In this document: piece after piece, positions 1-58,254 of the stretch
How the letters are laid out: the number at the start of each line of letters is the position of its first letter
Numbering within the stretch: the first letter of the stretch is position 1
Notes under the pieces: generated by a model
Database searches by the model: none
Seen by the model: the letters and a program-made list of their open reading frames with translations, nothing else
Told to the model about the DNA's origin: nothing
Assembly (NCBI GenBank): GCA_900617105.1
Contig: UYFQ01000055.1
Coordinates: forward strand, 1 to 58,254
Direction: 5' to 3'
DNA: 58,254 nucleotides
Origin: Hydrurus foetidus
Taxonomy: Eukaryota
Position numbers and translations under genes: made by a program

Positions 1-79
1 GTACCTTCTGTTGCATCCCTAACTAATTAGCTCCTTTTAGCCTTTAGACTTCCCTTCTCTTTTGCCTTCCAAGGTCACA
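1..79 (+). repeat. 3' end of a short Gypsy LTR (same family as 28462-28668) abutting the chromodomain end of Gypsy-1
   Basis: 1-79 aligns to 28590-28668 (…CTTTTAGCCTTTAGACTTCCCTTCTCTTT…CCAAGGTCACA); ends in CA. Confidence 0.85.
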
Positions 80-1575
80 ATACTATTATGACGTAAATAA
101 TCATGAAGTTTAACAACGTCACGAAGACTTGAATAAGGTTCCCAAGTGTTTTTGTCAGAAGGGTAATTTAACCACTTGACTAAAAACTCTATGTGGGTGC
201 GTTGATGTTTACCACGATGTTCAAGAATATCTTCAACGAAGTATTCCATGTGATCACGTCGTGCAACATCTAACGGATTTGTGATTGATGAGTCAAATAG
301 AAAAGGTTTCATGGAAGATACATGAAATTCTGATGTTTTCTGAGTGACGAGATCATATAAAGTGTAACGCGAATTTTCGCCACTAACGACTTTTAATGGA
401 CCTCTCCAATGCGTGTGAAGACGTGAAGGAGGTGATCCATCGCGATAGTGCACCAAGACATAAGAGTCTTTTGGATACTCTACATGTTGAAAGATTTGAG
501 ACTGACTTTGATGAAGCAAATCTGTGCGAAGAAGTTCTTTAGCCGAAGCTTTAAGAAGGCTTTCTTGCGTTTTGAGCAGATTGCTCATACGCTTTGACAA
601 AGGTTTGTCATCAGTAACATTTCGCTCAGCAGGAGGTAAAAAAATACCTCTGTCGAGTTTGAGTACATTTCCGAAAAGAAGTTGAGAAGATGATATCTTT
701 AAACGATCACTGTGGTTAGAATTTAAAATTCGTTGCACAAATGGAAGTGATGTTTTATAATCTTCTAGTGTGACATTATCGAATGTTAATGCACGAAGAT
801 GTCTATTAACTTCTTTATTCATGCGCTCAACAATAGCATTTTCTTCTTTAGAGTATGCTAAAGTAAGACAATGTTGAGTGCCAATAAGAGTTAGAAACTC
901 TTTGATAACTTCGGAAATGAAGTGTGGCCCATTATCAGAACGGAGTTGGAGAGGTGCGCCGAAACGACCGAAGTGTTGCAAGAGGCATTTAGCTGTTGAA
1001 AGTGCTGTAGCATCTTCTGTATGAAACAGTTCAACCCATCTTGTGAACGTATCGATAATTACGAGTACGTACCCGCCGTCTGGAAACGGTCCTATGAAGT
1101 CTATGTTAAGGCATTCCATAGGTGTGTAAGTAGAAGTCGAGAAGCCATGAGCATGTATTGGTATCTTTAACATACTCATCTTCTGACAACACGAACAGTG
1201 ATCTATGAACCACCTGACATGCTGACGCATATATTGCCATACTATCATTTTGTCTTTGAGACGCTTTAGAGTGCGCTCAAGGCCGAAATGTCCAACTTGT
1301 GAATTGTGTACTTTACTGATTGTATTGTACTGATCACGTGTTAGTTTGAATTTTTCAATAGTATTAGCAGACATGATTGCATCAGGAGTATATTCCTGAG
1401 GGAAATCAACCATGTTATTGCGACAGAGTCGAGACATCGAATCAGCTATATCATTGTTAGCACCAGGTATATATTCAATTTTAAATGAATATTCGGATAA
1501 GGCCATAAACCACCGAACAATCATTGGATTTGAATTATCCTTGATGTATAACAAGTTACGATGATCTGTACGCAA
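80..1575 (-). pseudogene. pol: Gypsy-1 RNase H end, integrase and chromodomain
   Basis: HNSQVGH…CSCC, IDFIGP, SDNG, ERMN (DDE), WRGP, YFVEDILEH…FLVKW…NTWEP. Confidence 0.92.
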
Positions 1576-3156
1576 TGTGAACGTACGATCGTAATAGCGA
1601 TTTTAAATACGTGCACGAATAAAAGATAGCATATGCTTCTTTTTGTATAACAGCCCAACGAAGCTGAGCTTTGTTAAGTGATTTACTGACAAATGCTATG
1701 GGCGTTTCTTGACCGTCAACTAACTGGAAAAGATAGGCACCTACACCGTAGTCCGATGCATCAGTGTGCAAGTAAATCGGATCGGTGTCACTTAAAAAGT
1801 GCATAGTCGTGCATTTTGAAATCTCGGATTTGATCAAATTGAATGCTCTGAGAGCTTCTATTGTCCAAGTTATTTTCTTATACTTATTATAGTTAAGAAG
1901 CAACTGATGTAACGGGTATACAACAGTAGAAGCGTTTCTAACAAAGTCGTGAAAATAATTAACCAATCCTAAAAAACTTTTGAGTTGTTTAGATAGTACT
2001 GGTTTAGGAAAATCTAAGACAGTCCGTATTTTTTCTTGTGACATTCTAAGTCCATCTGCAGATAGAACTTTGCCAACATAATCTATTTCGGCATAGCCTA
2101 GATAACACTTATTCGGTTTAAGGAATATTTTGTGTTTTCTAAAACGTTCAAAAACAAGACGAAGTCTAGAAATGAGTTCGTCAATGTCTTTACCGAAAAA
2201 TTGCAATCATCTATGTACATTTCGCATATAGAGTATATCAGACCTGCTAACACAACAGTCGTCATAATCTGTTGGAAATAGGAGGGTGCTTGTTTAGGCC
2301 CAAAGGGTAAACGAGTGAATTGATATACTCCGCAGAAAAGTATGAATGCAGTATAAGCACGTGCAGCGAGTGTAAGTGGTGCTTGATGGTAACCTTGAGT
2401 GAGGTCAAGTACAGCAAACACTTTTGCTTTATGTGCACCTATTCTACGCAACATCTCACCGATGTGTGGAATAGGATGTGATTTATCTTCGGTACAATTG
2501 TTGAGATTCCGAAAATCAATACACATGCGCTTAGTTCCATCAGATTTTGGAACTAGTAAAACTTGGCTATAATAAGCCGCGTTTGATTTTTCAACAATAT
2601 TTTGTTTTTCAAGTTTTTTAATTTGACTGAGAATGTCAGCTTGATCAACTGTTGATTTAGACCATGGAGGTTGTCTATTTTTAGGAACTCTCCATTGGTC
2701 GTCATTGACATGAAAGTCAAAAGGTGGAATATCAGCAGGAGTGGCCGAAAGTTCACTGCTAAATATATCCTTGAATTCGTGTACTAGTAACCGAAGTTTA
2801 TTTTTCTGATCTTCATCACCTGCTAAGTTTATTAGCGAGAGTGGGTCAGTATCAGGAAATTCATCTATCCAAGGTGAAAACGAGTCCTTGATCGAGTCGT
2901 CGATTTCATCTATTAGTGAAGCTAGAATAACGTGTGTTTGAGTTACTGCCGGTTTCACCTTTTGGGTTAAAGGATCGACCTTTGGGGAGCCGTCGGAGGG
3001 TAGCAAATTCTCCTTAGGCTGACAGCCACACGTTATATCCACTTGCTCAGAAGATAAAACTTCCGCTAATGAGGTAGTGCTTGATGAAGCATTGGCAGAT
3101 ATTTGATCGGGGAAACGTGAAAACAAATTCAATTCGCGAATTGCTTTTCGTCCCAC
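1556..3156 (-). pseudogene. pol: Gypsy-1 RT and RNase H (frameshift near 2205)
   Basis: RMCIDFR, LDLTQGYHQ, LPFG, YIDD, then TDASDYGVG and KEAYAI in the next frame. Confidence 0.9.
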
Positions 3157-3158
3157 TA

Positions 3159-4871
3159 TTAGATCAAATTTTTTAAATCAGGGCAAAAATAAGAAAGAGT
3201 TAAGTCTATAGTGTCAGAAATATCATAACAATGATTATCTAATCCACTACAAACTTTACACAATTTCTTTGAAGAGTTAGAAACGAATTGTGTGAAATTA
3301 TGATTAGTTATAATGCGGCGATGTATAAAGTTGCCAGCAAAAGAGCCGGTGTCCAGGAGAGTAAAGACTCTATTACTTTTTTCCAGCATAACCTCCTGTG
3401 AGAGGGGAGATACGAAGAAAGGAATAAGTTCTGGATCATCGGAAAGAATAGATGATGAATTTAGGTTGCATAGTTGCTCACCTTTGTGTTTCTTCGCAGC
3501 GTTTGTCGAGTCTGCTGTTGAAGTAGCAGGTTTTGACGAAGAGGAAGAAGAAGAGGAAGACGATGAAGAAGAGGTCGATGTCTTAGGTAAAGTTGGAATA
3601 AACTTAGCCTTTGAATCGACTTTCAACAACTGCTTGTGACCCTCAGAGTTGATATAGGGTGAGTCTGTACTGTTATAGTACGGAGACGTAGTGTAGAAAC
3701 ACGTGGCGACGAAATGGCCAAGAAGTCTCCCACAACCTGTGCACAGAGGTCTTTCGAATTTGTCAGACTTGTCTGATTGCACTGATTGTTCGCTCTCTCG
3801 TGGACGTTTTTTGATTTTGTCCTGAGAGGAACGAGGAGGAGCTTTGATTTGGCGAGAGTGATCACCATACAAAGGAGAGACATCAATGAACCGTAAGGCA
3901 TCAATTGATTCTCGTAGCTTAGCAAGCTGCGCAAGCCATACGAATCGAAAGTCTTCGATTGTAATGAGTCTTGGCGTTGTATTGTTAAGACTACGCTGTA
4001 ACACTGCTCTCCAATTGATAGGTTCGACAGGCAACTTATCGATTAGAATTTTGGTTGCCTGAAGTTGGAGAGCGGGTGTTGCATCAGGGAATCCATCGAC
4101 AATATCAGCTAAAAGCTGATCTGTCTTGTCTTCCACTGATTTATCCTTCAGGTCGAATTGAAGTGCGACCTGAGAGACAGTTTCAATGAAACTCAGCTTG
4201 TCAGTTCGATTGACAGCTGATGTAGGAACTGTGAGATTGAGTTCTCTACAGAACAATTGATTCGACCAATGTTTCCAATTGTTACAGGAGTCGCGACGAT
4301 CGGGATCAGTTGCAAACTTACGCTTGAGAAGCGTTGTAAACGATTGATGGTTGGAAACATGGACTACGTCAACTGGTTTAAATGGAGTTCCATTTGAAAG
4401 GAGGACCTCCATTACCCGTAGTACTTCCTGACGAGAGGGCACGGCGCTCAACTTAGGAGCTCTCTCACCCGTCTGCACATATTGCTGGGGTGGTGCCATC
4501 GTCCTTGGAATAGGATTCTCAGCAATAGCTGGTGTCGCATTTGAATCTGGTATCGCAGCCGAAGCTGGTATCGCAGCCGAAACTGGTGTCACAGCCGAAG
4601 CTGGTTGCAATGACAAAGCAGATAACGCCGAAATGACAGGAATATCAATGACAGACATGACCGCAGGCTCCGAATTCCGCTGAGGAATCGGTGCAGACAG
4701 GTCGCCGGCGGGGTCCTGAGCCGCAGGTGGCCCAGGAGACTCTGCGTCTCCACTACGATTGTGATGGTCGTCATAGCGTTGTCGGAACGCGACGGCTACA
4801 GCACGAGGTTGCTGCTTTCGCCGAAGGGCGTTGATGGAGGATGTCTTTTTGTCTTGGCGGCGTAGAGCCAT
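3159..4871 (-). CDS. gag: Gypsy-1 gag + aspartic protease
   Basis: CTGCGRLLGHFVATC knuckle, LLDTGS protease motif; frameshift near 3160 (the other frame reads FDLIVGRK). Confidence 0.8.
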   Translation of the reverse strand: MALRRQDKKTSSINALRRKQQPRAVAVAFRQRYDDHHNRSGDAESPGPPAAQDPAGDLSAPIPQRNSEPAVMSVIDIPVISALSALSLQPASAVTPVSAAIPASAAIPDSNATPAIAENPIPRTMAPPQQYVQTGERAPKLSAVPSRQEVLRVMEVLLSNGTPFKPVDVVHVSNHQSFTTLLKRKFATDPDRRDSCNNWKHWSNQLFCRELNLTVPTSAVNRTDKLSFIETVSQVALQFDLKDKSVEDKTDQLLADIVDGFPDATPALQLQATKILIDKLPVEPINWRAVLQRSLNNTTPRLITIEDFRFVWLAQLAKLRESIDALRFIDVSPLYGDHSRQIKAPPRSSQDKIKKRPRESEQSVQSDKSDKFERPLCTGCGRLLGHFVATCFYTTSPYYNSTDSPYINSEGHKQLLKVDSKAKFIPTLPKTSTSSSSSSSSSSSSSKPATSTADSTNAAKKHKGEQLCNLNSSSILSDDPELIPFFVSPLSQEVMLEKSNRVFTLLDTGSFAGNFIHRRIITNHNFTQFVSNSSKKLCKVCSGLDNHCYDISDTIDLTLSYFCPDLKNLI

Positions 4872-5366
4872 AACTTTGACGTGATGGTTTAAGTTGGAGG
4901 AGTCGAAGACAAAAAGTCGGAAAAGAGAAAAACTTTCTCGGAGGAAACTTCGGTGAAGACCGAATATCGATATTGTGGTCTGACGGCGGGGCCTAGGACG
5001 GGAGGCGAAGTTGGAGAAGGCGGAGGACGGAAGGCGTGGGCAAACGAAGGCAAAGTCGAGAGTCGGTGGAATAGACTTGTGTTAGTATCTTACAGTTGAG
5101 TATATACAAGTGATGTGTACGCTAAGTGCATTCACGTCATATGTGGAACTAAGACCTAAAAGTGGAATCTGAGCGTAATATACCTATTGTACCTAGTTAA
5201 CCTAGACACATTGTATTCCCTTAGGAATGCAATAAGGCTACAATAGCACGAATCTCATGACTGCACACGATATGATCTGTGAATCTTCCATAGATTTTGA
5301 ATAGAGGAATCATATATGGAGTGATGTATGATATGCTACTAAATGATAGGAAGTGTTATAGTTACA

Positions 5367-6122
5367 CTATATATTGCATGCACGTATGTACTGACACATC
5401 ACACGTTGCTTATAAGCACTGGTTTTCAACCAAGTTTTGGTATTCTGACTGTTCGACAACGTCAACTCGAGTTGCACTCTATCGTAGCTAATCTCACACT
5501 CCTTTCACATCTTAATAACTACCGTTACTGAACTCCAACCGGCTTCGACTCCTTTGAGTCAACCAATCGCCTTGATCAGTCCATTAGTCCGACAAGGTTT
5601 CCAGTCGCACCAATTTGCCCGACTCCACAGTTTCCGTTTCATCTTCAACCAGTTGGCCTCTGCATGAATATATATTTCTAGTACACACGAGACAACGTTC
5701 TATCTCAATTGATTCAAATCTGTCAAGCCAGCAAGCAGTGATCGCCCTGGCCCCGCAAGACTTAAAATTCATGAGGTAAATCAAACGCTTCGAGAATTTT
5801 TGGCAAGATTCCCTGCAAATGAAAGCAAAAAAAGCGCTAGCTTTATAAATTCGAATCTCTGACTGCAAAGGAACCTCTATTCAAGAAACTGAAGTCACAA
5901 GGAATTCAAAAAGAAATACGTTCTGACGACAATAGATCGCAATCCTACGTGGGTGAAGGAATCTTCTACCGTTGCGTTACATCTAAGAATGACATTCAAA
6001 TTTTCTTCTAGAAAGATGAAAGAACTAAGAGAAGCCGCATGGATCAACAAAAGATTCGGACAACAAGCTCCTCGAAGATCCTCGATACATCCGTTTCCAG
6101 ATGTGGAACGTGGAAATTTAAG
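5367..6122 (+). mobile_element. 5' leader/gag-start fragment of an LTR element related to 52092-53975
   Basis: Shares blocks TGAGTCA.CCAATC…TTGATCA.TCC and CAAGCAGTGATCGCCCTGGC…TGAGGTAAAT with 52377-52590. Confidence 0.55.
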
Positions 6123-7035
6123 TGTAAGACTAAATACAAGATGTCACCTTCTAGCGTTCGCAGCGAAGGTGGAGAAGCAGCTGCAGGCTACTGTCTCAAT
6201 TCAGTGAGCTATCGAGTAGACGAAGCTGTGAAGTACAACGTATTAAATTCTGATTAGAGTTTACAGATAGCCACGCAAAAGAGCTATCAGAACAGTTCAT
6301 GACAGTGAAACTACCTTGAGACAAAGTTCACAGCGAGATGTGTTGTTCATAGCATGTGCTTGAGGAACGTTGCATGAATGCTTATAGTAACGAAGTGTTT
6401 TGGCGATACTGAAGAATCATGAAAGGCGAACGTTCATTTGCGTGAGGTCAGAGGGTTCGTACTAACTGATACATGGCGATAGTACAGGGGTACGTATGCA
6501 TGTATATGTATATGAACGTACATGCGTGAGTACTAACTGCTATATGGCGATATTATAGGAGTACGTATGCATGTGTATGTATAAGAACGTACATGCGTAA
6601 GTACAGTGGTACTTACGTATGTACGCCTATACATCTATGTACTACGCTATTGGCGATCGTACATACGTACATATTATATATGTACATACATGTGTAAGTA
6701 CGTGTGTGTACGTATGCATATAATAATTTGTACTAACATGTGCACGTACGTATGTACGTGTGTGCGTGACCATACAAGTGTACGCTATGCTATATGCGTG
6801 CGTACGTACGTACGTACATATTGACTATGTACGTACATGTGTAAGTACATGTGTGTACGTATGCATAAATGAGTATGCACTAACATGTGTAAGTACGTGT
6901 GTACGTGTGCATGTTATCATATCTGCATGTGTACTTACGTACGTACGTGTCGCATAACGTACATGTATATATTTGAAACTATATTTGCAACTATATTACT
7001 ACAGACATATCTTGATAGAATCAAGTGGTCTGACA
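6123..7035 (-). repeat. Copia-A 3' LTR (913 bp, TGTCAG…CTTACA)
   Basis: TG…CA ends, preceded by the PPT TACGGGGAG; near-identical to 11956-12867 and 37243-38156. Confidence 0.95.
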
Positions 7036-7167
7036 CTCCCCGTAGTGAAGATGTAGTGTAAAATAATGCATGTTTACTTATGAGCTACCTTTATAATATT
7101 AGAATTAACATAGTATATGTGTGATCAAGACAAATACAATATTAAAACATAATTAGTATAGTGCTGT

Positions 7168-10100
7168 TTAAAGATTTCGTCTCTGAGACTGATCTATAAT
7201 TTGATTTAGAAGTTTATTAAATATTGGTAGAGAAACTCTTTTTGTACCAATATCTGAATTATTATCGCACGATTTAACTTTAACAACTACGCAAGTACCA
7301 TCAGCAACCTTCTCTTTGACCCAGTTTTCGGTGAGGTCGAGGTGCCTTAGGTTGCGTGTCATGTGTGCTGCCTTAGAATGGTATATACAGGCTTGGTTGT
7401 CTTCTTCAATAGAGGTTGGACCTTGGACCCATCCCATCATGTTTAGGATGCCTCTGTTGGCTATGACCTCTGCTTTGAGTGTGTGGTTGACAGCCTTGAT
7501 TTCCGACTCTGCCGTTGATGTTGATATGCTGCCTTGGTCGGTGGAACACCAGCAGATAAGGTTACGGCCGAGGTATCCAAGGTATGCAGTCTGGGAGTGG
7601 CTATTGTCGGGATTACCACCCAAATCTGCATCGCATTGAAACCGGAGTTGAAGTAGCGTTGTCATAGTCTCGATGTCTCTGGGTCCATCGTGTCCATGGA
7701 ACACTAGTCGATCACTTCGTGCGTACTTGCAGTACTGCAGTAAGTGTTTGAGGAATTTAATATGTCTGGGACCTGGGTTGTTACCATAGCGGGATAGTAC
7801 ATTGAGTGCATACAGAATGCCGACCATGGTATGTACCATACCGTACATTAGTTGACCCACGACCCTCCTGTACGGGTACTTCATACACTGCATACGTTCC
7901 TCAGGGGTAGAAGCGTTGTCTAGTTTCGACAATGCAGGTTCTTGGTCCCCAGTCGGGTATGGTAAGTGCATGTCCTTTGCACCAGATATATTAGCCTCTT
8001 TTATTATTGAATCAATCATGCGATGTTGATCCATATAATATGTGCCATCTTCATCACGCTGAATACGAATACCAACGAACTCCTTGTCAGTTGCATCAGT
8101 GACTTCATACTTGTGTGCATTGAAGGTGGCGATGATCAGATCCCATTCATCAAGTTTGTCCGAAGGACCAAACCATCTGAAGTCATCACTGTGAGCGATG
8201 ATAAGCATGGGTCTACCATCTGTGGTCCATTTAAAGAAGAACTTGAGGTCCCAGGGTGTGTTCTTGTAACCACACTCGAAGATACAAATATCAAACTCAA
8301 TGGAAAAGTTTTGCCCTGCAGGTGGGAATCCATAAAGATTGCCGACAGCCTGAAAGCAGAAACCGGGTGGGCAAGTGTATCCCTGCGGTGTCTTTATGTG
8401 CACCGGGAAGTTAACATTTGCTCTTGTAATGAGGTAAGCACCAATGAGGTCACCTCCTTTCATTACTAGTCCATATGCTGCTGCAATGCTTAGTGCCATC
8501 TTGATGGAACACGATGATACATTTCCGCAGTATACGGCGTCGGGGTCGAAGTCCACGAGTGGTATCATCATATCTCCCCGTCCCACTAAACGGGCCTTTT
8601 TCGTACCGTCGGTTTTTATACTAAAAAGCCACATCATTGGTACCAGGTGTTGGTCAATGTATGGTACTACATGTAAACATGAGTTCTTCTCGAATTTCTT
8701 TAATTCAGTATCTATTGCGTTTTTCCATTCAGGTATAGCCATAGCTTTCCAGAATGATTTTGGCACATTGAGTTGATCGAAATTGATGAAGAGTTTTTCG
8801 TGATGACTTGCTTCAATCAATGAGAGAAAATGTTCGTGATTTCTAACATGAGTAGAGTACCAGTAGACAGCATCGTCATTTTCAATGTTTTGAATCGGTG
8901 TATTAATACCAATGTCATTATCATCGATGTCGGATTTGTTATTTGTATCTCTAATTGGTGTTGGATCAAACGGTATATTCTGTTTTGTTGATTTGATATT
9001 AGTCGATCCAGATTTATTAACAATTTTGTTATTGTTAATGACATTTGGATGTATTTTCGCTGGAATAGGATTTTCAGGAGTTCGATTCTGAATAATGCAA
9101 GGTATTACAGGTACAGGGTGTATTGGAATAGCTGGAGTTGCTAGTTGTTGTTCAGAATCTTTTTCAACTACCTTGTTAGCTGGTAGGACTGCAGAGATAT
9201 CGTTATTGATATTCTGGTGTAAATTAGAAAAGTCAAGATCGGATGGGTACTCGTCCGTGTAATTATAATTATTGTCTTTGTCGAAAATGACGTCCTTACT
9301 TGTCCTAATTTTGCCGAAGATTCCGGTTGGTAGTATTTCGATGACCTTAAAACAAGGCTCGAGCGTTCTCGATAAATCGTAACCAACGAATCTGGCTTTG
9401 TATGCACGAGGAAAACCGATTTTTCCTTTCCTATCTTCAAGCGCGATGTGAACCCAACATAAGCTCCAAAAGGCCTTGAGGTTCTTGAGGATTACATGCT
9501 TTCCAGTGATGAGATGATACGGTGATGTCTTGATTGCTGAATGGTAATTGAATGCATGGGTGATGCATGTATACTCAAAGGCAAGATCCCAGAACTTCTG
9601 TGGTACTGACATCCCTAAAGGTTGCATGGTGATGTTGCACTTCATCGATAAGACGCCTACTGCACGTTCTGCGATTCCATTTGCATGTTTGTCGCGAGGT
9701 GGTGTTGGCTCAAGTCGATATCCGAAGTTGTGAAGGCATTGAAGGAATTCAGCTGACCGATAAGATTTCTCTGCATCGGCTCTGATGAATCGGTCTACGC
9801 CTGGAAGCGAGGGCTTCCACTCAGGATGTGATTGGAAGAGGGTGGAGAAGCTTTTAACAAGTTCTGCAGCTCCCCGGTCTTTCGTGAAGCATGGATAACT
9901 TCGTCTTGTAGATAAGTCCGTGATAATATCGCAGTACTTATAACCGGCCTGTGACCGGTGTGTATGTGTATACGCGTCAAGTGAGAATTGACTGCCGTAG
10001 CAAGGAGATGGCAAACGGTGTATACGAAGATGGTCCGTAGAGGTCTGTCGCATCGTGCCCTGTACGCATGCTGCGCATATTGGTCTTGGTGTAGATGCAT

Positions 10101-10242
10101 CCAAGTTGGAGTAGTGTGCTCCAATGGTGTGCTGTCGGTGCCAGGCCATACCCTCTTCGCCAGGGTGTCCTAGTACGCGATGCACGTGGTCGTAAATCGA
10201 AAGCTCCTTTACACTCGTGACCAAGAGTTGAGCCGGTTGCAC
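7168..10242 (-). CDS. pol: Copia-A1 integrase-RT-RNase H (1024 aa, intact)
   Basis: HRVLGH…CAAC, AERAV, KKARLVGRG, LYGF, HSDD, CDADL, STAESE, NSDIGTK. Confidence 0.95.
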   Translation of the reverse strand: MQPAQLLVTSVKELSIYDHVHRVLGHPGEEGMAWHRQHTIGAHYSNLDASTPRPICAACVQGTMRQTSTDHLRIHRLPSPCYGSQFSLDAYTHTHRSQAGYKYCDIITDLSTRRSYPCFTKDRGAAELVKSFSTLFQSHPEWKPSLPGVDRFIRADAEKSYRSAEFLQCLHNFGYRLEPTPPRDKHANGIAERAVGVLSMKCNITMQPLGMSVPQKFWDLAFEYTCITHAFNYHSAIKTSPYHLITGKHVILKNLKAFWSLCWVHIALEDRKGKIGFPRAYKARFVGYDLSRTLEPCFKVIEILPTGIFGKIRTSKDVIFDKDNNYNYTDEYPSDLDFSNLHQNINNDISAVLPANKVVEKDSEQQLATPAIPIHPVPVIPCIIQNRTPENPIPAKIHPNVINNNKIVNKSGSTNIKSTKQNIPFDPTPIRDTNNKSDIDDNDIGINTPIQNIENDDAVYWYSTHVRNHEHFLSLIEASHHEKLFINFDQLNVPKSFWKAMAIPEWKNAIDTELKKFEKNSCLHVVPYIDQHLVPMMWLFSIKTDGTKKARLVGRGDMMIPLVDFDPDAVYCGNVSSCSIKMALSIAAAYGLVMKGGDLIGAYLITRANVNFPVHIKTPQGYTCPPGFCFQAVGNLYGFPPAGQNFSIEFDICIFECGYKNTPWDLKFFFKWTTDGRPMLIIAHSDDFRWFGPSDKLDEWDLIIATFNAHKYEVTDATDKEFVGIRIQRDEDGTYYMDQHRMIDSIIKEANISGAKDMHLPYPTGDQEPALSKLDNASTPEERMQCMKYPYRRVVGQLMYGMVHTMVGILYALNVLSRYGNNPGPRHIKFLKHLLQYCKYARSDRLVFHGHDGPRDIETMTTLLQLRFQCDADLGGNPDNSHSQTAYLGYLGRNLICWCSTDQGSISTSTAESEIKAVNHTLKAEVIANRGILNMMGWVQGPTSIEEDNQACIYHSKAAHMTRNLRHLDLTENWVKEKVADGTCVVVKVKSCDNNSDIGTKRVSLPIFNKLLNQIIDQSQRRNL

Positions 10243-11955
10243 TCAGTTGGAGTCCAGCAAGTAGAGGCCTTCCTCTACCTTGCCACTCATAACTGGGTGA
10301 GCTGTCTTTGAAATTGTCTGAAGGTGTGGGATGACATCTATCGCATTAAAGAACTTGCAGTCCTTAGAGGTGAAGATGCCCACAAATCCCTTTGCACACG
10401 CTTGAGACACTGAGAGCAGTGTGGTATCATTCATTTGATCGATGACAATAGTCTTGAGCATGAATGGTGGGAGTAGTCCCATCTCAGTAGGCTGGGCAGT
10501 CTCCCCGAAAGCTGCTGAGACACTGCATGATGTAGGTCTAAGGTCACGGAGACTGCTGCGCAATCCAGTACCAGATGTAGATGCACCACTGTCAATGACT
10601 GTCTTGTGACTTGTCTTCTTGAATGACATGAATTTGCTGTCTTTGTCTGTAACTGTAAGTAAGTTGAGACTCTTCTTCTCAGCCAGTGCTCTTGCCTTTG
10701 CACGACGTGTGGCAGACACTGAATCTCTTGATGGTGATTTGGCTGGTGGAGTGCGCATTCGATATGGCTCAGGGGTTGCCAGATCTGCCATTGGAGGATG
10801 CAAAATATCTTGTGTAGATTGCTGAGAGTCGAGTGCCATGGGAGGATGCTCCAGTTGCAATGGCTGCTGCTCTTCCTCCTTGATTGGATATTGGACTGGT
10901 GCAATCATACGAGGTACACCAGCAGTCTTAAGTGCTGGAACAATATCATCAGTAACAAGAGGAGGGTCTTGAAGCATTGGTGGAGCATGCATTGAGCTGG
11001 ATGTTCCAGGTGTCTCCTTGAACTCATTGTCATCTGATGTTTTGATGATCTTCCTGCGTGCTGGACGCTTGGTATCAGTCTGGATTGACGCCCACAGACT
11101 GCGTTTATGACCCATCACGTATGGGTGATTGTATCGGGTCAGGTCTTCTTGGCATCTCCTGTGATGATCAGATGATGACCCTGGTGGAGTCATGTCTATG
11201 TCATCACCTTCTGATTCATCGTCACTATATTCGTCGTCATCATCATCATCATCATCATCATCATTTTCTTCAGTGTGGTCAGTCGTCTCACTGAGCAGGT
11301 CCTCTCTGTTGATGGCACTCATACGTGAATATGATGTCGTGATTGGGCTTGTCTGCAATGCATAAGACTGTGGTGCTGGAGGCATTGGTTTGATGTTGTT
11401 GATGATTGCAGAGAAAGCATCGTGGAAGACTATCTGATCCAAGAACTGTGCGTTGGATCGATATGTATTCAATGTGAATAACACATTTGCTCTTGTCTGG
11501 GATTCGTCAGCTTGCATTTGCACTGCATCACGAAGTAGTTGAGCGCAGAATGACATGAAGTCGTAGATAATAGCCAAAGAGAGAATACGTAGAAGTCGCC
11601 ATGGAATGTCAGGATGCTCCATGATGTATCTGATAGCAACAAAGTACTTCTCCACGTTTCTCATATTTGATTGGTAGAACCCATAATCGTCGGAATGATA
11701 AAATTTGTCGGAGAGAGGGTTGAAGTTCATATAACTGAAATTTTCGGAACCCTCCCTGTCTGGAATCAACACGTCGGCGTTCAAGAACCTGTTTCCAATT
11801 TTGTAAAGCATTCGCATAAGCCGTTTGTCTGCTGTACGAACATCTTCTCGGATTTTCACGGATCTCGAGATGGTTGGACTCTCTGAAAGCCATGTGAATG
11901 CCACCAAGATGTGTACCATCCTTGGTTCAGCTGCTGTCAGGTCTTGGAAGCTGAC
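10243..11955 (-). pseudogene. gag: Copia-A1 truncated gag-protease
   Basis: VIDSGAS protease; ends GLYLLDSN-TGA in frame with pol. Confidence 0.9.
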
Positions 11956-12867
11956 GTCAGACCACTTGATTCTATCAAGATATGTCTGTAGTAATATAGT
12001 TGCAAATATAGTTTCAAATATATACATGTACGTTATGCGACACGTACGTACGTAAGTACACATGCAGATATGATAACATGCACACGTACACACGTACTTA
12101 CACATGTTAGTGCATACTCATTTATGCATACGTACACACATGTACTTACACATGTACGTACATAGTCAATATGTACGTACGTACGTACGTACGCATATAG
12201 CATAGCGTACACTTGTATGGTCACGCACACACGTACATACGTACGTGCACATGTTAGTACAAATTATTATATGCATACGTACACACACGTACTTACACAT
12301 GTATGTACATATATAATATGTACGTATGTACGATCGCCAATAGCGTAGTACATAGATGTATAGGCGTACATACGTAAGTACCACTGTACTTACGCATGTA
12401 CGTTCTTATACATACACATGCATACGTACTCCTATAATATCGCCATATAGCAGTTAGTACTCACGCATGTACGTTCATATACATATACACGCATACGTAC
12501 CCCTGTACTATCGCCATGTATCAGTTAGTACGAACCCTCTGACCTCACGCAAATGAACGTTCGCCTTTCATGATTCTTCAGTATCGCCAAAACACTTCGT
12601 TACTATAAGCATTCATGCAACGTTCCTCAAGCACATGCTATGAACAACACATCTCGCTGTGAACTTTGTCTCAAGGTAGTTTCACTGTCATGAACTGTTC
12701 TGATAGCTCTTTTGCGTGGCTATCTGTAAACTCTAATCAGAATTTAATACGTTGTACTTCACAGCTTCGTCTACTCGATAGCTCACTGAATTGAGACAGT
12801 AGCCTGCAGCTGCTTCTCCACCTTCGCTGCGAACGCTAGAAGGTGACATCTTGTATTTAGTCTTACA
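11956..12867 (+). repeat. Copia-A 5' LTR (terminal T missing)
   Basis: GTCAGACCAC…TAGTCTTACA followed by the PBS. Confidence 0.95.
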
Positions 12868-12879
12868 TGGTAGCGATTG
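12868..12879 (+). promoter_or_regulatory. Primer-binding site TGGTAGCGATTG (probably initiator tRNA-Met)
   Basis: Directly after the LTR CA; TGG complements the tRNA CCA; same 12-mer after the Copia-C and Copia-D LTRs. Confidence 0.85.
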
Positions 12880-12954
12880 TTTATAGTGATTAAACGATTG
12901 CCGTGGATTCCAGGATTCTGAATTTCCTTCCTCAACTTTCAGAACCCTGCAATC

Positions 12955-15900
12955 ATGAGTGATAATGGATCTGAAGACGAGTTCGAGCTGTCCAACACAG
13001 ACTCTCCGCCGGCTCTTGCCGACCTCCTTCAACATCCGTTCAGAACTCTGATCGAAGCAGCTCAACCCATCTTCACTGGTCGAGTTACAAGATCTAGGAC
13101 AGGAGCAATTCCTCCTTTAGAAAATCCAAATAGTGATTTTCTAGACGAGGTGGAATTAGCCCTTCAAAATCAGGAGGTTGTTCCGACACCACCTTTAGCA
13201 CCTCGGGCGCGGAATCTCGGAGCCACAGCGACAACTTTATTTTCGGACAATTTGGAGGCTCAGGATGCAGAGACAAGATTTTCCTTCGCCGATGTGGCAA
13301 GGCTCATCGACATTATGTCTTCTAAGATCCAACAGCCTCCACCGTTGGTCTCCCAACCGAAATCAACAGTTGGATCTGCCTCTATTCCAACTGCTTCAAC
13401 GCCCAAGGCTTCTTCTATCTTATCGGTGCCCATATCGGAATACCTGGATACAACCTCTGCGCAATCGAAATTCTTCTTTTCGATGCCCAAGTTTTCCAAC
13501 TCTGGGAAGGACAACCGCGACAACATGGAAACGTTCATGGTCGCTCTAGGTGAATGTAAACTTCTTACATTAGCCAAAGGCGATCGTGAGTTACCAGTCA
13601 TTACTGCTCGGAACCCTGGAGGGTATTCACCTAGGTCACTGGTATTAGCAGAAGAAGGATTGTATGATGTCATCCCAGCTGATGACATCTACAAAAGATT
13701 ACACGATTTGGATCGCTTATTGGTTATTCTCAATATGGTTACTGGGAAAGATCTACATTATTTGATCAAGCGTGTGATTGCCGACAACGATGCGGTCTTA
13801 TGGTTCAAGACTATCTACGATCACATCAACGGCACAAAGAACAGCGACATCAGGAAGGCAACGGATCAGCTCCACTCCCTGAAGCTCAAGTCCACACAAA
13901 CCATTCAGGAGAATGTGGCAACCATCGAAGAGGCCTTCAGAGTCCTCAAAGTCGCAAGTGGCGTGCCCGTCACTGATGATCAAAAGCTTTATCATCTACA
14001 AGAAAAGCTGGAGCATGATGCAAGATTCAGCGTCTTATCAATCATGGCCTCATCAAAGACGTCAAAGGCATCCTACGACGACACCATCAAATACCTTGTG
14101 CTTCTTGATCCTGCCCCAGCGGTAGCTCACAAGATGGCTTCCCTTACTCCAACCTTGGAGCTGTGCAGACGTCACATCGCTGGCCTATGTACCAACGGTT
14201 CCTCATGCAAGTATTCACATGCAGCAGCGCCGCCAAACAAGGGAGCACCATCTGACAAGAAGCCCAACAAGAACCCACCTCCTCTCAAGAAAGATCAGAA
14301 GACTCCACCGAAGTTTCCTTTCAAGAAACCAATCATCGTGTCAGATTCCCATCGATCACTGGTTGGATATCCCAAAGGAGTTGCAACGGCAAAGAACCCA
14401 GCTGGATATTCGCTGAACCAACTTACAACCATCAGGACTTTGCAATCTGCTGATGTTGACGGCTGGACAACAGGAGATCCTCAGTATTTCAATGGCGATG
14501 GATCGAGCAACCATATCGATCGGTTCAATGTTCTTCGCTTCAAGGAACAATCAACGACATCCATTGCAGAGTTCCCAGAGTTCTACCACCTTGAGCCCTT
14601 TCCAAGACTTCGTGAGATCAGACGTCACCTGTTCACAATGCTCAACTCGGTCGAGAAGTATAACAGATTCGCCGGTTCATCTCCCAGCGACTACGATGGA
14701 TCTCCTACTGATCCTCTCTCCGGAATTGTTGTCAGCTTCCAAGACCTGACAGCAGCTGAACCAAGGATGGTACACATCTTGGTGGCATTCACATGGCTTT
14801 CAGAGAGTCCAACCATCTCGAGATCCGTGAAAATCCGAGAAGATGTTCGTACAGCAGACAAACGGCTTATGCGAATGCTCTACAAAATTGGAAACAGGTT
14901 CTTGAACGCCGACGTGTTGATTCCAGACAGGGAGGGTTCCGAAAATTTCAGTTATATGAACTTCAACCCTCTCTCCGACAAATTCTATCATTCCGACGAC
15001 TATGGGTTCTACCAATCAAACATGAGAAACGTGGAGAAGTACTTTGTTGCTATCAGATACATCATGGAGCATCCTGACATTCCATGGCGACTTCTACGTA
15101 TTCTCTCTTTGGCTATTATCTACGACTTCATGTCATTCTGCGCGCAACTACTTCGTGATGCAGTGCAAATGCAAGCTGACGAATCCCAGACAAGAGCAAA
15201 TGTGTTATTCACATTGAATACATATCGATCCAACGCACAGTTCTTGGATCAGATAGTCTTCCACGATGCTTTCTCTGCAATCATCAACAACATCAAACCA
15301 ATGCCTCCAGCACCACAGTCTTATGCATTGCAGACAAGCCCCATCACGACATCATATTCACGTATGAGTGCCATCAACAGAGAGGACCTGCTTAGTGAGA
15401 CGACTGACCACACTGAAGAAAATGATGATGACAATGATGATGATGATGACGATGAATATAGTGACGATGAATCAGAAGGTGATGACATAGACATGACTCC
15501 ACCGGGGTCATCATCTGATCATCACAGGAGATGCCAAGAAGACCTGACCCGATACAATCACCCATACGTGATGGGTCATAAACGCAGTCTGTGGGCGTCA
15601 ATCCAGACTGATACCAAGCGTCCAGCACGCAGGAAGATCATCAAAACATCAGATGACAATGAGTTCAAGGAGACACCAGGAACATCCAGCTCAATGCATG
15701 CTCCACCAATGCTTCAAGACCCTCCTCTTGTTACTGATGATATTGTTCCAGCACTTAAGACTGCTGGTGTACCTCGTATGATTGTATCAGTCCCATATAC
15801 GATCAAGGAGGAAGAGCAGCAAACATTGCAGCTGGAGCATCCTCCCATGTCACTCGACTCTCAGCAATCTACACAAGATATTTTGCATCCTCCAATGGCA

Positions 15901-16443
15901 GATCTGGCAACCCCTGAGCCATATCGAATGCGCACTCCGCCAGCCAAATCACCATCAAGAGATTCAGTGTCTGCCACACGTCGTGCAAAAGCAAGAGCAC
16001 TGGCTGAGAAGAAGAGTCTCAACTTACTTACAGTTACAGACAAAGACAGCAAATTCATGTCATTCAAGAAGACAAGTCACAAGACAGTCATTGACAGTGG
16101 TGCATCTACATCTGGTACTGGATTGCGCAGCAGTCTCCGTGACCTTAGACCTACATCATGCAGTGTCTCAGCAGCTTTCGGGGAGACTGCCCAGCCTACT
16201 GAGATGGGACTACTCCCACCATTCATGCTCAAGACTATTGTCATCGACCAAATGAATGATACCACACTGCTCTCAGTGTCTCAAGCGTGTGCAAAGGGAT
16301 TTGTGGGCATCTTCACCTCTAAGGACTGCAAGTTCTTTAATGCGATAGATGTCATCCCACACCTTCAGACAATTTCAAAGACAGCTCACCCAGTTATGAG
16401 TGGCAAGGTAGAGGAAGGCCTCTACTTGCTGGACTCCAACTGA
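12955..16443 (+). CDS. gag: Copia-A2 Gag-protease (1162 aa) with CCCH finger and extra domain
   Basis: Open ORF; CRRHIAGLCTNGSSCKYSH; VIDSGAS; GLY motif before the TGA. Confidence 0.92.
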   Translation: MSDNGSEDEFELSNTDSPPALADLLQHPFRTLIEAAQPIFTGRVTRSRTGAIPPLENPNSDFLDEVELALQNQEVVPTPPLAPRARNLGATATTLFSDNLEAQDAETRFSFADVARLIDIMSSKIQQPPPLVSQPKSTVGSASIPTASTPKASSILSVPISEYLDTTSAQSKFFFSMPKFSNSGKDNRDNMETFMVALGECKLLTLAKGDRELPVITARNPGGYSPRSLVLAEEGLYDVIPADDIYKRLHDLDRLLVILNMVTGKDLHYLIKRVIADNDAVLWFKTIYDHINGTKNSDIRKATDQLHSLKLKSTQTIQENVATIEEAFRVLKVASGVPVTDDQKLYHLQEKLEHDARFSVLSIMASSKTSKASYDDTIKYLVLLDPAPAVAHKMASLTPTLELCRRHIAGLCTNGSSCKYSHAAAPPNKGAPSDKKPNKNPPPLKKDQKTPPKFPFKKPIIVSDSHRSLVGYPKGVATAKNPAGYSLNQLTTIRTLQSADVDGWTTGDPQYFNGDGSSNHIDRFNVLRFKEQSTTSIAEFPEFYHLEPFPRLREIRRHLFTMLNSVEKYNRFAGSSPSDYDGSPTDPLSGIVVSFQDLTAAEPRMVHILVAFTWLSESPTISRSVKIREDVRTADKRLMRMLYKIGNRFLNADVLIPDREGSENFSYMNFNPLSDKFYHSDDYGFYQSNMRNVEKYFVAIRYIMEHPDIPWRLLRILSLAIIYDFMSFCAQLLRDAVQMQADESQTRANVLFTLNTYRSNAQFLDQIVFHDAFSAIINNIKPMPPAPQSYALQTSPITTSYSRMSAINREDLLSETTDHTEENDDDNDDDDDDEYSDDESEGDDIDMTPPGSSSDHHRRCQEDLTRYNHPYVMGHKRSLWASIQTDTKRPARRKIIKTSDDNEFKETPGTSSSMHAPPMLQDPPLVTDDIVPALKTAGVPRMIVSVPYTIKEEEQQTLQLEHPPMSLDSQQSTQDILHPPMADLATPEPYRMRTPPAKSPSRDSVSATRRAKARALAEKKSLNLLTVTDKDSKFMSFKKTSHKTVIDSGASTSGTGLRSSLRDLRPTSCSVSAAFGETAQPTEMGLLPPFMLKTIVIDQMNDTTLLSVSQACAKGFVGIFTSKDCKFFNAIDVIPHLQTISKTAHPVMSGKVEEGLYLLDSN

Positions 16444-19400
16444 GTGCAACCGGCTCAACTCTTGGTCACGAGTGTAAAGGAGCTTTCGATTTATGACCAC
16501 GTGCATCGCGTACTAGGACACCCTGGCGAAGAGGGTATGGCCTGGCACCGACAGCACACCATTGGAGCACACTACTCCAACTTGGATGCATCTACACCAA
16601 GACCAATATGCGCAGCATGCGTACAGGGCACGATGCGACAGACCTCTACGGACCATCTTCGTATACACCGTTTGCCATCTCCTTGCTACGGCAGTCAATT
16701 CTCACTTGACGCGTATACACATACACACCGGTCACAGGCCGGTTATAAGTACTGCGATATTATCACGGACTTATCTACAAGACGAAGTTATCCATGCTTC
16801 ACGAAAGACCGGGGAGCTGCAGAACTTGTTAAAAGCTTCTCCACCCTCTTCCAATCACATCCTGAGTGGAAGCCCTCGCTTCCAGGCGTAGACCGATTCA
16901 TCAGAGCCGATGCAGAGAAATCTTATCGGTCAGCTGAATTCCTTCAATGCCTTCACAACTTCGGATATCGACTTGAGCCAACACCACCTCGCGACAAACA
17001 TGCAAATGGAATCGCAGAACGTGCAGTAGGCGTCTTATCGATGAAGTGCAACATCACCATGCAACCTTTAGGGATGTCAGTACCACAGAAGTTCTGGGAT
17101 CTTGCCTTTGAGTATACATGCATCACCCATGCATTCAATTACCATTCAGCAATCAAGACATCACCGTATCATCTCATCACTGGAAAGCATGTAATCCTCA
17201 AGAACCTCAAGGCCTTTTGGAGCTTATGTTGGGTTCACATCGCGCTTGAAGATAGGAAAGGAAAAATCGGTTTTCCTCGTGCATACAAAGCCAGATTCGT
17301 TGGTTACGATTTATCGAGAACGCTCGAGCCTTGTTTTAAGGTCATCGAAATACTACCAACCGGAATCTTCGGCAAAATTAGGACAAGTAAGGACGTCATT
17401 TTCGACAAAGACAATAATTATAATTACACGGACGAGTACCCATCCGATCTTGACTTTTCTAATTTACACCAGAATATCAATAACGATATCTCTGCAGTCC
17501 TACCAGCTAACAAGGTAGTTGAAAAAGATTCTGAACAACAACTAGCAACTCCAGCTATTCCAATACACCCTGTACCTGTAATACCTTGCATTATTCAGAA
17601 TCGAACTCCTGAAAATCCTATTCCAGCGAAAATACATCCAAATGTGATTAACAATAACAAAATTGTTAATAAATCTGGATCGACTAATATCAAATCAACA
17701 AAACAGAATATACCGTTTGATCCAACACCAATTAGAGATACAAATAACAAATCCGACATCGATGATAATGACATTGGTATTAATACACCGATTCAAAACA
17801 TTGAAAATGACGATGCTGTCTACTGGTACTCTACTCATGTTAGAAATCACGAACATTTTCTCTCATTGATTGAAGCAAGTCATCACGAAAAACTCTTCAT
17901 CAATTTCGATCAACTCAATGTGCCAAAATCATTCTGGAAAGCTATGGCTATACCTGAATGGAAAAACGCAATAGATACTGAATTAAAGAAATTCGAGAAG
18001 AACTCATGTTTACATGTAGTACCATACATTGACCAACACCTGGTACCAATGATGTGGCTTTTTAGTATAAAAACCGACGGTACGAAAAAGGCCCGTTTAG
18101 TGGGACGGGGAGATATGATGATACCACTCGTGGACTTCGACCCCGACGCCGTATACTGCGGAAATGTATCATCGTGTTCCATCAAGATGGCACTAAGCAT
18201 TGCAGCAGCATATGGACTAGTAATGAAAGGAGGTGACCTCATTGGTGCTTACCTCATTACAAGAGCAAATGTTAACTTCCCGGTGCACATAAAGACACCG
18301 CAGGGATACACTTGCCCACCCGGTTTCTGCTTTCAGGCTGTCGGCAATCTTTATGGATTCCCACCTGCAGGGCAAAACTTTTCCATAGAGTTTGATATTT
18401 GTATCTTCGAGTGTGGTTACAAGAACACACCCTGGGACCTCAAGTTCTTCTTTAAATGGACCACAGATGGTAGACCCATGCTTATCATCGCTCACAGTGA
18501 TGACTTCAGATGGTTTGGTCCTTCGGACAAACTTGATGAATGGGATCTGATCATCGCCACCTTCAATGCACACAAGTATGAAGTCACTGATGCAACTGAC
18601 AAGGAGTTCGTTGGTATTCGTATTCAGCGTGATGAAGATGGCACATATTATATGGATCAACATCGCATGATTGATTCAATAATAAAAGAGGCTAATATAT
18701 CTGGTGCAAAGGACATGCACTTACCATACCCGACTGGGGACCAAGAACCTGCATTGTCAAAACTAGACAACGCTTCTACCCCTGAGGAACGTATGCAGTG
18801 TATGAAATACCCGTACAGGAGGGTCGTGGGTCAACTAATGTACGGTATGGTACATACCATGGTCGGCATTCTGTATGCACTCAATGTACTATCCCGTTAT
18901 GGTAACAACCCAGGTCCCAGACATATCAAATTCCTCAAACACTTATTGCAGTACTGCAAGTACGCACGAAGTGATCGACTAGTGTTCCATGGACACGATG
19001 GACCCAGAGACATCGAGACTATGACAACGCTACTTCAACTCCGGTTTCAATGCGATGCAGATTTGGGTGGTAATCCCGACAATAGCCACTCCCAGACTGC
19101 ATACCTTGGATACCTCGGCCGTAACCTTATCTGCTGGTGTTCCACCGACCAAGGCAGCATATCAACATCAACGGCAGAGTCGGAAATCAAGGCTGTCAAC
19201 CACACACTCAAAGCAGAGGTCATAGCCAACAGAGGCATCCTAAACATGATGGGATGGGTCCAAGGTCCAACCTCTATTGAAGAAGACAACCAAGCCTGTA
19301 TATACCATTCTAAGGCAGCACACATGACACGCAACCTACGGCACCTCGACCTCACCGAAAACTGGGTCAAAGAGAAGGTAGCTGATGGTACTTGCGTACT

Positions 19401-19518
19401 TGTTAAAGTTAAATCGTGCGATAATAATTCAGATATTGGTACAAAAAGAGTTTCTCTACCAATATTTAATAAACTTCTAAATCAAATTATAGACCAGTCT
19501 CAGAGACGAAATCTTTAA
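16444..19518 (+). CDS. pol: Copia-A2 integrase-RT-RNase H, in frame with gag-PR across one TGA
   Basis: Same motifs as copy 1; begins GTG immediately after the TGA, with no ATG before the HHCC motif. Confidence 0.95.
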   Translation: MQPAQLLVTSVKELSIYDHVHRVLGHPGEEGMAWHRQHTIGAHYSNLDASTPRPICAACVQGTMRQTSTDHLRIHRLPSPCYGSQFSLDAYTHTHRSQAGYKYCDIITDLSTRRSYPCFTKDRGAAELVKSFSTLFQSHPEWKPSLPGVDRFIRADAEKSYRSAEFLQCLHNFGYRLEPTPPRDKHANGIAERAVGVLSMKCNITMQPLGMSVPQKFWDLAFEYTCITHAFNYHSAIKTSPYHLITGKHVILKNLKAFWSLCWVHIALEDRKGKIGFPRAYKARFVGYDLSRTLEPCFKVIEILPTGIFGKIRTSKDVIFDKDNNYNYTDEYPSDLDFSNLHQNINNDISAVLPANKVVEKDSEQQLATPAIPIHPVPVIPCIIQNRTPENPIPAKIHPNVINNNKIVNKSGSTNIKSTKQNIPFDPTPIRDTNNKSDIDDNDIGINTPIQNIENDDAVYWYSTHVRNHEHFLSLIEASHHEKLFINFDQLNVPKSFWKAMAIPEWKNAIDTELKKFEKNSCLHVVPYIDQHLVPMMWLFSIKTDGTKKARLVGRGDMMIPLVDFDPDAVYCGNVSSCSIKMALSIAAAYGLVMKGGDLIGAYLITRANVNFPVHIKTPQGYTCPPGFCFQAVGNLYGFPPAGQNFSIEFDICIFECGYKNTPWDLKFFFKWTTDGRPMLIIAHSDDFRWFGPSDKLDEWDLIIATFNAHKYEVTDATDKEFVGIRIQRDEDGTYYMDQHRMIDSIIKEANISGAKDMHLPYPTGDQEPALSKLDNASTPEERMQCMKYPYRRVVGQLMYGMVHTMVGILYALNVLSRYGNNPGPRHIKFLKHLLQYCKYARSDRLVFHGHDGPRDIETMTTLLQLRFQCDADLGGNPDNSHSQTAYLGYLGRNLICWCSTDQGSISTSTAESEIKAVNHTLKAEVIANRGILNMMGWVQGPTSIEEDNQACIYHSKAAHMTRNLRHLDLTENWVKEKVADGTCVLVKVKSCDNNSDIGTKRVSLPIFNKLLNQIIDQSQRRNL

Positions 19519-19628
19519 ACAGCACTATACTAATTCTGTTTTAATATTGTATTTGTCTTGATCACACATATACTATGTTAATTCTAATATTATAAAGGTA
19601 GCTCAAAGTAAACATGCATTATTTTACA

Positions 19629-19649
19629 CTACATCTTCACTACGGGGAG
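19629..19649 (+). promoter_or_regulatory. Conserved pre-PPT/PPT CTACATCTTCACTACGGGGAG
   Basis: Immediately 5' of the LTR TG; identical in Copia-C (44749-44769, minus strand). Confidence 0.85.
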
Positions 19650-20262
19650 TGTCAGACCACTTGATTCTATCAAGATATGTCTGTAGTAATATAGTTGCAA
19701 ATATAGTTTCAAATATATACATGTACGTTATGCGACACGTACGTACGTAAGTACACACAGATACATAACATGCACATACATACGTACATACAGTAGTACA
19801 TAGTCACAGGTGTAGTACAACACAATGTTAGTACACGCATACGTACACACATACTACGTCTACACAGTATTACATATATAATATGTACGTATGTACAATA
19901 GCGTAGTACATAGATGTATAGCGTACTACGTAATACTGCCGATGTACGTTCTTATCATACACATGCATACGTACTCTATAATATCGCCATATAGCAGTTA
20001 GTACTCACGCATGTACGTTCATATACATATACACGCATACGTACCCTGTACTATCGCCATGTATCAGTTAGTACGAACCCTCTGACCTCACGCAAATGAA
20101 CGTTCGCCTTTCATGATTCTTCAGTATCGCCAAAACACTTCGTTACTATAAGCATTCATGCAACGTTTCAAGGCTGCTATGAACAACACATCTCGCTGAA
20201 CTTTGTCCGGTGCGTCACTGTCATGAACTGTTCGCTCATGGGCGTGGCTATCTCACTCTAAT
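19650..20262 (+). repeat. Copia-A LTR-like segment, degraded after ~19755
   Basis: Exact LTR start, then many scattered small deletions relative to the other LTR copies. Confidence 0.75.
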
Positions 20263-23125
20263 CGAGGCTGGTGGCTGGTCGATTTCCTCAGCCTCAAAGT
20301 GTAAGAAGTCACCTATATCAAATTGTGAGCGTCACTGCGAATATGAATGAGGACGCCGTTGACTTTCGCTGCGAGGAAGACCTCTGTCCTCAATTTTTTG
20401 CCGACAGATGCGAACTCTGTTTCAAGTCATTCTGTGAAAATTGTATATCTTCCCACAGCTGCCAGGGACAGTCATCAGCTTCTTCATCGGCTACAAGCGT
20501 CCAGGCTCCGACCCCAGCCCGAGAAGAGAGAAGTTCAACAGATTTAGGAGTCAAGAGGAGTCGAACGAATGCTGCTTTTCAGCAAAGCAAGAAAATTTCC
20601 ATAATGAAATTGTTGACAACAACCAAAAAATTTACGTACGACCTCAAAGACCTTAGGATTCATCCAACAAAATTTCCGCTATACAAAGAGGCAAGGGCAT
20701 CGAGTAGATCCCAATCATGGGTCTGGGATCACTACATGAGCATCAACACTAACATCAGCAAATGCGGAGATGAAAGGGTGTGGGGTAGAGACAATAAATC
20801 GTGTAACTTGTGCCATTCAGCTGCGGTCGAAGATCCAACCCTTAAATGGGCTGTATGCTATGGGGAGGCGAGGAGTACAGGACATCTTGCTCGTCACTTG
20901 GATACCTATCATCCAGAAATCGTGGAGAATCACAACAAGGGCGAAGCTGCCATTGCAAAAGCTGGAAATCTTGAAAAGTATCTGTCAACCACCGTCAGCT
21001 ATGAGGAAAAGTTCATGGAGTGGATTGTTGACACGTACCAGCCGCTCAGTACATGCGAAAGCGAATCATTTCGGGATATGATGCGATCCGTCAACAAAAA
21101 CTGCCCAAATCTCGATAGACATTCGATCATGTCAAAATTGAAACAGCGTGAACAGAGCGTCAAGTTATTGATGAAAAACGTGCTCCAGGACGAAGATGTA
21201 AGCATCACTCTTGATCACTGGACCAGCTCAGCGAATGTAAATTATGTGGCACAGACGGCCCACTTTATCGACGGCGACTTTAAATTGACGAAGCTTACGT
21301 TAGCCTGTACACAGCATAAAGGATCATCGACTGGTGCAGATTCTAAGCAGGTAACATCACACTCGTCAGACACAATCATAGTGTATTGAATTCATCTAAG
21401 TGTCTAATTCAATCGTTATTCCAGATGTTCGAAAAAATCTGTGCTGACTACGATGTGCCGCTCGATCGAGTAGTCGCTGTTGTCACTGATTCTGCAAGGG
21501 ACATGAATCTAATGGGTAGACTTATCACCACAGAGCACACCGCACATCACAATTGCCTCGACCACTGTTTGAGTAAGTTCGCTTCCACGAAAGAATTGGA
21601 CTCTTTAGGAACGCTGAGCCGAGTTTGATTTTTTCAATTTTATCTGCACCCCTCACAGACTTGTGCACTAAGATGGCGTTTAGCGACAACGAGAACAGCG
21701 AGAAGACAATGAAAGCTTGCCGGGATCTCGTCGGATACTTTACGGGATCATGCCAGGCCAACGAGGCGCTCTTGAAGCTGCAAAATAATGATCCCGTTGG
21801 AATGGTTCAAGACGTCGTCACAAGATGGTGGAGTACGTTGGCGATGTTGATGAGACTCCTACGTTTGAGACCACAGCTTGCATACATGGTTGCAGAAAAT
21901 ATGTTGAGCAAGGATGTCAACCTTACTGGGCAGCAATGGCGTACTGTGGAACAGATTACAAAAGTCCTCATTCCATTTAAGGAGGTCCAGATCTTGATGG
22001 AAGGCGAGAAGTATGTGACAAGCAGCTTAATACCTGGACTAATTAGCCTTGTGAGAAAGGGACTCCAGGATGCGTTGAGCGACTGCAACAATCTACAATG
22101 CGTGACCGATCTCGCAGCAAAAATGATGAAAAAGTTCGAGGAAGATTTTGGTACTGGCGATATTGACACAGTATTTAGAGAACATCAAAGTTTAGGAGTG
22201 AATAACAGGCTGAAGGGTTTCCCTTTGAAAGTAATGATGTGTGCAGCACTTGATCCACGGACTAAGAATCTCACAGGAATTCCGAAAGGAGGAGACAGAG
22301 ATGATGTATGGGAATCAATACGCGAGATGCTATTTAGGAATTGGCGAAATGAACAGGAGAGGACCAGAAAATCCCCCACAGTTACCGTAAGGTCACTCCC
22401 TCGTGATACCAGTATTCCTGACTTATGGGCCTCTGACGATGAATGTGATGTGCCAGCTGACGATCAAGAGGATCTCAAAATGCATCAGAGAATTGATTAC
22501 GAGATAAATGAGTATAAAAAAGCAGCAAGATTGGAAATGAGAGTGTCGAAGTTTGACGGTTCCTTAGGTGGTTTCACAAATCCCTTGGTTTGGTGGAAGG
22601 ACAACTGTCTTGCGTACCCTCTCTTGAGTCGGCTAGCGAGAAAATTACTCTGTATTCCTGCTACATCGGCACCGTCAGAGAGAGTTTTCTCTGTCGCTGG
22701 TTTGACCATCTCGAATCTGAGATCGAGGCTGCGCCCCGATAATGCAGCGTGTCTGGTCTTCTTGAAAGAAAACTGGAAAGTGTCAAAGACCTTGACTGTA
22801 AAGTAATGTCTACAATGATGAGTGACATGTCGACTGTGTGGATTCACTTATAAATAATGCGCAATAAATACTAAATACTCGAACATTTCATTAACTCATT
22901 ATCAGCACAATTAATTACCAATGAGCGCCATCTTAAATTTGTTGGCAAGCAGCGGTGAAGATGAAGAACGTCGTCGACACAAACTCGAGCAGCGACTTTT
23001 ACTGCTACCGGCTGCGGGCTGATGAATCTCATGACTTTCAGCCGCTGACAGCCCGGGCTACGGGCTGTGTCTTCAAAATGGCACACCGGCTGCGGGCTAC
23101 GAAAGTCGATCAGCCCCCATCCCTA
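20262..23125 (+). mobile_element. hAT DNA transposon
   Basis: Right end …GTCGATCAGCCCCCATCCCTA (TAGGG-type TIR), subterminal ACCGGCTGCGGGCT repeats, degenerate TIR-like sequence at ~20262-20293. Confidence 0.8.
20343..22806 (+). CDS. hAT transposase, 3 exons (introns 21351-21424 and 21573-21658)
   Basis: BED finger SWVWDHY…CNLC…LARHLDTYH; LDHWTS; VTDSA; splicing restores CLDHCLNL; TRWWST; PATSAPSERVFS dimerization motif. Confidence 0.9.
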
Positions 23126-23992
23126 GCAAATATAGTTTCAAATATATACATGTACGTTATGCGACACGTACGTACGTAAGTACACATGCAGATATGATAA
23201 CATGCACACGTACACACGTACTTACACATGTTAGTGCATACTCATTTATACATACGTACACACATGTACTTACGCATGTACGTACATAGTCAATATGTAC
23301 GTACGTACGTACGCACGCATGTAGCATAGCGTACACTTGTATGGTCACGTACACACGTACATACGTACGTGCACATGTTAGTACATATTATTATATGCAT
23401 ACGTACACACACGTACTTACACATGTATGTATATATATAATATGTACGAATGTACGATCGTCAATAGCGTAGTACATAGATGTATAGGCGTACATACGTA
23501 AGTACCACTGTACTTACGCATGTACGTTCTTATACATACACATGCATACGTACTCCTATAATATCGCCATATAGCAGTTAGTACTCACGCATGTACGTTC
23601 ATATACATATACACGCATACGTACCCCTGTACTATCGCCATGTATCAGTTAGTACGAACCCTCTGACCTCACGCAAATGAACGTTCGCCTTTCATGATTC
23701 TTCAGTATCGCCAAAACACTTCGTTACTATAAGCATTCATGCTACGTTCCTCAAGCACATGCTATGAACAACACATCTCGCTGTGAACTTTGTCTCAAGG
23801 TAGTTCTCACTGTCATGAACTGTTCTGATAGCTCTTTTGCGTGGCTATCTGTAAACTCTAATCAGAATTTAATACGTTGTACTTCACAGCTTCGTCTACT
23901 CGATAGCTCACTGAATTGAGACAGTAGCCTGCAGCTGCTTCTCCACTTTCGCTGCGAACGCTAGAAGGTGACATCTTGTATTTAGTCTTACA
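23126..23992 (+). repeat. Copia-A LTR remainder after hAT
   Basis: Resumes at GCAAATATAG (LTR position ~47), ends TCTTACA. Confidence 0.92.
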
Positions 23993-26900
23993 CACCTCTT
24001 TGAGAGGATCGGTAATAAAAAGCGGATATTTACGGAGTGATGGATTTAACCGCGGGTTACCACCAAGCACCTCTGTACACACCCCACCGAGTCTATACCG
24101 TATTTATATGTTTCATGGGGGTGTTTCAGTTCACGAGATTGCCTTTTGGCCCTTGTCGAGCCCCCTCTTACTTTCAAGAGCAGATGGCCACAACGGTCCT
24201 TTACGGTCTTATATACAGCTGTTGCGAGATGTATCTCGATGACTGTATCGTATATGGCCGGGGCGAAGCAGAGTTTCTCAAGAATCTGCGCAGCGTTTTT
24301 GAAAGATTTCGACTTAAAAATCTTAAGCTCAAAGCAAAGAAATGCAGATTCGGTCTCAAACGTATCGAATACGTGGGACGAGTCATAGACAAAGATGGTT
24401 TATCCATGTCTAAAGAAAAGATTGAGACAGTACTCAACTTCCCTCTTCCTAAAGAAGTAACATCCCTTCGTGGATTTCTTGGCTTAGCCAACTATTTTCG
24501 TCAATTTGTACCGTTTCATTCGGACATGGTCAAACCACTTCAAATGATGGTGGACCCAAAGGCACTTAAACGTTCCCCATATATTGGACCCCCGAGGGGA
24601 CTTTAGCATTTAATGAGACTAAAATCGCGGTATCGCGTTGTCCTTTAATGTACTTCATCAATGATGATTCACCCATCAGATTATATACTGATGCATCCGA
24701 CTATGGCATCGGTGGTGTACTCTTCCAAATTGTCGACACCGTGTGGAGACCAATTGCCTTCATCAGCAAATCTCTCGGCAACACAAATTAATTGGTCGAC
24801 AATACAGAAAGAAGCTTATGCTATCTTTTTCTGTTGCCAACAACTCGATTATCTCATTCGAGACCGTAAGTTCACTATTCATACTGACCATATGAATTTG
24901 ACATATGAAACAAAACCCTACCTCAATGGTAACACGGTGGTTCATTGCAATGCAAGAACTTGATTTTACCGTACACTTTGTCAAGGGACAGATAATGAAC
25001 TTGCCGATGCTCTGTCACGGTTATGTCCAAACCTTACCGAAATTGCTCTGCCTAAGACAATCAGGTCCGAGGGTGATACTCCACCATCATCTTCTTCATC
25101 GTCATCTTCTGCAGTTTCGGCTTTAACGGTTATTGAACCGCCGACAGATGAACAGAATGTTTACATTCAAATGTGCCACAATGCAATTGTTGGTCACAAC
25201 GGCGTCGACCGTACCCTCACTCGACTCTTTAGTCTTAACCACGTGTGGAAAATATGAAACAGCACGTACGCTCGTTCATACGAAACTGCCCATGCTGTCA
25301 GAAATTGAGCGCAGTTGATACAAAATCAGCGCTGCTCATTTTTCAACTTCAACACATGCTATTTTCGATACATTAAATATCGATTATATTGGCCCATTCC
25401 CTGATAAAGGGTATATCCTTGTCATAATCGACACCTTCTCCAGATGGACAGAAATGTTCTGGTGTAAGGATGCTACGGCTCAGTCTGCATGTGAATGCTT
25501 ACTGACTCATTTTGGTCGATTCGGATCGCCAAATATGATTAGATCCGATCGAGGATCCCACTTCGCTAATGATCTCATTAAAGAGTTCTTAGACCTTACA
25601 GGGACACCCCATAATCTCACTGCAACTTCCTCACAAGAGAATGCCATTGTAGAAAGGGTCAACAAAGAAGTGAATAGACACTTACGCGGTCTCGTGTTTG
25701 ATACACCATCTCTTGAACACTATGCTAAATGCATACCATTCGTTCAACGTATCATTAACAGTTCAGTTAATCGACGAACAAATGCAAGTCCTGCTTCGAT
25801 TTTATTCGGCAATAAACTTGATTTGAATCGGGGTATTTTAACACCTCATCTATTACCAACGTTGACATCTTCGAATTCAACATACATCACAGATCTCATC
25901 GACATACAGGACAAGGTCCTCGATGCAGCAATCGGTTCTCTTCAGAAATGTGATGACAAACACAAAAAGTCCACACAAGGTGTGACAGTGTTCCCATAGG
26001 GTCATATGTTCTTGTAAGACAGGAACACCCTCCTACTCGATTACACACAAAGTGGAAAGGTCCTTTCCGTGTTGTCTCCCTTGAGGGATCCGAGTATGTT
26101 CTCGCGAACTTAATTACACATAAGCACAATAGTGTACATGTAAGAATCTTAAGATTTTCAATTATGACCCATCGATGGGCATACCTGCTGATACAGCACG
26201 TCGCGATTACATGGAGTATTTCGTTGAGAAAGTTCTTAGTCACACTGGTGATTCAAAGAAACCGACATCCATGTCGTTCCATGTTAAATGGCTCAACTAT
26301 GATAACTCACATAATACATGGGAGCCTTGGAAGAATCTCCGGCTCTGTGATGCACTCCATGTATACTTGCGGAATAATAACATGTCACGTTTTATTCCCA
26401 AGAATCTTGAGGGATCAACCGATGAGGTTTGAGTTCGAACGTATTATCTTTTGAAGATTTTTTAGCCTAATTTTTTTCCCTTTTCTAAGGGATTTTTATG
26501 GGTTTTTTTAGTCAGTAAAAATCTGACATAATTACGTTTTCGACCCTCGTACAACAGTACTTTACTGTTTTTGTACAACCCCACCTTATCTTTCGACATC
26601 GAACCCCTCTTCTCCACAACTTTTCTTTTGTAAATATTTTTATATGTTTACATTTATTATTATTTTTTTCAAATTTTCGATTTTGTAAATTTGTCAATAT
26701 TTTTCTTTTTCATTTTAAGTTGCATATTAAGTTTTACAAAGAAACGGGGGTTTCGATTTAGTTTAGATTTAGCTTAGATTTTTTTTTCGAAAGAAAGGAA
26801 GATAAGTGGGGGTAATATGATAGTACCGGGTCCAGGGTCCCGATCCTACCGGGTACCGACTCTACCGGAACCTACCGGGTACTATTACTGTACACTACAG

Positions 26901-27023
26901 TTAAGCTGTAGTATCGTCGTAGCCTTCTGCAGCGTCCACTTAGAAGTTAACGAGCTTCTAGCCTAGCGCCTTGTAACTAAGCCTACCACTCCTCGACCCC
27001 TTTCTGCATCTCTCCCGACCACA
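23993..27023 (+). mobile_element. pol: Gypsy-2 chromovirus 3' half (RT-RH-IN-chromodomain, frameshifted) with PPT and probable 3' LTR 26816-27023
   Basis: MDLTAGYHQ, YLDD, SDRG, ERVN, YFVEKVLSH…VKW…TWEPW; GATAAGTGGGGGTAA PPT. Confidence 0.88.
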
Positions 27024-28668
27024 GCATACAAACCTTTCCATGTATTGAACATCGATTTCATCGGACCCTTCCCCGATGCCTCACACGTTCTTGTCATCAT
27101 CTGTGCTTTCACACGATGGACAGAACTCTTTGGGTGCTGATAATACGGCCAAATCGGCTACCGATTGCCTTATCCAACACTTTGGCAGATACGGTGCACC
27201 CCAAATGATCAGATCTAATCGGGGTTCACATTTTGCTATTGAATTGATCAAACAATTCCTAGTGTCAACGGATACACCCCACAACCTGACACTAGCATAC
27301 TCTAAACAAGAGAATGCTATAGTTGAACGAGTTAATGAAGAGATTAACCGGTACTTACGTTCGTTCCTGTATGATACAAACAACGTGTACCAGTATAAAA
27401 ACTGCTTACCGTTTATACAGCGCATTTTGAATTCTTCAATTCACAGCAGTACCAATGCCTCCCCAGCAAGTTTATTGTTTGGTAACCAAATCAATCTTGA
27501 TTCAGGCATACTTTCACCATTCCCACAATTACCGGATGTGGAAACTTCCGCATCGAAAGTGATCTGTGAGATGTATAACATCCAGGACACCCTGATTGCC
27601 CAAGCACAAACTGCTTTGCGCACAATGGGCGCGGCTCATATTGCCACAAGTCCACAGGATATAACGGTTTTTCCCGTAGGTTCATATGTGTTGGCTAGAT
27701 ACACCACACCCGCCCACACGTTTACACACGTTGTGGCGGGGACCGTTTCAAGTGGTATCGATCCACAACTCTGATTATACGTTGTTAGATATAACTACGA
27801 AGAAACTTAAACATCTTTATATTAGTAATCTTAAACAATTTGTTTTCAATCCGAAACATACGGATCCTGCTGATGTAGCACGCCGCGATTATATGGAATA
27901 CTTTATTGAATCCATTCTTCAGCACCAGGGCAATTCCAGACGCAAAACCCAAATGCAGTTACTAGTCAAATGGACTGACTTTGATGACTCACACAATACG
28001 TGGGAGTCGTGGAAGAATCTTCGTCTTACAGACGCTCTTCACACATATTTACGCCTTCACGGCATGTCGAAAATAATTCCGACAGAAAAGTAAGTTCCCC
28101 AGGAACGACCTACACATTATCTTTTGAAGATTCCTCCTCATTTTTACAACTTTAAGTTGCTTTTCAGGAGGTTTAGTCAGTAAAAATCTGACACAAATGT
28201 GTAGGGGAACACTTAGATACAACACATCTAGGCACTCTCGTTTCTCACTTTCCTCATCTCTCACATGTACAAATATCTGTATTTATCGTACGTATTTATT
28301 TCTGTATTTTTTTATCTTTTTTTATTATTGTCTTTTTCTTTATTTTTCTCTCACACGCTTGAGTCGTATTTGTTTTGTCACACATTGTAGCTAGAGACTC
28401 ACCAATAGAGAGAGAGGGAGAGGGAGAGAGAAATGAGAAAACGAGAGATAAGTAGGGGTAGTGTGGCTCCCTCAGGGTCTGCTACCCCATTCAGCCGATT
28501 AAATGCTGTTTCCACCGTAGTACCTTCGTGTTCACAGCCACGACTATCAGTCACTAGCTAGTTTGTGCTGCTTTGCAGAAGTTACTAGCGTACCTTCTGC
28601 TTTCCCCCTAACTAACAAGCTTCTTTTAGCCTTTAGACTTCCCTTCTCTTTCGCCCTCCAAGGTCACA
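27024..28668 (+). mobile_element. pol: Gypsy-3 chromovirus integrase-chromodomain fragment with PPT and 3' LTR 28462-28668
   Basis: IDFIGP, FGRYGAP, ERVN, YFIESILQH…VKW…TWE; GATAAGTAGGGGTAG then TGTG…CACA (207 bp). Confidence 0.88.
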
Positions 28669-31600
28669 GGTGCGTGAAAGAGCGTGGGTAGAGAGGGTGA
28701 GAGGGCTGGTGGTAATAGATCCATGCCTGCCTTGGTAAGGAACGTTTTGATGTGGGCGCCGTAGTCGAGTGTAATAGAATGGTCAGAGTGACTGGTCACG
28801 GTAATACCGCAGATAGAGGTACAGTGGTCGTTGAAGGTTATTGGGCCGTAACGCTTTTTGAGGAGTGTCTTGTATTCGGTTAGAAGTGAGGGTGACGTTG
28901 AGAGGTAGAAGCCGTCGTCTACGTGTAGGTTGATTGTGAGTGAGTTGAGCGGGTTGATGGCGCAGACCTTGCGGTAAGTGTGGTGGTCGGAGTTGGTCGG
29001 GTGGAATCCAGCAGCGATGTGAAGTGCAGTGAGCTCTGTATCGAAAACGTGATTGGATTGTTTGAGGCCGTAACAGGCACCGATGATTCCGGCTGTTTTG
29101 CCAGCGAGAGTGCGATCTGGGAGGTCTTTGGGTAGGATGGTTAGGAGTTGATAACCGCCAGTATGCGAGCGAGGGAGGGAGCTCTGGAGGAAGGCGGCGG
29201 TCATGTCGTATGACCCGATGATTAGTTGAGGGAGGATGTTCCGGTGGGCGGCGTCGGCTAGGGTGACGGCGACAATGAATGAACGGTTTGTGACGTCGGA
29301 TGTGCCTGCAAAAGTGTTGGTGTAGGGGTCCGAGGGCTGGTGGGAGCCATCGATGGCGAGGCGGGCAGTGACGAAGCGGGATTCTTTTTGTTTGATAAAC
29401 ATGGAGCTGCGGAGGAAGGCGTGTCGAGCCTCTAAGGCATCTTGTGAGTGGAGGAGGCGAAGACTAGCGTATTTGGTGAATTGTTTGTGTGTTTCTTTGT
29501 CTATTGCTGCGGCAACGTTGGGTGCGGGTAAAGTACGAGATGCGCGGGCGATGGACATTTCTGTACGCTGAGTGGCTGTTGGGGTAGGGATAAGGGAGAT
29601 GGGGAGGTTGTTGAGGGAAGAGGGGTGCTAGGCATTGAAGAGTCTGTTGCGCAGAGCAGCTGTGCGAGTGTTTGCGAGTTTGGTGATTTGGGATTGGGGG
29701 TGCGCGATCAGACTAGAACCGTACCAGTGACCGGGGGGTAGGGGGTTAGCAGCAATACGAACGGATTTTCTGGGAGCTTGCTGTTGTGATGGCGATGGCG
29801 GAGGAGGTGGGGAGTTTGGGGGTGTAGTGGGAGTGGGGGTAGGCTGGGCGTAGATGGGTCTGAAGTGAAGGTGGGTGGCTTGGTGTGTGTTGGTGGTGGC
29901 GGTGGTGGAGGAGTGGGTGTGGCCGATGGCAGGAGGTATGTTGGCGGAGGGGCAATGGGACGGGGAGGCTGGGGGGTTGAAGGTTGGTTGGAGTGGGGAA
30001 GGTATGGATGGAATCAAGGAAGGTGACGGGATAAAGGCTGATCGGTGGTGATGCGGTGGGAGTTTGGGAGTTGAGGTGGATGGTTTGTGGTGGACCTGAT
30101 GGGTGGGAGGATAAGGGGTAGGGAGGGGATGGGTGCATTTGTTGGGCGGGGGATAGTGGGCTGTGATGGTGCGGGGGACAGCGGGTCAGGGGGCAAAGGA
30201 ACATGGATCGTGTGGTCTTTGGCGGTCCAATCGAACGGGACGTAGGTGGGGGGCAAAACCAGATATGCGCGACGTGGTACAATGCGGCCGTTAGCCAGCA
30301 CAAACTGGGCGTGGCCAGTGATTGGGTTAGGGCCTAGGCAGACTCCTAGTTCGGTTTTGGGTTCGGTTGCTGCTGTAGTATTGTGCTGTCGGGCGTTTGC
30401 TTGGCGTTTGTCAATGTGCTGAACGACGAGGGCAGTAGTCCCGAAGAGTAGAGGAATGGTACGAATCTTTGTGCTACGAACGAGTTCATTGGGTGTATGG
30501 GGGTGACTCTTGGTTGAAATGAGGGAGTTGCGGGTAGCGGCTGCGGCTTGGTGGCGGTAAAGGTAAGAACGGGTAGCGAGATTGTACGGGAGGGGTGAGA
30601 GCATAGCGTTGGAGATACCCCGGATAGTTTGGATGTAGCGCTCAACGAGGTGGGCGTGGTTGCCGGGAAGGGAGTTAGAGAGATGGATGTCGAGGGAGCC
30701 GAGAGGGGTAGAGAGGGAGTTGTTAATATTTTCCGAGTCGCTGTGCATAGATGTGACTTTGTGGCCGTGGGCGTTGTAGATGGTGGTGATGACTGAATGG
30801 ATAGATTTGAAAATGTGGGTGGTGGCTTTTGAGAAAGCTCCGACTACGGAGATGTAGTCTGAGTGTTCGTCGACGATGATGACCTCGTGGCTGAATCCAC
30901 CAGGTGACGGCTGGGGCAGTTGTTGAGGATCGAACGACAAGGTCTGTCCGATGGTGGTTGTGGGTGCATAGGTTTGGGTTAGAGGGAGATCGGTATTTTC
31001 CTGCGGCGCAATGGACGCAGTGGCCGCGGAGAATTCGGTTGAGTAGGATGTCGGATGGGACGAGAGGAGTAGGAATTTTACCAGAGGAAATACAGAGGGA
31101 GAGGATGGCGTCCGAGGGATGTCCTAACGCACGGTGGAGAGCCTCGGCTTGGTTAGCTCGATGTCGCTGTTCCCCGGTTATGTGGGGGAGAACGGGAGGA
31201 AGTGAAGTGAGTAGATAAGATGTAGGAGTATTTGGAGGTTGATAGTGGGTGGGGTTGTTAAGGGCGGCGACGCGTAATGCAGTGAAATTGATTGGGAGAA
31301 GATTATTAGAGTTGATAGCGACATTGTTAAGAAGGAATCCTGTTGTTGATGAATTGATAATGCTGTGGGTAAGGGGTCGGGTGGGATCAGGGCAGTAGTG
31401 TGCCCCACATTTTTGCATGTAACATAAACTCAGAAGGGTGGTGGGGATAGTTGGGGCAAGGAATGCAGCATTCATATTTTTAGTGTTTGGTAGGTAGGTG
31501 AGGTATCCTGAGTGAGTTACTGGGCAAGATCCGCTCACGCCGCCTAACGAGAAAGGGGATAAGAGTGGTTGGATGTTATATAGGTCAGATGCGTGGGGTG

Positions 31601-31739
31601 TGACGTTGAGGCTACATCCGGTGTCCCAGAATCCTGAGTGTTTGTTTGCTGGTAGGTTAGCTAAGTACGAGAGTTGGTCAGTAGTAGGTATAGGGTCGGG
31701 TTCTGAAGGGATGGGTAGAGGGGCCGAGTCCCCTATGAC
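28669..31739 (-). pseudogene. pol: Copia-B pol (PR-IN-RT, frameshifted)
   Basis: Motifs spread over ORFs 30723-31538, 30014-30940 and 28626-29558. Confidence 0.85.
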
Positions 31740-32753
31740 CTAGGTTTCAGTTTTAAGAGTCTCCTCAAAGGCGGTGTCTGTGAGTTGCATGAGGAGGTTG
31801 ATGGAGGTGGGAGATCCAGGGGTAGCGGCTTCAGCTTGAGCGAGTAGGGATTTCATGTTGTTATAGACGGAGGGAGTGGAAGTGGGATGACGGTTAGCTG
31901 GATTAAGGCCACAGGAAAGGATAGTATGTGAACTAGTCTTGGGTTTCTTTGGGTAACGCTTATGACAGTGGATACAAAATACTGATGGTGCAGGTGTGTT
32001 TTTGTTGGGGGGAGGCTGAACGGCGAGGTATGCCGAGGCTTGGGTTGATGGGGTATCAGAGAGGTGCAAGAGGGCGCTGGATTTTTCCCAGTTTAGGAGG
32101 GTTGTGGCTAATGCAGCTGGATCCGTGAATCTAGCGTCAGGGTTGGCTGCTAAAAGGGTGTTGATTGGGAGGTTGTAGAGTCCGTTGCTAGGAATACCAG
32201 TGAGTAGAGCGAAGCAGTGAAGTTGAGCTACGGAAACCATGTCGGAGTTTGTGAGACTACCGAAATCTACTTTGAATTGTTCAAAGTCGGAAGCCATGGT
32301 TTGAATATATTCGCTCAGTGTTTTGTCGCCTTGGTGCGAGTTGAGAAGCTGTCTTGTTCGCAGGAGTTTGGTGGATGCGTTGCCTGTAGAGTGTATGGTG
32401 GTTAGTATTGTCCAGCAACTGAACGATTTGAGGCCAAGGTTAGCGGCTCTGAAGGTTGGGTAAGTTGGATGAGTTTCTAAAGCAAGATGTGATTCAGAGG
32501 ACATGTTGGAGAAGAGATAGGTGAGTAAATCATTATCATCTTTCTCGTCAATCTTTATTTGTGCGAGCGTACGCGTTATCGCGTCGCGCAACATGTTGTA
32601 TCCGAAAGGGGACAATTCGAGTTCGAGTGCTGGGGTGCCGGCTGTAACTTGGGCGGCCGTAGGTAGAAGTCTGTGAAAGACTGGAGCCCAAGTGATGGTG
32701 ACATCATTTTGTGTAGGGAGTGCCCATGATGACAGAGTTACCAATGCGGCCAT
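31740..32753 (-). CDS. gag: Copia-B gag
   Basis: ORF after the LTR; CIHC…H…C knuckle-like motif; ends in TAG in frame with protease. Confidence 0.75.
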   Translation of the reverse strand: MAALVTLSSWALPTQNDVTITWAPVFHRLLPTAAQVTAGTPALELELSPFGYNMLRDAITRTLAQIKIDEKDDNDLLTYLFSNMSSESHLALETHPTYPTFRAANLGLKSFSCWTILTTIHSTGNASTKLLRTRQLLNSHQGDKTLSEYIQTMASDFEQFKVDFGSLTNSDMVSVAQLHCFALLTGIPSNGLYNLPINTLLAANPDARFTDPAALATTLLNWEKSSALLHLSDTPSTQASAYLAVQPPPNKNTPAPSVFCIHCHKRYPKKPKTSSHTILSCGLNPANRHPTSTPSVYNNMKSLLAQAEAATPGSPTSINLLMQLTDTAFEETLKTET

Positions 32754-33095
32754 ACGATGTTTGAAGCAGCCGAAAGGTCTGCTTTTTGAAGGGTGTCCAA
32801 TTGGAAGAAGTCGAATCCAAGACGATTGTTGGCGCGCTACTTGCGGAGAAAGTAGCTAACATGGCTATAAGTAAATGTTGGGAGAAGGAGGAAATCCAGA
32901 GAACAACGGAGTATTTACTTATAAGCCTGGGTGCGCTAGAATGTGGCTAGCTATCGAGTATGGTTGAGTAGCTAGTCATTTGCTGTGCTGTGTGACACTG
33001 GAGTAACTAGTAACGCTATTATTGACCCGAGTGAATTGATGTTTTAACGGCTTGTAGTGACGTGCGTGAATATTTAAGTACATGATAATGTAACA

Positions 33096-36000
33096 ACCGG
33101 GGTCATCATCTGATCATCACAGGAGATGCCAAGAAGATCTAACCCGATATAATCACCCATACGTGATGGGTCATAAACGCAGTCTGTGCGTCAATCCAGA
33201 CTGATACCAAGCGTCCAGCACGCAGGAAGATCATCAAAACATCAGATGACAATGACTTCAAGGAGACTCCTGGAACGTCAAGCTCAATGCATGCTCCACC
33301 AATGCTTCAAGACCCTCCTCTTGTTAATGATGATATTGTTCCAGCACTTAAGACTGCTGGTGTACCTCGTATGATTGCACCAGTCCAATATCCAGTCAAG
33401 GAGGAAGAGCAGCAGCCATTGCAACTGGAGCATCCTCCCATGTCACTCGACTCTCAGCAATCTACACAAGATATTTTGCATCCTCCAATGGCAGATCTGG
33501 CAACCCCTGAGCCATATCGAATGCGCACTCCACCAGCCAAATCACCATCAAGAGATTCAGTGTCTGCCACACGTCGTGCAAAAGCAAGAGCACTGGCTGA
33601 GAAAAAGAGTCTCAACTTACTTACAGTTACAGACAAAGACAGCAAATTCATGTCATTCAAGAAGACAAGTCACAAGACAGTCATTGATAGTGGTGCATCT
33701 ACATCTGGTACTGGATTGCGCAGCAGTCTCCGTGACCTTAGACCTACATCATGCAGTGTCTCAGCGGCTTTCGGGGAGACTGCCCAGCCTACTGAGATGG
33801 GACTACTCCCACCATTCATGCTCAAGACTATTGTCATCGATCAAATGAATGATACTACACTACTCTCAGTGTCTCAAGCGTGTGCAAAGGGATTTGTGGG
33901 CATCTTCACCTCTAAGGACTGCAAGTTCTTTAATGCGATAGATGTCATCCCACACCTTCAGACAATTTCAAAGACAGCTCACCCAGTTATGAGTGGCAAG
34001 GTAGAGGAAGGCCTCTACTTGCTGGACTCCAACTGAGTGCAACCGGCTCAACTCTTGGTCACGAGTGTAAAGGAGCTTTCGATTTACGACCACGTGCATC
34101 GCGTACTAGGACACCCTGGCGAAGAGGGTATGGCCTGGCACCGACAGCACACCATTGGAGCACACTACTCCAACTTGGATGCATCTACACCAAGGCCAAT
34201 ATGCGCAGCATGCGTACAGGGCACGATGCGACAGACCTCTACGGACCATCTTCGTATACACCGTTTGCCATCTCCTTGCTACGGCAGTCGATTCTCACTT
34301 GACGCGTATACACATACACACCGGTCACAGGCCGGTTATAAGTACTGCGATATCATCACGGACTTATCTACAAGACGAAGTTATCCATGCTTCAGGAAAG
34401 ACCGGGGAGCTGCAGAACTTGTCAAAAGCTTCTCCACCCTCTTTCAATCACATCCTGAGTGGAAGCCCTCGCTTCCAGGCGTAGACCGATTCATCAGAGC
34501 CGATGCAGAGAAATCCTATCGGTCAGCTGAATTCCTTCAATGCCTTCACAACTTCGGATATCGACTTGAGCCAACACCACCTCGCGACAAACATGCAAAT
34601 GGAATCGCAGAACGTGCAGTAGGCGTCTTATCGATGAAGTGCAACATCACCATGCAACCTTTAGGGATGACAGTACCACAGAAGTTCTGGGATCTTGCCT
34701 TTGAGTATACATGCATCACCCATGCATTCAATTACCATTCAGCAATCAAGACATCACCGTATCATCTCATCACTGGAAAGCATGTAATCCTCAAGAACCT
34801 CAAGGCCTTTTGGAGCTTATGTTGGGTTCACATCGCGCTTGAAGATAGGAAAGGAAAAATCGGTTTTCCTCGTGCATACAAAGCCAGATTCGTTGGTTAC
34901 GATTTATCGAGAACGCTCGAGCCTTGTTTTAAGGTCATCGAAATACTACCAACCGGAATCTTCGGCAAAATTAGGACAAGTAAGGACGTCATTTTCGACA
35001 AAGACAATAATTATAATTACACGGACGAGTACCCATCCGATCTTGACTTTTCTAATTTACACCAGAATATCAATAACGATATCTCTGCAGTCCTACCAGC
35101 TAACAAGGTAGTTGAAAAAGATTCTGAACAACAACTAGCAACTCCAGCTATTCCAATACACCCTGTACCTGTAATACCTTGCATTATTCAGAATCGAACT
35201 CCTGAAAATCCTATTCCAGCGAAAATACATCCAAATGTGATTAACAATAACAAAATTGTTAATAAATCTGGATCGACTAATATCAAATCAACAAAACAGA
35301 ATATACCGTTTGATCCAACACCAATTAGAGATACAAATAACAAATCCGACATCGATGATAATGACATTGGTATTAATACACCGATTCAAAACATTGAAAA
35401 TGACGATGCTGTCTACTGGTACTCTACTCATGTTAGAAATCACGAACATTTTCTCTCATTGATTGAAGCAAGTCATCACGAAAAACTCTTCATCAATTTC
35501 GATCAACTCAATGTGCCAAAATCATTCTGGAAAGCTATGGCTATACCTGAATGGAAAAACGCAATAGATACTGAATTAAAGAAATTCGAGAAGAACTCAT
35601 GTTTACATGTAGTACCATACATTGACCAACACCTGGTACCAATGATGTGGCTTTTTAGTATAAAAACCGACGGTACGAAAAAGGCCCGTTTAGTGGGACG
35701 GGGAGATATGATGATACCACTCGTGGACTTCGACCCCGACGCCGTATACTGCGGAAATGTATCATCGTGTTCCATCAAGATGGCACTAAGCATTGCAGCA
35801 GCATATGGACTAGTAATGAAAGGAGGTGACCTCATTGGTGCTTACCTCATTACAAGAGCAAATGTTAACTTCCCGGTGCACATAAAGACACCGCAGGGAT
35901 ACACTTGCCCACCCGGTTTCTGCTTTCAGGCTGTCGGCAATCTTTATGGATTCCCACCTGCAGGGCAAAACTTTTCCATAGAGTTTGATATTTGTATCTT

Positions 36001-38156
36001 CGAGTGTGGTTACAAAAACACACCCTGGGACCTCAAGTTCTTCTTTAAATGGACCACAGATGGTAGACCCATGCTTATCATCGCTCACAGTGATGACTTC
36101 AGATGGTTTGGTCCCTCGGACAAACTTGATGAATGGGATCTGATCATCGCCACCTTCAATGCACACAAGTATGAAGTCACTGATGCAACTGACAAGGAGT
36201 TCGTTGGTATTCGTATTCAGCGTGATGAAGATGGCACATATTATATGGATCAACATCGCATGATTGATTCAATAATAAAAGAGGCTAATATATCTGGTGC
36301 GAAGGACATGCACTTACCATACCCGACTGGGGACCAAGAACCTGCATTGTCAAAACTAGACAACGCTTCTACCCCTGAGGAACGTATGCAGTGTATGAAG
36401 TACCCGTACAGGAGGGTCGTGGGTCAACTAATGTACGGTATGGTACATACCATGGTCGGCATTCTGTATGCACTCAATGTACTATCCCGTTATGGTAACA
36501 ACCCAGGTCCCAGACATATCAAATTCCTCAAACACTTATTGCAGTACTGCAAGTACGCACGAAGTGATCGACTAGTGTTCCATGGACACGATGGACCCAG
36601 AGACATCGAGACTATGACAACGCTACTCAACTCCGGTTTCAATGCGATGCAGATTTGGGTGGTAATCCCGACAATAGCCACTCCCAGACTGCATACCTTG
36701 GATACCTCGGCCGTAACCTTATCTGCTGGTGTTCCACCGACCAAGGCAGCATATCAACATCAACGGCAGAGTCGGAAATCAAGGCTGTCAACCACACACT
36801 CAAAGCAGAGGTCATAGCCAACAGAGGCATCCTAAACATGATGGGATGGGTCCAAGGTCCAACCTCTATTGAAGAAGACAACCAAGCCTGTATATACCAT
36901 TCTAAGGCAGCACACATGACACGCAACCTACGGCACCTCGACCTCACCGAAAACTGGGTCAAAGAGAAGGTTGCTGATGGTACTTGCGTAGTTGTTAAAG
37001 TTAAATCGTGCGATAATAATTCAGATATTGGTACAAAAAGAGTTTCTCTACCAATATTTAATAAACTTCTAAATCAAATTATAGATCAGTCTCAGAGACG
37101 AAATCTTTAAATAGCACTATACTAATTATGTTTTAATATTGTATTTGTCTTGATCACACATATACTATGTTAATTCTAATATTATAAAGGTAGCTCATAA
37201 GTAAACATGCATTATTTTACACTACATCTTCACTACGGGGAGTGTCAGACCACTTGATTCTATCAAGATATGTCTGTAGTAATATAGTTGCAAATATAGT
37301 TTCAAATATATACATGTACGTTATGCGACACGTACGCACGTAAGTACACATGCAGATATGATAACATGCACACGTACACACGTACTTACACATGTTAGTG
37401 CATACTCATTTATGCATACATACACACATGTACTTACACTTGTACGTACATAGTCAATATGTACGTACGTACGTACGCACGCATATAGCATAGCGTACAC
37501 TTGTATGGTCACGCACACACGTATATACGTACGTGCACATGTTAGTACAAATTATTATATGCATACGTACACACACGTACTTACACATGTATGTACATAT
37601 ATAATATGTACGTATGTACGATCGCCAATAGCGTAGTACATAGATGTATAGGCGTACATACGTAAGTACCACTGTACTTACGCATGTACGTTCTTATACA
37701 TACACATGCATACGTACTCCTATAATATCGCCATATAGCAGTTAGTACTCACGCATGTACGTTCATATACATATACACGCATACGTACCCCTGTACTATC
37801 GCCATGTATCAGTTAGTACGAACCCTCTGACCTCACGCAAATGAACGTTCGCCTTTCATGATTCTTCAGTATCGCCAAAAACACTTCGTTACTATAAGCA
37901 TTCATGCAGCGTTCCTCAAGCACATGCTATGAACAACACATCTCGCTGTGAACTTTGTCTCAAGGTAGTTTCACTGTCATGAACTGTTCTGATAGCTCTT
38001 TTGCGTGGCTATCTGTAAACTCTAATCAGAATTTAATACGTTGTACTTCACAGCTTCGTCTACTCGATAGCTCACTGAATTGAGACAGTAGCCTGCAGCT
38101 GCTTCTCCACCTTCGCTGCGAACGCTAGAAGGTGACATCTTGTATTTAGTCTTACA
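33096..38156 (+). mobile_element. Copia-A copy 3 (5'-truncated; 1-bp deletion near 36626 in RNase H; 3' LTR 37243-38156)
   Basis: Near-identical to copy 2 from 15501 onward; TGA at 34034-34036 retained. Confidence 0.95.
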
Positions 38157-39276
38157 TTAGGGTAAACATTTTTACCGATGGATGTGCGGAGCAATACAAA
38201 AGTCGTCGTAATTCTTATTTCGTGGCAGCACTAGCAGAAGATACAGACATGACAGTTACACATAACTTTGCTCCTACTGCATCTTTCAAAACAATGGTAG
38301 ATGGACAGGGAAACGTCACTAAAGCTTTTTACAGAAAGTTAGAAAGGAGTGAGGAAGAAGGGACACGCTGCCCAACAACATATCAGCTGTTCTTGTTATT
38401 TGCGACGAGGTACCCTCTCACTCCTGCAGATGTTGAAGATTCGAAAAAAAATCCAATGACAATAACTGGCCGCTTCCATCGCTACCTTATCGACGTTAGG
38501 TAGCTACACCTGAAATAATACGCAGAGCAGTAGTAGAAAAAGATGTCATTATCACTGATTATATTGGAGAAAGATGGGATGCACCAGCATTAAAAGGAAT
38601 CAAGTCGCTATTCAGCTTAGTTGCACAAGTAGAAGACGGAAAAATCAATTTTCAGAGCAGGGAACATACGTGCTTTTGTAAGCACTGCATTGAAGGGAAC
38701 TTTGCAGGCTGCCTCCACGCGGACATATCTGGAGCATTAAAGACAGAATTGTTCATAAAGTTGCCATTCAAGGAGGTTTCTTTGAAGAAGAGCTGTGTAA
38801 ATGAGGACATACTGAGGATTAATTTCTTTAAGGGTGCAATGCCATTAAACGGTGCAACGCCAATTATGATAGCAATTAGGAGAGAAAGACTCGATGTAAA
38901 TGACGAGCCGTTTGTACTAGGCATCATGACTAAAAATATAAAAGAGACAACGAAAGATACTGAGTGTGAGTACACAATATCAGGTACAAAAAGCAAAATT
39001 GTCATAAAAAAAGGGAAATGGTGCGTAACAATAAAAATGTTGTTCTGTAAAAACGTTATTGAAAATACATATTTCATTCCAAATAAAGAAAAAAAATTGA
39101 AAATTCCAATTTCTGATGTATATAATCCCGGTGAAGTAGCGGACTTATCACGAGAAAACTACTTAATATGTACAGTTCAAAGTGAAGTACAGGACAACAA
39201 TCGAGTCAACAATGTGTATATTATAGATAGCGATAGCATCGAAACACTAAGAAATTCTATGACAAATGAAATATGA
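38157..39276 (+). pseudogene. C-terminal part of a DDD/E transposase, Sola-like
   Basis: IFTDGCAEQYKS…NFAPTASFKTMVDGQG, followed by REHTCFCKHC…C; stops and frameshift present. Confidence 0.55.
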
Positions 39277-40401
39277 AGGCTTAGATATAAATAACATTTT
39301 GTAAATGCAATTGTCTTCACTTATGCACTTGGAATCTTACTCACTTTGTTCTACTCAAGTTCCTCGATTTCGTATACGCTTCTATAAATAATGGTTATCG
39401 ATTACGTTATCGAATCCAGTAGAGATGATGGTAGTATAAGATCGGTCGGGAGGACATCGAGTCCAGGTACTGCAGTAATACTAAGTTTGCTTAATTAATA
39501 CCCTCAAGATCCAATTTCAAATCCAACGTAATCTTAGTACGGTAAAATGTACCACTCAAACGCTATTCAATCTACATCCAAATGAGATTATACATCGCTG
39601 TTCAAGCACCAATCTATCCCCTACGGCTTGGTCAATGTCTTCGCTCTACGAAAAGGTACAGAAAAGAAAGTATTGAGTATGTGACATGATTGCATGATTT
39701 GGACACGATATTAGGAGCAGAACATGAAATGCTATCGTAAAAATATCTTTACGTAAAAGCAGAACATGATATGCTATCAGCAAGTTAGACAAGAGTGGCA
39801 GCAAAAATGCTTTGGTGATACAAACCTAATCAAGAGCACCGAATAGGTCAGCAGGTAAAGCTAATAAGTAAGCAAGAAAGTAAAGGACTTGACATAGGCG
39901 GTCATTTCTAAATCATCTAATTGCTCTGACAGCAAATCTCGTGTTCTTCTGAACAGATCATTGCCTCCTCTCTCGAGTTGACAGTAGAAATCTGAGGATG
40001 AAATATATGTGGGTCGGCGGGATCAAATTTTTGGTTTTGGGTTTTCGCAAGTATACAAGTTGTCATATTATAAAAGTTTCTAGACAGTTCATGGAGCAAG
40101 AATCAATGCTTTAATCACCGCCAACTTCTCTGGTTGTGGAGAAATGGCCACCGATGATGAAATATTTTTAGGGATGTAAGATTTCAGACTCAGCTAGCGA
40201 GTTGCGGAAGAGATTTGATGATGCGAAAACGTCACCAGTAAACTCACCATGGCCGAATTGGTCGAGTGGACAACACCTTGTGTCGGATTCCATTTTGTGT
40301 AATTGTGCTGAAAGTCGATTGATTCGAGCTATCGATGTTGAGTTCTATTTGGCGGGATCAAATATTCCAAAATTGGTAGCACGATCGTGCAACCGGTGCG
40401 G

Positions 40402-41621
40402 GCTCATTCCAGGGATCATCGAGCGGTTACTGGGTACAGCGAGATATTTCTAGATCTTGAGAGCTTGTGGCCGATGGCCTCGCCGGCTTCTACTTTATGC
40501 CATCGGCCGGTTGTCCGACCAATATGTTCGCAGGACAATAATCGTTAGTGGTACATCACAATATATACAATATATTGCAATCATGAAACTTCATCGACCC
40601 CACTTCATACCCATGATCATGATACATATACATAGTAGTTTCATATCATATTTGATAGTAGTTAAACATTTTGCTATATTTTAATGGTGTTTTAGTGGAA
40701 TACTGCGGTACTTTACTGCAGTTCTTTTGAATCAGTAATATCATTTCGCACTCATCGAATCATTCCATGGCACATCATTCATGCGATAGATCACATAAAA
40801 TGGAGACAAATACAGCTATTAGTTGTAGTAATACGATTATTATTGTATGTTTTACACTTATTTCCATTAACTCTTACCTGCACACATATACTCACTGTAT
40901 CATGACTTTATGAAGTTAATAACTTTTGTAATACATCGAGTTCATCGACCCCACTTCATACCCATGATCATGATACATATACATAGTAGTTTCATATCAT
41001 GTTTGATAGTAGTTAAACATTTGGCTATATTTTAGTTATGCGTATGTGCTTTAGTATGTACACAGTACTTTTATTTGAATTACTACATTGTTGGTTTGAG
41101 TAGATGCAACTCCAGATCATTTATCGTACTTGACTGCTTTTATTTAACTCTCCATACTGTTAACATCATCATTGATGAAATATATGAATATTGTGCGTGA
41201 TAAATTATTTATACAACTTTGGAGGTACCCAGTACAGCTATTTAAGTCAGTACAGTGCTGATAATATTACTAAATGCTTCTCCTGATCATTTTTGTAATA
41301 CTTAAATGCTTTTATTCTACCCTCACTAAGTATGCTAACATCAGCATCTATGTAACATAATATGAGTATTATGCGAGCTTAATTATTTATACGACCTTGG
41401 AGGTACCCAGTACAGGTAATCAAGGCAATGATCACAATACTCTCAATTTCTGATCATGTTCTGTAGCTCTGAATAACACGAATTTCGCATAATAAATCAC
41501 TCAATTCGTCTAATCTTGACGAGAACTTTTCAAAAATCTACGAAAAAATATCTCTGGGTATCCAGGGACAATCTTGCTCATTCCAGGGATCATCGCGCGG
41601 TAACCGGGTACAGCAAGATAT
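40402..41621. repeat. Dispersed direct repeats, probably DNA-transposon subterminal region
   Basis: 94 bp at 40590-40683/40941-41034; 46 bp at 40402-40447/41576-41621; TTGGAGGTACCCAGTACAG at ~41219 and ~41397. Confidence 0.75.
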
Positions 41622-42035
41622 CCCAGTCAAAAATTTAGCGGGAAGAACCAAAAATATCTAAATTTGTCATTTTTAAAACTTTGATTCCGAAGCCAATATG
41701 TCGATTCAAAACGTAAAAATAATCTAGGGTAATTAGTCTCGTCTAGATAAACAAAATAAGATCATCTCCGGCAAAACAGGTTTTATCTTGTACCCGGGTA
41801 CTGCGAGATGGCTTCATATATTAGAGTTGTGGAGCAACCTGGAATTCCGAATCCAGGTTTTGAAAAATTCCGGATTATTTTTCATGATCGGATCCGTGGT
41901 GGAGCACGCCAATTCTGGAGCGACGATGAGTATCCTCGAAATCGGGCGTTTCGAATTATTGTGACAAGGTGCTGTCACCGACAAACATTTCGATTTTTCA
42001 AACATCGCATTTGAAACCACTTTTCAAATGTATGC

Positions 42036-44240
42036 TGTGACGGACTAAACTACGTTGAGGCTAATAAAACGACGTGGGGAGGCGGTCCACGTTTCGAACG
42101 CCGCGTGGCGCTGTCCCGTTGTATTCCCCCCCTATTGTGACCCGCACACCCGTACGGGCTGTACGGGTACAGGCGTACGTTCGGACCGGATCGAGGACGA
42201 TCCGATCCATCCGATTCATTGCCATGATACCTGCTGTGTTTACCTGTAAGCTAACCACATTGTTTCCATAGCAATAGCTCTCCCAGCTTCTTTTCCCTCG
42301 CTCCCGCTCCCAGCTGACCCGCTCCCAGTGCCCAGATCCTGGCAAGGCCACAATACCGGTATTTGGAACCAGCTAGTGATCTCTCAGATCCAAGTTGACC
42401 AAACGTCCCAACAAAAAAATCACGCAACGACCGTAAAACAGTCTGAGCAACAAGTTGAGTAACTCTTCAGGAGTGAAAACCACCCAAAACGATATTACAA
42501 AGGTCTCGTCAACGCGACAGCCTCTGAATCGTAGTCGTTCGCGACCTCAAATATTGGCGATTTATTCCCAAAATATCGTGAAGCTCTTCTACGCGAAGGC
42601 TTACGAAGGAAAGGAACTTGCAAGCAAGTAACACCTCCCAAACTCGTTCACGAACGAAATCCAACGCGCCCACGCCCAGCTTCGTTCCTTACGAAGCCGC
42701 CGCCCACGTCCAAATTTTGTTGCGATTTCCTCCCGAAATCGCACCAAACCATTCCAATCCCCCTGTCTCCTACTACCACATCCTTAACCTACGATTCCTC
42801 ACCCTCGAACAACCTACTCCTCTTTTCCCTGAATCACCGCGTCCGCGTTCCGTCGCTGTCCAAGACGCAGAGTTCCAGTGAGATTTCCCACGCCAAGTTT
42901 TCAAGATGGTTAAGGCCCAAAAACCAAAGAAAGAGAGCTCTAGCGAAGCTAGCTCGTCTTCCAAACGCTCCAAACCCCAAAATATCCTCTTCCTATCGGA
43001 TAAAGAGATGGCTAAACTCGAGCGTCTCGCTCGGGAAGACAATATAGCCAACTCCATGAAGTCGCTGGGCAAATCGGCTATCAAAGCCTCGAGCACCCAT
43101 ACGCGCATATCCGACGAATTGGCGGCAAACGAAGCACGCTTCCTGGAGCTACGACAAGAACGTGAACGCAATCGCGTGCGACTTGAAGTGCTGCAGGAAC
43201 AGGCTGACAACAGATCTGATCTCGAAGATCAAGAACTAAAAGACTTGTCAACCTGGATGCAAGAGACAAATGACTTACAAAGTCAAAACCCTCAGTCAGA
43301 TGAGGAAGGCTCTCCAGTCAGACCCCAAACCGAAGAAGAAGAGGATATCAATCCTTCTCAAACGGAAGAGGGCGACGACACAATCGGTACCAAAATATCT
43401 CCGAAGGAAATTCTCTCCGACGATGATAACGTCTCGGTGTCTGACAATGCCTCGGAAGAGGCGGAAGACGAACAAACCAACGACGAGGACGAAGAGGAAG
43501 ACAACAACCCCGACGATACCAAGTCCAAATCGGACGAGGAAGATCAAAGTGAGTCGGAAGCGTCAACCCCACCGTCACCAAAACCGAAAAAGAAAAAGGC
43601 GATGCCAATCAAACCCCTTGCCAAAACAAGGGAGACAAAACCCCTCTCTGCCGTCCAAGCTGAAGACAAACCCACGCGTGCCACCAGATCCAAAACGTCC
43701 AAAGCAACGGTAGCAGCTGCAAAGAAATCAGCGACAGCTTCCACGAAAGCGGCTGCCACTTCTAACCGCAAACGCAAAACCGAAGAGACTGACACAGTCT
43801 TCGAACAACAACGAACACCCCAAGCACTCACAACCTCCCTCATCAACATGAAGGAAGTGTTCTATGTAACACGTGAGACATTACTGAAGGACATGGACGG
43901 CACAGCCCGAAAGTTCTATACACAGGCGCACCGCCCTCAGTTTAATGCACCTTGGAAGGATCTCATCGAAGACGAAGCTGTTCATGTGATCCGAGACAGT
44001 CTCCTTCAAAATCGAAAGACTCTCGGATACACAATCAAAATGTGTCAAACCTGGCCCATCATCGACGACAAACTCCTGTCCATTCGCGACATGGCCACCG
44101 ATCTCAAGAAACTCTTCTTCAGTGATCGCGCCACAGAGTCTACCTATGACTTGGACCTCGCCCTAAAAAACTGGCAAATGAAGATCAAATGGCAAAACCC
44201 AAACGTAGAGTTGGCGGCGATTGCACGACTCCGAGACATC
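42036..44240 (+). mobile_element. 5' part of a Gypsy-like element: putative LTR 42036-42352, leader, gag-like ORF from 42906 cut by Copia-C
   Basis: TGTG…AAGGCCACA ends resemble the other Gypsy LTRs here; acidic/basic low-complexity ORF with a gag-like C-terminal part. Confidence 0.5.
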
Positions 44241-44955
44241 TGTGAGTCAGACTGTGGAGTGAAGCGAGCTACCTGTTGGCTGCGGAAGCGCAAAGGAAAG
44301 ACTGGCTGATGGAAGTGGTCTCGGAAGACGTGTTTACTTACAACGATCAAGTAGTAAAACAACTGGCGATGATATCAGAGAAGACAACCATCAAAGAAGC
44401 AGAGCAAAGCATCCATTGTGCATGAAATGGTGATCGCCGAAGTGGAAACATATTCAGCGAATATTCAAGTTGGCGATTGAGCAATGGGCGGAACCCTCGC
44501 TGCTCATGAAATCGGATGCTTGGTGGAAACCGGATACCTGGTGGAAATCCGGATGCTTGGTGGTGAAAAACCGGATGCTTGGTGATGGCCCCGAAGGGGG
44601 ATATCGCTAGAAGAACGATGAGCGTATGTACACAACAGTGTATGGCGGTGTTTTGGGTGAGGAAGCGCTACACTACTTGTGACATGTGAATGCTAATCTA
44701 CAGATGAAACTATGCTAACAGATCATGCATGAATATGCTGGACTGACACTCCCCGTAGTGAAGATGTAGCTGAACGTGTTATTGAGAGTATCGAAATGAA
44801 TGATATGTGTATATATACTCCCCGTACTGAGGATGTACTCCCCGTACGAGAGATTTGGCAAAAAGTGTAAAAAGTTAGTTATAATATATGCGTGCACTCA
44901 TATAAGATAGTAAAATTAGTACGTATGTTAGAAATATGGATATTAAGTATTTATG

Positions 44956-47825
44956 TTATTTAATATTAGTTCGTAAAGACTTGTCAACGAGCCTGTGCGT
45001 TAGGTATTCGAAAAGTGGTAGTGGAACTCTTTTCGTACCTATGTCTGAGTTGTTTTCGCCCGAAGGGATTTTAACAATGACACAGGTACCATCGGCGACT
45101 TTGTCCTTAAAGTAGTTTTCGCTCAGGTCAATGTGACGAAGGTTCTTGGTCATGTGTGTATGATTTGAAGCATCAACACAAGCAGAATTGTCTTCTTCGA
45201 TGACTGTAGGAGCTTGTGTCCATCCCATGTGGTTTAGTATGCCCCGGAGGGGAATGACATCGGATTTTAGTGCGTGATTAACTGCCTTGATTTCGGATTC
45301 TGCAGTTGATGATGAGATGCTGCCTTGGTCGGTACTCTTCCAGCAGATGACATTGTCGGCGAGGTAGCCAATGTAGGAGGTCTGGGAGTGACGGTTGTCT
45401 TTGTTACCGGCGAGGTCGGCGTCGCATTGGAACTTCAACTGCAGTAGACTGGTCATCGTAGCGATGTCGGTGGGACCGTCGTGTGTGGTGAATTTCAGTC
45501 TATCCATCTTGGCGTACTTGACATATCGAAGTAAGTGCTTAAGGAACTTGATGTGTCGTGCACCTGGACTGTTACTATATCTGGATAGTATGTTGAGAGC
45601 GTACATGATTGTAATCAATGTGTGTACCATTCCGTACATAAGTTGACCAACTACCCGTCGGTAGGGATACTTATTATACATGTGCCTATCGAGATCGGTA
45701 GAGTTGTCCGCCTTGGACAGACTCTCACCAGAAGGTGGATATGGTAGATGCTCATCGGCGGCGCCAGCAAGGTTGGCCTCCGATACGATGGATGTGATCA
45801 TGCGTGACTGATCCATGTAGTAGTTGAAGTTTTCATCGCATGTAATGCGGATGCCGACGAACTCTTTGGAGGTCGCGTCGGTGACTTCATACTTGTGGGA
45901 GTTGAATGTAGCGATGAGGAGATCCCATTCGCTAATGAGTGCAAGTGGTCCGAACCATCTGAAGTCGTCTGAGTGTGCTATCAGTATCAGGGGTTGACCT
46001 TGGACCCACTTAAAGAAGAACTTTAAGTCCCACGGTGTGTTTTCGTATCCACATTCGCGTACACATTTGTCGAATTCCTTTGAGAAATTCTGGCCTGCTG
46101 GTGGAAAACCGTAGAGGTTGCCAATGGCTTGAAAGCATGTGCCAAAAGGTGTGGTGTAACCTTGAGGTGTCTTGATGTGAACGGGAAAGTCGGGGTTAGC
46201 GAGTGTGATTAAGTAGGCGCCTACTAAATCTCCTCCCCGCATGGATAATTTGTAGGTTGCGGCTATGACGAGTGCAATCTTGATCGATGACGCATTGACA
46301 TTACCGCAGTATACTGCGTAGGGGTCGAAGTCGACCCAGGGTATCATGAGATCACCACGACCTACGAGGCGGGCCTTCTTGGTGCCGTCAGTCTTGATAC
46401 TGAAGAGCCACATCATTGGTACGAGGTGCTGGCCGGTGAAGGGGACAGACCGGAAGCAGTTGTTGACTTCAAACTTAGTGCGCTCAGTGTTGATGGCCTG
46501 TTCCCACTCTGGGTACTGCATTGCGGTCCAGAAGTCTTTGGGGATGTAGGGATCCTTGATTTGGACTGCTATGTTGTAGTGCAGGACACGGAAGAGGTGA
46601 ACAGGGAAGCATGTGGAAGAACTGGTGTAGGTGGACCAGTATATCATGTCATCGTTGACTGAGTGCTCTGTCTCAGGACAGGGGTTATATAGTCGGGGTC
46701 GATAAGGGGTGCAGGTGAGGGGAGGCCGGGTAGGTCGACTCGCTCAGGCACCACAATAGGGTCATTATCATTATCAGTATAGTAGAGGGACGGGATGAGG
46801 GCGAAGGCCTCGTCGGTAGGGAAGTGTGCATCTGAGTCATGCTTGAAGTTGTTGTGCATGTCGAAGATGACATCCTTACTGACTCGAACAGTACCGTAGG
46901 TGTTCTTGGGTAGTATTTCTAATACTAAATATTGTGGTACTAGTATAGATGTAAAACTATAACCAACGAACCGAGCACGGTAGGCACGAGGTGACCCAAC
47001 TTTACTTTTCTGATCTTTGGGTGCGTGCTTGACATAGCAGGGTGCCCAGAATGGTCGAAGCATCCTGATGTCCACGTGTTGCCCAGAAGTGAAGTGATAC
47101 GGAGAAGTACCAATACGCTTGTTAAGGTTAAAGGAATGAGTAACACATGCATAGGACATTGCAAGGTCCCAGAACTTCATTGGCACATGCGGAACAGGGG
47201 TTATCATGGCAACGTTGGTCTTGAGAGCTACAATGCCGACTGCTCGCTCAGCGATGCCGTTGGCATGTTTGTCACGAGGTGCAGTGTGCTCAAGTCGGTA
47301 TCGGTATCGGGCGCAAAGCGCAGTAAATTCTTCAGATCGGTAGTTGGCCTCTGGGTCATGCCGGATGAAGCGATCAACCCCAGGGGTATTGTGGTTCCAT
47401 TGGGGGGTTAGGTCGAAGAAGGCTGCAATGCGGGCACAGAGTTCAGAGGCGGACCGGTCTTTTGTATATACAGGATAGTATTGTCCCGACGCGAGGTCGG
47501 TGAGGATGTGAGTGTAACGGTAGTTACGGAATGATGGAGTCGAGTGGGTATAGGCATCCAAGGAGAACTGCTGGCCGACGAGGGTAGTTGTGTCTCTGTG
47601 AATGCGACGATAGTCTGTGGATGCTTGACGCATTGCGCCATGGGCGCATCCAGGACAGACCGGACGGGAGGTGTGTGCATCTTTGGTGGTGAAGCGAGCA
47701 TTGAGGGAATGATCGCGGTGCCATGCCATGCCTGGAAGACCGGGGTGGCCTGTGGCTTGATGCACGTGGTCGTACAGTGAAGCGGGAGTATAGTGTGTGA
47801 CCAAAAGACTCTCCCGAGTGGTTGG
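44956..47825 (-). pseudogene. pol: Copia-C IN-RT-RH (frameshift near 46647)
   Basis: YDHVHQATGH…CPGC, AERAV, KKARLVGRG, HSDD, CDADL; clearly homologous to Copia-A pol. Confidence 0.92.
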
Positions 47826-50800
47826 TCAGTAGGGAGTCTCCACGTAGAGGCCGTCTTGGACGGTTCCACGGGTGACCTCCTTTCCATGCTGAGCTACCAG
47901 TGCAATGTAGGGAAGGGCTGATGCAGTCTCATAGAAGCGGAAGTCTTTATGAGTGAAGATGCCGATGAAGTGGTCGTTGGTGACACCGCCAGCGCAGAAC
48001 TGGGAGACAGAGACAAGGGTGCTGTCGCCTAGTGCAGGGAGAAGGAGGGTGCTAAGCTCCAACGGTCCGAGGCTGCCTTGGTGTGTTGGTGTCATGGACG
48101 GACCGAATGCAGGGGTGACTGTGACGGATGTGCTGACAGGTTCAATGCTGGTAAGACGTTGGGAGCGGCCGGTGCCAGAGCGTGAAGCACCAGAGTCGAA
48201 GATGACCTTGTCGGGGACGTGGAACGAGTTGAGTCTCTCATGTTGGGACTTGACGACGAATGTGTTGAGCTTGGAGTCGGAGGTACCGCCGGATGGTGCA
48301 GGAGGGCGAGCTGATGCAAGCGGAGGGCGAGTACTGTTGAAGGCATGTCGGACATTTGTCGAGCGTTGAGATCCGACTGGTGGAGTCATTCGGTGGCGCT
48401 GGGCACGAGGCATAGTGAAAGGCGAGTCGGATGCAAGTGGTTGCGCGGCTTGCCAACGTTTGAGTGACCCGGTAAGAGGGTCAGAGGGTGTCGATGGAAC
48501 AGGTGGTAACGGAGTATTGAACTCCGGAAGCGTAGTGGGAATCGATGTTGAAGGTGAGGCGGAAGAGGATGCTGACGAGGACGAGGTAGTGTCTTGACGC
48601 TTAGTGTCCCCTTGAGCCTGGTCTTTCTGGAATGCGATGCCGCGCTTCCTGGCGTTGTACCGCTGAAGTTCCATGGATGCGTCCGGTGGTACCCATGGGG
48701 ATGCGTCTGATGGAGGGACCATGAGACGTGTGACGGCTCCATGTAGGTAGTTGACATAAGAGAGGGCGCATCGAGGGCCACTGATGTTATGTGTTGGACA
48801 GGACATGTTGTACGGGAGGAAACAGATGGAGTCTTCGACAGAGGACTCTGAATCGCTCTCATAGTTCCGCAAAGTGTATCTTTGGCGTATGTTCTGTGGG
48901 GCTGTAGATGCTGCGAGGTCCCTGGCGAGAGATACTGTGCGGTAGTGTGACTCGGTGGGTTCAACAGGATCGGGTCCGACGAAGAGGCTGTTGGGTGTAA
49001 CATGAAATGCATCGGGTAGGACATGCTGGATTACGACTCGAATAGCTTGGATGAATGACTCGTTCGATCCAGTTCGTGTCATAAGACCGTCAACGTGCGC
49101 ATCAACTTCCGTGAGCATGAGTATGCGAAGAGTGGGAATGTTGTGCCAGGAGTTGCCGGGTGCATTGGCATATCGGGCAAGCTGTGCTGCGACCCAGGAG
49201 GCACAGTCGTAGATGAGGACACTTTCAAATATCGCCATGTGGTCTGGACTGATCTGGTCGTCGAGGTACAGAGCAGTGTGGACGAGGAAGTAAAAGAAAA
49301 TGTTCCCGACTGTGGACTGATAGGTGGTGATGTCTTCAATCAAGGTTGGATTGAAGGTGCGGTAGTGCCCTGGGTCATACTCAAGATTGGGTGGAGTCGG
49401 CGGCTCAGTGTTGGCGAGCAGCAGGTTGCGAGCAATCTTGTGGATGAGGTTCATATACCGAGAGTATCCGTCTCTGACATCAGCGCGGCAGTTGCTGAGG
49501 GTGGTTGGGGATACCCAGCCGAAAATAGCGAGGTATATATGAGGCGCCGGTGTAGGGGATCCAGGCAAGGCGGGACGGTTCACATAGATGATGAAGTCAT
49601 TTGCTGAGAGGGGCTGCTGATGAATGCGGTGGTGGACCACAGTGTAGTACTGAAGGATGTACGTGGAGCATTGTCGGCAGATACCCTGGAAGACAGTGGA
49701 GGAGGTGACTTCGTCATTGGTGAGGAAGGCCCAGGTACGTGTGAAGGCATCGACTTCTTCTTGCATTGGGGTCCCATATGTTGGCGAGGAGATGTTCTGA
49801 TGGCGCGGCGTGTCCCATGCTGTAGCATTCTCTGGGGCGACAGGAGTCGGGGGTACCCAGGAGTACTGGGGTAGATGCTGGTTGAGTATGTTCGGAACGT
49901 ACGTACGGTCGGAGCATTAAGGGAGAGGCGGCATTAGAAGATGGACGAGTTGGAGATCGCAGTGGTGAGTGTCCTGATGGAGGGAGTCCTGGCGGAAGTG
50001 CTAACTCGAGAGGAGGATTAGACGGTGTATCCGGAGGAGGTGCTGGGTCAGTGTCGGTGACTCGGAACATGTTGAGGGAGAAGCGCACATACCCGGAGGG
50101 TTCGGCGTTATCCAAAAGCGTGTTGTTCTGCCATCCGTCCTCAGGGTTGATGTTGGGTCCGTTGGTAAGAAGCTTCATGGGGATGTTGCTCTTGAGGTAA
50201 GGGACGCGGCCATCGATACTCGTCACTGGGAAGGTCTGCTTGGGAGGGTACTTGCCCTTGGCTTTGATCCGGTTCTTGTCCGTGACTGGAGCGGATCCAG
50301 GTGGGGCAGGAGGATGTGCTTTGCCAGAGGGAGGTGTCGCTGCCGGTGGCTTAGCAGGAGCATGATAGTACTTGCACTTGTTACCGAGAAGGCAGGTACC
50401 AGCGAGGAACTTGCGGCAGGCTTCAGGGGTAGTGGACAAGGCAGCTATCTTGACCGGCTTGTCTTGTAGGAGGGCATACTCGGAATAGACAACAGCTCTC
50501 TCCAAAGTTTGGTGATAGGTGAGCATGTTGCTATGGCAGGACATAAAGTAGGATTTGGTGTTGGGGCGGTGGTCGTTCATGAAGGCGTTGTGAAGGAATT
50601 GAAGGCGCTCCTGCTCGGTGCTCGGTCTGGCCTGGGCATACTCGAATTCTGTCATTAACGTTGTAAACCTCACTAAATCCTCTTGAAAACAAGTAGCCGT
50701 GGAGCCCTTGAAGTTTTGTAGAAGCCGCCGAAGTCGGTTGATGTCTGCTTCAGTATGTCCGTAGTAGTGCTTGTGCATACGTTTATAAATAGCGATCCCA

Positions 50801-51493
50801 TCGCGAGAGGTAAAGGAATCGGCACATAGATAGTGGGTAGACTCGCTGAAAGCGTTCAACATGACGTTGTATAAACGTTTCTTGTCGTGGGCCCATCGTG
50901 TAACATCGTCGGCAGGGTACATAATTGAAGGTGCCGTCAAGATTCTCCGACGTTGTAGGCTCCGAGTATCCTGATGGGTTGTGCCTCGTTGGGATTGGCT
51001 CGCGACGCGTGCCCATCGCCATTGGGTAGAGTCCAACGACGTGGAGCATGTTGTCGAGAGCTTTGAAGCGCTTGTTAGATCCCACAGTCGTTGTGGTGAT
51101 CTGGTTTTGCTTGATGCTATCCATTTCTGAAGAGGTCGTCAGAACGAGATCGAGTTTTAGCCGTTTGAGCTCCAAAACGGATTCCAAAGCGGCATTATAT
51201 GATAGCCCATGTTGCTGAAACTTCTGCCGAAGTTTGGCGCGGTGGCGTGGCTTCCTCTGCATGGGAGCCTCGTCGAGGTCGGTTTGGTGTCGAAGGATTT
51301 TGACGATTTGCCGTCGAGCTGGTGACCAAATTTTGAGTTTGGGCTCTTATGGCCTCGGCGACACGTTGATCGAACTCTGCGAGGGTCATGGAGAGCATGC
51401 GCGGCAGCTGGGCGCGGCTGGGAGTCTCTAGCCCAGTTGGGTCATGGTATTCCTCGTTGTTTTGGTCTGTGTTGTCGGACGATCGTAGCATCA
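47826..51493 (-). pseudogene. gag: Copia-C gag-protease (frameshifted)
   Basis: CRKFLAGTCLLGNKCKYYH, IFDSGAS, GLYVETPY-TGA. Confidence 0.85.
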
Positions 51494-52091
51494 TGGCCGA
51501 CTTGAGATATCTGTTGTGATGAGATACCGTTGATATATTGATACTATATCGATGATTGCTGAACTTTCTATGCAATCGCTACCATGTGAGTCAGACTGTG
51601 GAGTGAAGCGAGCTACCTGTTGGCTGCGGAAGCGCAAAGGAAAGACTGGCTGATGGAAGTGGTCTCGGAAGACGTGTTTACTTACAACGATCAAGTAGTA
51701 AAACAACTGGCGATGATATCAGAGAAGACAACCATCAAAGAAGCAAAGCAAAGCATCCATTGTGCATGAAATGGTGATCGCCGAAGTGGAAACATATTCA
51801 GCGAATATTCAAGTTGGCGATTGAGCAATGGGCGGAACCCTCGCTGCTCATGAAATCGGATGCTTGGTGGAAACCGGATACCTGGTGGAAATCCGGATGC
51901 TTGGTGGTGAAAAACCGGATGCTTGGTGATGGCCCCGAAGGGGATATCGCTAGAAGAACGATGAGCGTATGTACACAACAGTGTATGGCGGTGTTTTGGG
52001 TGAGGAAGCGCTACACTACTTGTGACATGTGAATGCTAATCTACAGATGAAACTATGCTAACAGATCATGCATGAATATGCTGGACTGACA

Positions 52092-53975
52092 AATTCTTGC
52101 GTAAAGGCTTATGAATCCAGAGAGAAACATTGTTGGTAGGAAGAATGTTTCTGTGATCAGCGTTTTTAGAAACACAACTTCAAATCGTTGTTTACTTGAT
52201 CCTCTGTTAAGTCTCCAATATAAACACTCTCAGTCGTACAGCCACATTGAATTGCTTGTAAAAGTTTTCGAAAGTTTTCAATTGATTGTTGAACTTCAAG
52301 TTGCATGTGCTCGAGCGCTAATCTGCATCCTTTCAACAATTAAACCATTATCAAAACCCAAACCAACTTTGACAATTGAGTCAGCCAATCTTTGATCAAT
52401 CCCATTTGACTGACAAGAACCTGTTGTGCTTTGCCCAACTTAAATTCACTTCGTCTTCAGCCAGTTGCTGAAACCGTGACCAGCATAAATAATAATTACA
52501 CGAGAAGACAATCAAGTCTCACTTGATTCTGTCTTATCTACAAGCAGTGATCGCCCTGGCTTCGGGGATTTAGAATCTCTGAGGTAAATAAATTTTAGGT
52601 GAGCTGAACTGAAAAGTCTTTGCAAATCGAACATCTATAGCTGCTATCCTTCAACAATATTTGAAGGAAAGGAAACCTAAAAGATCTAGAGGATGAGACT
52701 TTGGATGATCCTATCTTGAACTTAAGGAAAACCATCAGTTCCTAGCCACAAGCAGCGAAATTCAATTTCGCCATTGCACCGATATCGGCGAACTCAATGA
52801 CGCAATCCTGGAAATCAAGAAATCGAACTTGAAATCTCCTCCACGTGATGAGTTCATCGATGCTCCACATCCTGATCGCAATCGTGGGAGAAGGTCGTCG
52901 ATGTTCTTCGGCATGCCGCACTTCCAATCGAGCGTTTTGGAACCACTTCCAGACAACGCCGATAGATCAGATTTGCCGACCAAACCAAATATCCAAGTCC
53001 TCCAAGCTGACATCGTTTATGACAAGGAACTCAAGATCAGTTCTCTAGAGGGCCTCCAGTACCTTTCTCGACAGCTTCAATTGCTTCCCTCCAAATATTC
53101 AGGACGTAAAATCAAAATGGCCGACATGGTTTCATACAACCTGCGCCCTCAGGTCTTGGCATCATGGAACTCACACCAGTATCGAGAGTCAGTTATCACT
53201 GGTGAACCAAACGAGGTCATGGTAGAAGATTGGTTATCTTTAACCAATTCTGAGGTTCAATCTATCCTCATTGAAGCCGCACGACCTCGAACAAAAGAAT
53301 TATATTCCAAGGAGCTTATATTGTTTCTTGGCAAAGGAATACCACAGACACCATCAATCAGCACGGACAACTTCTCCAGCACCTTCTATACCCCTCTCAT
53401 GAAGTCGCTCACCGATTTGCTCCATCTGCATGATCTGATGTCTGAAGAAACCTCAAACCACAGCGCCAACTAATCCAAGATGCCAGTCCAAGTCCTGTCG
53501 TGCCTCACTTTGAGCACGGCCTTCCATTAGTCGAGCCCTAACAAACTTGACCGCTTGTTCTACAGACTTCTTCTTGATAAGCTCGTCTTTGCTGAGCCAT
53601 TGTAAGATGGAGTCTTTCTGAGCACCAAGGGAGATGAGCCACAATGCGATTTGGCCAGGGCTGTCTCTTGTGCCGTAACGCCAGGCTCAATCCTATTCGC
53701 TACGAAGATCTGAGATATACTCAAGGAGAATCTCATACCCGCCATCAGGTATCCAATACAGGCCGCCAGCCATTTGTCACTCCTCGTAAATATGATCAGC
53801 GTCCTCAATCAAACCTTTCGTCGATAGCAACGACTGCTAAGCCACCGTTGCATGCATCCGACAATGCACACAACGATGAAGATCTCGAAGATGAAGATGA
53901 CCTGATTCATGAAGTTCACGAAGACACACCTCAAGATCGTATTGACGAACTAGACCCTGAGGAAGAATCTCTTCT
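52092..53975 (+). mobile_element. Degenerate leader + gag-like fragment with an internal inversion
   Basis: ORF 52829-53473, inverted coding piece 53486-53679, continuation 53680-53975; leader related to 5367-6122. Confidence 0.55.
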
Positions 53976-56900
53976 TGTCAGCTTATATCAGCGATAAGTG
54001 CTATTTATAGCTGTATATAGCCGTTATAATCATCAATATGTAGCTAGGAATATCTCATACGTAAGTACATATATGCAGTTCGTAACTACATACAATGATC
54101 ACTTTAAGTCGCTTCCTCAATGCTTATCGTATCATGTATAGTGTCATTGTTGTGGGTTCATGACCGCATATTTAGTATAGATTCCAGATTTTATGGTATG
54201 AGGGTACGAGAACTTTTCCATGTGTGATGTATGGTTTGAAGTATATCTCGTCGCTCGTCAACGTAGGCTTAAATCTACGAGTTCAAATTCAAATCTAAAA
54301 TGGATGACGAATGAGATCTTATTGACTTGCGGCAGGTAGAATGATGTTCATCATGCAACGTCTTTTCAATTCGCATGTGTTTAGTTTCTAATTCTTAACG
54401 AATATTCGATACTCAACTCCCATAACTTCTTCGCCTGGTCGCTTGTGCTCTTGGCCTTCTGCGACCTCATTGATCGTCCCTGATCAACTGACATGGTAGC
54501 GATTGAAGCCTGAAGACTTCAAAGATAAGTTACCCGATTCCCCGTCCAAAATGATGCGAACAAGATCTGGCGCTGGTGGCGATTCACCCGATGCCGAAGA
54601 TGACTTCAGCGAGGAAATCACCGACGACGGCCCTCCTCCGCCGCAAAATGATATGTCCGACATGGATCCTGCTTTGGAAGAGCAGGTGCTTGAGACCAAC
54701 GTTGACGTTGTGTTTGATAGCTCTGCCTTCCAGGCAGCTGTAGATAGGGAAGTTGCCCGAGTTCTTAGGCAGAGAGAGAATGATGCGAAGGTTGATGCCC
54801 CTTATGGGACAGTCGACATTGCTCTACGGGCGGATCTGCCGTTGCGCGATCAGCCCCACTCTCGAACCCTATTACCTCGGGCGAATCCACCCATTGTGAG
54901 AATGTCCAGCGCGTATATGTCCGAGAATGTTGAACAAAGTAGCATAAGAAAAATCAATCCAATGAATAATGAGGGGGGAAACTCTGGCAAAAATTTTTCC
55001 AACCCTATGAATATTGATCGATTCAGCTACTCCAACAACAATATTTCTCAACAACGACGCGATTCTGATGCGTGGAACCAAAATTATAGTCGGCGCGAAA
55101 GTCCTAGTTGGAATAATAACAATAGTTCTCAACAACAACGCAGTCCGAATAATAACAACACATCTAATAGATCCCAGCAAGAACGTGCGGAAAATATTAG
55201 ACAGTCCTCTTCTCCTCCCAATATTCATGAGTATGAATCTGAGGAAAGCTACAATAGAAGAACGCCAAAACTTCGGCATAGATTAGTCCCTCAGACTACA
55301 TATATCAAAGTTGCGCAAGTCTTCATAAGTGAATGTGAAAAGAACAAGATAGATATGCATACCCCGACAAATTTCGTCGATTACGGGGATTACATGCTAC
55401 ATTAGCCAATGCTGATTTACTTACTCTCTTGACCGGACATCGTCCGCAACCTGTCATAGATCTTGAAGTAAATAAGTACGGTTACTCAGAAAGCCGTGTA
55501 ATTAACATACCTGTTCTTTCCAAACTGATGAGGATTCTTCATCTGTCTTCTCTACGAATAACACAACTCATTTCGAGGACGTTATGTTGAAAGAAGACGA
55601 TGCCTTTAAGTTTAAATATGATAATGAGAGATTGTATTCATTGGTATTCGCCATGTTTCATCAAAATCTTCACCATCATGTTACAATCCAAAGCGAATCC
55701 ACCCGCAATGGGATTAATGCATATCATGATATTCATCAATTTGTGTTCGGTCAGAAGCAAATCGATATTAAGTTCGCCAAACGCGCTCTTGAAAATCATA
55801 AAGTAAATATACATTCTCCCATGCGGACAGAATATTCTCGATGGGAAACCGCGTTCTCTAACCTCGAGCATGCCCAAATGCGGCGCCTAACTGAAGTTGA
55901 AAAAATATCTTGGCTATCAGATCAATTCAAAGATGATCCCAGATCCCAAATACAATCCTGCTTCGTTTCAAGTGCGTCCAGTAATGAATCTTATAGTCTG
56001 ATTATAGAGAAACTTCTCCGTACATACGATCTCATATCCGAAAATATCACATCTCGTGTTGCAAGTTTCGATACCTCCAATATGACTTCCAGTAGTACCG
56101 AGCCTCATATCCTATATCAAAATACTCTTTCAAATTCTAGTGCTCCTCCTCCAAATCTTCCTCTTCAAAACAAGTATAAACCTAATAACAATTATGACCC
56201 CAATAAGTCAGCCAGTCAAAAGAATGCCAAGACTCAACCACCAAAAGTTGACAGTCGAAATAGTGACAAAAAGAGATTAGCTGCCGGAGGCTTCTGTTTT
56301 AAGTTCAATATGGATGTGTGCCCTAAGTCGGCTCAAGAATGTAAATATAAGCATGAAATTATGCCGCAAGACTTTCGACCTCCTACACCTCCTCGTCGTG
56401 ATAATTATCCGGTATCCTCGGCCAAAACCCAACCGGCTAATCCCGTATATCCTAACCCAAGTTTCAAGTTAACTCAAATTCAACTTGATTCTGTGGGACC
56501 TATGTCTGGCAATGCTCATGGCAGATATGCTGGCGGATATTCTCAAAATCAAATTAAGAAATTAAAGACTTTGGAAGAGGTACTAAATCAAGCCACTACA
56601 CCCACTGAGCATCGTGTTCAAGCGTTCTCCAGTTGGGGCAATCCATCTCAGCCTGCATATACAACGCATGGTGAGAAAGCAAATACACTAATGAGAATTC
56701 GAATCGACCCGAATAATCAGCGTATATTAAAGACGCAACGGTTAGATAATTCTTGTCATAATAAAGATTATTCAAATAAGATTACAGAGAATGATTTAAA
56801 AAACAATCAGAGATGTTTACTTCAAAATGTAAATAATGAATACTCCGCATGCACCATCCCTCTTCGCGCTATTATTGCGTCGATACTTCTAGCCGAACAA

Positions 56901-58254
56901 TATTACGTCTTTCACAGACATGTTCCGCACTATAATAGAACTGATCCTTCAGTATCGATTACACCATTCCATTTCTTGTGGAAACGTACACGTACTATCA
57001 AAGATAATCAAGAACGTGATAATCAATATACTGACATCTTTCAATGGCATTCGAATCCTATGGCGCGTAAACGTAAAGACATACGTGATCGTACAGTCCC
57101 ATGGATGCATCTGATGTATTGTATTGCATCTACATTAATGCAATCAATAGTCATCCTTCCTTCTGCTGAAAAAGTGGCCTCATCACGGCACTTCATGACA
57201 TTCAACCCTTATGCTGCCAGCAGAGAGTACTATCTCACTTCACTTCGCATCGGACATTTCTGGTCCCAGATGACTACTGTGAGTGAATATGTTGAACTCA
57301 TTCGACGACTCGAGCAGAGTGCTCATCACAACACTGTTAATCATAACATGTTGTTCGTTGACACAGTAATACATGCTGTTATCCTTGACTTCATGGCATT
57401 TGCCGGTCAACATTTAGGTTACTATCATGATCAGTCTACACCACGCAAGGAAGATTTCCTTCGTCGTTTTCTATTCAATGATATCGAAGAACAAACAGAA
57501 CCTTCATTCTGTTATAATGGAATCAAAGCAACTTTTCATCTCATTGCCCGATTAATCAAACCCATCAAAGATCCCATCAAACGAGCTCTCTCTTCCGCAT
57601 TAACAAAAAAGTTGATGAATGTCTATCTGTTCAAGAGCGCCCTATCGATGGTACTAGCTTTCGTCCTAGAAATGAACCTCTCATTAGAGTCATTTACTCG
57701 CGCGCAGATTCTCCTAGTTTAGCAAACGAACCATCGGATCAAATGCGTCACGGGTCCCACTCAAGTCCACGTGGTTTACAACACTACGATGATGATGATA
57801 ATCTTAGGCACGATGATACAAGTAGTGGTAGTGACAGCGGTCCTGAAAGTGAGCCTAGTCCTGTTCTTTCCCCTTCACAACGTGTACACATCCCTAGCCC
57901 CATTCCCCCACCATCTCGTTCAATATATCGACCTGATCCAGTATATGAGTCTCCTGCTCTTATTGGCGAACGTCGTATCATCGACTATGATGCATATTGT
58001 CAAACGTTAACACGACTTCGGAGTGATAACGACCTCAATGATTACTTCCACAGTGACGTTGAATCTGTTGAGTTAAGTGACGATGAACAAGAAGTAATGA
58101 ATAAATGGTCCAAAAATATAAGTGATGATGACGAAAATAATCCAGAAACTCCTCAAGAACGTAATCAAAGGTATCGAAATATGTTAATAGAAACAATGTC
58201 AAAATATACAAAAAGGAAATATGATACAGTAAATAGTGCAAAAAGAGAGTCAGT
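53976..58254 (+). mobile_element. Copia-D 5' part: LTR 53976-54493, PBS 54494-54505, frameshifted gag
   Basis: TGTCAG…CTGACA LTR, TGGTAGCGATTG PBS, gag homologous to A and C. Confidence 0.85.
54551..57722 (+). pseudogene. gag: Copia-D gag with CCCH finger and extra domain
   Basis: CFKFNMDVCPKSAQECKYKH; FMTFNP; AVILDFMAF; split across ORFs 54503-55405 and 55584-57722. Confidence 0.8.

Follow-up and report, generated by a model that had tools for sequence, protein, structure and literature searches.

In canonical Ty1/Copia elements, the Gag precursor consists of a capsid and a nucleocapsid only, the latter with zero to three CCHC arrays (PMC8515867; PMC2774666, in its available part). In other LTR elements, lineage-specific extras, namely Env-like proteins, chromodomains, AlkB, and GDSL or RNase D ORF3 products, are thought to aid replication or interaction with the host (PMC9289625, PMC7264820, PMC5408684 and PMC2774666, as far as their available text goes); according to the same texts, these extras are mostly separate open reading frames (ORFs) near the 3' LTR or integrase fusions, and they mostly belong to Gypsy elements. 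A screen of 121 plant genomes records no domain gain in Copia in the available part of the source (PMC9289625), and plant Copia elements are described as obtaining an excess of Gag by splicing near the protease (PMC5580714, likewise in part). A folded extra domain situated right after the nucleocapsid and borne in the particle is found in betaretroviruses (M-PMV, MMTV), namely a dUTPase, i.e. a known enzyme, which is made by frameshifting and stays fused to the nucleocapsid (PMC1802613, in its available part).

The first-pass annotation of the DNA considered here maintained that canonical Copia Gag has no folded domain between nucleocapsid and protease. The definition of the family agrees (PMC8515867), and the Gag described below departs from that definition. 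On the evidence of sequence comparison, the extra domain is judged to be genuine and to represent a new family of domains, found in a variant lineage of Copia.

The elements and their Gag precursor

The window, that is, the whole stretch of 58,254 nucleotides that was analysed (Hydrurus foetidus, contig UYFQ01000055.1), is a nest of transposable elements. Judging by their LTRs, domain order and reverse transcriptase (RT), the elements here called Copia-A, Copia-C and Copia-D are Ty1/Copia elements (Pseudoviridae). The relevant features are as follows.

11956..12867, plus strand: 5' LTR of Copia-A, followed at 12868 by the PBS-like TGGTAGCGATT
12922..16443, plus strand: Gag-PR ORF of Copia-A, 1173 aa stop to stop, first ATG at 12955, terminating at TGA
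14164..14220, plus strand: zinc finger of the CCCH type (C-x7-C-x5-C-x3-H as read from the sequence), at the nucleocapsid position
14330..14560, plus strand: conserved post-finger segment (GxPxG...GYSxxQ...W), ending in the candidate protease site RFNVL (14521)
14563..15321, plus strand: extra domain of Copia-A, aa 548-800 of the stop-to-stop ORF, in frame between CCCH finger and protease
15322..16010, plus strand: acidic, Pro/Ser/Thr-rich linker, with the candidate protease site RMSAI (15361) directly past the domain
16011..16440, plus strand: aspartic protease, DSG at 16093, 35% identical to the Copia-C protease (E 3e-26)
16441..16443, plus strand: in-frame TGA between protease and integrase of Copia-A, read from the sequence
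16444..19518, plus strand: integrase, RT and RNase H ORF of Copia-A, 1024 aa, SH3_retrovirus and RVT_2 above cut-off
11287..11952, minus strand: second Copia-A domain copy, 5'-truncated, in the minus-strand element 6123-11955
48990..49745, minus strand: domain in Copia-C, a full-length element (44241-52091)
47826..47828, minus strand: in-frame TGA between protease and integrase of Copia-C, read from the sequence
about 56820..57570, plus strand: domain in Copia-D, a degenerate copy; the window stops short of its protease

The integrase-RT-RNase H ORF of Copia-A shares its frame with the Gag-PR ORF, and in both A and C the DSG protease motif is followed by SH3_retrovirus/rve and RVT_2 (E 2.5e-16 in A, 3.4e-14 in C). 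PBS-like and PPT-TGT motifs are found in A, C and D; in a comparison among the elements, the PBS-like TGGTAGCGATT is common to all three. The 3' LTR of Copia-A is only about 82% identical to its own 5' LTR, and about 125 bases lie between the pol stop and the PPT of this element. The LTRs of Copia-C (44241-44748 and 51585-52091) are 99.6% identical, with no exact target-site duplication in the bases beside them. In the window copy of Copia-C, the frame is broken twice, upstream of the domain and again between integrase and RT; since P0008, a protein of the C family (1218 aa), is intact, the upstream break is a private lesion of this copy.

As to the surroundings of these elements, the 5' LTR of Copia-A adjoins, tail to head at 11955/11956, the opposite-strand truncated A copy, which starts within the domain, and a hAT-like transposase (20262-22806) lies downstream of the Copia-A 3' LTR. 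Gypsy-type elements or fragments occupy 37-5081 (minus), 24019-27774 (plus) and 52709-54000 (plus), and an acidic, lysine-rich ORF at 42882-44309 (plus) with no Pfam match is split by Copia-C. A different Copia-like family at 28626-32855 (minus) is free of the domain (no profile match in six frames) and serves as an internal control. The active site of Copia RTs is usually YVDD; in A, C and P0183 the motif is AHSDDF (in the window at about 18490-18510, and at 45980-45960 on the minus strand). Sequencing runs with this stretch come mostly from freshwater, biofilm, sediment and glacier samples, in 10 studies.

The Gag-PR precursor of Copia-A is composed, in this order, of a low-complexity N-terminus, a capsid-like region, the CCCH finger, the extra domain, the linker and the protease. 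Pfam yields a weak Copia capsid match and a CCCH-type finger at aa 413-433, and no match in aa 435-1030. Fingers of this type also lie at about 50430-50365 (minus) in Copia-C and at 56295-56355 in Copia-D; a nucleocapsid finger of the CCCH type is a trait of the whole clade, with no CCHC motif among the 19 long matches listed, and a search of the open-access literature found no description of a CCCH finger in Copia. The finger-to-protease distance in the clade is 480-720 aa. Low-complexity linkers had been annotated on both sides of the domain: the downstream one is indeed long and of low complexity (57% P/S/T/D/E/K/Q), but upstream there is a 35-aa Pro/Lys tract and then the conserved segment of 75 aa. 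The same order, capsid, CCCH finger, short conserved segment, domain and low-complexity linker, is present in 7 of 7 matches with a whole Gag, with the protease next in 5.

Extent, relatives and predicted fold of the domain

All motifs quoted in the first-pass annotation are real: in each of the three elements they fall in frame and align in register. In Copia-A the domain does stand in frame between nucleocapsid and protease; its length, given there as some 230 aa, is about 250 aa, within boundaries that are also delimited by an in-frame deletion in P0005. Pairwise identity among the three domains is weak (20-27%), with BLASTP E-values of 0.002 for A-C and C-D and 7e-8 for A-D, where the aligned stretch takes in the zinc finger. 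The wider family escaped word-index protein searches, which recovered close relatives only. A six-sequence profile run against 1.84 billion proteins matched 136 clusters (50% identity) at E≤0.001, 59 of them at 1e-10; because these clusters show the same motifs as A, C and D, the likeness of the latter is not due to chance. Within the window, a 99-sequence profile, trained on A, C and D among others, marks exactly four places in six frames, i.e. these three domains and a fourth, the truncated A copy.

At least 120 residues outside the domain are available in 13 of the 136 matches, and 11 of these 13 match the capsid-finger and/or protease profiles of the clade, which were built from clade members and partly from the same proteins; the remaining two have only 123-128 residues upstream. 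Independently of our own profiles, Pfam finds CCCH fingers in P0136, P0137, P0150, P0157, P0193 and P0200 (at or above the cut-off in the first five, below it in Copia-A), and rve, RVT_2, SH3_retrovirus or Pol_BBD in P0150, P0155, P0157 and P0183. None of the 136 matches shows a non-retroelement context, and every match with recognisable flanks belongs to the CCCH-Copia clade, which directly supports the clade specificity that had been proposed.

No match to a standard Gag or protease subdomain was found in Pfam or in profile comparisons. Specifically, no Pfam family is common to more than one of 99 members, and no enzyme family, dUTPase included, is among the matches; PHROGs and NCBIfam gave no match, PDB sequences gave none at E≤10 with 3- and 99-sequence profiles, again with no dUTPase, and the best tblastn hit in phages had an E of only 4. 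Against the element's own capsid and Pol, taken as single-sequence templates, the domain profile reached probabilities of 0.3% and 0.4%, so that by this comparison it is not a duplicate of either.

With 99 sequences, AlphaFold2 gave a confident model (pLDDT 88.6, pTM 0.88; 87.5-88.6 across five models; 191 of 253 residues at 90 or above); a first model from 22 sequences had a pLDDT of 61.9. The predicted fold is mostly helical, with a long N-terminal helix (16-36), a beta-hairpin (56-73), central helices (83-113) and, after a long stretch of irregular structure, four helices that make up the C-terminal part (157-243). For the first model, Foldseek against PDB and BFVD returned nothing at E≤0.001 and the VIA fold search reached at best Z 7.5. 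For the second, BFVD had no match, the wide VIA search (48,161 chains of the families listed there) gave at best Z 7.2 with PI4KIIIa (rmsd 4.6, 102 residues aligned), and a second VIA look gave Z 4.4. A structural likeness of the HEAT/MIF4G type extends over only 70-130 aligned residues at Z 4-7. In the ESM Atlas, the best scores were 0.92 and 0.86, under the Atlas's own reliability marks, and its HEAT/MIF4G-type feature matches (0.89-0.92, 111-133 shared features) are weak. Over all fold searches on the predicted models, which barely covered residues 1-75, there is no clear match; the best structural scores (Z 7.2) are those of generic helical hairpins, and a new fold is not proven.

The near-invariant columns are Y33, W78, F134, P136, G148, Y150, S152, D188, F189, M190, R211, P246 and P248, a proline column at 51 being a register shift; the polar ones among them are Y33 (34/36), S152 (84/87), D188 (78/82) and R211 (65/69). 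None of His, Cys, Lys and Glu is conserved at any column (17-25% at best). Across 32 domains, the charge is neutral (median pI 6.7, net -1.5), which argues against a plain nucleic-acid coat, and the 19-residue hydropathy maximum has a median of 1.36, with 1.8 or more in 6.

Expression, selection, loss and possible role

An in-frame TGA past the protease is also present in copies at 10240-10242 (minus) and 34034-34036 (plus), and 28 of 29 protease-bearing proteins end at the place that matches the TGA of A and C. In P0150, P0155, P0157 and P0183 there is no stop, and the protease continues via a linker of similar length into the integrase. Given these four stop-free relatives, and since neither A nor C has a Met between the TGA and the zinc-binding histidines of the integrase, bypass of the UGA would likely be needed; RNA structure near the two UGA codons is not convincing (z -0.8 to -2.0). 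A third Gag/Pol arrangement within the clade is found in P0193 and P0200, where the Gag ORF ends between domain and protease (882 aa in 4 of the 5 P0193 cluster members listed). Whether the ORF ends past the protease or ahead of it, the domain is always on the Gag side of the boundary. Lying upstream of the in-frame stop, it would be synthesised at the Gag level, and we infer that, as annotated at first, it is made at Gag stoichiometry. The first-pass interpretation is thus supported in part; among the functions then suggested, i.e. targeting, anti-silencing or a role in the particle, targeting is the least likely, as the stop separates the domain from the integrase.

Release of the domain by the element's protease is plausible from the sequence. 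Similar short hydrophobic motifs occur after the capsid, before the domain, after the domain (in the A family) and before the protease. In a leave-one-out comparison of 11 proteins, the pre-domain site ranked from 1 to 84 of about 440-710 windows, a mixed result, and a candidate post-domain site stands out in the A family alone.

Purifying selection on the domain is evident, as variants are mostly synonymous in A, in C and between the window copies. In particular, 13 of 14 domain variants are synonymous in Copia-A (expected fraction 0.27, p 5e-7; best 40 of 132 variants), 12 of 15 in Copia-C (p 5e-5; best 40 of 53 variants) and 5 of 5 in the common part of the domain of the two window copies; the variant counts span copies and strains, are skewed to common variants, and differ from a codon-model dN/dS. 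The downstream linkers are constrained as well (7/12 and 16/22 synonymous), and the contrast between domain and linker is not significant (Fisher p 0.14). Between close families, the domain diverges faster than capsid and protease (69% identity vs 81/81%; 38% vs 76/65%); among ten divergent proteins, its core is about as conserved as the capsid (median 25% vs 26%).

The domain has also been lost. Finger and protease without the domain are found in 10 of 35 proteins of at least 500 aa, in two clusters: in P0005 (901 aa) almost exactly the domain is missing, in frame, and in P0006 (710 aa) the domain and most of the linker; the post-finger segment is kept in both. Within these clusters, full-length domain-less proteins differ by 1-8 residues. 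In a tree of nine proteins (452 capsid, finger and protease columns), the domain-less ones form a single clade (bootstrap 97), whereas the outgroup C has the domain, as does D, and the absence is therefore a derived loss. Capsid, finger and protease differ between the two clusters at 21 of 380 sites and low-complexity regions at 40 of 240 (Fisher p 1e-5), so that constraint persisted after the loss. These in-frame domain-less subfamilies lend direct support to the early description of the domain as accessory, and on the sequences it looks accessory in cis. Complementation in trans could occur, the data on these subfamilies covering their Gag-PR proteins.

Our preferred reading, put forward tentatively from the sequence and the predicted model, is that the domain may be a non-catalytic accessory protein packed in the particle, released by the protease and binding the host. 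The domain is an in-frame part of the Gag precursor, under selection and predicted to fold separately; it would enter the virus-like particle at the Gag level, and the element's protease would likely release it, whereupon it would bind a host factor and so aid replication of the element. The folded model, selection, faster evolution, neutral charge, absence of the usual catalytic set and losability speak for it; against it count the mixed ranks of the cleavage motif, the chance that domain-less subfamilies are complemented in trans, the constraint on the linkers and the four stop-free relatives. An unlikely, if serious, competitor is a required structural or maturation part of the particle (scaffold, inner coat or protease-timing element) that domain-less subfamilies borrow in trans from complete elements. 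Its single position, kept across lineages at 20-30% identity, its core conserved like the capsid, its presumed synthesis with Gag and the many co-occurring families in one window suit such a part. However, Gag proteins co-assemble as whole precursors, the domain-less ORFs are open with constrained capsid and protease, and standard Copia Gag needs only capsid and nucleocapsid (PMC8515867).

Somewhat less likely again is an enzyme of unrecognised fold acting within the particle on nucleotides, RNA or a host protein. The near-invariant Y33, S152, D188 and R211 could form an active site, against the accessory reading, accompanied by the aromatics W78, F134, Y150 and F189, and there are precedents in the position of the NC-dUTPase (PMC1802613, in part) and in enzymes captured by other LTR elements (PMC9289625 and PMC5408684, in part). 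Yet D188 is the single near-invariant acid, the conserved residues include no His, Cys, Lys or Glu, the Pfam matches of 99 members include no enzyme family, and there is no non-retroelement homologue that would mark a captured host enzyme. That domain and CCCH finger act jointly on the RNA of the element, for instance to steer translation, to bypass the stop codon or to evade RNA decay, we consider improbable. The unusual finger does co-occur with the domain, A and C have the in-frame UGA, and the helical half loosely resembles HEAT/MIF4G hairpins, but Z 4-7 is within the range of generic helical matches, the net charge is neutral, the domain is retained in the stop-free relatives, and the proteins that lack it still end at the usual point past the protease. 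The low pairwise identity of A, C and D could finally mean that the alignment is an artefact, or that the region is a neutral spacer or a standard Gag/Pol subdomain that has diverged strongly; this reading is largely refuted and very improbable in view of the 136-cluster family, the confident predicted fold, the selection, the near-zero capsid and Pol profile probabilities, and the separate presence of capsid, finger and protease.

Comparison with known retroelements

The elements share with Ty1/Copia (Pseudoviridae) the LTRs, PBS, PPT, the order PR-IN-RT-RH and RVT_2 (definition in PMC8515867). What sets the clade apart is the folded (predicted) domain of 250 aa and a finger of the CCCH instead of the CCHC type; in A and C, moreover, the in-frame stop leaves the protease together with Gag. 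A Copia pol behind an in-frame UGA that requires bypass is also known from Candida albicans Tca2 (gag-UGA-pol; PMC2194720, in its available part); unlike in Tca2, the UGA here is past the protease, so that synthesis of Gag would include both the domain and the protease. A third ORF of the Sirevirus/Env-like kind was considered and rejected, the domain being inside Gag, with a median hydropathy maximum of 1.36, and A having about 125 bases from pol stop to PPT. In contrast to the extras of other LTR elements, the domain is part of the Gag precursor itself, and no homologue of it is known.

A search limited to the open-access literature yielded no description of the domain or the clade. Copia is treated as a conservative LTR superfamily; here, a whole clade has an uncatalogued domain, predicted to fold well, inside Gag. 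It is conceivable, although we consider it rather doubtful, that this is a new fold and the first retrovirus-style accessory protein in the Gag of a Ty1/Copia element. It would then travel in the particle as a counter-defence factor or an enzyme and would define, with the CCCH nucleocapsid and the Gag-side protease, an undescribed Copia lineage of freshwater eukaryotes. The domain profile is, in any case, a marker for an apparently undescribed lineage, and the natural in-frame deletion variants, the defined boundary and the confident model make the role of the domain directly testable. By analogy of position, the nearest precedent is the betaretroviral NC-dUTPase, from which the Copia domain differs in having no dUTPase match, in being mostly helical (as predicted) and in being encoded in frame with Gag.

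What the first reader, a model, noticed from the sequence alone, without database searches (positions are those of the whole stretch)
16414..16510. Conserved in-frame UGA between protease and integrase in two divergent Copia families
Seen: all three Copia-A copies (10243-10245, 16441-16443, 34034-34036) read GLYLLDSN*VQPAQLLVTSVKELSIYDHVH. Copia-C, which has different LTRs and a diverged Gag, reads GLYVETPY*PTTRESLLVTHYTPASLYDHVH (TGA 47826-47828). The stop lies the same number of codons after GLY in both, the frame continues, and there is no ATG before the integrase HHCC histidines. Known: Gag/Pol ratios are set by frameshift (Ty1), splicing (Drosophila copia), or a stop at the gag/PR boundary (MLV UAG, Candida Tca2 UGA). 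Inference: this clade makes Gag-PR abundantly and IN-RT-RH by programmed UGA readthrough or another recoding step after the protease. I do not know this arrangement as an established Copia strategy.
Basis: partly seen in the sequence, partly recalled or inferred. Interest (0 to 1): 0.88.

Follow-up and report, generated by a model that had tools for sequence, protein, structure and literature searches.

The report
Copia clade with stop after protease
A whole branch of Copia-type jumping genes keeps one stop codon at exactly the same spot between its protease and integrase genes, so it likely makes plenty of coat-plus-protease protein and only a little of its copying enzymes, probably by occasionally reading through that stop; I did not find this layout described for Copia elements.

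Summary
Confirmed and much wider than the window. All four copies carry an in-frame TGA five codons after the protease GLY motif; a third family (L006) does too. In a protease tree, 41 of 43 rows of one clade end exactly at GLY+5, at about 40% identity with synonymous sites near saturation. Both sides of the stop are under purifying selection, so this is not decay. Relatives put their single break elsewhere: an in-frame UGA before the protease, a predicted -1 frameshift inside integrase, or none. That points to a movable Gag:Pol control. Mechanism is untested: readthrough about 0.55, separate Pol start at UUG/CUG about 0.2, splicing about 0.12. No clear RNA signal, SECIS or code change was found. 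Gag+PR as the major product is known (Drosophila copia, by splicing), and a single post-protease stop is listed for plant Ty3/gypsy Retand/Ogre, but for none of 16 plant Copia lineages. The scan had earlier noted gag-UGA-pol Copia in other genomes, not this post-protease layout. New variant of a known kind.

The parts
16441..16443 (+). In-frame UGA between protease and integrase, copy A2 (the finding)
12955..16443 (+). ORF1 of A2: Gag, CCCH zinc finger, unknown ~240-aa domain, acidic/proline-rich linker, protease (1162 aa)
14158..14220 (+). CCCH-type zinc finger in Gag (weak Pfam hits here, E 0.006-0.014; 12 of 19 aligned members hit PF00642)
14584..15312 (+). Unnamed, confidently predicted folded domain between zinc finger and protease
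16072..16440 (+). Aspartic protease (DSG motif at 16093); the predicted last strand is the GLY strand, so the stop sits at the end of the fold
16441..16457 (+). Possible short hairpin whose 5' arm begins with the UGA (5 pairs); post hoc, unproven
16459..16470 (+). LLVT motif, presumptive PR/IN cleavage site; contains a TTG near-cognate start at 16462
16444..19518 (+). ORF2 of A2, same frame: IN (HHCC His at 16504 and 16519, first ATG at 16537), RT (PF07727), RNase H; ends TAA
11955..12879 (+). 5' LTR of A2 and primer-binding site (12868-12879, shared with C and L007)
19630..20263 (+). Polypurine tract (shared with C) and interrupted 3' LTR of A2
10243..10245 (-). Same UGA in copy A1 (pol 7168-10242 intact; 5' part missing)
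34034..34036 (+). Same UGA in copy A3 (5' part missing; one frameshift near 36627)
47826..47828 (-). UGA at the homologous place in family C
44241..52091 (-). Family C element with 99.6% identical LTRs (44241-44748, 51585-52091) and several frame breaks

Best explanation
The UGA is a clade-wide, selected break at the end of the protease of a Ty1/copia lineage, and it likely sets the ratio of structural to enzymatic protein: most ribosomes would stop and release Gag-X-PR, and a small share would likely read through the stop to give the full Gag-PR-IN-RT-RH polyprotein. Shown here: position, frame, conservation, selection on both ORFs, and that relatives carry one break each at other places. Inferred: that the bypass is translational readthrough by a near-cognate tRNA, that the long product is packaged through its Gag part, and that the protease then frees integrase at the LLVT motif 5-6 codons behind the stop. 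The signal is not identified; candidates are a short stem pairing with the UGA itself, the conserved nucleotides at codons +9 and +19 to +22, the near-invariant Ser two residues before the stop, or a distant element.
For: (1) Conservation: 15 of 16, 22 of 76 rows ending at +5 with no other short ending, the rest fused (46) or not scorable (8), 40 of 40 cluster members that reach GLY (of 54 listed), 31 of 150 distant representatives at +5. (2) One clade: 25 stop rows plus P0003, support 99/94; 41 of 43 rows, SH-aLRT 89; integrase tree, 29 of 30 rows of the matching group lack PR at their N-terminus, SH-aLRT 91. (3) Selection: A1/A2 differ by 12 synonymous and 1 replacement change from PR to RNase H; between families pS is 0.62-0.84 against pN 0.18-0.45. 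(4) Frame kept: spacers of 15, 18 and 18 nt in A, C and L006, no second stop, no ATG before the HHCC histidines; the fused sister P0050 has the same short linker with a sense codon. (5) The hydrophobic motif 11 residues before YD is present in all 52 fused proteins scored, where it cannot be a start, and is kept behind the stop. (6) Relatives use other translation-level breaks, one per element: in-frame UGA before PR (L002, L007) or a -1 shift at A_AAA_AAC plus stem inside IN (L001, L005). (7) All 5 internal stops seen as DNA are TGA, while the pol ORFs of A, C and the element in L007 end in TAA. (8) C and L006 have UGA-C, a leaky context by established knowledge (PMC2194720 section 3). (9) Two contigs from runs guessed to be RNA bridge the stop unchanged and unspliced.
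Against: No direct evidence of a readthrough product. Family A has UGA-G. Folding of the six windows tried per junction gave z from -2.9 to +0.7 for A, C and L006, with no shared downstream structure. Codon-level conservation after the stop is only mildly raised (5 of 10 against 2.3 expected; windows as good occur 7 times in 415). The UGA:UCA stems differ in geometry and were noticed post hoc. A TTG lies at the LL of LLVT in all three families although TTG is 5-9% of Leu codons, which favours the separate-start rival. Only 3 families were seen as DNA; for the other rows the protein end shows a stop but not which codon, nor the frame of pol. One decayed protein (P0302) has Gln at the stop position, which would fit UAA/UAG better than UGA. 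In Tca2, the closest tested case, 300 nt around the UGA gave no readthrough in yeast (PMC2194720 section 12). The RNA status of the runs is a guess and contigs drop rare forms.
Confidence: 0.55

Rival explanations
1. Pol is made as a separate IN-RT-RH protein, started at the UUG/CUG codon of the LL motif, by reinitiation after the UGA or from a shorter RNA with an internal promoter, and is packaged without a Gag fusion.
For: TTG at L1 or L2 in A, C and L006 against 5-9% usage; this is the predicted natural integrase N-terminus; 11 of the 59 pol hits are called from this position; Tca2 has a weak junction promoter.
Against: The spacer stays in frame and open, with one triplet indel across near-saturated divergence. 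Gene-caller starts are not independent evidence, since 28 of 52 fused proteins have Met there anyway. It needs a Gag-independent packaging route.
Confidence: 0.2
2. A minor spliced RNA removes the stop, as in Ogre, joining gag or gag-PR to integrase.
For: Ogre does this at its PR/RT boundary (PMC6317226). Each family has a phase-2 AG after the stop (A +29, C +17, L006 +11 and +32), and the stop sits in a branch-point-like CTGA in all three.
Against: No intron that keeps both GLY and HHCC is shared, and L006 has none. No shared consensus donor in 1338 nt upstream. There is no spacer: the two ORFs abut in frame. No joint.
Confidence: 0.12
3. A fraction of the RNA is edited (A-to-I, UGA read as UGG) in a hairpin that contains the stop.
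For: In 5 of 5 junctions with DNA the UGA can pair with a downstream UCA in a stem of 4-7 pairs; about 10% of arbitrary codons do, and codon resampling gives a joint 0.003.
Against: Post hoc, junctions not independent, loops of different size; no A>G at 16443; no editing enzyme was looked for, as no genome is held.
Confidence: 0.07
4. The stop is a lesion, or the elements are non-autonomous Gag-PR carriers, or the host reads UGA as an amino acid (Trp or Sec).
For: Several copies in the window are broken; four database proteins have a residue at the stop position (P0003 Arg, P0113 Trp, P0347 Trp, P0302 Gln).
Against: All four carry other lesions, and P0003 nests in a family where 10 of 10 members that reach GLY stop at +5. 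Pol is under purifying selection. All 47 Trp codons counted in four ORFs are TGG, with no other in-frame TGA; no SECIS-like stem in four 3' regions and no Rfam match.
Confidence: 0.04

Closest known systems
Retand and Ogre (Ty3/gypsy, Tat lineage; REXdb, PMC6317226 supplement 3)
   Same: Two ORFs broken after the protease; a single stop codon in 49% of Retand and 14% of Ogre elements with intact coding sequence.
   Different: Gypsy order (next domain is RT); plants; Ogre bypasses by splicing of a spacer averaging 274 bp. Here the next domain is integrase and there is no spacer.
Drosophila copia (PMC11835246, passages read)
   Same: Ty1/copia whose short, abundant product is Gag plus protease.
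   Different: copia has one ORF and makes the short product by splicing; here the stop is in the DNA and the long product needs the bypass.
Tca2 of Candida albicans (PMC2194720, abstract and sections 3 and 12 read)
   Same: Ty1/copia-type element with one in-frame UGA between two ORFs and an unresolved bypass.
   Different: Its UGA lies at the end of gag, with a proposed pseudoknot. The sister clade of L002/L007 has this layout; the clade of the finding has the stop one domain later.
Alpharetroviruses such as Rous sarcoma virus (recalled, not checked in a paper)
   Same: Protease belongs to the Gag ORF and is made at Gag levels.
   Different: Retroviruses; RT-IN reached by -1 frameshift, not through an in-frame stop.
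SIRE1 / Sireviruses
   Same: Copia elements with in-frame stops (pol/env; GAG:s:PROT in 10%).
   Different: Stops lie before PR or after pol, not between PR and IN.

Membership tests
Ty1/copia LTR retrotransposon | Domain order PR-IN-RT-RH | tested here: met
   Protease fold, gag_pre-integrs across the junction E 5e-5 and RVT_2 E 2.5e-16, motifs
Ty1/copia LTR retrotransposon | TG..CA LTRs, primer-binding site, polypurine tract | tested here: met
   PBS and PPT shared by A and C
Ty1/copia LTR retrotransposon | Target-site duplication | tested here: inconclusive
   None seen around C; the A copies are truncated or nested
Tca2-type gag-UGA-pol elements | UGA between gag and protease | tested here: not met
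   Gag and PR are one ORF in A2 and in the homologues; the layout is met by L002/L007 instead
Tca2/MLV-type readthrough signal | Pseudoknot or stem about 8 nt after the stop | tested here: inconclusive
   No shared stem by single-sequence folding; pseudoknots were not modelled; only 3 DNA sequences
Programmed stop-codon readthrough | Fusion protein made above background | not testable with these tools
   Needs a reporter, ribosome profiling or mass spectrometry
Retand/Ogre (Tat lineage) | Ty3/gypsy order PR-RT-RH-IN with extra RNase H | tested here: not met
   Copia order; works-like analogy only
Ogre-type splicing bypass | Non-coding spacer with shared donor and acceptor around the stop | tested here: not met
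   No spacer and no shared frame-keeping intron around the stop; a distant donor is not excluded
Selenocysteine recoding | SECIS element in the 3' UTR | tested here: inconclusive
   No candidate in a simple pattern scan of four 3' regions and no Rfam match; atypical elements could be missed
Diatom CoDi lineages | RT groups with CoDiI, CoDiII or CoDi6 | not tested
   No reference sequences on hand; PMC2806351 (passages) reports at most one stop or frameshift between gag and pol

The most novel reading that the evidence does not exclude
An undescribed superfamily of protist Copia elements in which the Gag:Pol switch has moved among at least three places (UGA before PR, UGA after PR, -1 frameshift inside integrase, or none), with the post-protease UGA bypassed by a signal unlike known readthrough elements, possibly a hairpin that includes the stop codon itself.
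Probability: 0.3. Interest if true: 0.85.

Novelty: new variant of a known kind. Interest (0 to 1): 0.72.

Why it matters
How Copia elements keep enzymes scarce relative to capsid protein is known for only a few cases, and the in-frame UGA of Tca2 is still unexplained. Here a large natural series has the stop fixed one domain later, next to sister clades with three other layouts. That allows direct comparison of what the break position does, gives dozens of junctions for finding the bypass signal by covariation, and warns that annotation pipelines will score these intact families as broken.

Tried and rejected
No host genome is held, so no genome-wide count. The search for related loci found nothing in metagenome contigs or viral contigs (the PR alignment was too variable); pattern scans of viral contigs found 0; phage records gave no match. 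Code reassignment rejected. SECIS not found. A local intron rejected. The bacterial promoter scan is irrelevant to a eukaryote and was not used. One search (four runs, DNA or unknown kind) listed no change at 16441-16443, but 191 rows of its difference table were cut, so it is not counted as support; it also shows one contig joint 16367-16453 in a DNA run with non-splice ends and unknown letters between, read as a diverged relative. Runs X17 and X18 do not cover the junction. The PDB sequence search with the PR profile gave no meaningful hit; the fold matches are modest (best Z 6.1, rmsd 3.5, 76 aligned). The middle domain matched nothing clearly in three fold libraries (best Z 5.7), which does not show a new fold. 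Gao et al. 2003 (RNA 9:1422), the main survey of gag/pol recoding, is not held and may bear on novelty. Nine paper searches were answered (on the layout; on a possible host); none listed a Copia with a stop between PR and IN, but only listings were seen for most hits. PMC9744471 (passages) treats stops as decay and was not relevant.

Full report
Observation. The window is a nest of eukaryotic transposons. Four Copia copies of two families carry an in-frame TGA five codons after the GLY motif: A1 10243-10245(-), A2 16441-16443(+), A3 34034-34036(+) and C 47826-47828(-). In A2 a 1162-aa ORF (ATG 12955) ends at this TGA and a 1024-codon ORF follows in the same frame. The first in-frame ATG is codon +32 or +33, behind both HHCC histidines. 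A and C share the primer-binding site and polypurine tract. The upstream domain is a retropepsin-type protease by predicted fold (pLDDT 90; top matches all aspartic proteases, best Z 6.1, rmsd 3.5 over 76 residues), and the GLY strand is its last predicted strand. The downstream ORF has RVT_2, and gag_pre-integrs spans the junction.

Conservation. A search with the protease region returned 16 proteins of 46-86% identity; 15 end exactly five residues after GLY and one ends before it. Over all 76 protease-containing proteins then held, 22 ended at +5, 46 ran on into integrase and 8 could not be scored; none ended at another nearby offset. In four clusters, 40 of the 54 listed members reach GLY and all 40 end at +5. 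Among the best 150 distant representatives, 68 do not reach GLY, 12 lack a scorable GLY, 31 end at +5, 23 continue, 12 end at +8 to +12 and 4 end elsewhere. In protease trees the +5 rows form one group: 25 rows plus P0003 with support 99/94, and 41 of 43 rows with SH-aLRT 89 in the larger quick tree. Rows with incomplete protease were left out, and the trees have only 128 columns. The integrase tree agrees: 29 of 30 rows of the matching group lack a protease in front (SH-aLRT 91). A pattern scan gave seven loci; of the six that reach the protease end, L006 belongs to this clade and has TGA at GIY+5 with pol in frame. Ser stands two residues before the stop in 28 of 29 distinct C-termini.

Not decay. 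A1 and A2 differ by 12 synonymous and 1 replacement change from protease to RNase H, and A3 and A2 by 15 and 3 before A3's frameshift. Between A, C and L006, pS is 0.62-0.84 and pN 0.18-0.45. Four database proteins do have a residue at the stop position (P0003 Arg, P0113 Trp, P0347 Trp, P0302 Gln). All four show other lesions, and P0003 nests in a family whose other members stop at +5. Arg and Trp are one change from TGA; Gln is one change from TAA or TAG, so UGA may not be invariant. The host does not read UGA as Trp in these ORFs (47 TGG, no other in-frame TGA).

Context from relatives. The wider group shows four layouts, one break per element. (a) Stop after PR: this clade. (b) In-frame TGA before PR, as in Tca2: L002 and L007, in a group of 23 rows whose proteins start just before PR. 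(c) Gag-PR-IN core in one ORF, then a shift to the -1 frame at A_AAA_AAC followed by a predicted stem: L001 and L005, with eight proteins leaving the frame at the same Lys-Asn, among them P0050, the sister of clade (a) in the protease tree. (d) One ORF, such as the 2009-aa P0238. Layouts (b) and (c) are classic translation-level controls, and they exclude each other and (a). I infer that the post-protease UGA does the same job.

Mechanism. For readthrough: the spacer is open and in frame (15, 18, 18 nt), the linker has the length of the fused sister's, the presumptive cleavage motif 11 residues before YD is kept, internal stops are TGA in 5 of 5 while pol ends in TAA in 3 of 3, and two of three families have UGA-C. 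Against: A has UGA-G, folding shows no shared downstream structure, nucleotide conservation after the stop is only mildly raised, and the Tca2 junction gave no readthrough in yeast (PMC2194720 section 12). For a separate Pol start: a rare TTG at the LL motif in all three families. For splicing: phase-2 AG sites exist, but there is no shared intron or donor. For editing or a structure at the stop: the UGA can pair with a downstream UCA in all five junctions, against about 10% for arbitrary codons and a joint 0.003 under codon resampling, but this was noticed after the fact and the geometry varies. Two contigs from runs guessed to be RNA cross the stop unchanged, which is weak evidence against dominant splicing or editing. 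I put readthrough at 0.55, a separate start at 0.2, splicing at 0.12, editing at 0.07 and the rest at about 0.06.

Comparison with what is known. It is a Ty1/copia by domain order and cis elements. It is not a Tca2-type element, because gag and PR are one ORF. The REXdb table lists no GAG-PROT stop INT layout among 16 plant Copia lineages (5 of them undetermined), but lists GAG-PROT:s:RT-RH-INT for 49% of Retand and 14% of Ogre Ty3/gypsy elements (PMC6317226, passages and supplement 3). Drosophila copia makes Gag+PR as its short product by splicing (PMC11835246, passages). For diatom CoDi elements the text reports at most one stop or frameshift between gag and pol (PMC2806351, passages; its supplement was not read). 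Nine searches did not list a Copia with a PR/IN stop, but Gao et al. 2003 could not be read. The scan's earlier notes cover gag-UGA-pol Copia in other genomes and nothing for this sequence or layout.

Host. Not determined. The family occurs in biofilm, glacier, freshwater, sediment and air metagenomes of several studies, and related contigs sit inside bacterial MAGs, which I read as eukaryotic contamination. A cold-freshwater alga such as a chrysophyte is a guess from habitat, untested.

Verdict. A real, old and selected feature of a Copia clade. Each ingredient has a precedent, but the combination was not found in print, and the surrounding group offers a natural comparison of four layouts. 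New variant of a known kind; interest 0.72.

Noticed in passing
L001:864-870 and L005:3269-3275 (approximate); P0043, P0046, P0047, P0049, P0050, P0056, P0102, P0106: Related Copia families keep Gag-PR-IN core in one ORF and continue in the -1 frame from an A_AAA_AAC heptamer followed by a predicted stem, i.e. a candidate programmed frameshift inside integrase, before its C-terminal domain. I do not recall this position being described.
   Followed up: partly
L002 and L007, about 45-55 codons before the protease DTG motif: A sister clade (23 rows) has an in-frame TGA between gag and protease, both followed by GAT; Tca2-like layout.
   Followed up: partly
P0274, P0279, P0283, P0290, P0295, P0296, P0297, P0309, P0312, P0329: A separate, more distant clade (10 rows, SH-aLRT 98) also ends 8-12 residues after the protease GVY motif: possibly a second, independent post-protease break. 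What follows is unknown.
   Followed up: partly
window 14584-15312 (+): A ~240-aa domain between the zinc finger and the protease, present across the group, predicted with pLDDT 89.5 and without Pfam or clear fold match.
   Followed up: partly
window 14158-14220 (+) and about 50360-50420 (-): The Gag zinc finger is CCCH-type rather than the CCHC knuckle usual for retroelements.
   Followed up: partly
L002-L007: Six contigs with these eukaryotic Copia sequences are filed in five bacterial MAGs, likely contamination.
   Followed up: no
window 6123-23993: A1 and A2 lie back to back at 11955; A2's 3' LTR is only about 82% like its 5' LTR and is cut at 20263 by a DNA-transposase-like region (hAT-like by recalled motifs) followed by another A LTR. 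Nesting, recombination or mis-assembly.
   Followed up: no
window 54500-57722 (+): A further gag of the same group (distant similarity by eye, with CCCH finger and middle domain) that is broken and ends before the protease.
   Followed up: no
window 1-79 and 28590-28668: An 87% identical purine/pyrimidine-skewed end cuts both a Gypsy-like integrase and a decayed Copia RT.
   Followed up: no

What the first reader, a model, noticed from the sequence alone, without database searches (positions are those of the whole stretch)
32863..32927. Copia-B has a self-complementary, non-tRNA PBS (Tf1-like self-priming geometry)
Seen (minus strand): the LTR ends …CCCAACA and is followed by TTTACTTATAGCC, with no TGG. 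About 37 nt upstream, inside the LTR, is GGCTTATAAGTAAAT (32927-32913). It pairs perfectly over 10-11 bp plus 3 bp after a bulge, and its 3' end lands at the LTR boundary. Known: S. pombe Tf1 and related Gypsy elements prime with the first 11 nt of their own RNA. Inference: a Ty1/Copia-order element may self-prime; I know no established Copia example.
Basis: partly seen in the sequence, partly recalled or inferred. Interest (0 to 1): 0.78.

Follow-up and report, generated by a model that had tools for sequence, protein, structure and literature searches.

The report
Copia retrotransposon that probably primes itself
A broken Copia-type jumping gene from an unidentified eukaryote has, exactly where such elements normally bind a host tRNA, ten to eleven letters that pair with its own terminal repeat, so it likely starts copying itself with its own RNA, a trick already predicted for some plant Copia elements.

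Summary
On the minus strand a 220-nt LTR (33095..32876, TGTT...AACA) is followed by TTTACTTATAGCC and then the gag ATG. GGCTTATAAGTAAAT lies 37 nt upstream inside the LTR. The two pair over 10 bp (11 with the last LTR base), plus 3-4 bp beyond a one-base bulge.

The LTR start is proven by an insertion junction. The LTR end is supported by an outside contig that stops exactly at 32876 and has a different flank. A complement this long at this place arose in 42 of 20000 shuffles. The hairpin folds at -18.7 kcal/mol (z -5.05). Two other Copia families in the window carry a normal TGGTAGCGATTG site and show no such complement.

The element is a truncated, frameshifted, very divergent Copia (PR-IN-RT order) with no 3' LTR. 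Self-priming of the Tf1 type is the best reading (about 0.55), but it is not shown. I found no RNA data for the transcription start, no host tRNA set and no DNA of diverged relatives. The copies seen in public runs are too alike to test covariation.

Verdict: a new member of a known kind, of moderate interest.

The parts
32876..33095 (-). 5' LTR of Copia-B, 220 nt, TGTTAC...CCCAACA
   Evidence: The start is fixed by the insertion junction into the host Copia repeat. The end is supported by X7 contigs that break at 32876 with a 30-nt overlap and a different outer flank. No second copy is in the window.
32913..32927 (-). LTR motif GGCTTATAAGTAAAT, the predicted self-primer (predicted 5' end of the RNA). 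It also reads as a TATA-like TATAAG and an AGTAAA poly(A)-like hexamer.
   Evidence: Sequence, pairing. It is unchanged in every variant contig laid.
32877..32912 (-). 36-nt segment between the two arms (predicted rest of R plus U5). It holds a 5-nt bulge (32912-32908) and a 4-bp GUUG/CAAC helix stacked under the primer duplex.
   Evidence: Folds. Six of the eight variant positions seen in 32863-32927 fall here. Five lie in unpaired positions and one, 32888, lies in a minor 3-bp helix.
32863..32876 (-). Primer-binding position: A|TTTACTTATAGCC, complementary to the LTR motif, with no TGG
31743..32862 (-). gag, with its ATG at 32862 directly after the primer site. The window copy is frameshifted near 32716.
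   Evidence: ORFs. All contigs that cover the place, in runs X1, X3 and X7, carry 20 more letters behind 32716 (X4 has no depth there). By my count of the frames these join the two gag frames.
30017..31739 (-). Protease (DTG) and integrase (H-x4-H...C-x2-C zinc finger, D,D,E core), with frameshifts
   Evidence: Motifs read by eye in the translations. Homologues of 41-74% identity exist. Pfam does not recognise these parts.
28629..29627 (-). Reverse transcriptase of the Copia type. The element is truncated after it, so RNase H and the 3' LTR are missing.
   Evidence: RVT_2 E 4.6e-07, 30.1 bits against a cut-off of 31.6. A 98% identical outside contig, L003, runs on into RNase H.
33096..33100 (+). 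Insertion point in the host Copia repeat (ACCGG, a candidate target-site duplication)
   Evidence: The other junction is not in the window.

Best explanation
Copia-B is a dead, truncated member of a very divergent Ty1/Copia family whose primer-binding position pairs with a motif in its own LTR instead of a tRNA end, and the family likely primes minus-strand DNA synthesis with the 5' end of its own RNA, as Tf1 does. Shown: the LTR, the missing TGG, the 10-11 bp complement that begins at the LTR boundary, the stable hairpin, and the PR-IN-RT order. Inferred: transcription would start at about 32927-32923. The first 11-15 nt would fold back onto 32876-32863. The element's RNase H would cut at the end of the duplex, after 32914 or 32913, next to the 5-nt bulge. 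The freed 3' OH would then be extended through 32877-32912 to give a strong-stop DNA of about 36 nt, which transfers to the 3' LTR. Cutting after 32914 fits the LTR ending in A32876. The AGTAAA inside the motif could serve as the poly(A) signal in the 3' LTR, which would give a very short R.
For: 1. Position: the complement starts at offset 0 from an LTR end that was set independently. 2. Rarity: 42 of 20000 shuffles reach 10 nt. 3. Fold: -18.7 kcal/mol against a shuffle mean of -7.74, z -5.05, 0 of 200 shuffles as good. The same hairpin is in the MFE of a 201-nt context. 4. Controls in the same window: Copia-A (LTR 507 nt) and the host Copia (LTR 912 nt) carry TGGTAGCGATTG after the LTR, and their best complements are only 7 and 5 nt. 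5. The site meets the criterion used to predict self-priming in plant elements (PMC6317226). 6. The family was recently mobile: near-identical LTRs occur with other flanks, and all contigs covering the place in runs X1, X3 and X7 (X4 has no depth there) carry 20 more letters in gag that, by my reading, close its frame. 7. No variant is listed in the motif in any of the 7 runs laid (X1, X3, X4, X7, X9, X10, X15). The four variant contigs listed across it keep it unchanged.
Against: No transcription start is known, and no listed run is on record as RNA. TATAAG in the motif could be a TATA box. No covariation could be tested, because the copies in the runs are too alike. The lack of change in the 15-nt motif against 11 variable positions in 92 nt is not significant (my estimate, about 0.14). 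One primer-site variant (32869, 174 of 786 depth in X3) has no listed partner change at 32920, although such a change would have fallen under the 10% listing threshold. The one-base bulge is present in all copies. If the whole 15 nt were the primer and were copied back into the site, as recalled for Tf1, the bulge should vanish, so the primer would be only 10-11 nt. R plus U5 after removal of the primer would be only 36 nt. Host tRNAs could not be searched.
Confidence: 0.55

Rival explanations
1. The primer is a host RNA fragment, for instance an internal piece of a tRNA as in Drosophila copia, Ty5, Osser or Bianca. In this reading the LTR motif is a separate structural or regulatory element that happens to match.
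For: Half-tRNA primers occur only in Ty1/copia lineages (1/2 tRNA-Met, 1/2 tRNA-Ile; PMC6317226). The site has TTAT-AGCC, which resembles the complement of the recalled initiator-tRNA anticodon loop with one base missing. Host tRNAs could not be checked.
Against: The match to the recalled tRNA loop motif is only 4+4 bp with a bulge and leaves the first five bases after the LTR unpaired, against 10-11 contiguous bp to the element's own LTR. A 10-nt run with a single G or C is unlike nuclear tRNA sequence (general knowledge). This reading also has to treat the own-LTR complement as chance (0.0021).
Confidence: 0.2
2. The inverted repeat is an RNA or DNA hairpin of the leader with another role, such as packaging, dimerisation, control of gag translation, or promoter and poly(A) signals. 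Transcription would start elsewhere and priming would be by something unknown.
For: The motif holds TATAAG and AGTAAA. The 3' arm ends one base before the gag ATG, so the hairpin would control access to the start codon. Fungal GalEa Copia elements have a conserved hairpin in place of a primer site, of unknown role (PMC5445492).
Against: A TATA box at 32922 would put the start near 32890 and leave about 15 nt for R plus U5. Whatever the hairpin does, the sequence right after the LTR must still bind the primer, and the only known match is the LTR motif. The GalEa pattern (a palindrome with the last LTR base, partner 12-41 bp downstream) is not met here.
Confidence: 0.15
3. The complement is chance in a decayed copy; the true primer site was lost by mutation.
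Against: Contigs of 7 runs from at least 6 studies (X1, X3, X4, X7, X9, X10, X15) show the same site. The only changes are one at 32869 (X3) and one depth-2 change at 32864 (X10). Chance is about 0.002 per element. The hairpin z-score is -5.05.
Confidence: 0.07

Closest known systems
Plant TAR lineage of Ty1/copia (includes Houba and Osr-1), predicted self-priming (Neumann et al. 2019, PMC6317226; passages read)
   Same: Copia gene order, no tRNA-type primer site, and at least 10 bp of complement between the 5' LTR and the stretch that starts 0-5 bp after it. In both cases self-priming is a prediction only.
   Different: Copia-B comes from an unidentified eukaryote found in freshwater, sediment, biofilm and air metagenomes. 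Its proteins are so divergent that Pfam misses its integrase, and tblastn finds no likeness to the other Copias in the window. Kinship with TAR was not tested because no reference sequences were at hand.
Tf1/Tf2 of Schizosaccharomyces pombe and the Tf1/sushi group (Ty3/gypsy chromoviruses), self-priming shown by experiment (recalled; papers cited in the reference list of PMC6317226)
   Same: The primer site abuts the LTR and pairs with about 11 nt of the element's own upstream sequence. A second short helix is stacked beside the duplex, like the U5-IR stem as I recall it.
   Different: The superfamily differs (PR-IN-RT order, RVT_2-type RT, no chromodomain), so this would be a convergent mechanism. 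The distance from primer to site is only 37 nt. Cleavage and the transcription start are untested.
Fungal GalEa Copia elements with a Conserved Hairpin Site instead of a primer site (Donnart et al. 2017, PMC5445492; abstract, section 10 and discussion passages read)
   Same: Copia elements with no tRNA site, LTRs of about 235 bp, and a hairpin at the primer position.
   Different: In GalEa the 9-bp sequence after the LTR is palindromic with the last LTR base, and its partner lies 12-41 bp downstream. The authors found no complement in the LTR. Here the partner lies inside the LTR and the site is not palindromic.
Hemivirus-type Copia elements primed by half a tRNA (copia, Ty5, Osser, Bryco; Bianca with 1/2 tRNA-Ile)
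   Same: Copia elements whose primer site lacks TGG.
   Different: Their sites match the anticodon arm of a tRNA. Here only a gapped 8-base likeness to the recalled initiator loop motif was seen.
Notes of this scan on self-priming Copia elements of diatoms (unchecked AI notes)
   Same: The same geometry is reported there, with covariation among dozens of relatives.
   Different: No sequence likeness to Copia-B was found in the scan index. The host of Copia-B is not identified. Nothing in those notes was tested here.

Membership tests
Ty1/Copia (Pseudoviridae-like LTR retrotransposons) | Gene order gag-PR-IN-RT-RH | tested here: met
   gag, then DTG, then the HHCC finger and D,D,E core, then RT, along the minus strand (motifs read by eye). 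RNase H follows RT in the 98% identical outside contig L003.
Ty1/Copia (Pseudoviridae-like LTR retrotransposons) | RT of the RVT_2 (PF07727) type | tested here: met
   The window copy scores E 4.6e-07 and 30.1 bits, just under the 31.6 cut-off. Three of the four longer homologues (P0006, P0008, P0009) carry PF07727.
Ty1/Copia (Pseudoviridae-like LTR retrotransposons) | LTRs ending TG...CA and a 5-bp target duplication | tested here: inconclusive
   TGTT...AACA is present. The 3' junction is missing, so the duplication cannot be read.
Self-primed LTR retrotransposons (mechanism of Tf1) | No complement to a tRNA 3' end at the primer position | tested here: met
   There is no TGG within 5 nt of the LTR end. 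The tRNA end used by the two other Copias in the window (TGGTAGCGATTG) is absent here.
Self-primed LTR retrotransposons (mechanism of Tf1) | At least 10 bp of complement between the 5' LTR and the stretch starting 0-5 bp after it (criterion of PMC6317226) | tested here: met
   10 bp from offset 0, or 11 with the last LTR base.
Self-primed LTR retrotransposons (mechanism of Tf1) | The complement is the very 5' end of the transcript | not testable with these tools
   No listed run is on record as RNA.
Self-primed LTR retrotransposons (mechanism of Tf1) | Pairing kept by compensatory change among relatives | tested here: inconclusive
   No variant is listed in the motif in the contigs of 7 runs. 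One primer-site change is compatible with G:U (32864, depth 2). One (32869, X3) has an unknown partner. No DNA of diverged relatives was obtainable.
Self-primed LTR retrotransposons (mechanism of Tf1) | RNase H cut that frees the primer | not testable with these tools
   This needs cDNA or RNA ends from particles.
Tf1/sushi clade (Ty3/gypsy chromoviruses) | Order PR-RT-RH-IN with a chromodomain | tested here: not met
   IN lies before RT. Copia-B works like this clade but is not a member of it.
Plant TAR lineage of Ty1/copia | Placement in the TAR clade of an RT-RH-IN tree | not tested
Half-tRNA-primed Copia (hemivirus type) | Primer site complementary to the anticodon arm of a host tRNA | not testable with these tools
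   No host genome is held and the window has no tRNA. By eye, only a 4+4 bp gapped likeness to the recalled initiator loop motif.
Fungal GalEa with Conserved Hairpin Site | A 9-bp palindrome with the last LTR base, and its complement 12-41 bp downstream | tested here: not met
   ATTTACTTAT is not palindromic, and the partner lies upstream in the LTR.

The most novel reading that the evidence does not exclude
A deep, so far undescribed Copia lineage of an unsequenced environmental eukaryote gave up tRNA priming and primes with the first 11 or so bases of its own RNA, independently of Tf1/sushi and of plant TAR. The leader is extremely compact: primer, poly(A) signal, R, U5, primer site and gag start all lie within 66 nt. 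Self-priming would then be a recurrent solution across Copia.
Probability: 0.45. Interest if true: 0.5.

Novelty: new member of a known kind. Interest (0 to 1): 0.36.

Why it matters
Self-priming frees a retrotransposon from a host tRNA and ties the primer and its site into one co-evolving pair. It has been shown by experiment only for Tf1-type Gypsy elements. If a very divergent non-plant Copia lineage uses it too, the mechanism arose several times. Annotation tools that demand a tRNA site would then miss or misjudge such elements. The 52-nt R-U5 would also be a small, tractable model for how short a retroelement leader can be. As it stands this is one family, with a prediction only.

Tried and rejected
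- No whole genome is held for the window, and ARAGORN finds no tRNA in it.
- No second LTR copy is in the window, at any sensitivity tried.
- No RNA holder is listed among the 22 runs.
- Relatives with DNA, using Gag as query: 0 in viral contigs and 0 in metagenome contigs.
- Relatives with DNA, using the integrase alignment A2:
  - 0 in metagenome contigs and 0 in viral contigs.
  - 1 locus in genome contigs, which holds integrase only.
- An exact 20-nt loop pattern gave 0 matches in viral contigs.
- The genome behind L001 holds three pieces (IN, RT-RH, and a 64% identical RT) but no LTR.
- 0 of 401 genomes of that family match gag plus LTR.
- Rfam on 32500-33300 gave nothing under E 0.99. 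The single hit lies in the flanking repeat and is far below its cut-off.
- tblastn of the Copia-B proteins against the window found only themselves, so Copia-B is not a close relative of the two tRNA-primed Copias beside it.
- The scan index holds no look-alike of its gag or integrase.
- Parsing the primer site as an anticodon arm (Met-i, Ile-UAU, Ile-IAU, Leu-IAG, by eye from recalled loop motifs) gave no tRNA-like stem.
- The GalEa hairpin pattern does not fit.
- Covariation from run contigs has too little variation.
- Host identity: the closest proteins of the flanking Copia are all unnamed environmental sequences.
- Literature:
  - 'self-priming' + 'diatom' + 'retrotransposon' gives 2 papers, neither about such elements.
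  - Maumus 2009 (PMC2806351) does not discuss primer sites ('trna' 0, 'priming' 0).
  - Supplements of PMC6317226 (Additional files 1 and 5, which list the primer-site types) were not opened.

Full report
**What is there**

Read on the minus strand, the stretch runs ...CCCAGGCTTATAAGTAAATACTCCGTTGTTCTCTGGATTTCCTCCTTCTCCCAACA | TTTACTTATAGCC ATG.... The motif GGCTTATAAGTAAAT occupies 32927-32913. The last LTR base is A32876. TTTACTTATAGCC occupies 32875-32863, and an ATG follows at 32862. All coordinates in the finding are correct.

blastn-short finds an 11-nt perfect self-complement, 32923-32913 with 32876-32866. RNA folding adds three features (coordinates):
- 4 bp beyond one bulged U (32927-32924 with 32863-32866);
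- a 5-nt bulge;
- a 4-bp GUUG/CAAC helix (32907-32904 with 32877-32880) stacked under the main duplex.

The 73-nt hairpin has -18.7 kcal/mol, against a mean of -7.74 for 200 dinucleotide shuffles (z -5.05, none as good). It is also in the MFE of a 201-nt context.

**The element**

The minus strand from 32862 down to about 28629 encodes, in this order (motifs read by eye):
- a gag-like ORF;
- a protease motif (DTG);
- an integrase zinc finger (H-x4-H ... C-x2-C) and a D,D,E core;
- a reverse transcriptase.

The RT matches Pfam RVT_2 weakly (E 4.6e-07, 30.1 bits, cut-off 31.6). Integrase before RT is the Ty1/Copia order. Three of the four longer homologues (41-64% identity, 815-1270 aa) carry PF07727. 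An outside contig 98% identical in RT runs on into an RNase H region.

The window copy is dead:
- It has several frameshifts and ends right after RT, so RNase H and the 3' LTR are missing.
- No second copy of the LTR exists in the window.
- It lacks 20 letters behind 32716 that every contig covering the place carries, in runs X1, X3 and X7 (X4 has no depth there). By my count of the frames, those letters join the short ORF that starts at the ATG at 32862 to the long gag frame. That ATG is therefore most likely the real gag start, and less damaged copies exist elsewhere.

The lineage is very divergent. Pfam misses its gag, protease and integrase. tblastn finds no likeness to the other Copia elements of the window.

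**LTR boundaries**

The 5' end is proven. Right of 33095 lies another Copia, the "host" element, with RVT_2 ORFs at 7171-10242, 16444-19515 and 34037-36814. Its two other copies in the window run on uninterrupted across the point where Copia-B begins. Copia-B therefore inserted there and its LTR starts TGTTAC at 33095.

The 3' end cannot be read in the window. Public runs help:
- 20 of the 22 listed runs, from 10 studies, hold part of the element. They are sediment, freshwater, biofilm and air metagenomes plus a coded organism A.
- In run X7 an 816-nt contig covers 33095..32876, ends exactly at 32876 and has a different sequence beyond 33095. This is another insertion.
- A 1146-nt contig coming up from gag ends at 32905.
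- The 30-nt overlap is what a k=31 assembly graph gives when paths part right after 32876.
- In X1 the LTR contigs run on through the site into gag without a break. That fits if the 3' LTR flanks are each too rare to be kept, but it adds no support.

**Is it chance?**

I kept the downstream sequence fixed and shuffled the LTR. A perfect complement of 10 nt or more that starts 0-5 nt after the LTR end appeared in 42 of 20000 shuffles, and one of 11 nt or more in 11 of 20000. Across 3.9 kb of internal sequence only one other stretch of 9 nt or more has a complement in the LTR.

The same test on the two other Copia families of the window gives best complements of 7 nt (Copia-A, LTR 507 nt) and 5 nt (host Copia, LTR 912 nt). 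Both have the conventional site TGGTAGCGATTG right after ...CA. The host organism therefore offers a normal tRNA primer, neighbouring Copias use it, and Copia-B does not.

**Variation**

Contigs were laid at 80-85% likeness from 7 runs of at least 6 studies.
- No change is listed in the motif 32913-32927. The four variant contigs listed across it keep it unchanged. They do differ at 32884, 32885, 32888, 32898, 32909, 32910, 32930, 32932, 32946, 32966 and 32967.
- The primer site shows two changes. One is at 32864 (one contig of depth 2 in X10); on the element strand it is C to T, which would keep a G:U pair. The other is at 32869 (174 of 786 depth in X3); on the element strand it is T to G, which breaks a pair unless 32920 changes too.
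- A partner change at 32920 would have been under the 10% listing threshold, and X3 was not. This point stays open.
- Six of the eight variable positions within 32863-32927 lie outside the three main helices. One of those six, 32888, lies in a minor 3-bp helix.
- None of these counts is significant (my rough estimates are 0.07-0.14). The family is simply too young for a covariation test.

**Mechanism**

By definition, the base after the LTR is where minus-strand synthesis is primed. The primer must therefore end in ...UAUAAGUAAA-3'. The element's own RNA carries exactly that, 37 nt upstream.

The most economical model is the Tf1 scheme. The Tf1 details are recalled; the Tf1 papers appear in the reference list seen. 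The steps, all inferred, are:
1. The RNA starts at about 32927-32923.
2. Its first 11-15 nt fold back on the site.
3. RNase H cuts at the duplex end next to the bulge.
4. The 3' OH is extended through 32877-32912.

A cut after 32914 fits an LTR that ends with A32876.

Three points weaken the model:
- TATAAG in the motif may be a TATA box. That would, however, leave only about 15 nt for R plus U5.
- The bulged base persists in all copies. This suggests that only the 10-11 contiguous bases act as primer.
- R would be short.

AGTAAA within the motif could be the poly(A) signal used in the 3' LTR. That this hexamer is a signal variant is recalled.

**Rivals**

- A host RNA fragment as primer (0.2). 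This cannot be excluded without the host's tRNAs. By eye, the site shows only a gapped 4+4 bp likeness to the recalled initiator-tRNA anticodon loop.
- A leader hairpin with another role (0.15).
- Chance (0.07).

**Comparison with what is known**

- Neumann et al. 2019 (PMC6317226; passages read) predicted self-priming for 12% of plant elements. These include the TAR lineage of Ty1/copia. The paper notes earlier proposals for Houba and Osr-1. Their criterion is 10 bp or more of 5' LTR complement starting 0-5 bp after the LTR, and Copia-B meets it. The idea is therefore in print for Copia, as a prediction.
- Donnart et al. 2017 (PMC5445492; abstract, section 10 and discussion passages) describe fungal GalEa Copias without a primer site but with a downstream hairpin. 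They state that they found no LTR complement. Copia-B differs from that pattern.
- Maumus et al. 2009 on diatom Copia (PMC2806351) says nothing on primer sites.
- A search for 'self-priming' with 'diatom' and 'retrotransposon' gave two papers, neither on the subject.
- Earlier notes of this scan report the same geometry, with covariation, in Copia elements ascribed to diatoms. These notes are unchecked, share no detectable sequence with Copia-B and were not tested here. They lower the surprise but give no support.

**Host**

The host is not identified. The window is a nest of retroelements and a hAT transposase. The nearest proteins are unnamed environmental sequences. Other notes on the window's own record describe bacterial pieces, so the source looks like a mixed assembly.

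**Verdict**

- The claim of no Copia precedent is outdated.
- This is a new member of a known, predicted kind, in a very divergent lineage.
- Interest is 0.36. Confidence in self-priming is 0.55.

Noticed in passing
window 6123-20263 and 33096-38157: The element that Copia-B inserted into is itself a large Copia. Its LTR is about 912 nt, its site is TGGTAGCGATTG, and its ORFs are 1173 and 1024 aa. It is present three times in the window, two of them head to head (7171-12117 minus, 12922-19515 plus). In runs X3 and X4 its summed contig depth is 10^5 or more, against about 10^3 for Copia-B.
   Followed up: partly
window 12000-12530 (also 37290-37815, 23126-23750, 6650-6920): The long LTR of the host Copia holds tandem units of 147 nt and 71 nt, rich in GTAC/ACGT repeats (repeat finder families D1, D2 and D13).
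   Followed up: no
window 28000-32000 and 46000-52000: There is a very strong strand bias (GC skew up to +0.48 on the plus strand). The coding strands of Copia-B and Copia-A are C-rich and G-poor, and give proline-rich translations in all frames.
   Followed up: no
window 32716: The window copy lacks 20 letters that every contig covering the place carries, in runs X1, X3 and X7 (X4 has no depth there). It also differs from all contigs covering each place at 32690, 32813, 32849, 32850 and 32910. Either this is a private decayed copy or a different strain.
   Followed up: partly
window 44241-52091: Copia-A is a full-length element on the minus strand with 507-nt LTRs at 98-100% identity and the site TGGTAGCGATTGC. 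The 5 bases flanking it are not an obvious duplication (GAATT against GATGT).
   Followed up: no
window 21577-22803: An ORF carries a hAT dimerisation domain (E 5.9e-21), so a DNA transposon sits among the retroelements. Gypsy/chromovirus fragments with chromodomains lie at 40-5081 (minus) and 24019-28093 (plus).
   Followed up: no
This looks like eukaryotic contamination of the bin.
   Followed up: partly
window 32836-32856: A second predicted 7-bp hairpin lies just inside gag, right after the primer site. The contigs of all four runs laid differ at 32849/32850, which would weaken one of its pairs.
   Followed up: no

Follow-up and report, generated by a model that had tools for sequence, protein, structure and literature searches.

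A conserved in-frame UGA between the protease and integrase of Copia retrotransposons and its candidate readthrough signals

Stop codons in described elements

Tca2 (pCal) of Candida albicans, like the Copia-A and Copia-C elements analyzed here, is a Ty1/copia element in which a single in-frame UGA is followed, after an 8-nt spacer, by a predicted pseudoknot (PMC2194720, available part). Its stop separates gag from pol and precedes the protease, whereas the stop described here follows the protease. The Tca2 junction alone, with its similar predicted pseudoknot, gave no readthrough in an S. cerevisiae reporter (PMC2194720, available part). The MuLV gag-pol junction likewise combines a stop, a spacer of ~8 nt, and an H-type pseudoknot (PMC13517186, available part), but its stop is a UAG-G before the protease and its stem 2 is long, all G-C, and solved by NMR, whereas the stems found here are 4–6 bp in length, predicted only, and separated by 10–11 nt. 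The fission yeast elements Tj1, Tosmo1-3, and Tcry1 resemble the present ones in their conserved in-frame UGA and single-ORF sister elements (PMC10085805, available part), but belong to Ty3/gypsy and carry the stop before the protease in a strict GAA-TGA-CT context, whereas the context here varies. Two ORFs are also found in the plant elements Ogre and Bianca, of which Ogre separates GAG-PROT from RT-RH-INT; their spacers average 274 and 172 bp, respectively, and that of Ogre is a spliced intron (PMC6317226, available part). Type II readthrough motifs (UGA-CUA or UGA-CGG with a 3′ structure) share the combination of UGA and 3′ structure (PMC3159437, available part), but the contexts in the contigs and copies read here were UGA-GUG, UGA-CCA, UGA-CUC, and UGA-GUC. 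Neither these motifs nor type I motifs (CAR-YYA), as defined in the same source, were present directly 3′ of the stop in these contexts, and Copia-A has G at +4 instead of the leaky C.

In the literature searched, we found no retrotransposon stop located after the protease; the known ones precede it. A protease at the Gag level is known from avian sarcoma-leukosis viruses, in which it lies in the gag frame; these are retroviruses, however, and use −1 frameshifting, not a stop.

The UGA and the elements that carry it

The window, that is, the whole 58,254-nt stretch of DNA analyzed (contig UYFQ01000055.1 of the Hydrurus foetidus assembly), contains a Copia-C element on the minus strand between a 5′ LTR (51585..52091) and a 3′ LTR (44241..44748) that are 99.6% identical. 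In both Copia-A and Copia-C, the 5′ LTR is followed by TGGTAGCG, which we take to be the match to initiator tRNA (primer site). The Copia-C element encodes a Gag with a CCCH zinc finger (49714..51138), a retropepsin-type protease with a DSGA motif (47829..48206) that ends at the stop, an integrase frame in phase with the protease (46644..47825) that starts with an LLVT motif followed by an HVH-GHPG zinc finger, and a reverse transcriptase and RNase H frame (44956..46743; RVT_2, E 3e-14). In the window copy, Gag is frameshifted and a frameshift separates the integrase frame from the RT/RNase H frame; Gag-PR is intact in P0257 (1218 aa). The domain order GAG-PR-IN-RT-RH, the RVT_2-type RT, and the presence of two LTRs, a primer site, and a purine tract assign the elements to Ty1/copia.

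The protease gave no Pfam match in Copia-A or Copia-C and was identified by fold search and Atlas (Pol_BBD on 17% of the members of the second match). The model of the Copia-A protease domain, which is homologous to that of Copia-C, had a pLDDT of 92 and matched XMRV protease (probability 1.00, E 0.012). Since the final strand of the 125-residue model comprises residues 119–122, the stop is located at the end of the protease domain.

The Copia-C stop is a TGA at 47828-47826 (minus strand), which is also where the family members P0257 and P0258 terminate. The homologous TGA of the full-length Copia-A copy (16441..16443, plus strand) is the sole internal stop in 2199 codons, and the same codon was found in the third (34034..34036, plus strand) and first (10243..10245, minus strand) Copia-A copies. 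Both families thus share a single in-frame TGA that lies at the C-terminus of the protease and precedes the integrase; it was confirmed by independent contigs, and UGA was the codon in every contig and copy read that keeps a stop. This constancy would suit selenocysteine insertion or a changed genetic code, but the full-length Copia-A copy encodes all 21 of its Trp residues by TGG and contains TGA once, the site is a linker in which sisters have no Cys, and in one subfamily the residues Tyr and Gln at this site suggest UAG or UAA. Moreover, the window contained no Rfam match at gathering score, and a search of the 3′ half of each element found no SECIS up to E 5, leaving either possibility extremely unlikely.

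We then compared the position of the stop among 252 database proteins, 77 of which mapped to the Gly-x-Tyr column at the protease end. Termination occurred exactly 5 residues past Gly-x-Tyr in 44 of these relatives and nowhere else within 12 residues of this column in any of the 77; the remaining 33 read on. In total, 46 database proteins, with identity down to 24%, shared the stop column. The 45 stop-bearing proteases of the tree set fell into 31 clusters when grouped at 90% identity and into 12 at 70%, with the most distant pair sharing 24%. A quick LG+G4 tree (123 columns, open base), in which gain and loss of the stop are indistinguishable, placed 40 stop rows and 2 sense-codon rows on a single branch (SH-aLRT 99), and grouping all 48 rows with a stop or a short linker together was not rejected (AU p 0.45); P0140, P0198, P0179 (all <95 aa), and P0171 lay outside the tree, and P0184 and P0151 outside the AU test. 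A Ser residue at −2 was present in 44/45 stop-bearing proteases versus 1/27 stop-less ones. Some copies had a sense residue (R, W, Y, Q, or P) at the stop column. Stop-bearing elements kept the frame and a linker of 23–24 residues, and stop-less sisters showed linkers of 24 to ~50 or more residues, in which the same hydrophobic motif precedes the zinc finger.

Downstream frames of 850–1040 aa bearing RVT_2 were common among relatives. Because 588 degenerate residues were identical in 1065 aligned codons of Copia-A and Copia-C while four-fold sites were near random (0.29), the region behind the stop is under selection. The frameshifted Copia-C copy and the stop-less sister lineages would be compatible with an inactivating mutation or an assembly error spread in non-autonomous copies; however, the sharing of the stop column by the 46 proteins, the intact downstream frames, the near-identical LTRs, and the independent contigs all speak against this, and the conservation of the stop largely refutes inactivation, which we regard as having hardly any chance of being correct. 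As in gag-stop-pol readthrough elements, one conserved in-frame stop separates two intact frames, but this stop follows the protease instead of lying between gag and protease. The presence of the codon where the protease fold ends, its conservation, and the intact frames behind it are shown by these data, and the UGA behind the protease is a real, conserved, and probable recoding site.

Translation of the integrase-RT frame

From these sequence comparisons, the stop kept at the protease-integrase boundary is probably read through at low frequency. Such readthrough would yield much Gag-PR and little Gag-PR-IN-RT-RH, with the UGA presumably decoded by a near-cognate tRNA and the integrase probably released through proteolysis at the hydrophobic LLV(T/A) motif, 6–7 codons past the stop.

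Alternatively, termination could be followed by reinitiation, or a separate mRNA could be used, so that integrase-RT starts at an AUG or UUG 6–9 codons downstream. A start-like codon occupies that column in Copia-A and Copia-C (TTG) and in X8 record 19 (ATG), in the sole relative with TCG at this position an in-frame ATG follows two codons later, gene callers begin 14 database proteins at that column, and the Tca2 junction carries its own weak promoter (PMC2194720, available part). On the other hand, the same motif in stop-less sisters has Leu, Met, or Phe, so a cleavage site accounts for it, and the frame was kept in every readable case, which reinitiation would not need. Pol is also normally packaged through fusion to Gag. 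We consider this alternative improbable. A conserved TTG start at the Leu column, suggested by gene-caller starts, was dropped, as at least one family has ATG. Reinitiation would give nearly the same integrase N-terminus as cleavage.

Removal of the stop by a short intron, as in Ogre elements, could draw on an in-frame 33-nt GT-AG stretch over the Copia-C stop with a branch-like TACTGAC motif. In Copia-A, however, the interval from the conserved Gly-Leu-Tyr to the stop contains no GT, no splice joints at the stop were found in the runs and contigs examined, and the spacer is one codon, compared with the averages of 274 and 172 bp in Ogre and Bianca. An intron-sized spacer with conserved splice sites of the Ogre type was absent from Copia-A and Copia-C, and this explanation has a negligible probability.

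The sequence-only reading had also proposed RNA editing of the UGA to a sense codon, which would take place in some transcripts with a hairpin as substrate. A paired stop suits an editing enzyme, the stop column contains Trp in five proteins and Arg in one, and one depth-2 contig has CGA at the stop. Yet no A>G change at 16443 reached 1% in the five covering runs (X14, X3, X8, X10, and X15; contigs, none a proven RNA library; the RNA runs X17, X18, and X19 do not cover the stop), and no T>C change was found at 16441 in X3 at a summed depth of ~3e5, with neighboring positions varying at 7–9%. Edited genomic RNA, once reverse-transcribed, would moreover erode the stop, and in P0010 the Trp probably stems from gene calling under table 4, as suggested by a second Trp over an out-of-frame TGA. 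The editing proposal found no support in these runs and is very unlikely.

If readthrough is true, these elements provide a further Gag:Pol layout for LTR retrotransposons, in which the protease is made at capsid level and the integrase and RT alone are rationed, by a single stop. Close sister lineages without the stop would allow direct comparison of the gain or loss of a recoding site, and dozens of families, probably from a protist host, offer natural material for testing covariation in a readthrough signal. Annotation pipelines would label such elements broken.

Predicted RNA folds around the stop

The Copia-C stop lies in a predicted hairpin (47798..47828, minus strand) composed of a 7-bp stem, UGACCAA (47828-47822) with UUGGUCA (47804-47798), and a 4-bp stem with a GGGA loop, ACUC(GGGA)GAGU (47819-47808). 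It folds as drawn in the sequence-only reading (−12.4 kcal/mol; z −2.2 relative to dinucleotide-shuffled versions of the 33-nt stretch), with pair probabilities of 0.67–0.99 in 100–300-nt contexts, a p of 0.001–0.006 against 1000 synonymous recodings, and the first rank among 168 42-nt windows of the PR-IN region; it is not the MFE structure of a 71-nt stretch. An unusual structure is predicted at the Copia-C stop.

The letters and coordinates of the earlier drawing were correct in both families, but the shared hairpin that it proposed was not borne out. The pairs drawn for Copia-A are possible, but with z −0.16, p 0.10–0.14, and pair probabilities of 0.00–0.01 when upstream sequence was included; the inner UGAGU/GCUCA stem reached 0.78–0.96 only with folding begun at the stop. 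Since the stop pairs with different partners, the Copia-A and Copia-C hairpins are not homologous. In relatives' contigs, phased by contig depth, the Copia-A hairpin showed 0 compensatory changes, and 4/6 changed paired positions break pairing; X8 record 19 loses 2/9 pairs, and all 9 are kept via wobbles in X15 record 6 (seen) and X8 record 23 (partly inferred).

The hairpin containing the UGA might itself act as the signal, either as a readthrough element or as a switch. Its strength in Copia-C, the ability of the stop to pair with some downstream strand in every family, the 5-bp Copia-C-like register gained in X8 record 19 (by hand), and the wobbles of the two relatives favor this idea, which is opposed by its failure to form in Copia-A in context, the differing partners, and the lost and uncompensated pairs among the Copia-A relatives. 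In addition, ~11–12 nt 3′ of the A-site codon sit in the ribosome entry channel (PMC13517186, available part), such that decoding melts any stem that holds the UGA, and a stimulator must begin further 3′. The hairpin as signal is improbable.

For programmed readthrough, pseudoknot-like crossed stems beginning 8–9 nt after the UGA are predicted instead. The same strands could alternatively fold into the UGA hairpin, which the ribosome would melt as it arrives. In Copia-C (minus strand), stem 1 pairs CGGGAG (47816-47811) with CUCCCG (47788-47783; element 47783..47816), leaves a 9-nt spacer after the UGA, and is mutually exclusive with the UGA hairpin; stem 2 pairs UGGUC (47803-47799) with GACCA (47771-47767; element 47767..47803), with letters and register identical in Copia-A. 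The Copia-A stems (16452..16499, plus strand; spacer 8 nt) pair 16452-16456 with 16480-16484 and 16463-16468 with 16494-16499, and an extra pairing of 16458-16461 with 16470-16473 was seen by eye. The stems were computed post hoc with a score that ignores loop costs; equally stable ones occurred in 1.8–4% (Copia-A) and 0–0.4% (Copia-C) of 500 recodings and at 5–8% and 1.4–2.5%, respectively, of other in-frame sites. This null is fairer than a first one, in which a minority allele and a stricter helix list gave smaller p values. A MuLV-type arrangement ~8 nt past the stop is thus predicted in both families (p 0.004–0.04, post hoc), with two compensatory changes and three breaks. The compensatory changes, A-U to G-C, affect 16458:16473 (X8 record 19) and 16468:16494 (X15 record 6), and the breaks affect 16461:16470 (X8 record 19), 16468:16494 (Copia-C and the major Copia-A allele, 2/3 window copies and 79% of X3 depth), and 16463:16499 (an X15 loose end). 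Variants were not clearly depleted at paired sites (7/30 paired versus 10/26 unpaired positions, hand count), and the stems are only 4–6 bp, stem 2 being largely dictated by Leu-Val and Asp-His codons. If readthrough holds, the modeled crossed stems are a tentative candidate for its stimulator, likelier than the UGA hairpin. The complete scenario, in which an undescribed Copia group with a CCCH-finger Gag has relocated its Gag/Pol valve to a site after the protease and a UGA-hiding fold, melted by the ribosome, rearranges into a MuLV-like pseudoknot that promotes readthrough with the help of the −2 Ser, is rather unlikely.

The full DNA was read for Copia-A and Copia-C. A search for relatives' DNA returned 0 loci in viral contigs, 0 in metagenome contigs, and 1 truncated locus in genome contigs; among 19 genomes of one genus, 1 matched, with neither locus spanning a stop.

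Short motifs shared by the two families had been read as nucleotide-level constraint. This is not supported for TTGGTCAC, which encodes Leu-Val-Thr in identical phase in both and is 1 of 50 such runs (in-phase identical stretches of at least 8 nt in 3195 aligned nt, Copia-A versus Copia-C), or for ACTGA at the stop, which needs a preceding Asn or Tyr, present in 14/45 stop-bearing proteases. The off-phase match of GACTCC is indeed rare by chance (2/206 blocks), but the required in-phase Asp-Ser occurs in only 12/45 stop-bearing proteases, and no phase can encode GACTCC in P0258, the sister of Copia-C (VESSN). Judged from the encoded residues, none of the three is kept across the group. Synonymous identity between Copia-A and Copia-C at the junction was mildly raised (9/13 versus 5.2 expected, z 2.2, top 2% of 965 windows). 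Upstream of the stop, hairpins were predicted in the last protease codons of Copia-C (47840..47872, minus strand; p 0.014 against recoding) and in Copia-A (16402..16430, plus strand; pair probabilities 0.98–1.0, p 0.003).

Position and conservation of the stop

The window consists of clustered eukaryotic mobile elements. Copia-A (7168–12117, minus strand; 12922–19518, plus; 33167–36817, plus) and the single-copy Copia-C (44241–52091, minus) shared the order CCCH-finger Gag, protease, one in-frame TGA, integrase, RT, and RNase H, and the stop-bearing element is a true Copia. DNA near-identical to the window was present in biofilm, sediment, freshwater, air, and glacier runs, and we infer that the host is a freshwater protist.

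The real feature at the junction is the stop itself (16441–16443, plus, in the full-length Copia-A copy; 47828–47826, minus, in Copia-C), the position and conservation of which were shown. Junction-peptide searches yielded 250 relatives, a sample biased towards Copia-A kin because the query was Copia-A, and 77 could be mapped to the Gly-x-Tyr column at the protease end. Exactly five residues past this column, 44 of the 77 ended; 33 read on past the stop column, and none ended elsewhere within 12 residues of Gly-x-Tyr. Two Copia-C family proteins, beyond the 44, joined the group ending at the stop column. The tree included 45 stop-bearing proteases, which represented 31 clusters at 90% identity and 12 at 70%. 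One branch (SH-aLRT 99) contained 40 of these together with two sense-residue copies, and Copia-C and four other stop-bearing rows were placed in the tree's unresolved base, alongside lineages lacking the stop; a single group of all 48 stop-bearing or short-linker rows was not rejected (AU p 0.45).

The domain preceding the stop is a retropepsin (model pLDDT 92; XMRV protease match, probability 1.00, E 0.012), the last modeled strand of which ended three residues short of the stop, and the downstream frames were long, intact, and under selection. Ser occurred two residues before the stop in 44/45 stop-bearing versus 1/27 stop-less proteases; it may act through the peptide or through the nucleotides. 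At the stop column, degenerate copies (P0198, P0162, P0253, P0140, P0240, P0254, and P0255) carried Tyr, Gln, or Trp; the first two residues suggest UAG or UAA, rather than UGA, as the stop of one subfamily. In P0074 and P0256 the frame was open: they shared the short linker and the −2 Ser but had Pro at the stop column, and may represent a lineage from which the stop was lost or in which it never arose.

The usual Gag zinc motif is a CCHC knuckle, in place of which a CCCH finger was found in Copia-A (about 14160–14225) and Copia-C (weak Pfam matches), in the Gag at 55506–57722 (by eye), and in stop-less sisters. Several hundred additional residues separated finger and protease. The third CCCH-type Gag frame (54500–58254, plus) was truncated by the end of the window, ahead of its protease. 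The window also contained a hAT transposase (20262–22806, plus; Dimer_Tnp_hAT, E 6e-21) flanked by two LTR-like Copia-A stretches, and a Gypsy-order element (37–5081, minus) with a chromodomain integrase and several frameshifts. One bacterial metagenome-assembled genome (L001–L003) included two contigs carrying these eukaryotic Copia proteases, likely through bin contamination.

Predicted RNA structures around the stop

The sequence-only reading had proposed a stop-containing hairpin and shared motifs as a recoding element; its observation was partly confirmed and its interpretation partly supported. The junction letters were as written, and the Copia-C hairpin (47798–47828, minus) folded as drawn, with pair probabilities of 0.67–0.99 in wider contexts, p 0.001–0.006 against synonymous recoding, and first rank among 168 windows. 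The Copia-A hairpin was unremarkable (z −0.16, p 0.10–0.14, pair probabilities ~0 with upstream sequence present). Since the stop paired with different strands in each family, the two hairpins were not one structure. The nucleotide constraint proposed for the shared motifs was not supported: TTGGTCAC encoded Leu-Val-Thr in phase and was 1 of 50 in-phase runs identical between the families, and ACTGA at the stop requires Asn or Tyr, present in 14/45 stop-bearing proteases. The off-phase match of GACTCC was indeed uncommon by chance (2/206 blocks), but the in-phase Asp-Ser that it needs occurred in only 12/45; in P0258, a sister of Copia-C, ACTGA was possible and GACTCC impossible.

About 11–12 nt past the A-site codon sit within the ribosome entry channel, and known readthrough stimulators start after a spacer of at least 8 nt (PMC13517186); folding was therefore begun 9 nt after the stop. 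Two crossed stems were then predicted in both families, with an 8-nt spacer in Copia-A (GGCUC/GAGCU and UGGUC(A)/(U)GACCA) and a 9-nt spacer in Copia-C (CGGGAG/CUCCCG and UGGUC/GACCA). Stem 1 differed wholly in sequence, its register shifted by one codon, and stem 2 was identical. In this search, devised after folds had been seen, the helix-only score was matched by 1.8–4% (Copia-A) and 0–0.4% (Copia-C) of 500 recodings, and by 5–8% and 1.4–2.5% of other in-frame sites, respectively. The stems were short, and stem 2 was mostly dictated by protein coding. A third short stem in Copia-A (16458–16461 with 16470–16473) was seen by eye. The crossed stems appear to be a better candidate signal than the stop-containing hairpins, which share strands with them and are thus mutually exclusive folds; the hairpins may be by-products, the 3′ strand of stem 2 resembling the stop context, or an off state.

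In both families, the final protease codons were also predicted to fold into a stable hairpin whose end lies about 10 nt upstream of the stop (Copia-A, 16402–16430, plus, p 0.003; Copia-C, 47840–47872, minus, p 0.014), with identical 3′ arm letters and different 5′ partners.

Variation at the junction and proposed expression of the integrase

Searches recovered no loci of relatives at the DNA level, so variation was taken solely from sequencing-run contigs aligned to Copia-A, with phasing inferred from contig depth. Covariation was not apparent in the stop-containing hairpin, no pair showing a both-sided change in these contigs. A run X8 contig (record 19, depth 4.1), the peptide of which matched P0089, P0003, and P0064, kept TGA, lost 2/9 hairpin pairs, and had ATG in place of TTG; an X15 contig (record 6) retained 9/9 pairs via a wobble. 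In the crossed stems, compensatory-type A-U to G-C changes occurred at 16458:16473 and 16468:16494, and pairs were broken in three cases, one of them in the major allele. Counted by hand, variants showed no clear depletion at paired sites (7/30 paired versus 10/26 unpaired). A loose end in X8 and X10 carried TGA in the P0061 family, and P0061's own copy has Arg there. Another X15 contig (record 4) had CGA at the stop (depth 2, possibly an error).

X3, a run of organism A, had a summed Copia-A contig depth of about 4e5 over 16340–16570, far exceeding metagenomes. No variant was listed at the three stop letters in X3 (summed depth about 3e5), while nearby positions 16437, 16448, and 16452 varied at 7–9%; TGA was also kept in X14. 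Editing of the UGA, which predicts a base change there, is disfavoured on the basis of runs whose type is unrecorded (X3) or guessed to be RNA (X14).

The most likely reading, judged from sequence, is readthrough followed by cleavage: a few percent of ribosomes would pass the stop, and the protease would then release integrase at a hydrophobic motif, which is also present downstream of the stop column in stop-less sisters. The RNA stimulator in this scheme is a prediction. The main rival is reinitiation at UUG or AUG within the same hydrophobic motif.

Comparison with known elements

Readthrough motif classes were taken from PMC3159437. The element would work like a stop-readthrough element, yet lies outside the gag-stop-pol class, which is defined by stop position: the stop precedes protease in Tca2 (PMC2194720), Tj1/Tosmo (PMC10085805), and MuLV (PMC13517186), whereas here it follows protease. 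In Ogre, an intron separates GAG-PROT from the remainder, in contrast to the single stop here, and the two ORFs of Bianca are separated by 172 bp (both PMC6317226). Plant Copia elements obtain Gag excess by splicing (PMC5580714), and diatom elements reportedly carry at most one stop or frameshift between gag and pol (PMC2806351). No information on a protease-stop-integrase layout came from PMC5009743, and full-text literature searches showed no LTR retrotransposon in which one stop alone separates protease from integrase; a precedent may exist.

An unrelated broken Copia (28626–32855) had an in-frame TAG-G (31740–31742, minus) between gag and protease, with a compact pseudoknot predicted to begin 5–6 nt after it (GGGG/CCCC, UCGG/CCGA). 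This single-copy fold, which requires allowing 4-bp stems, was matched by 5% of recodings, and the stop and predicted pseudoknot together form a MuLV-like context.
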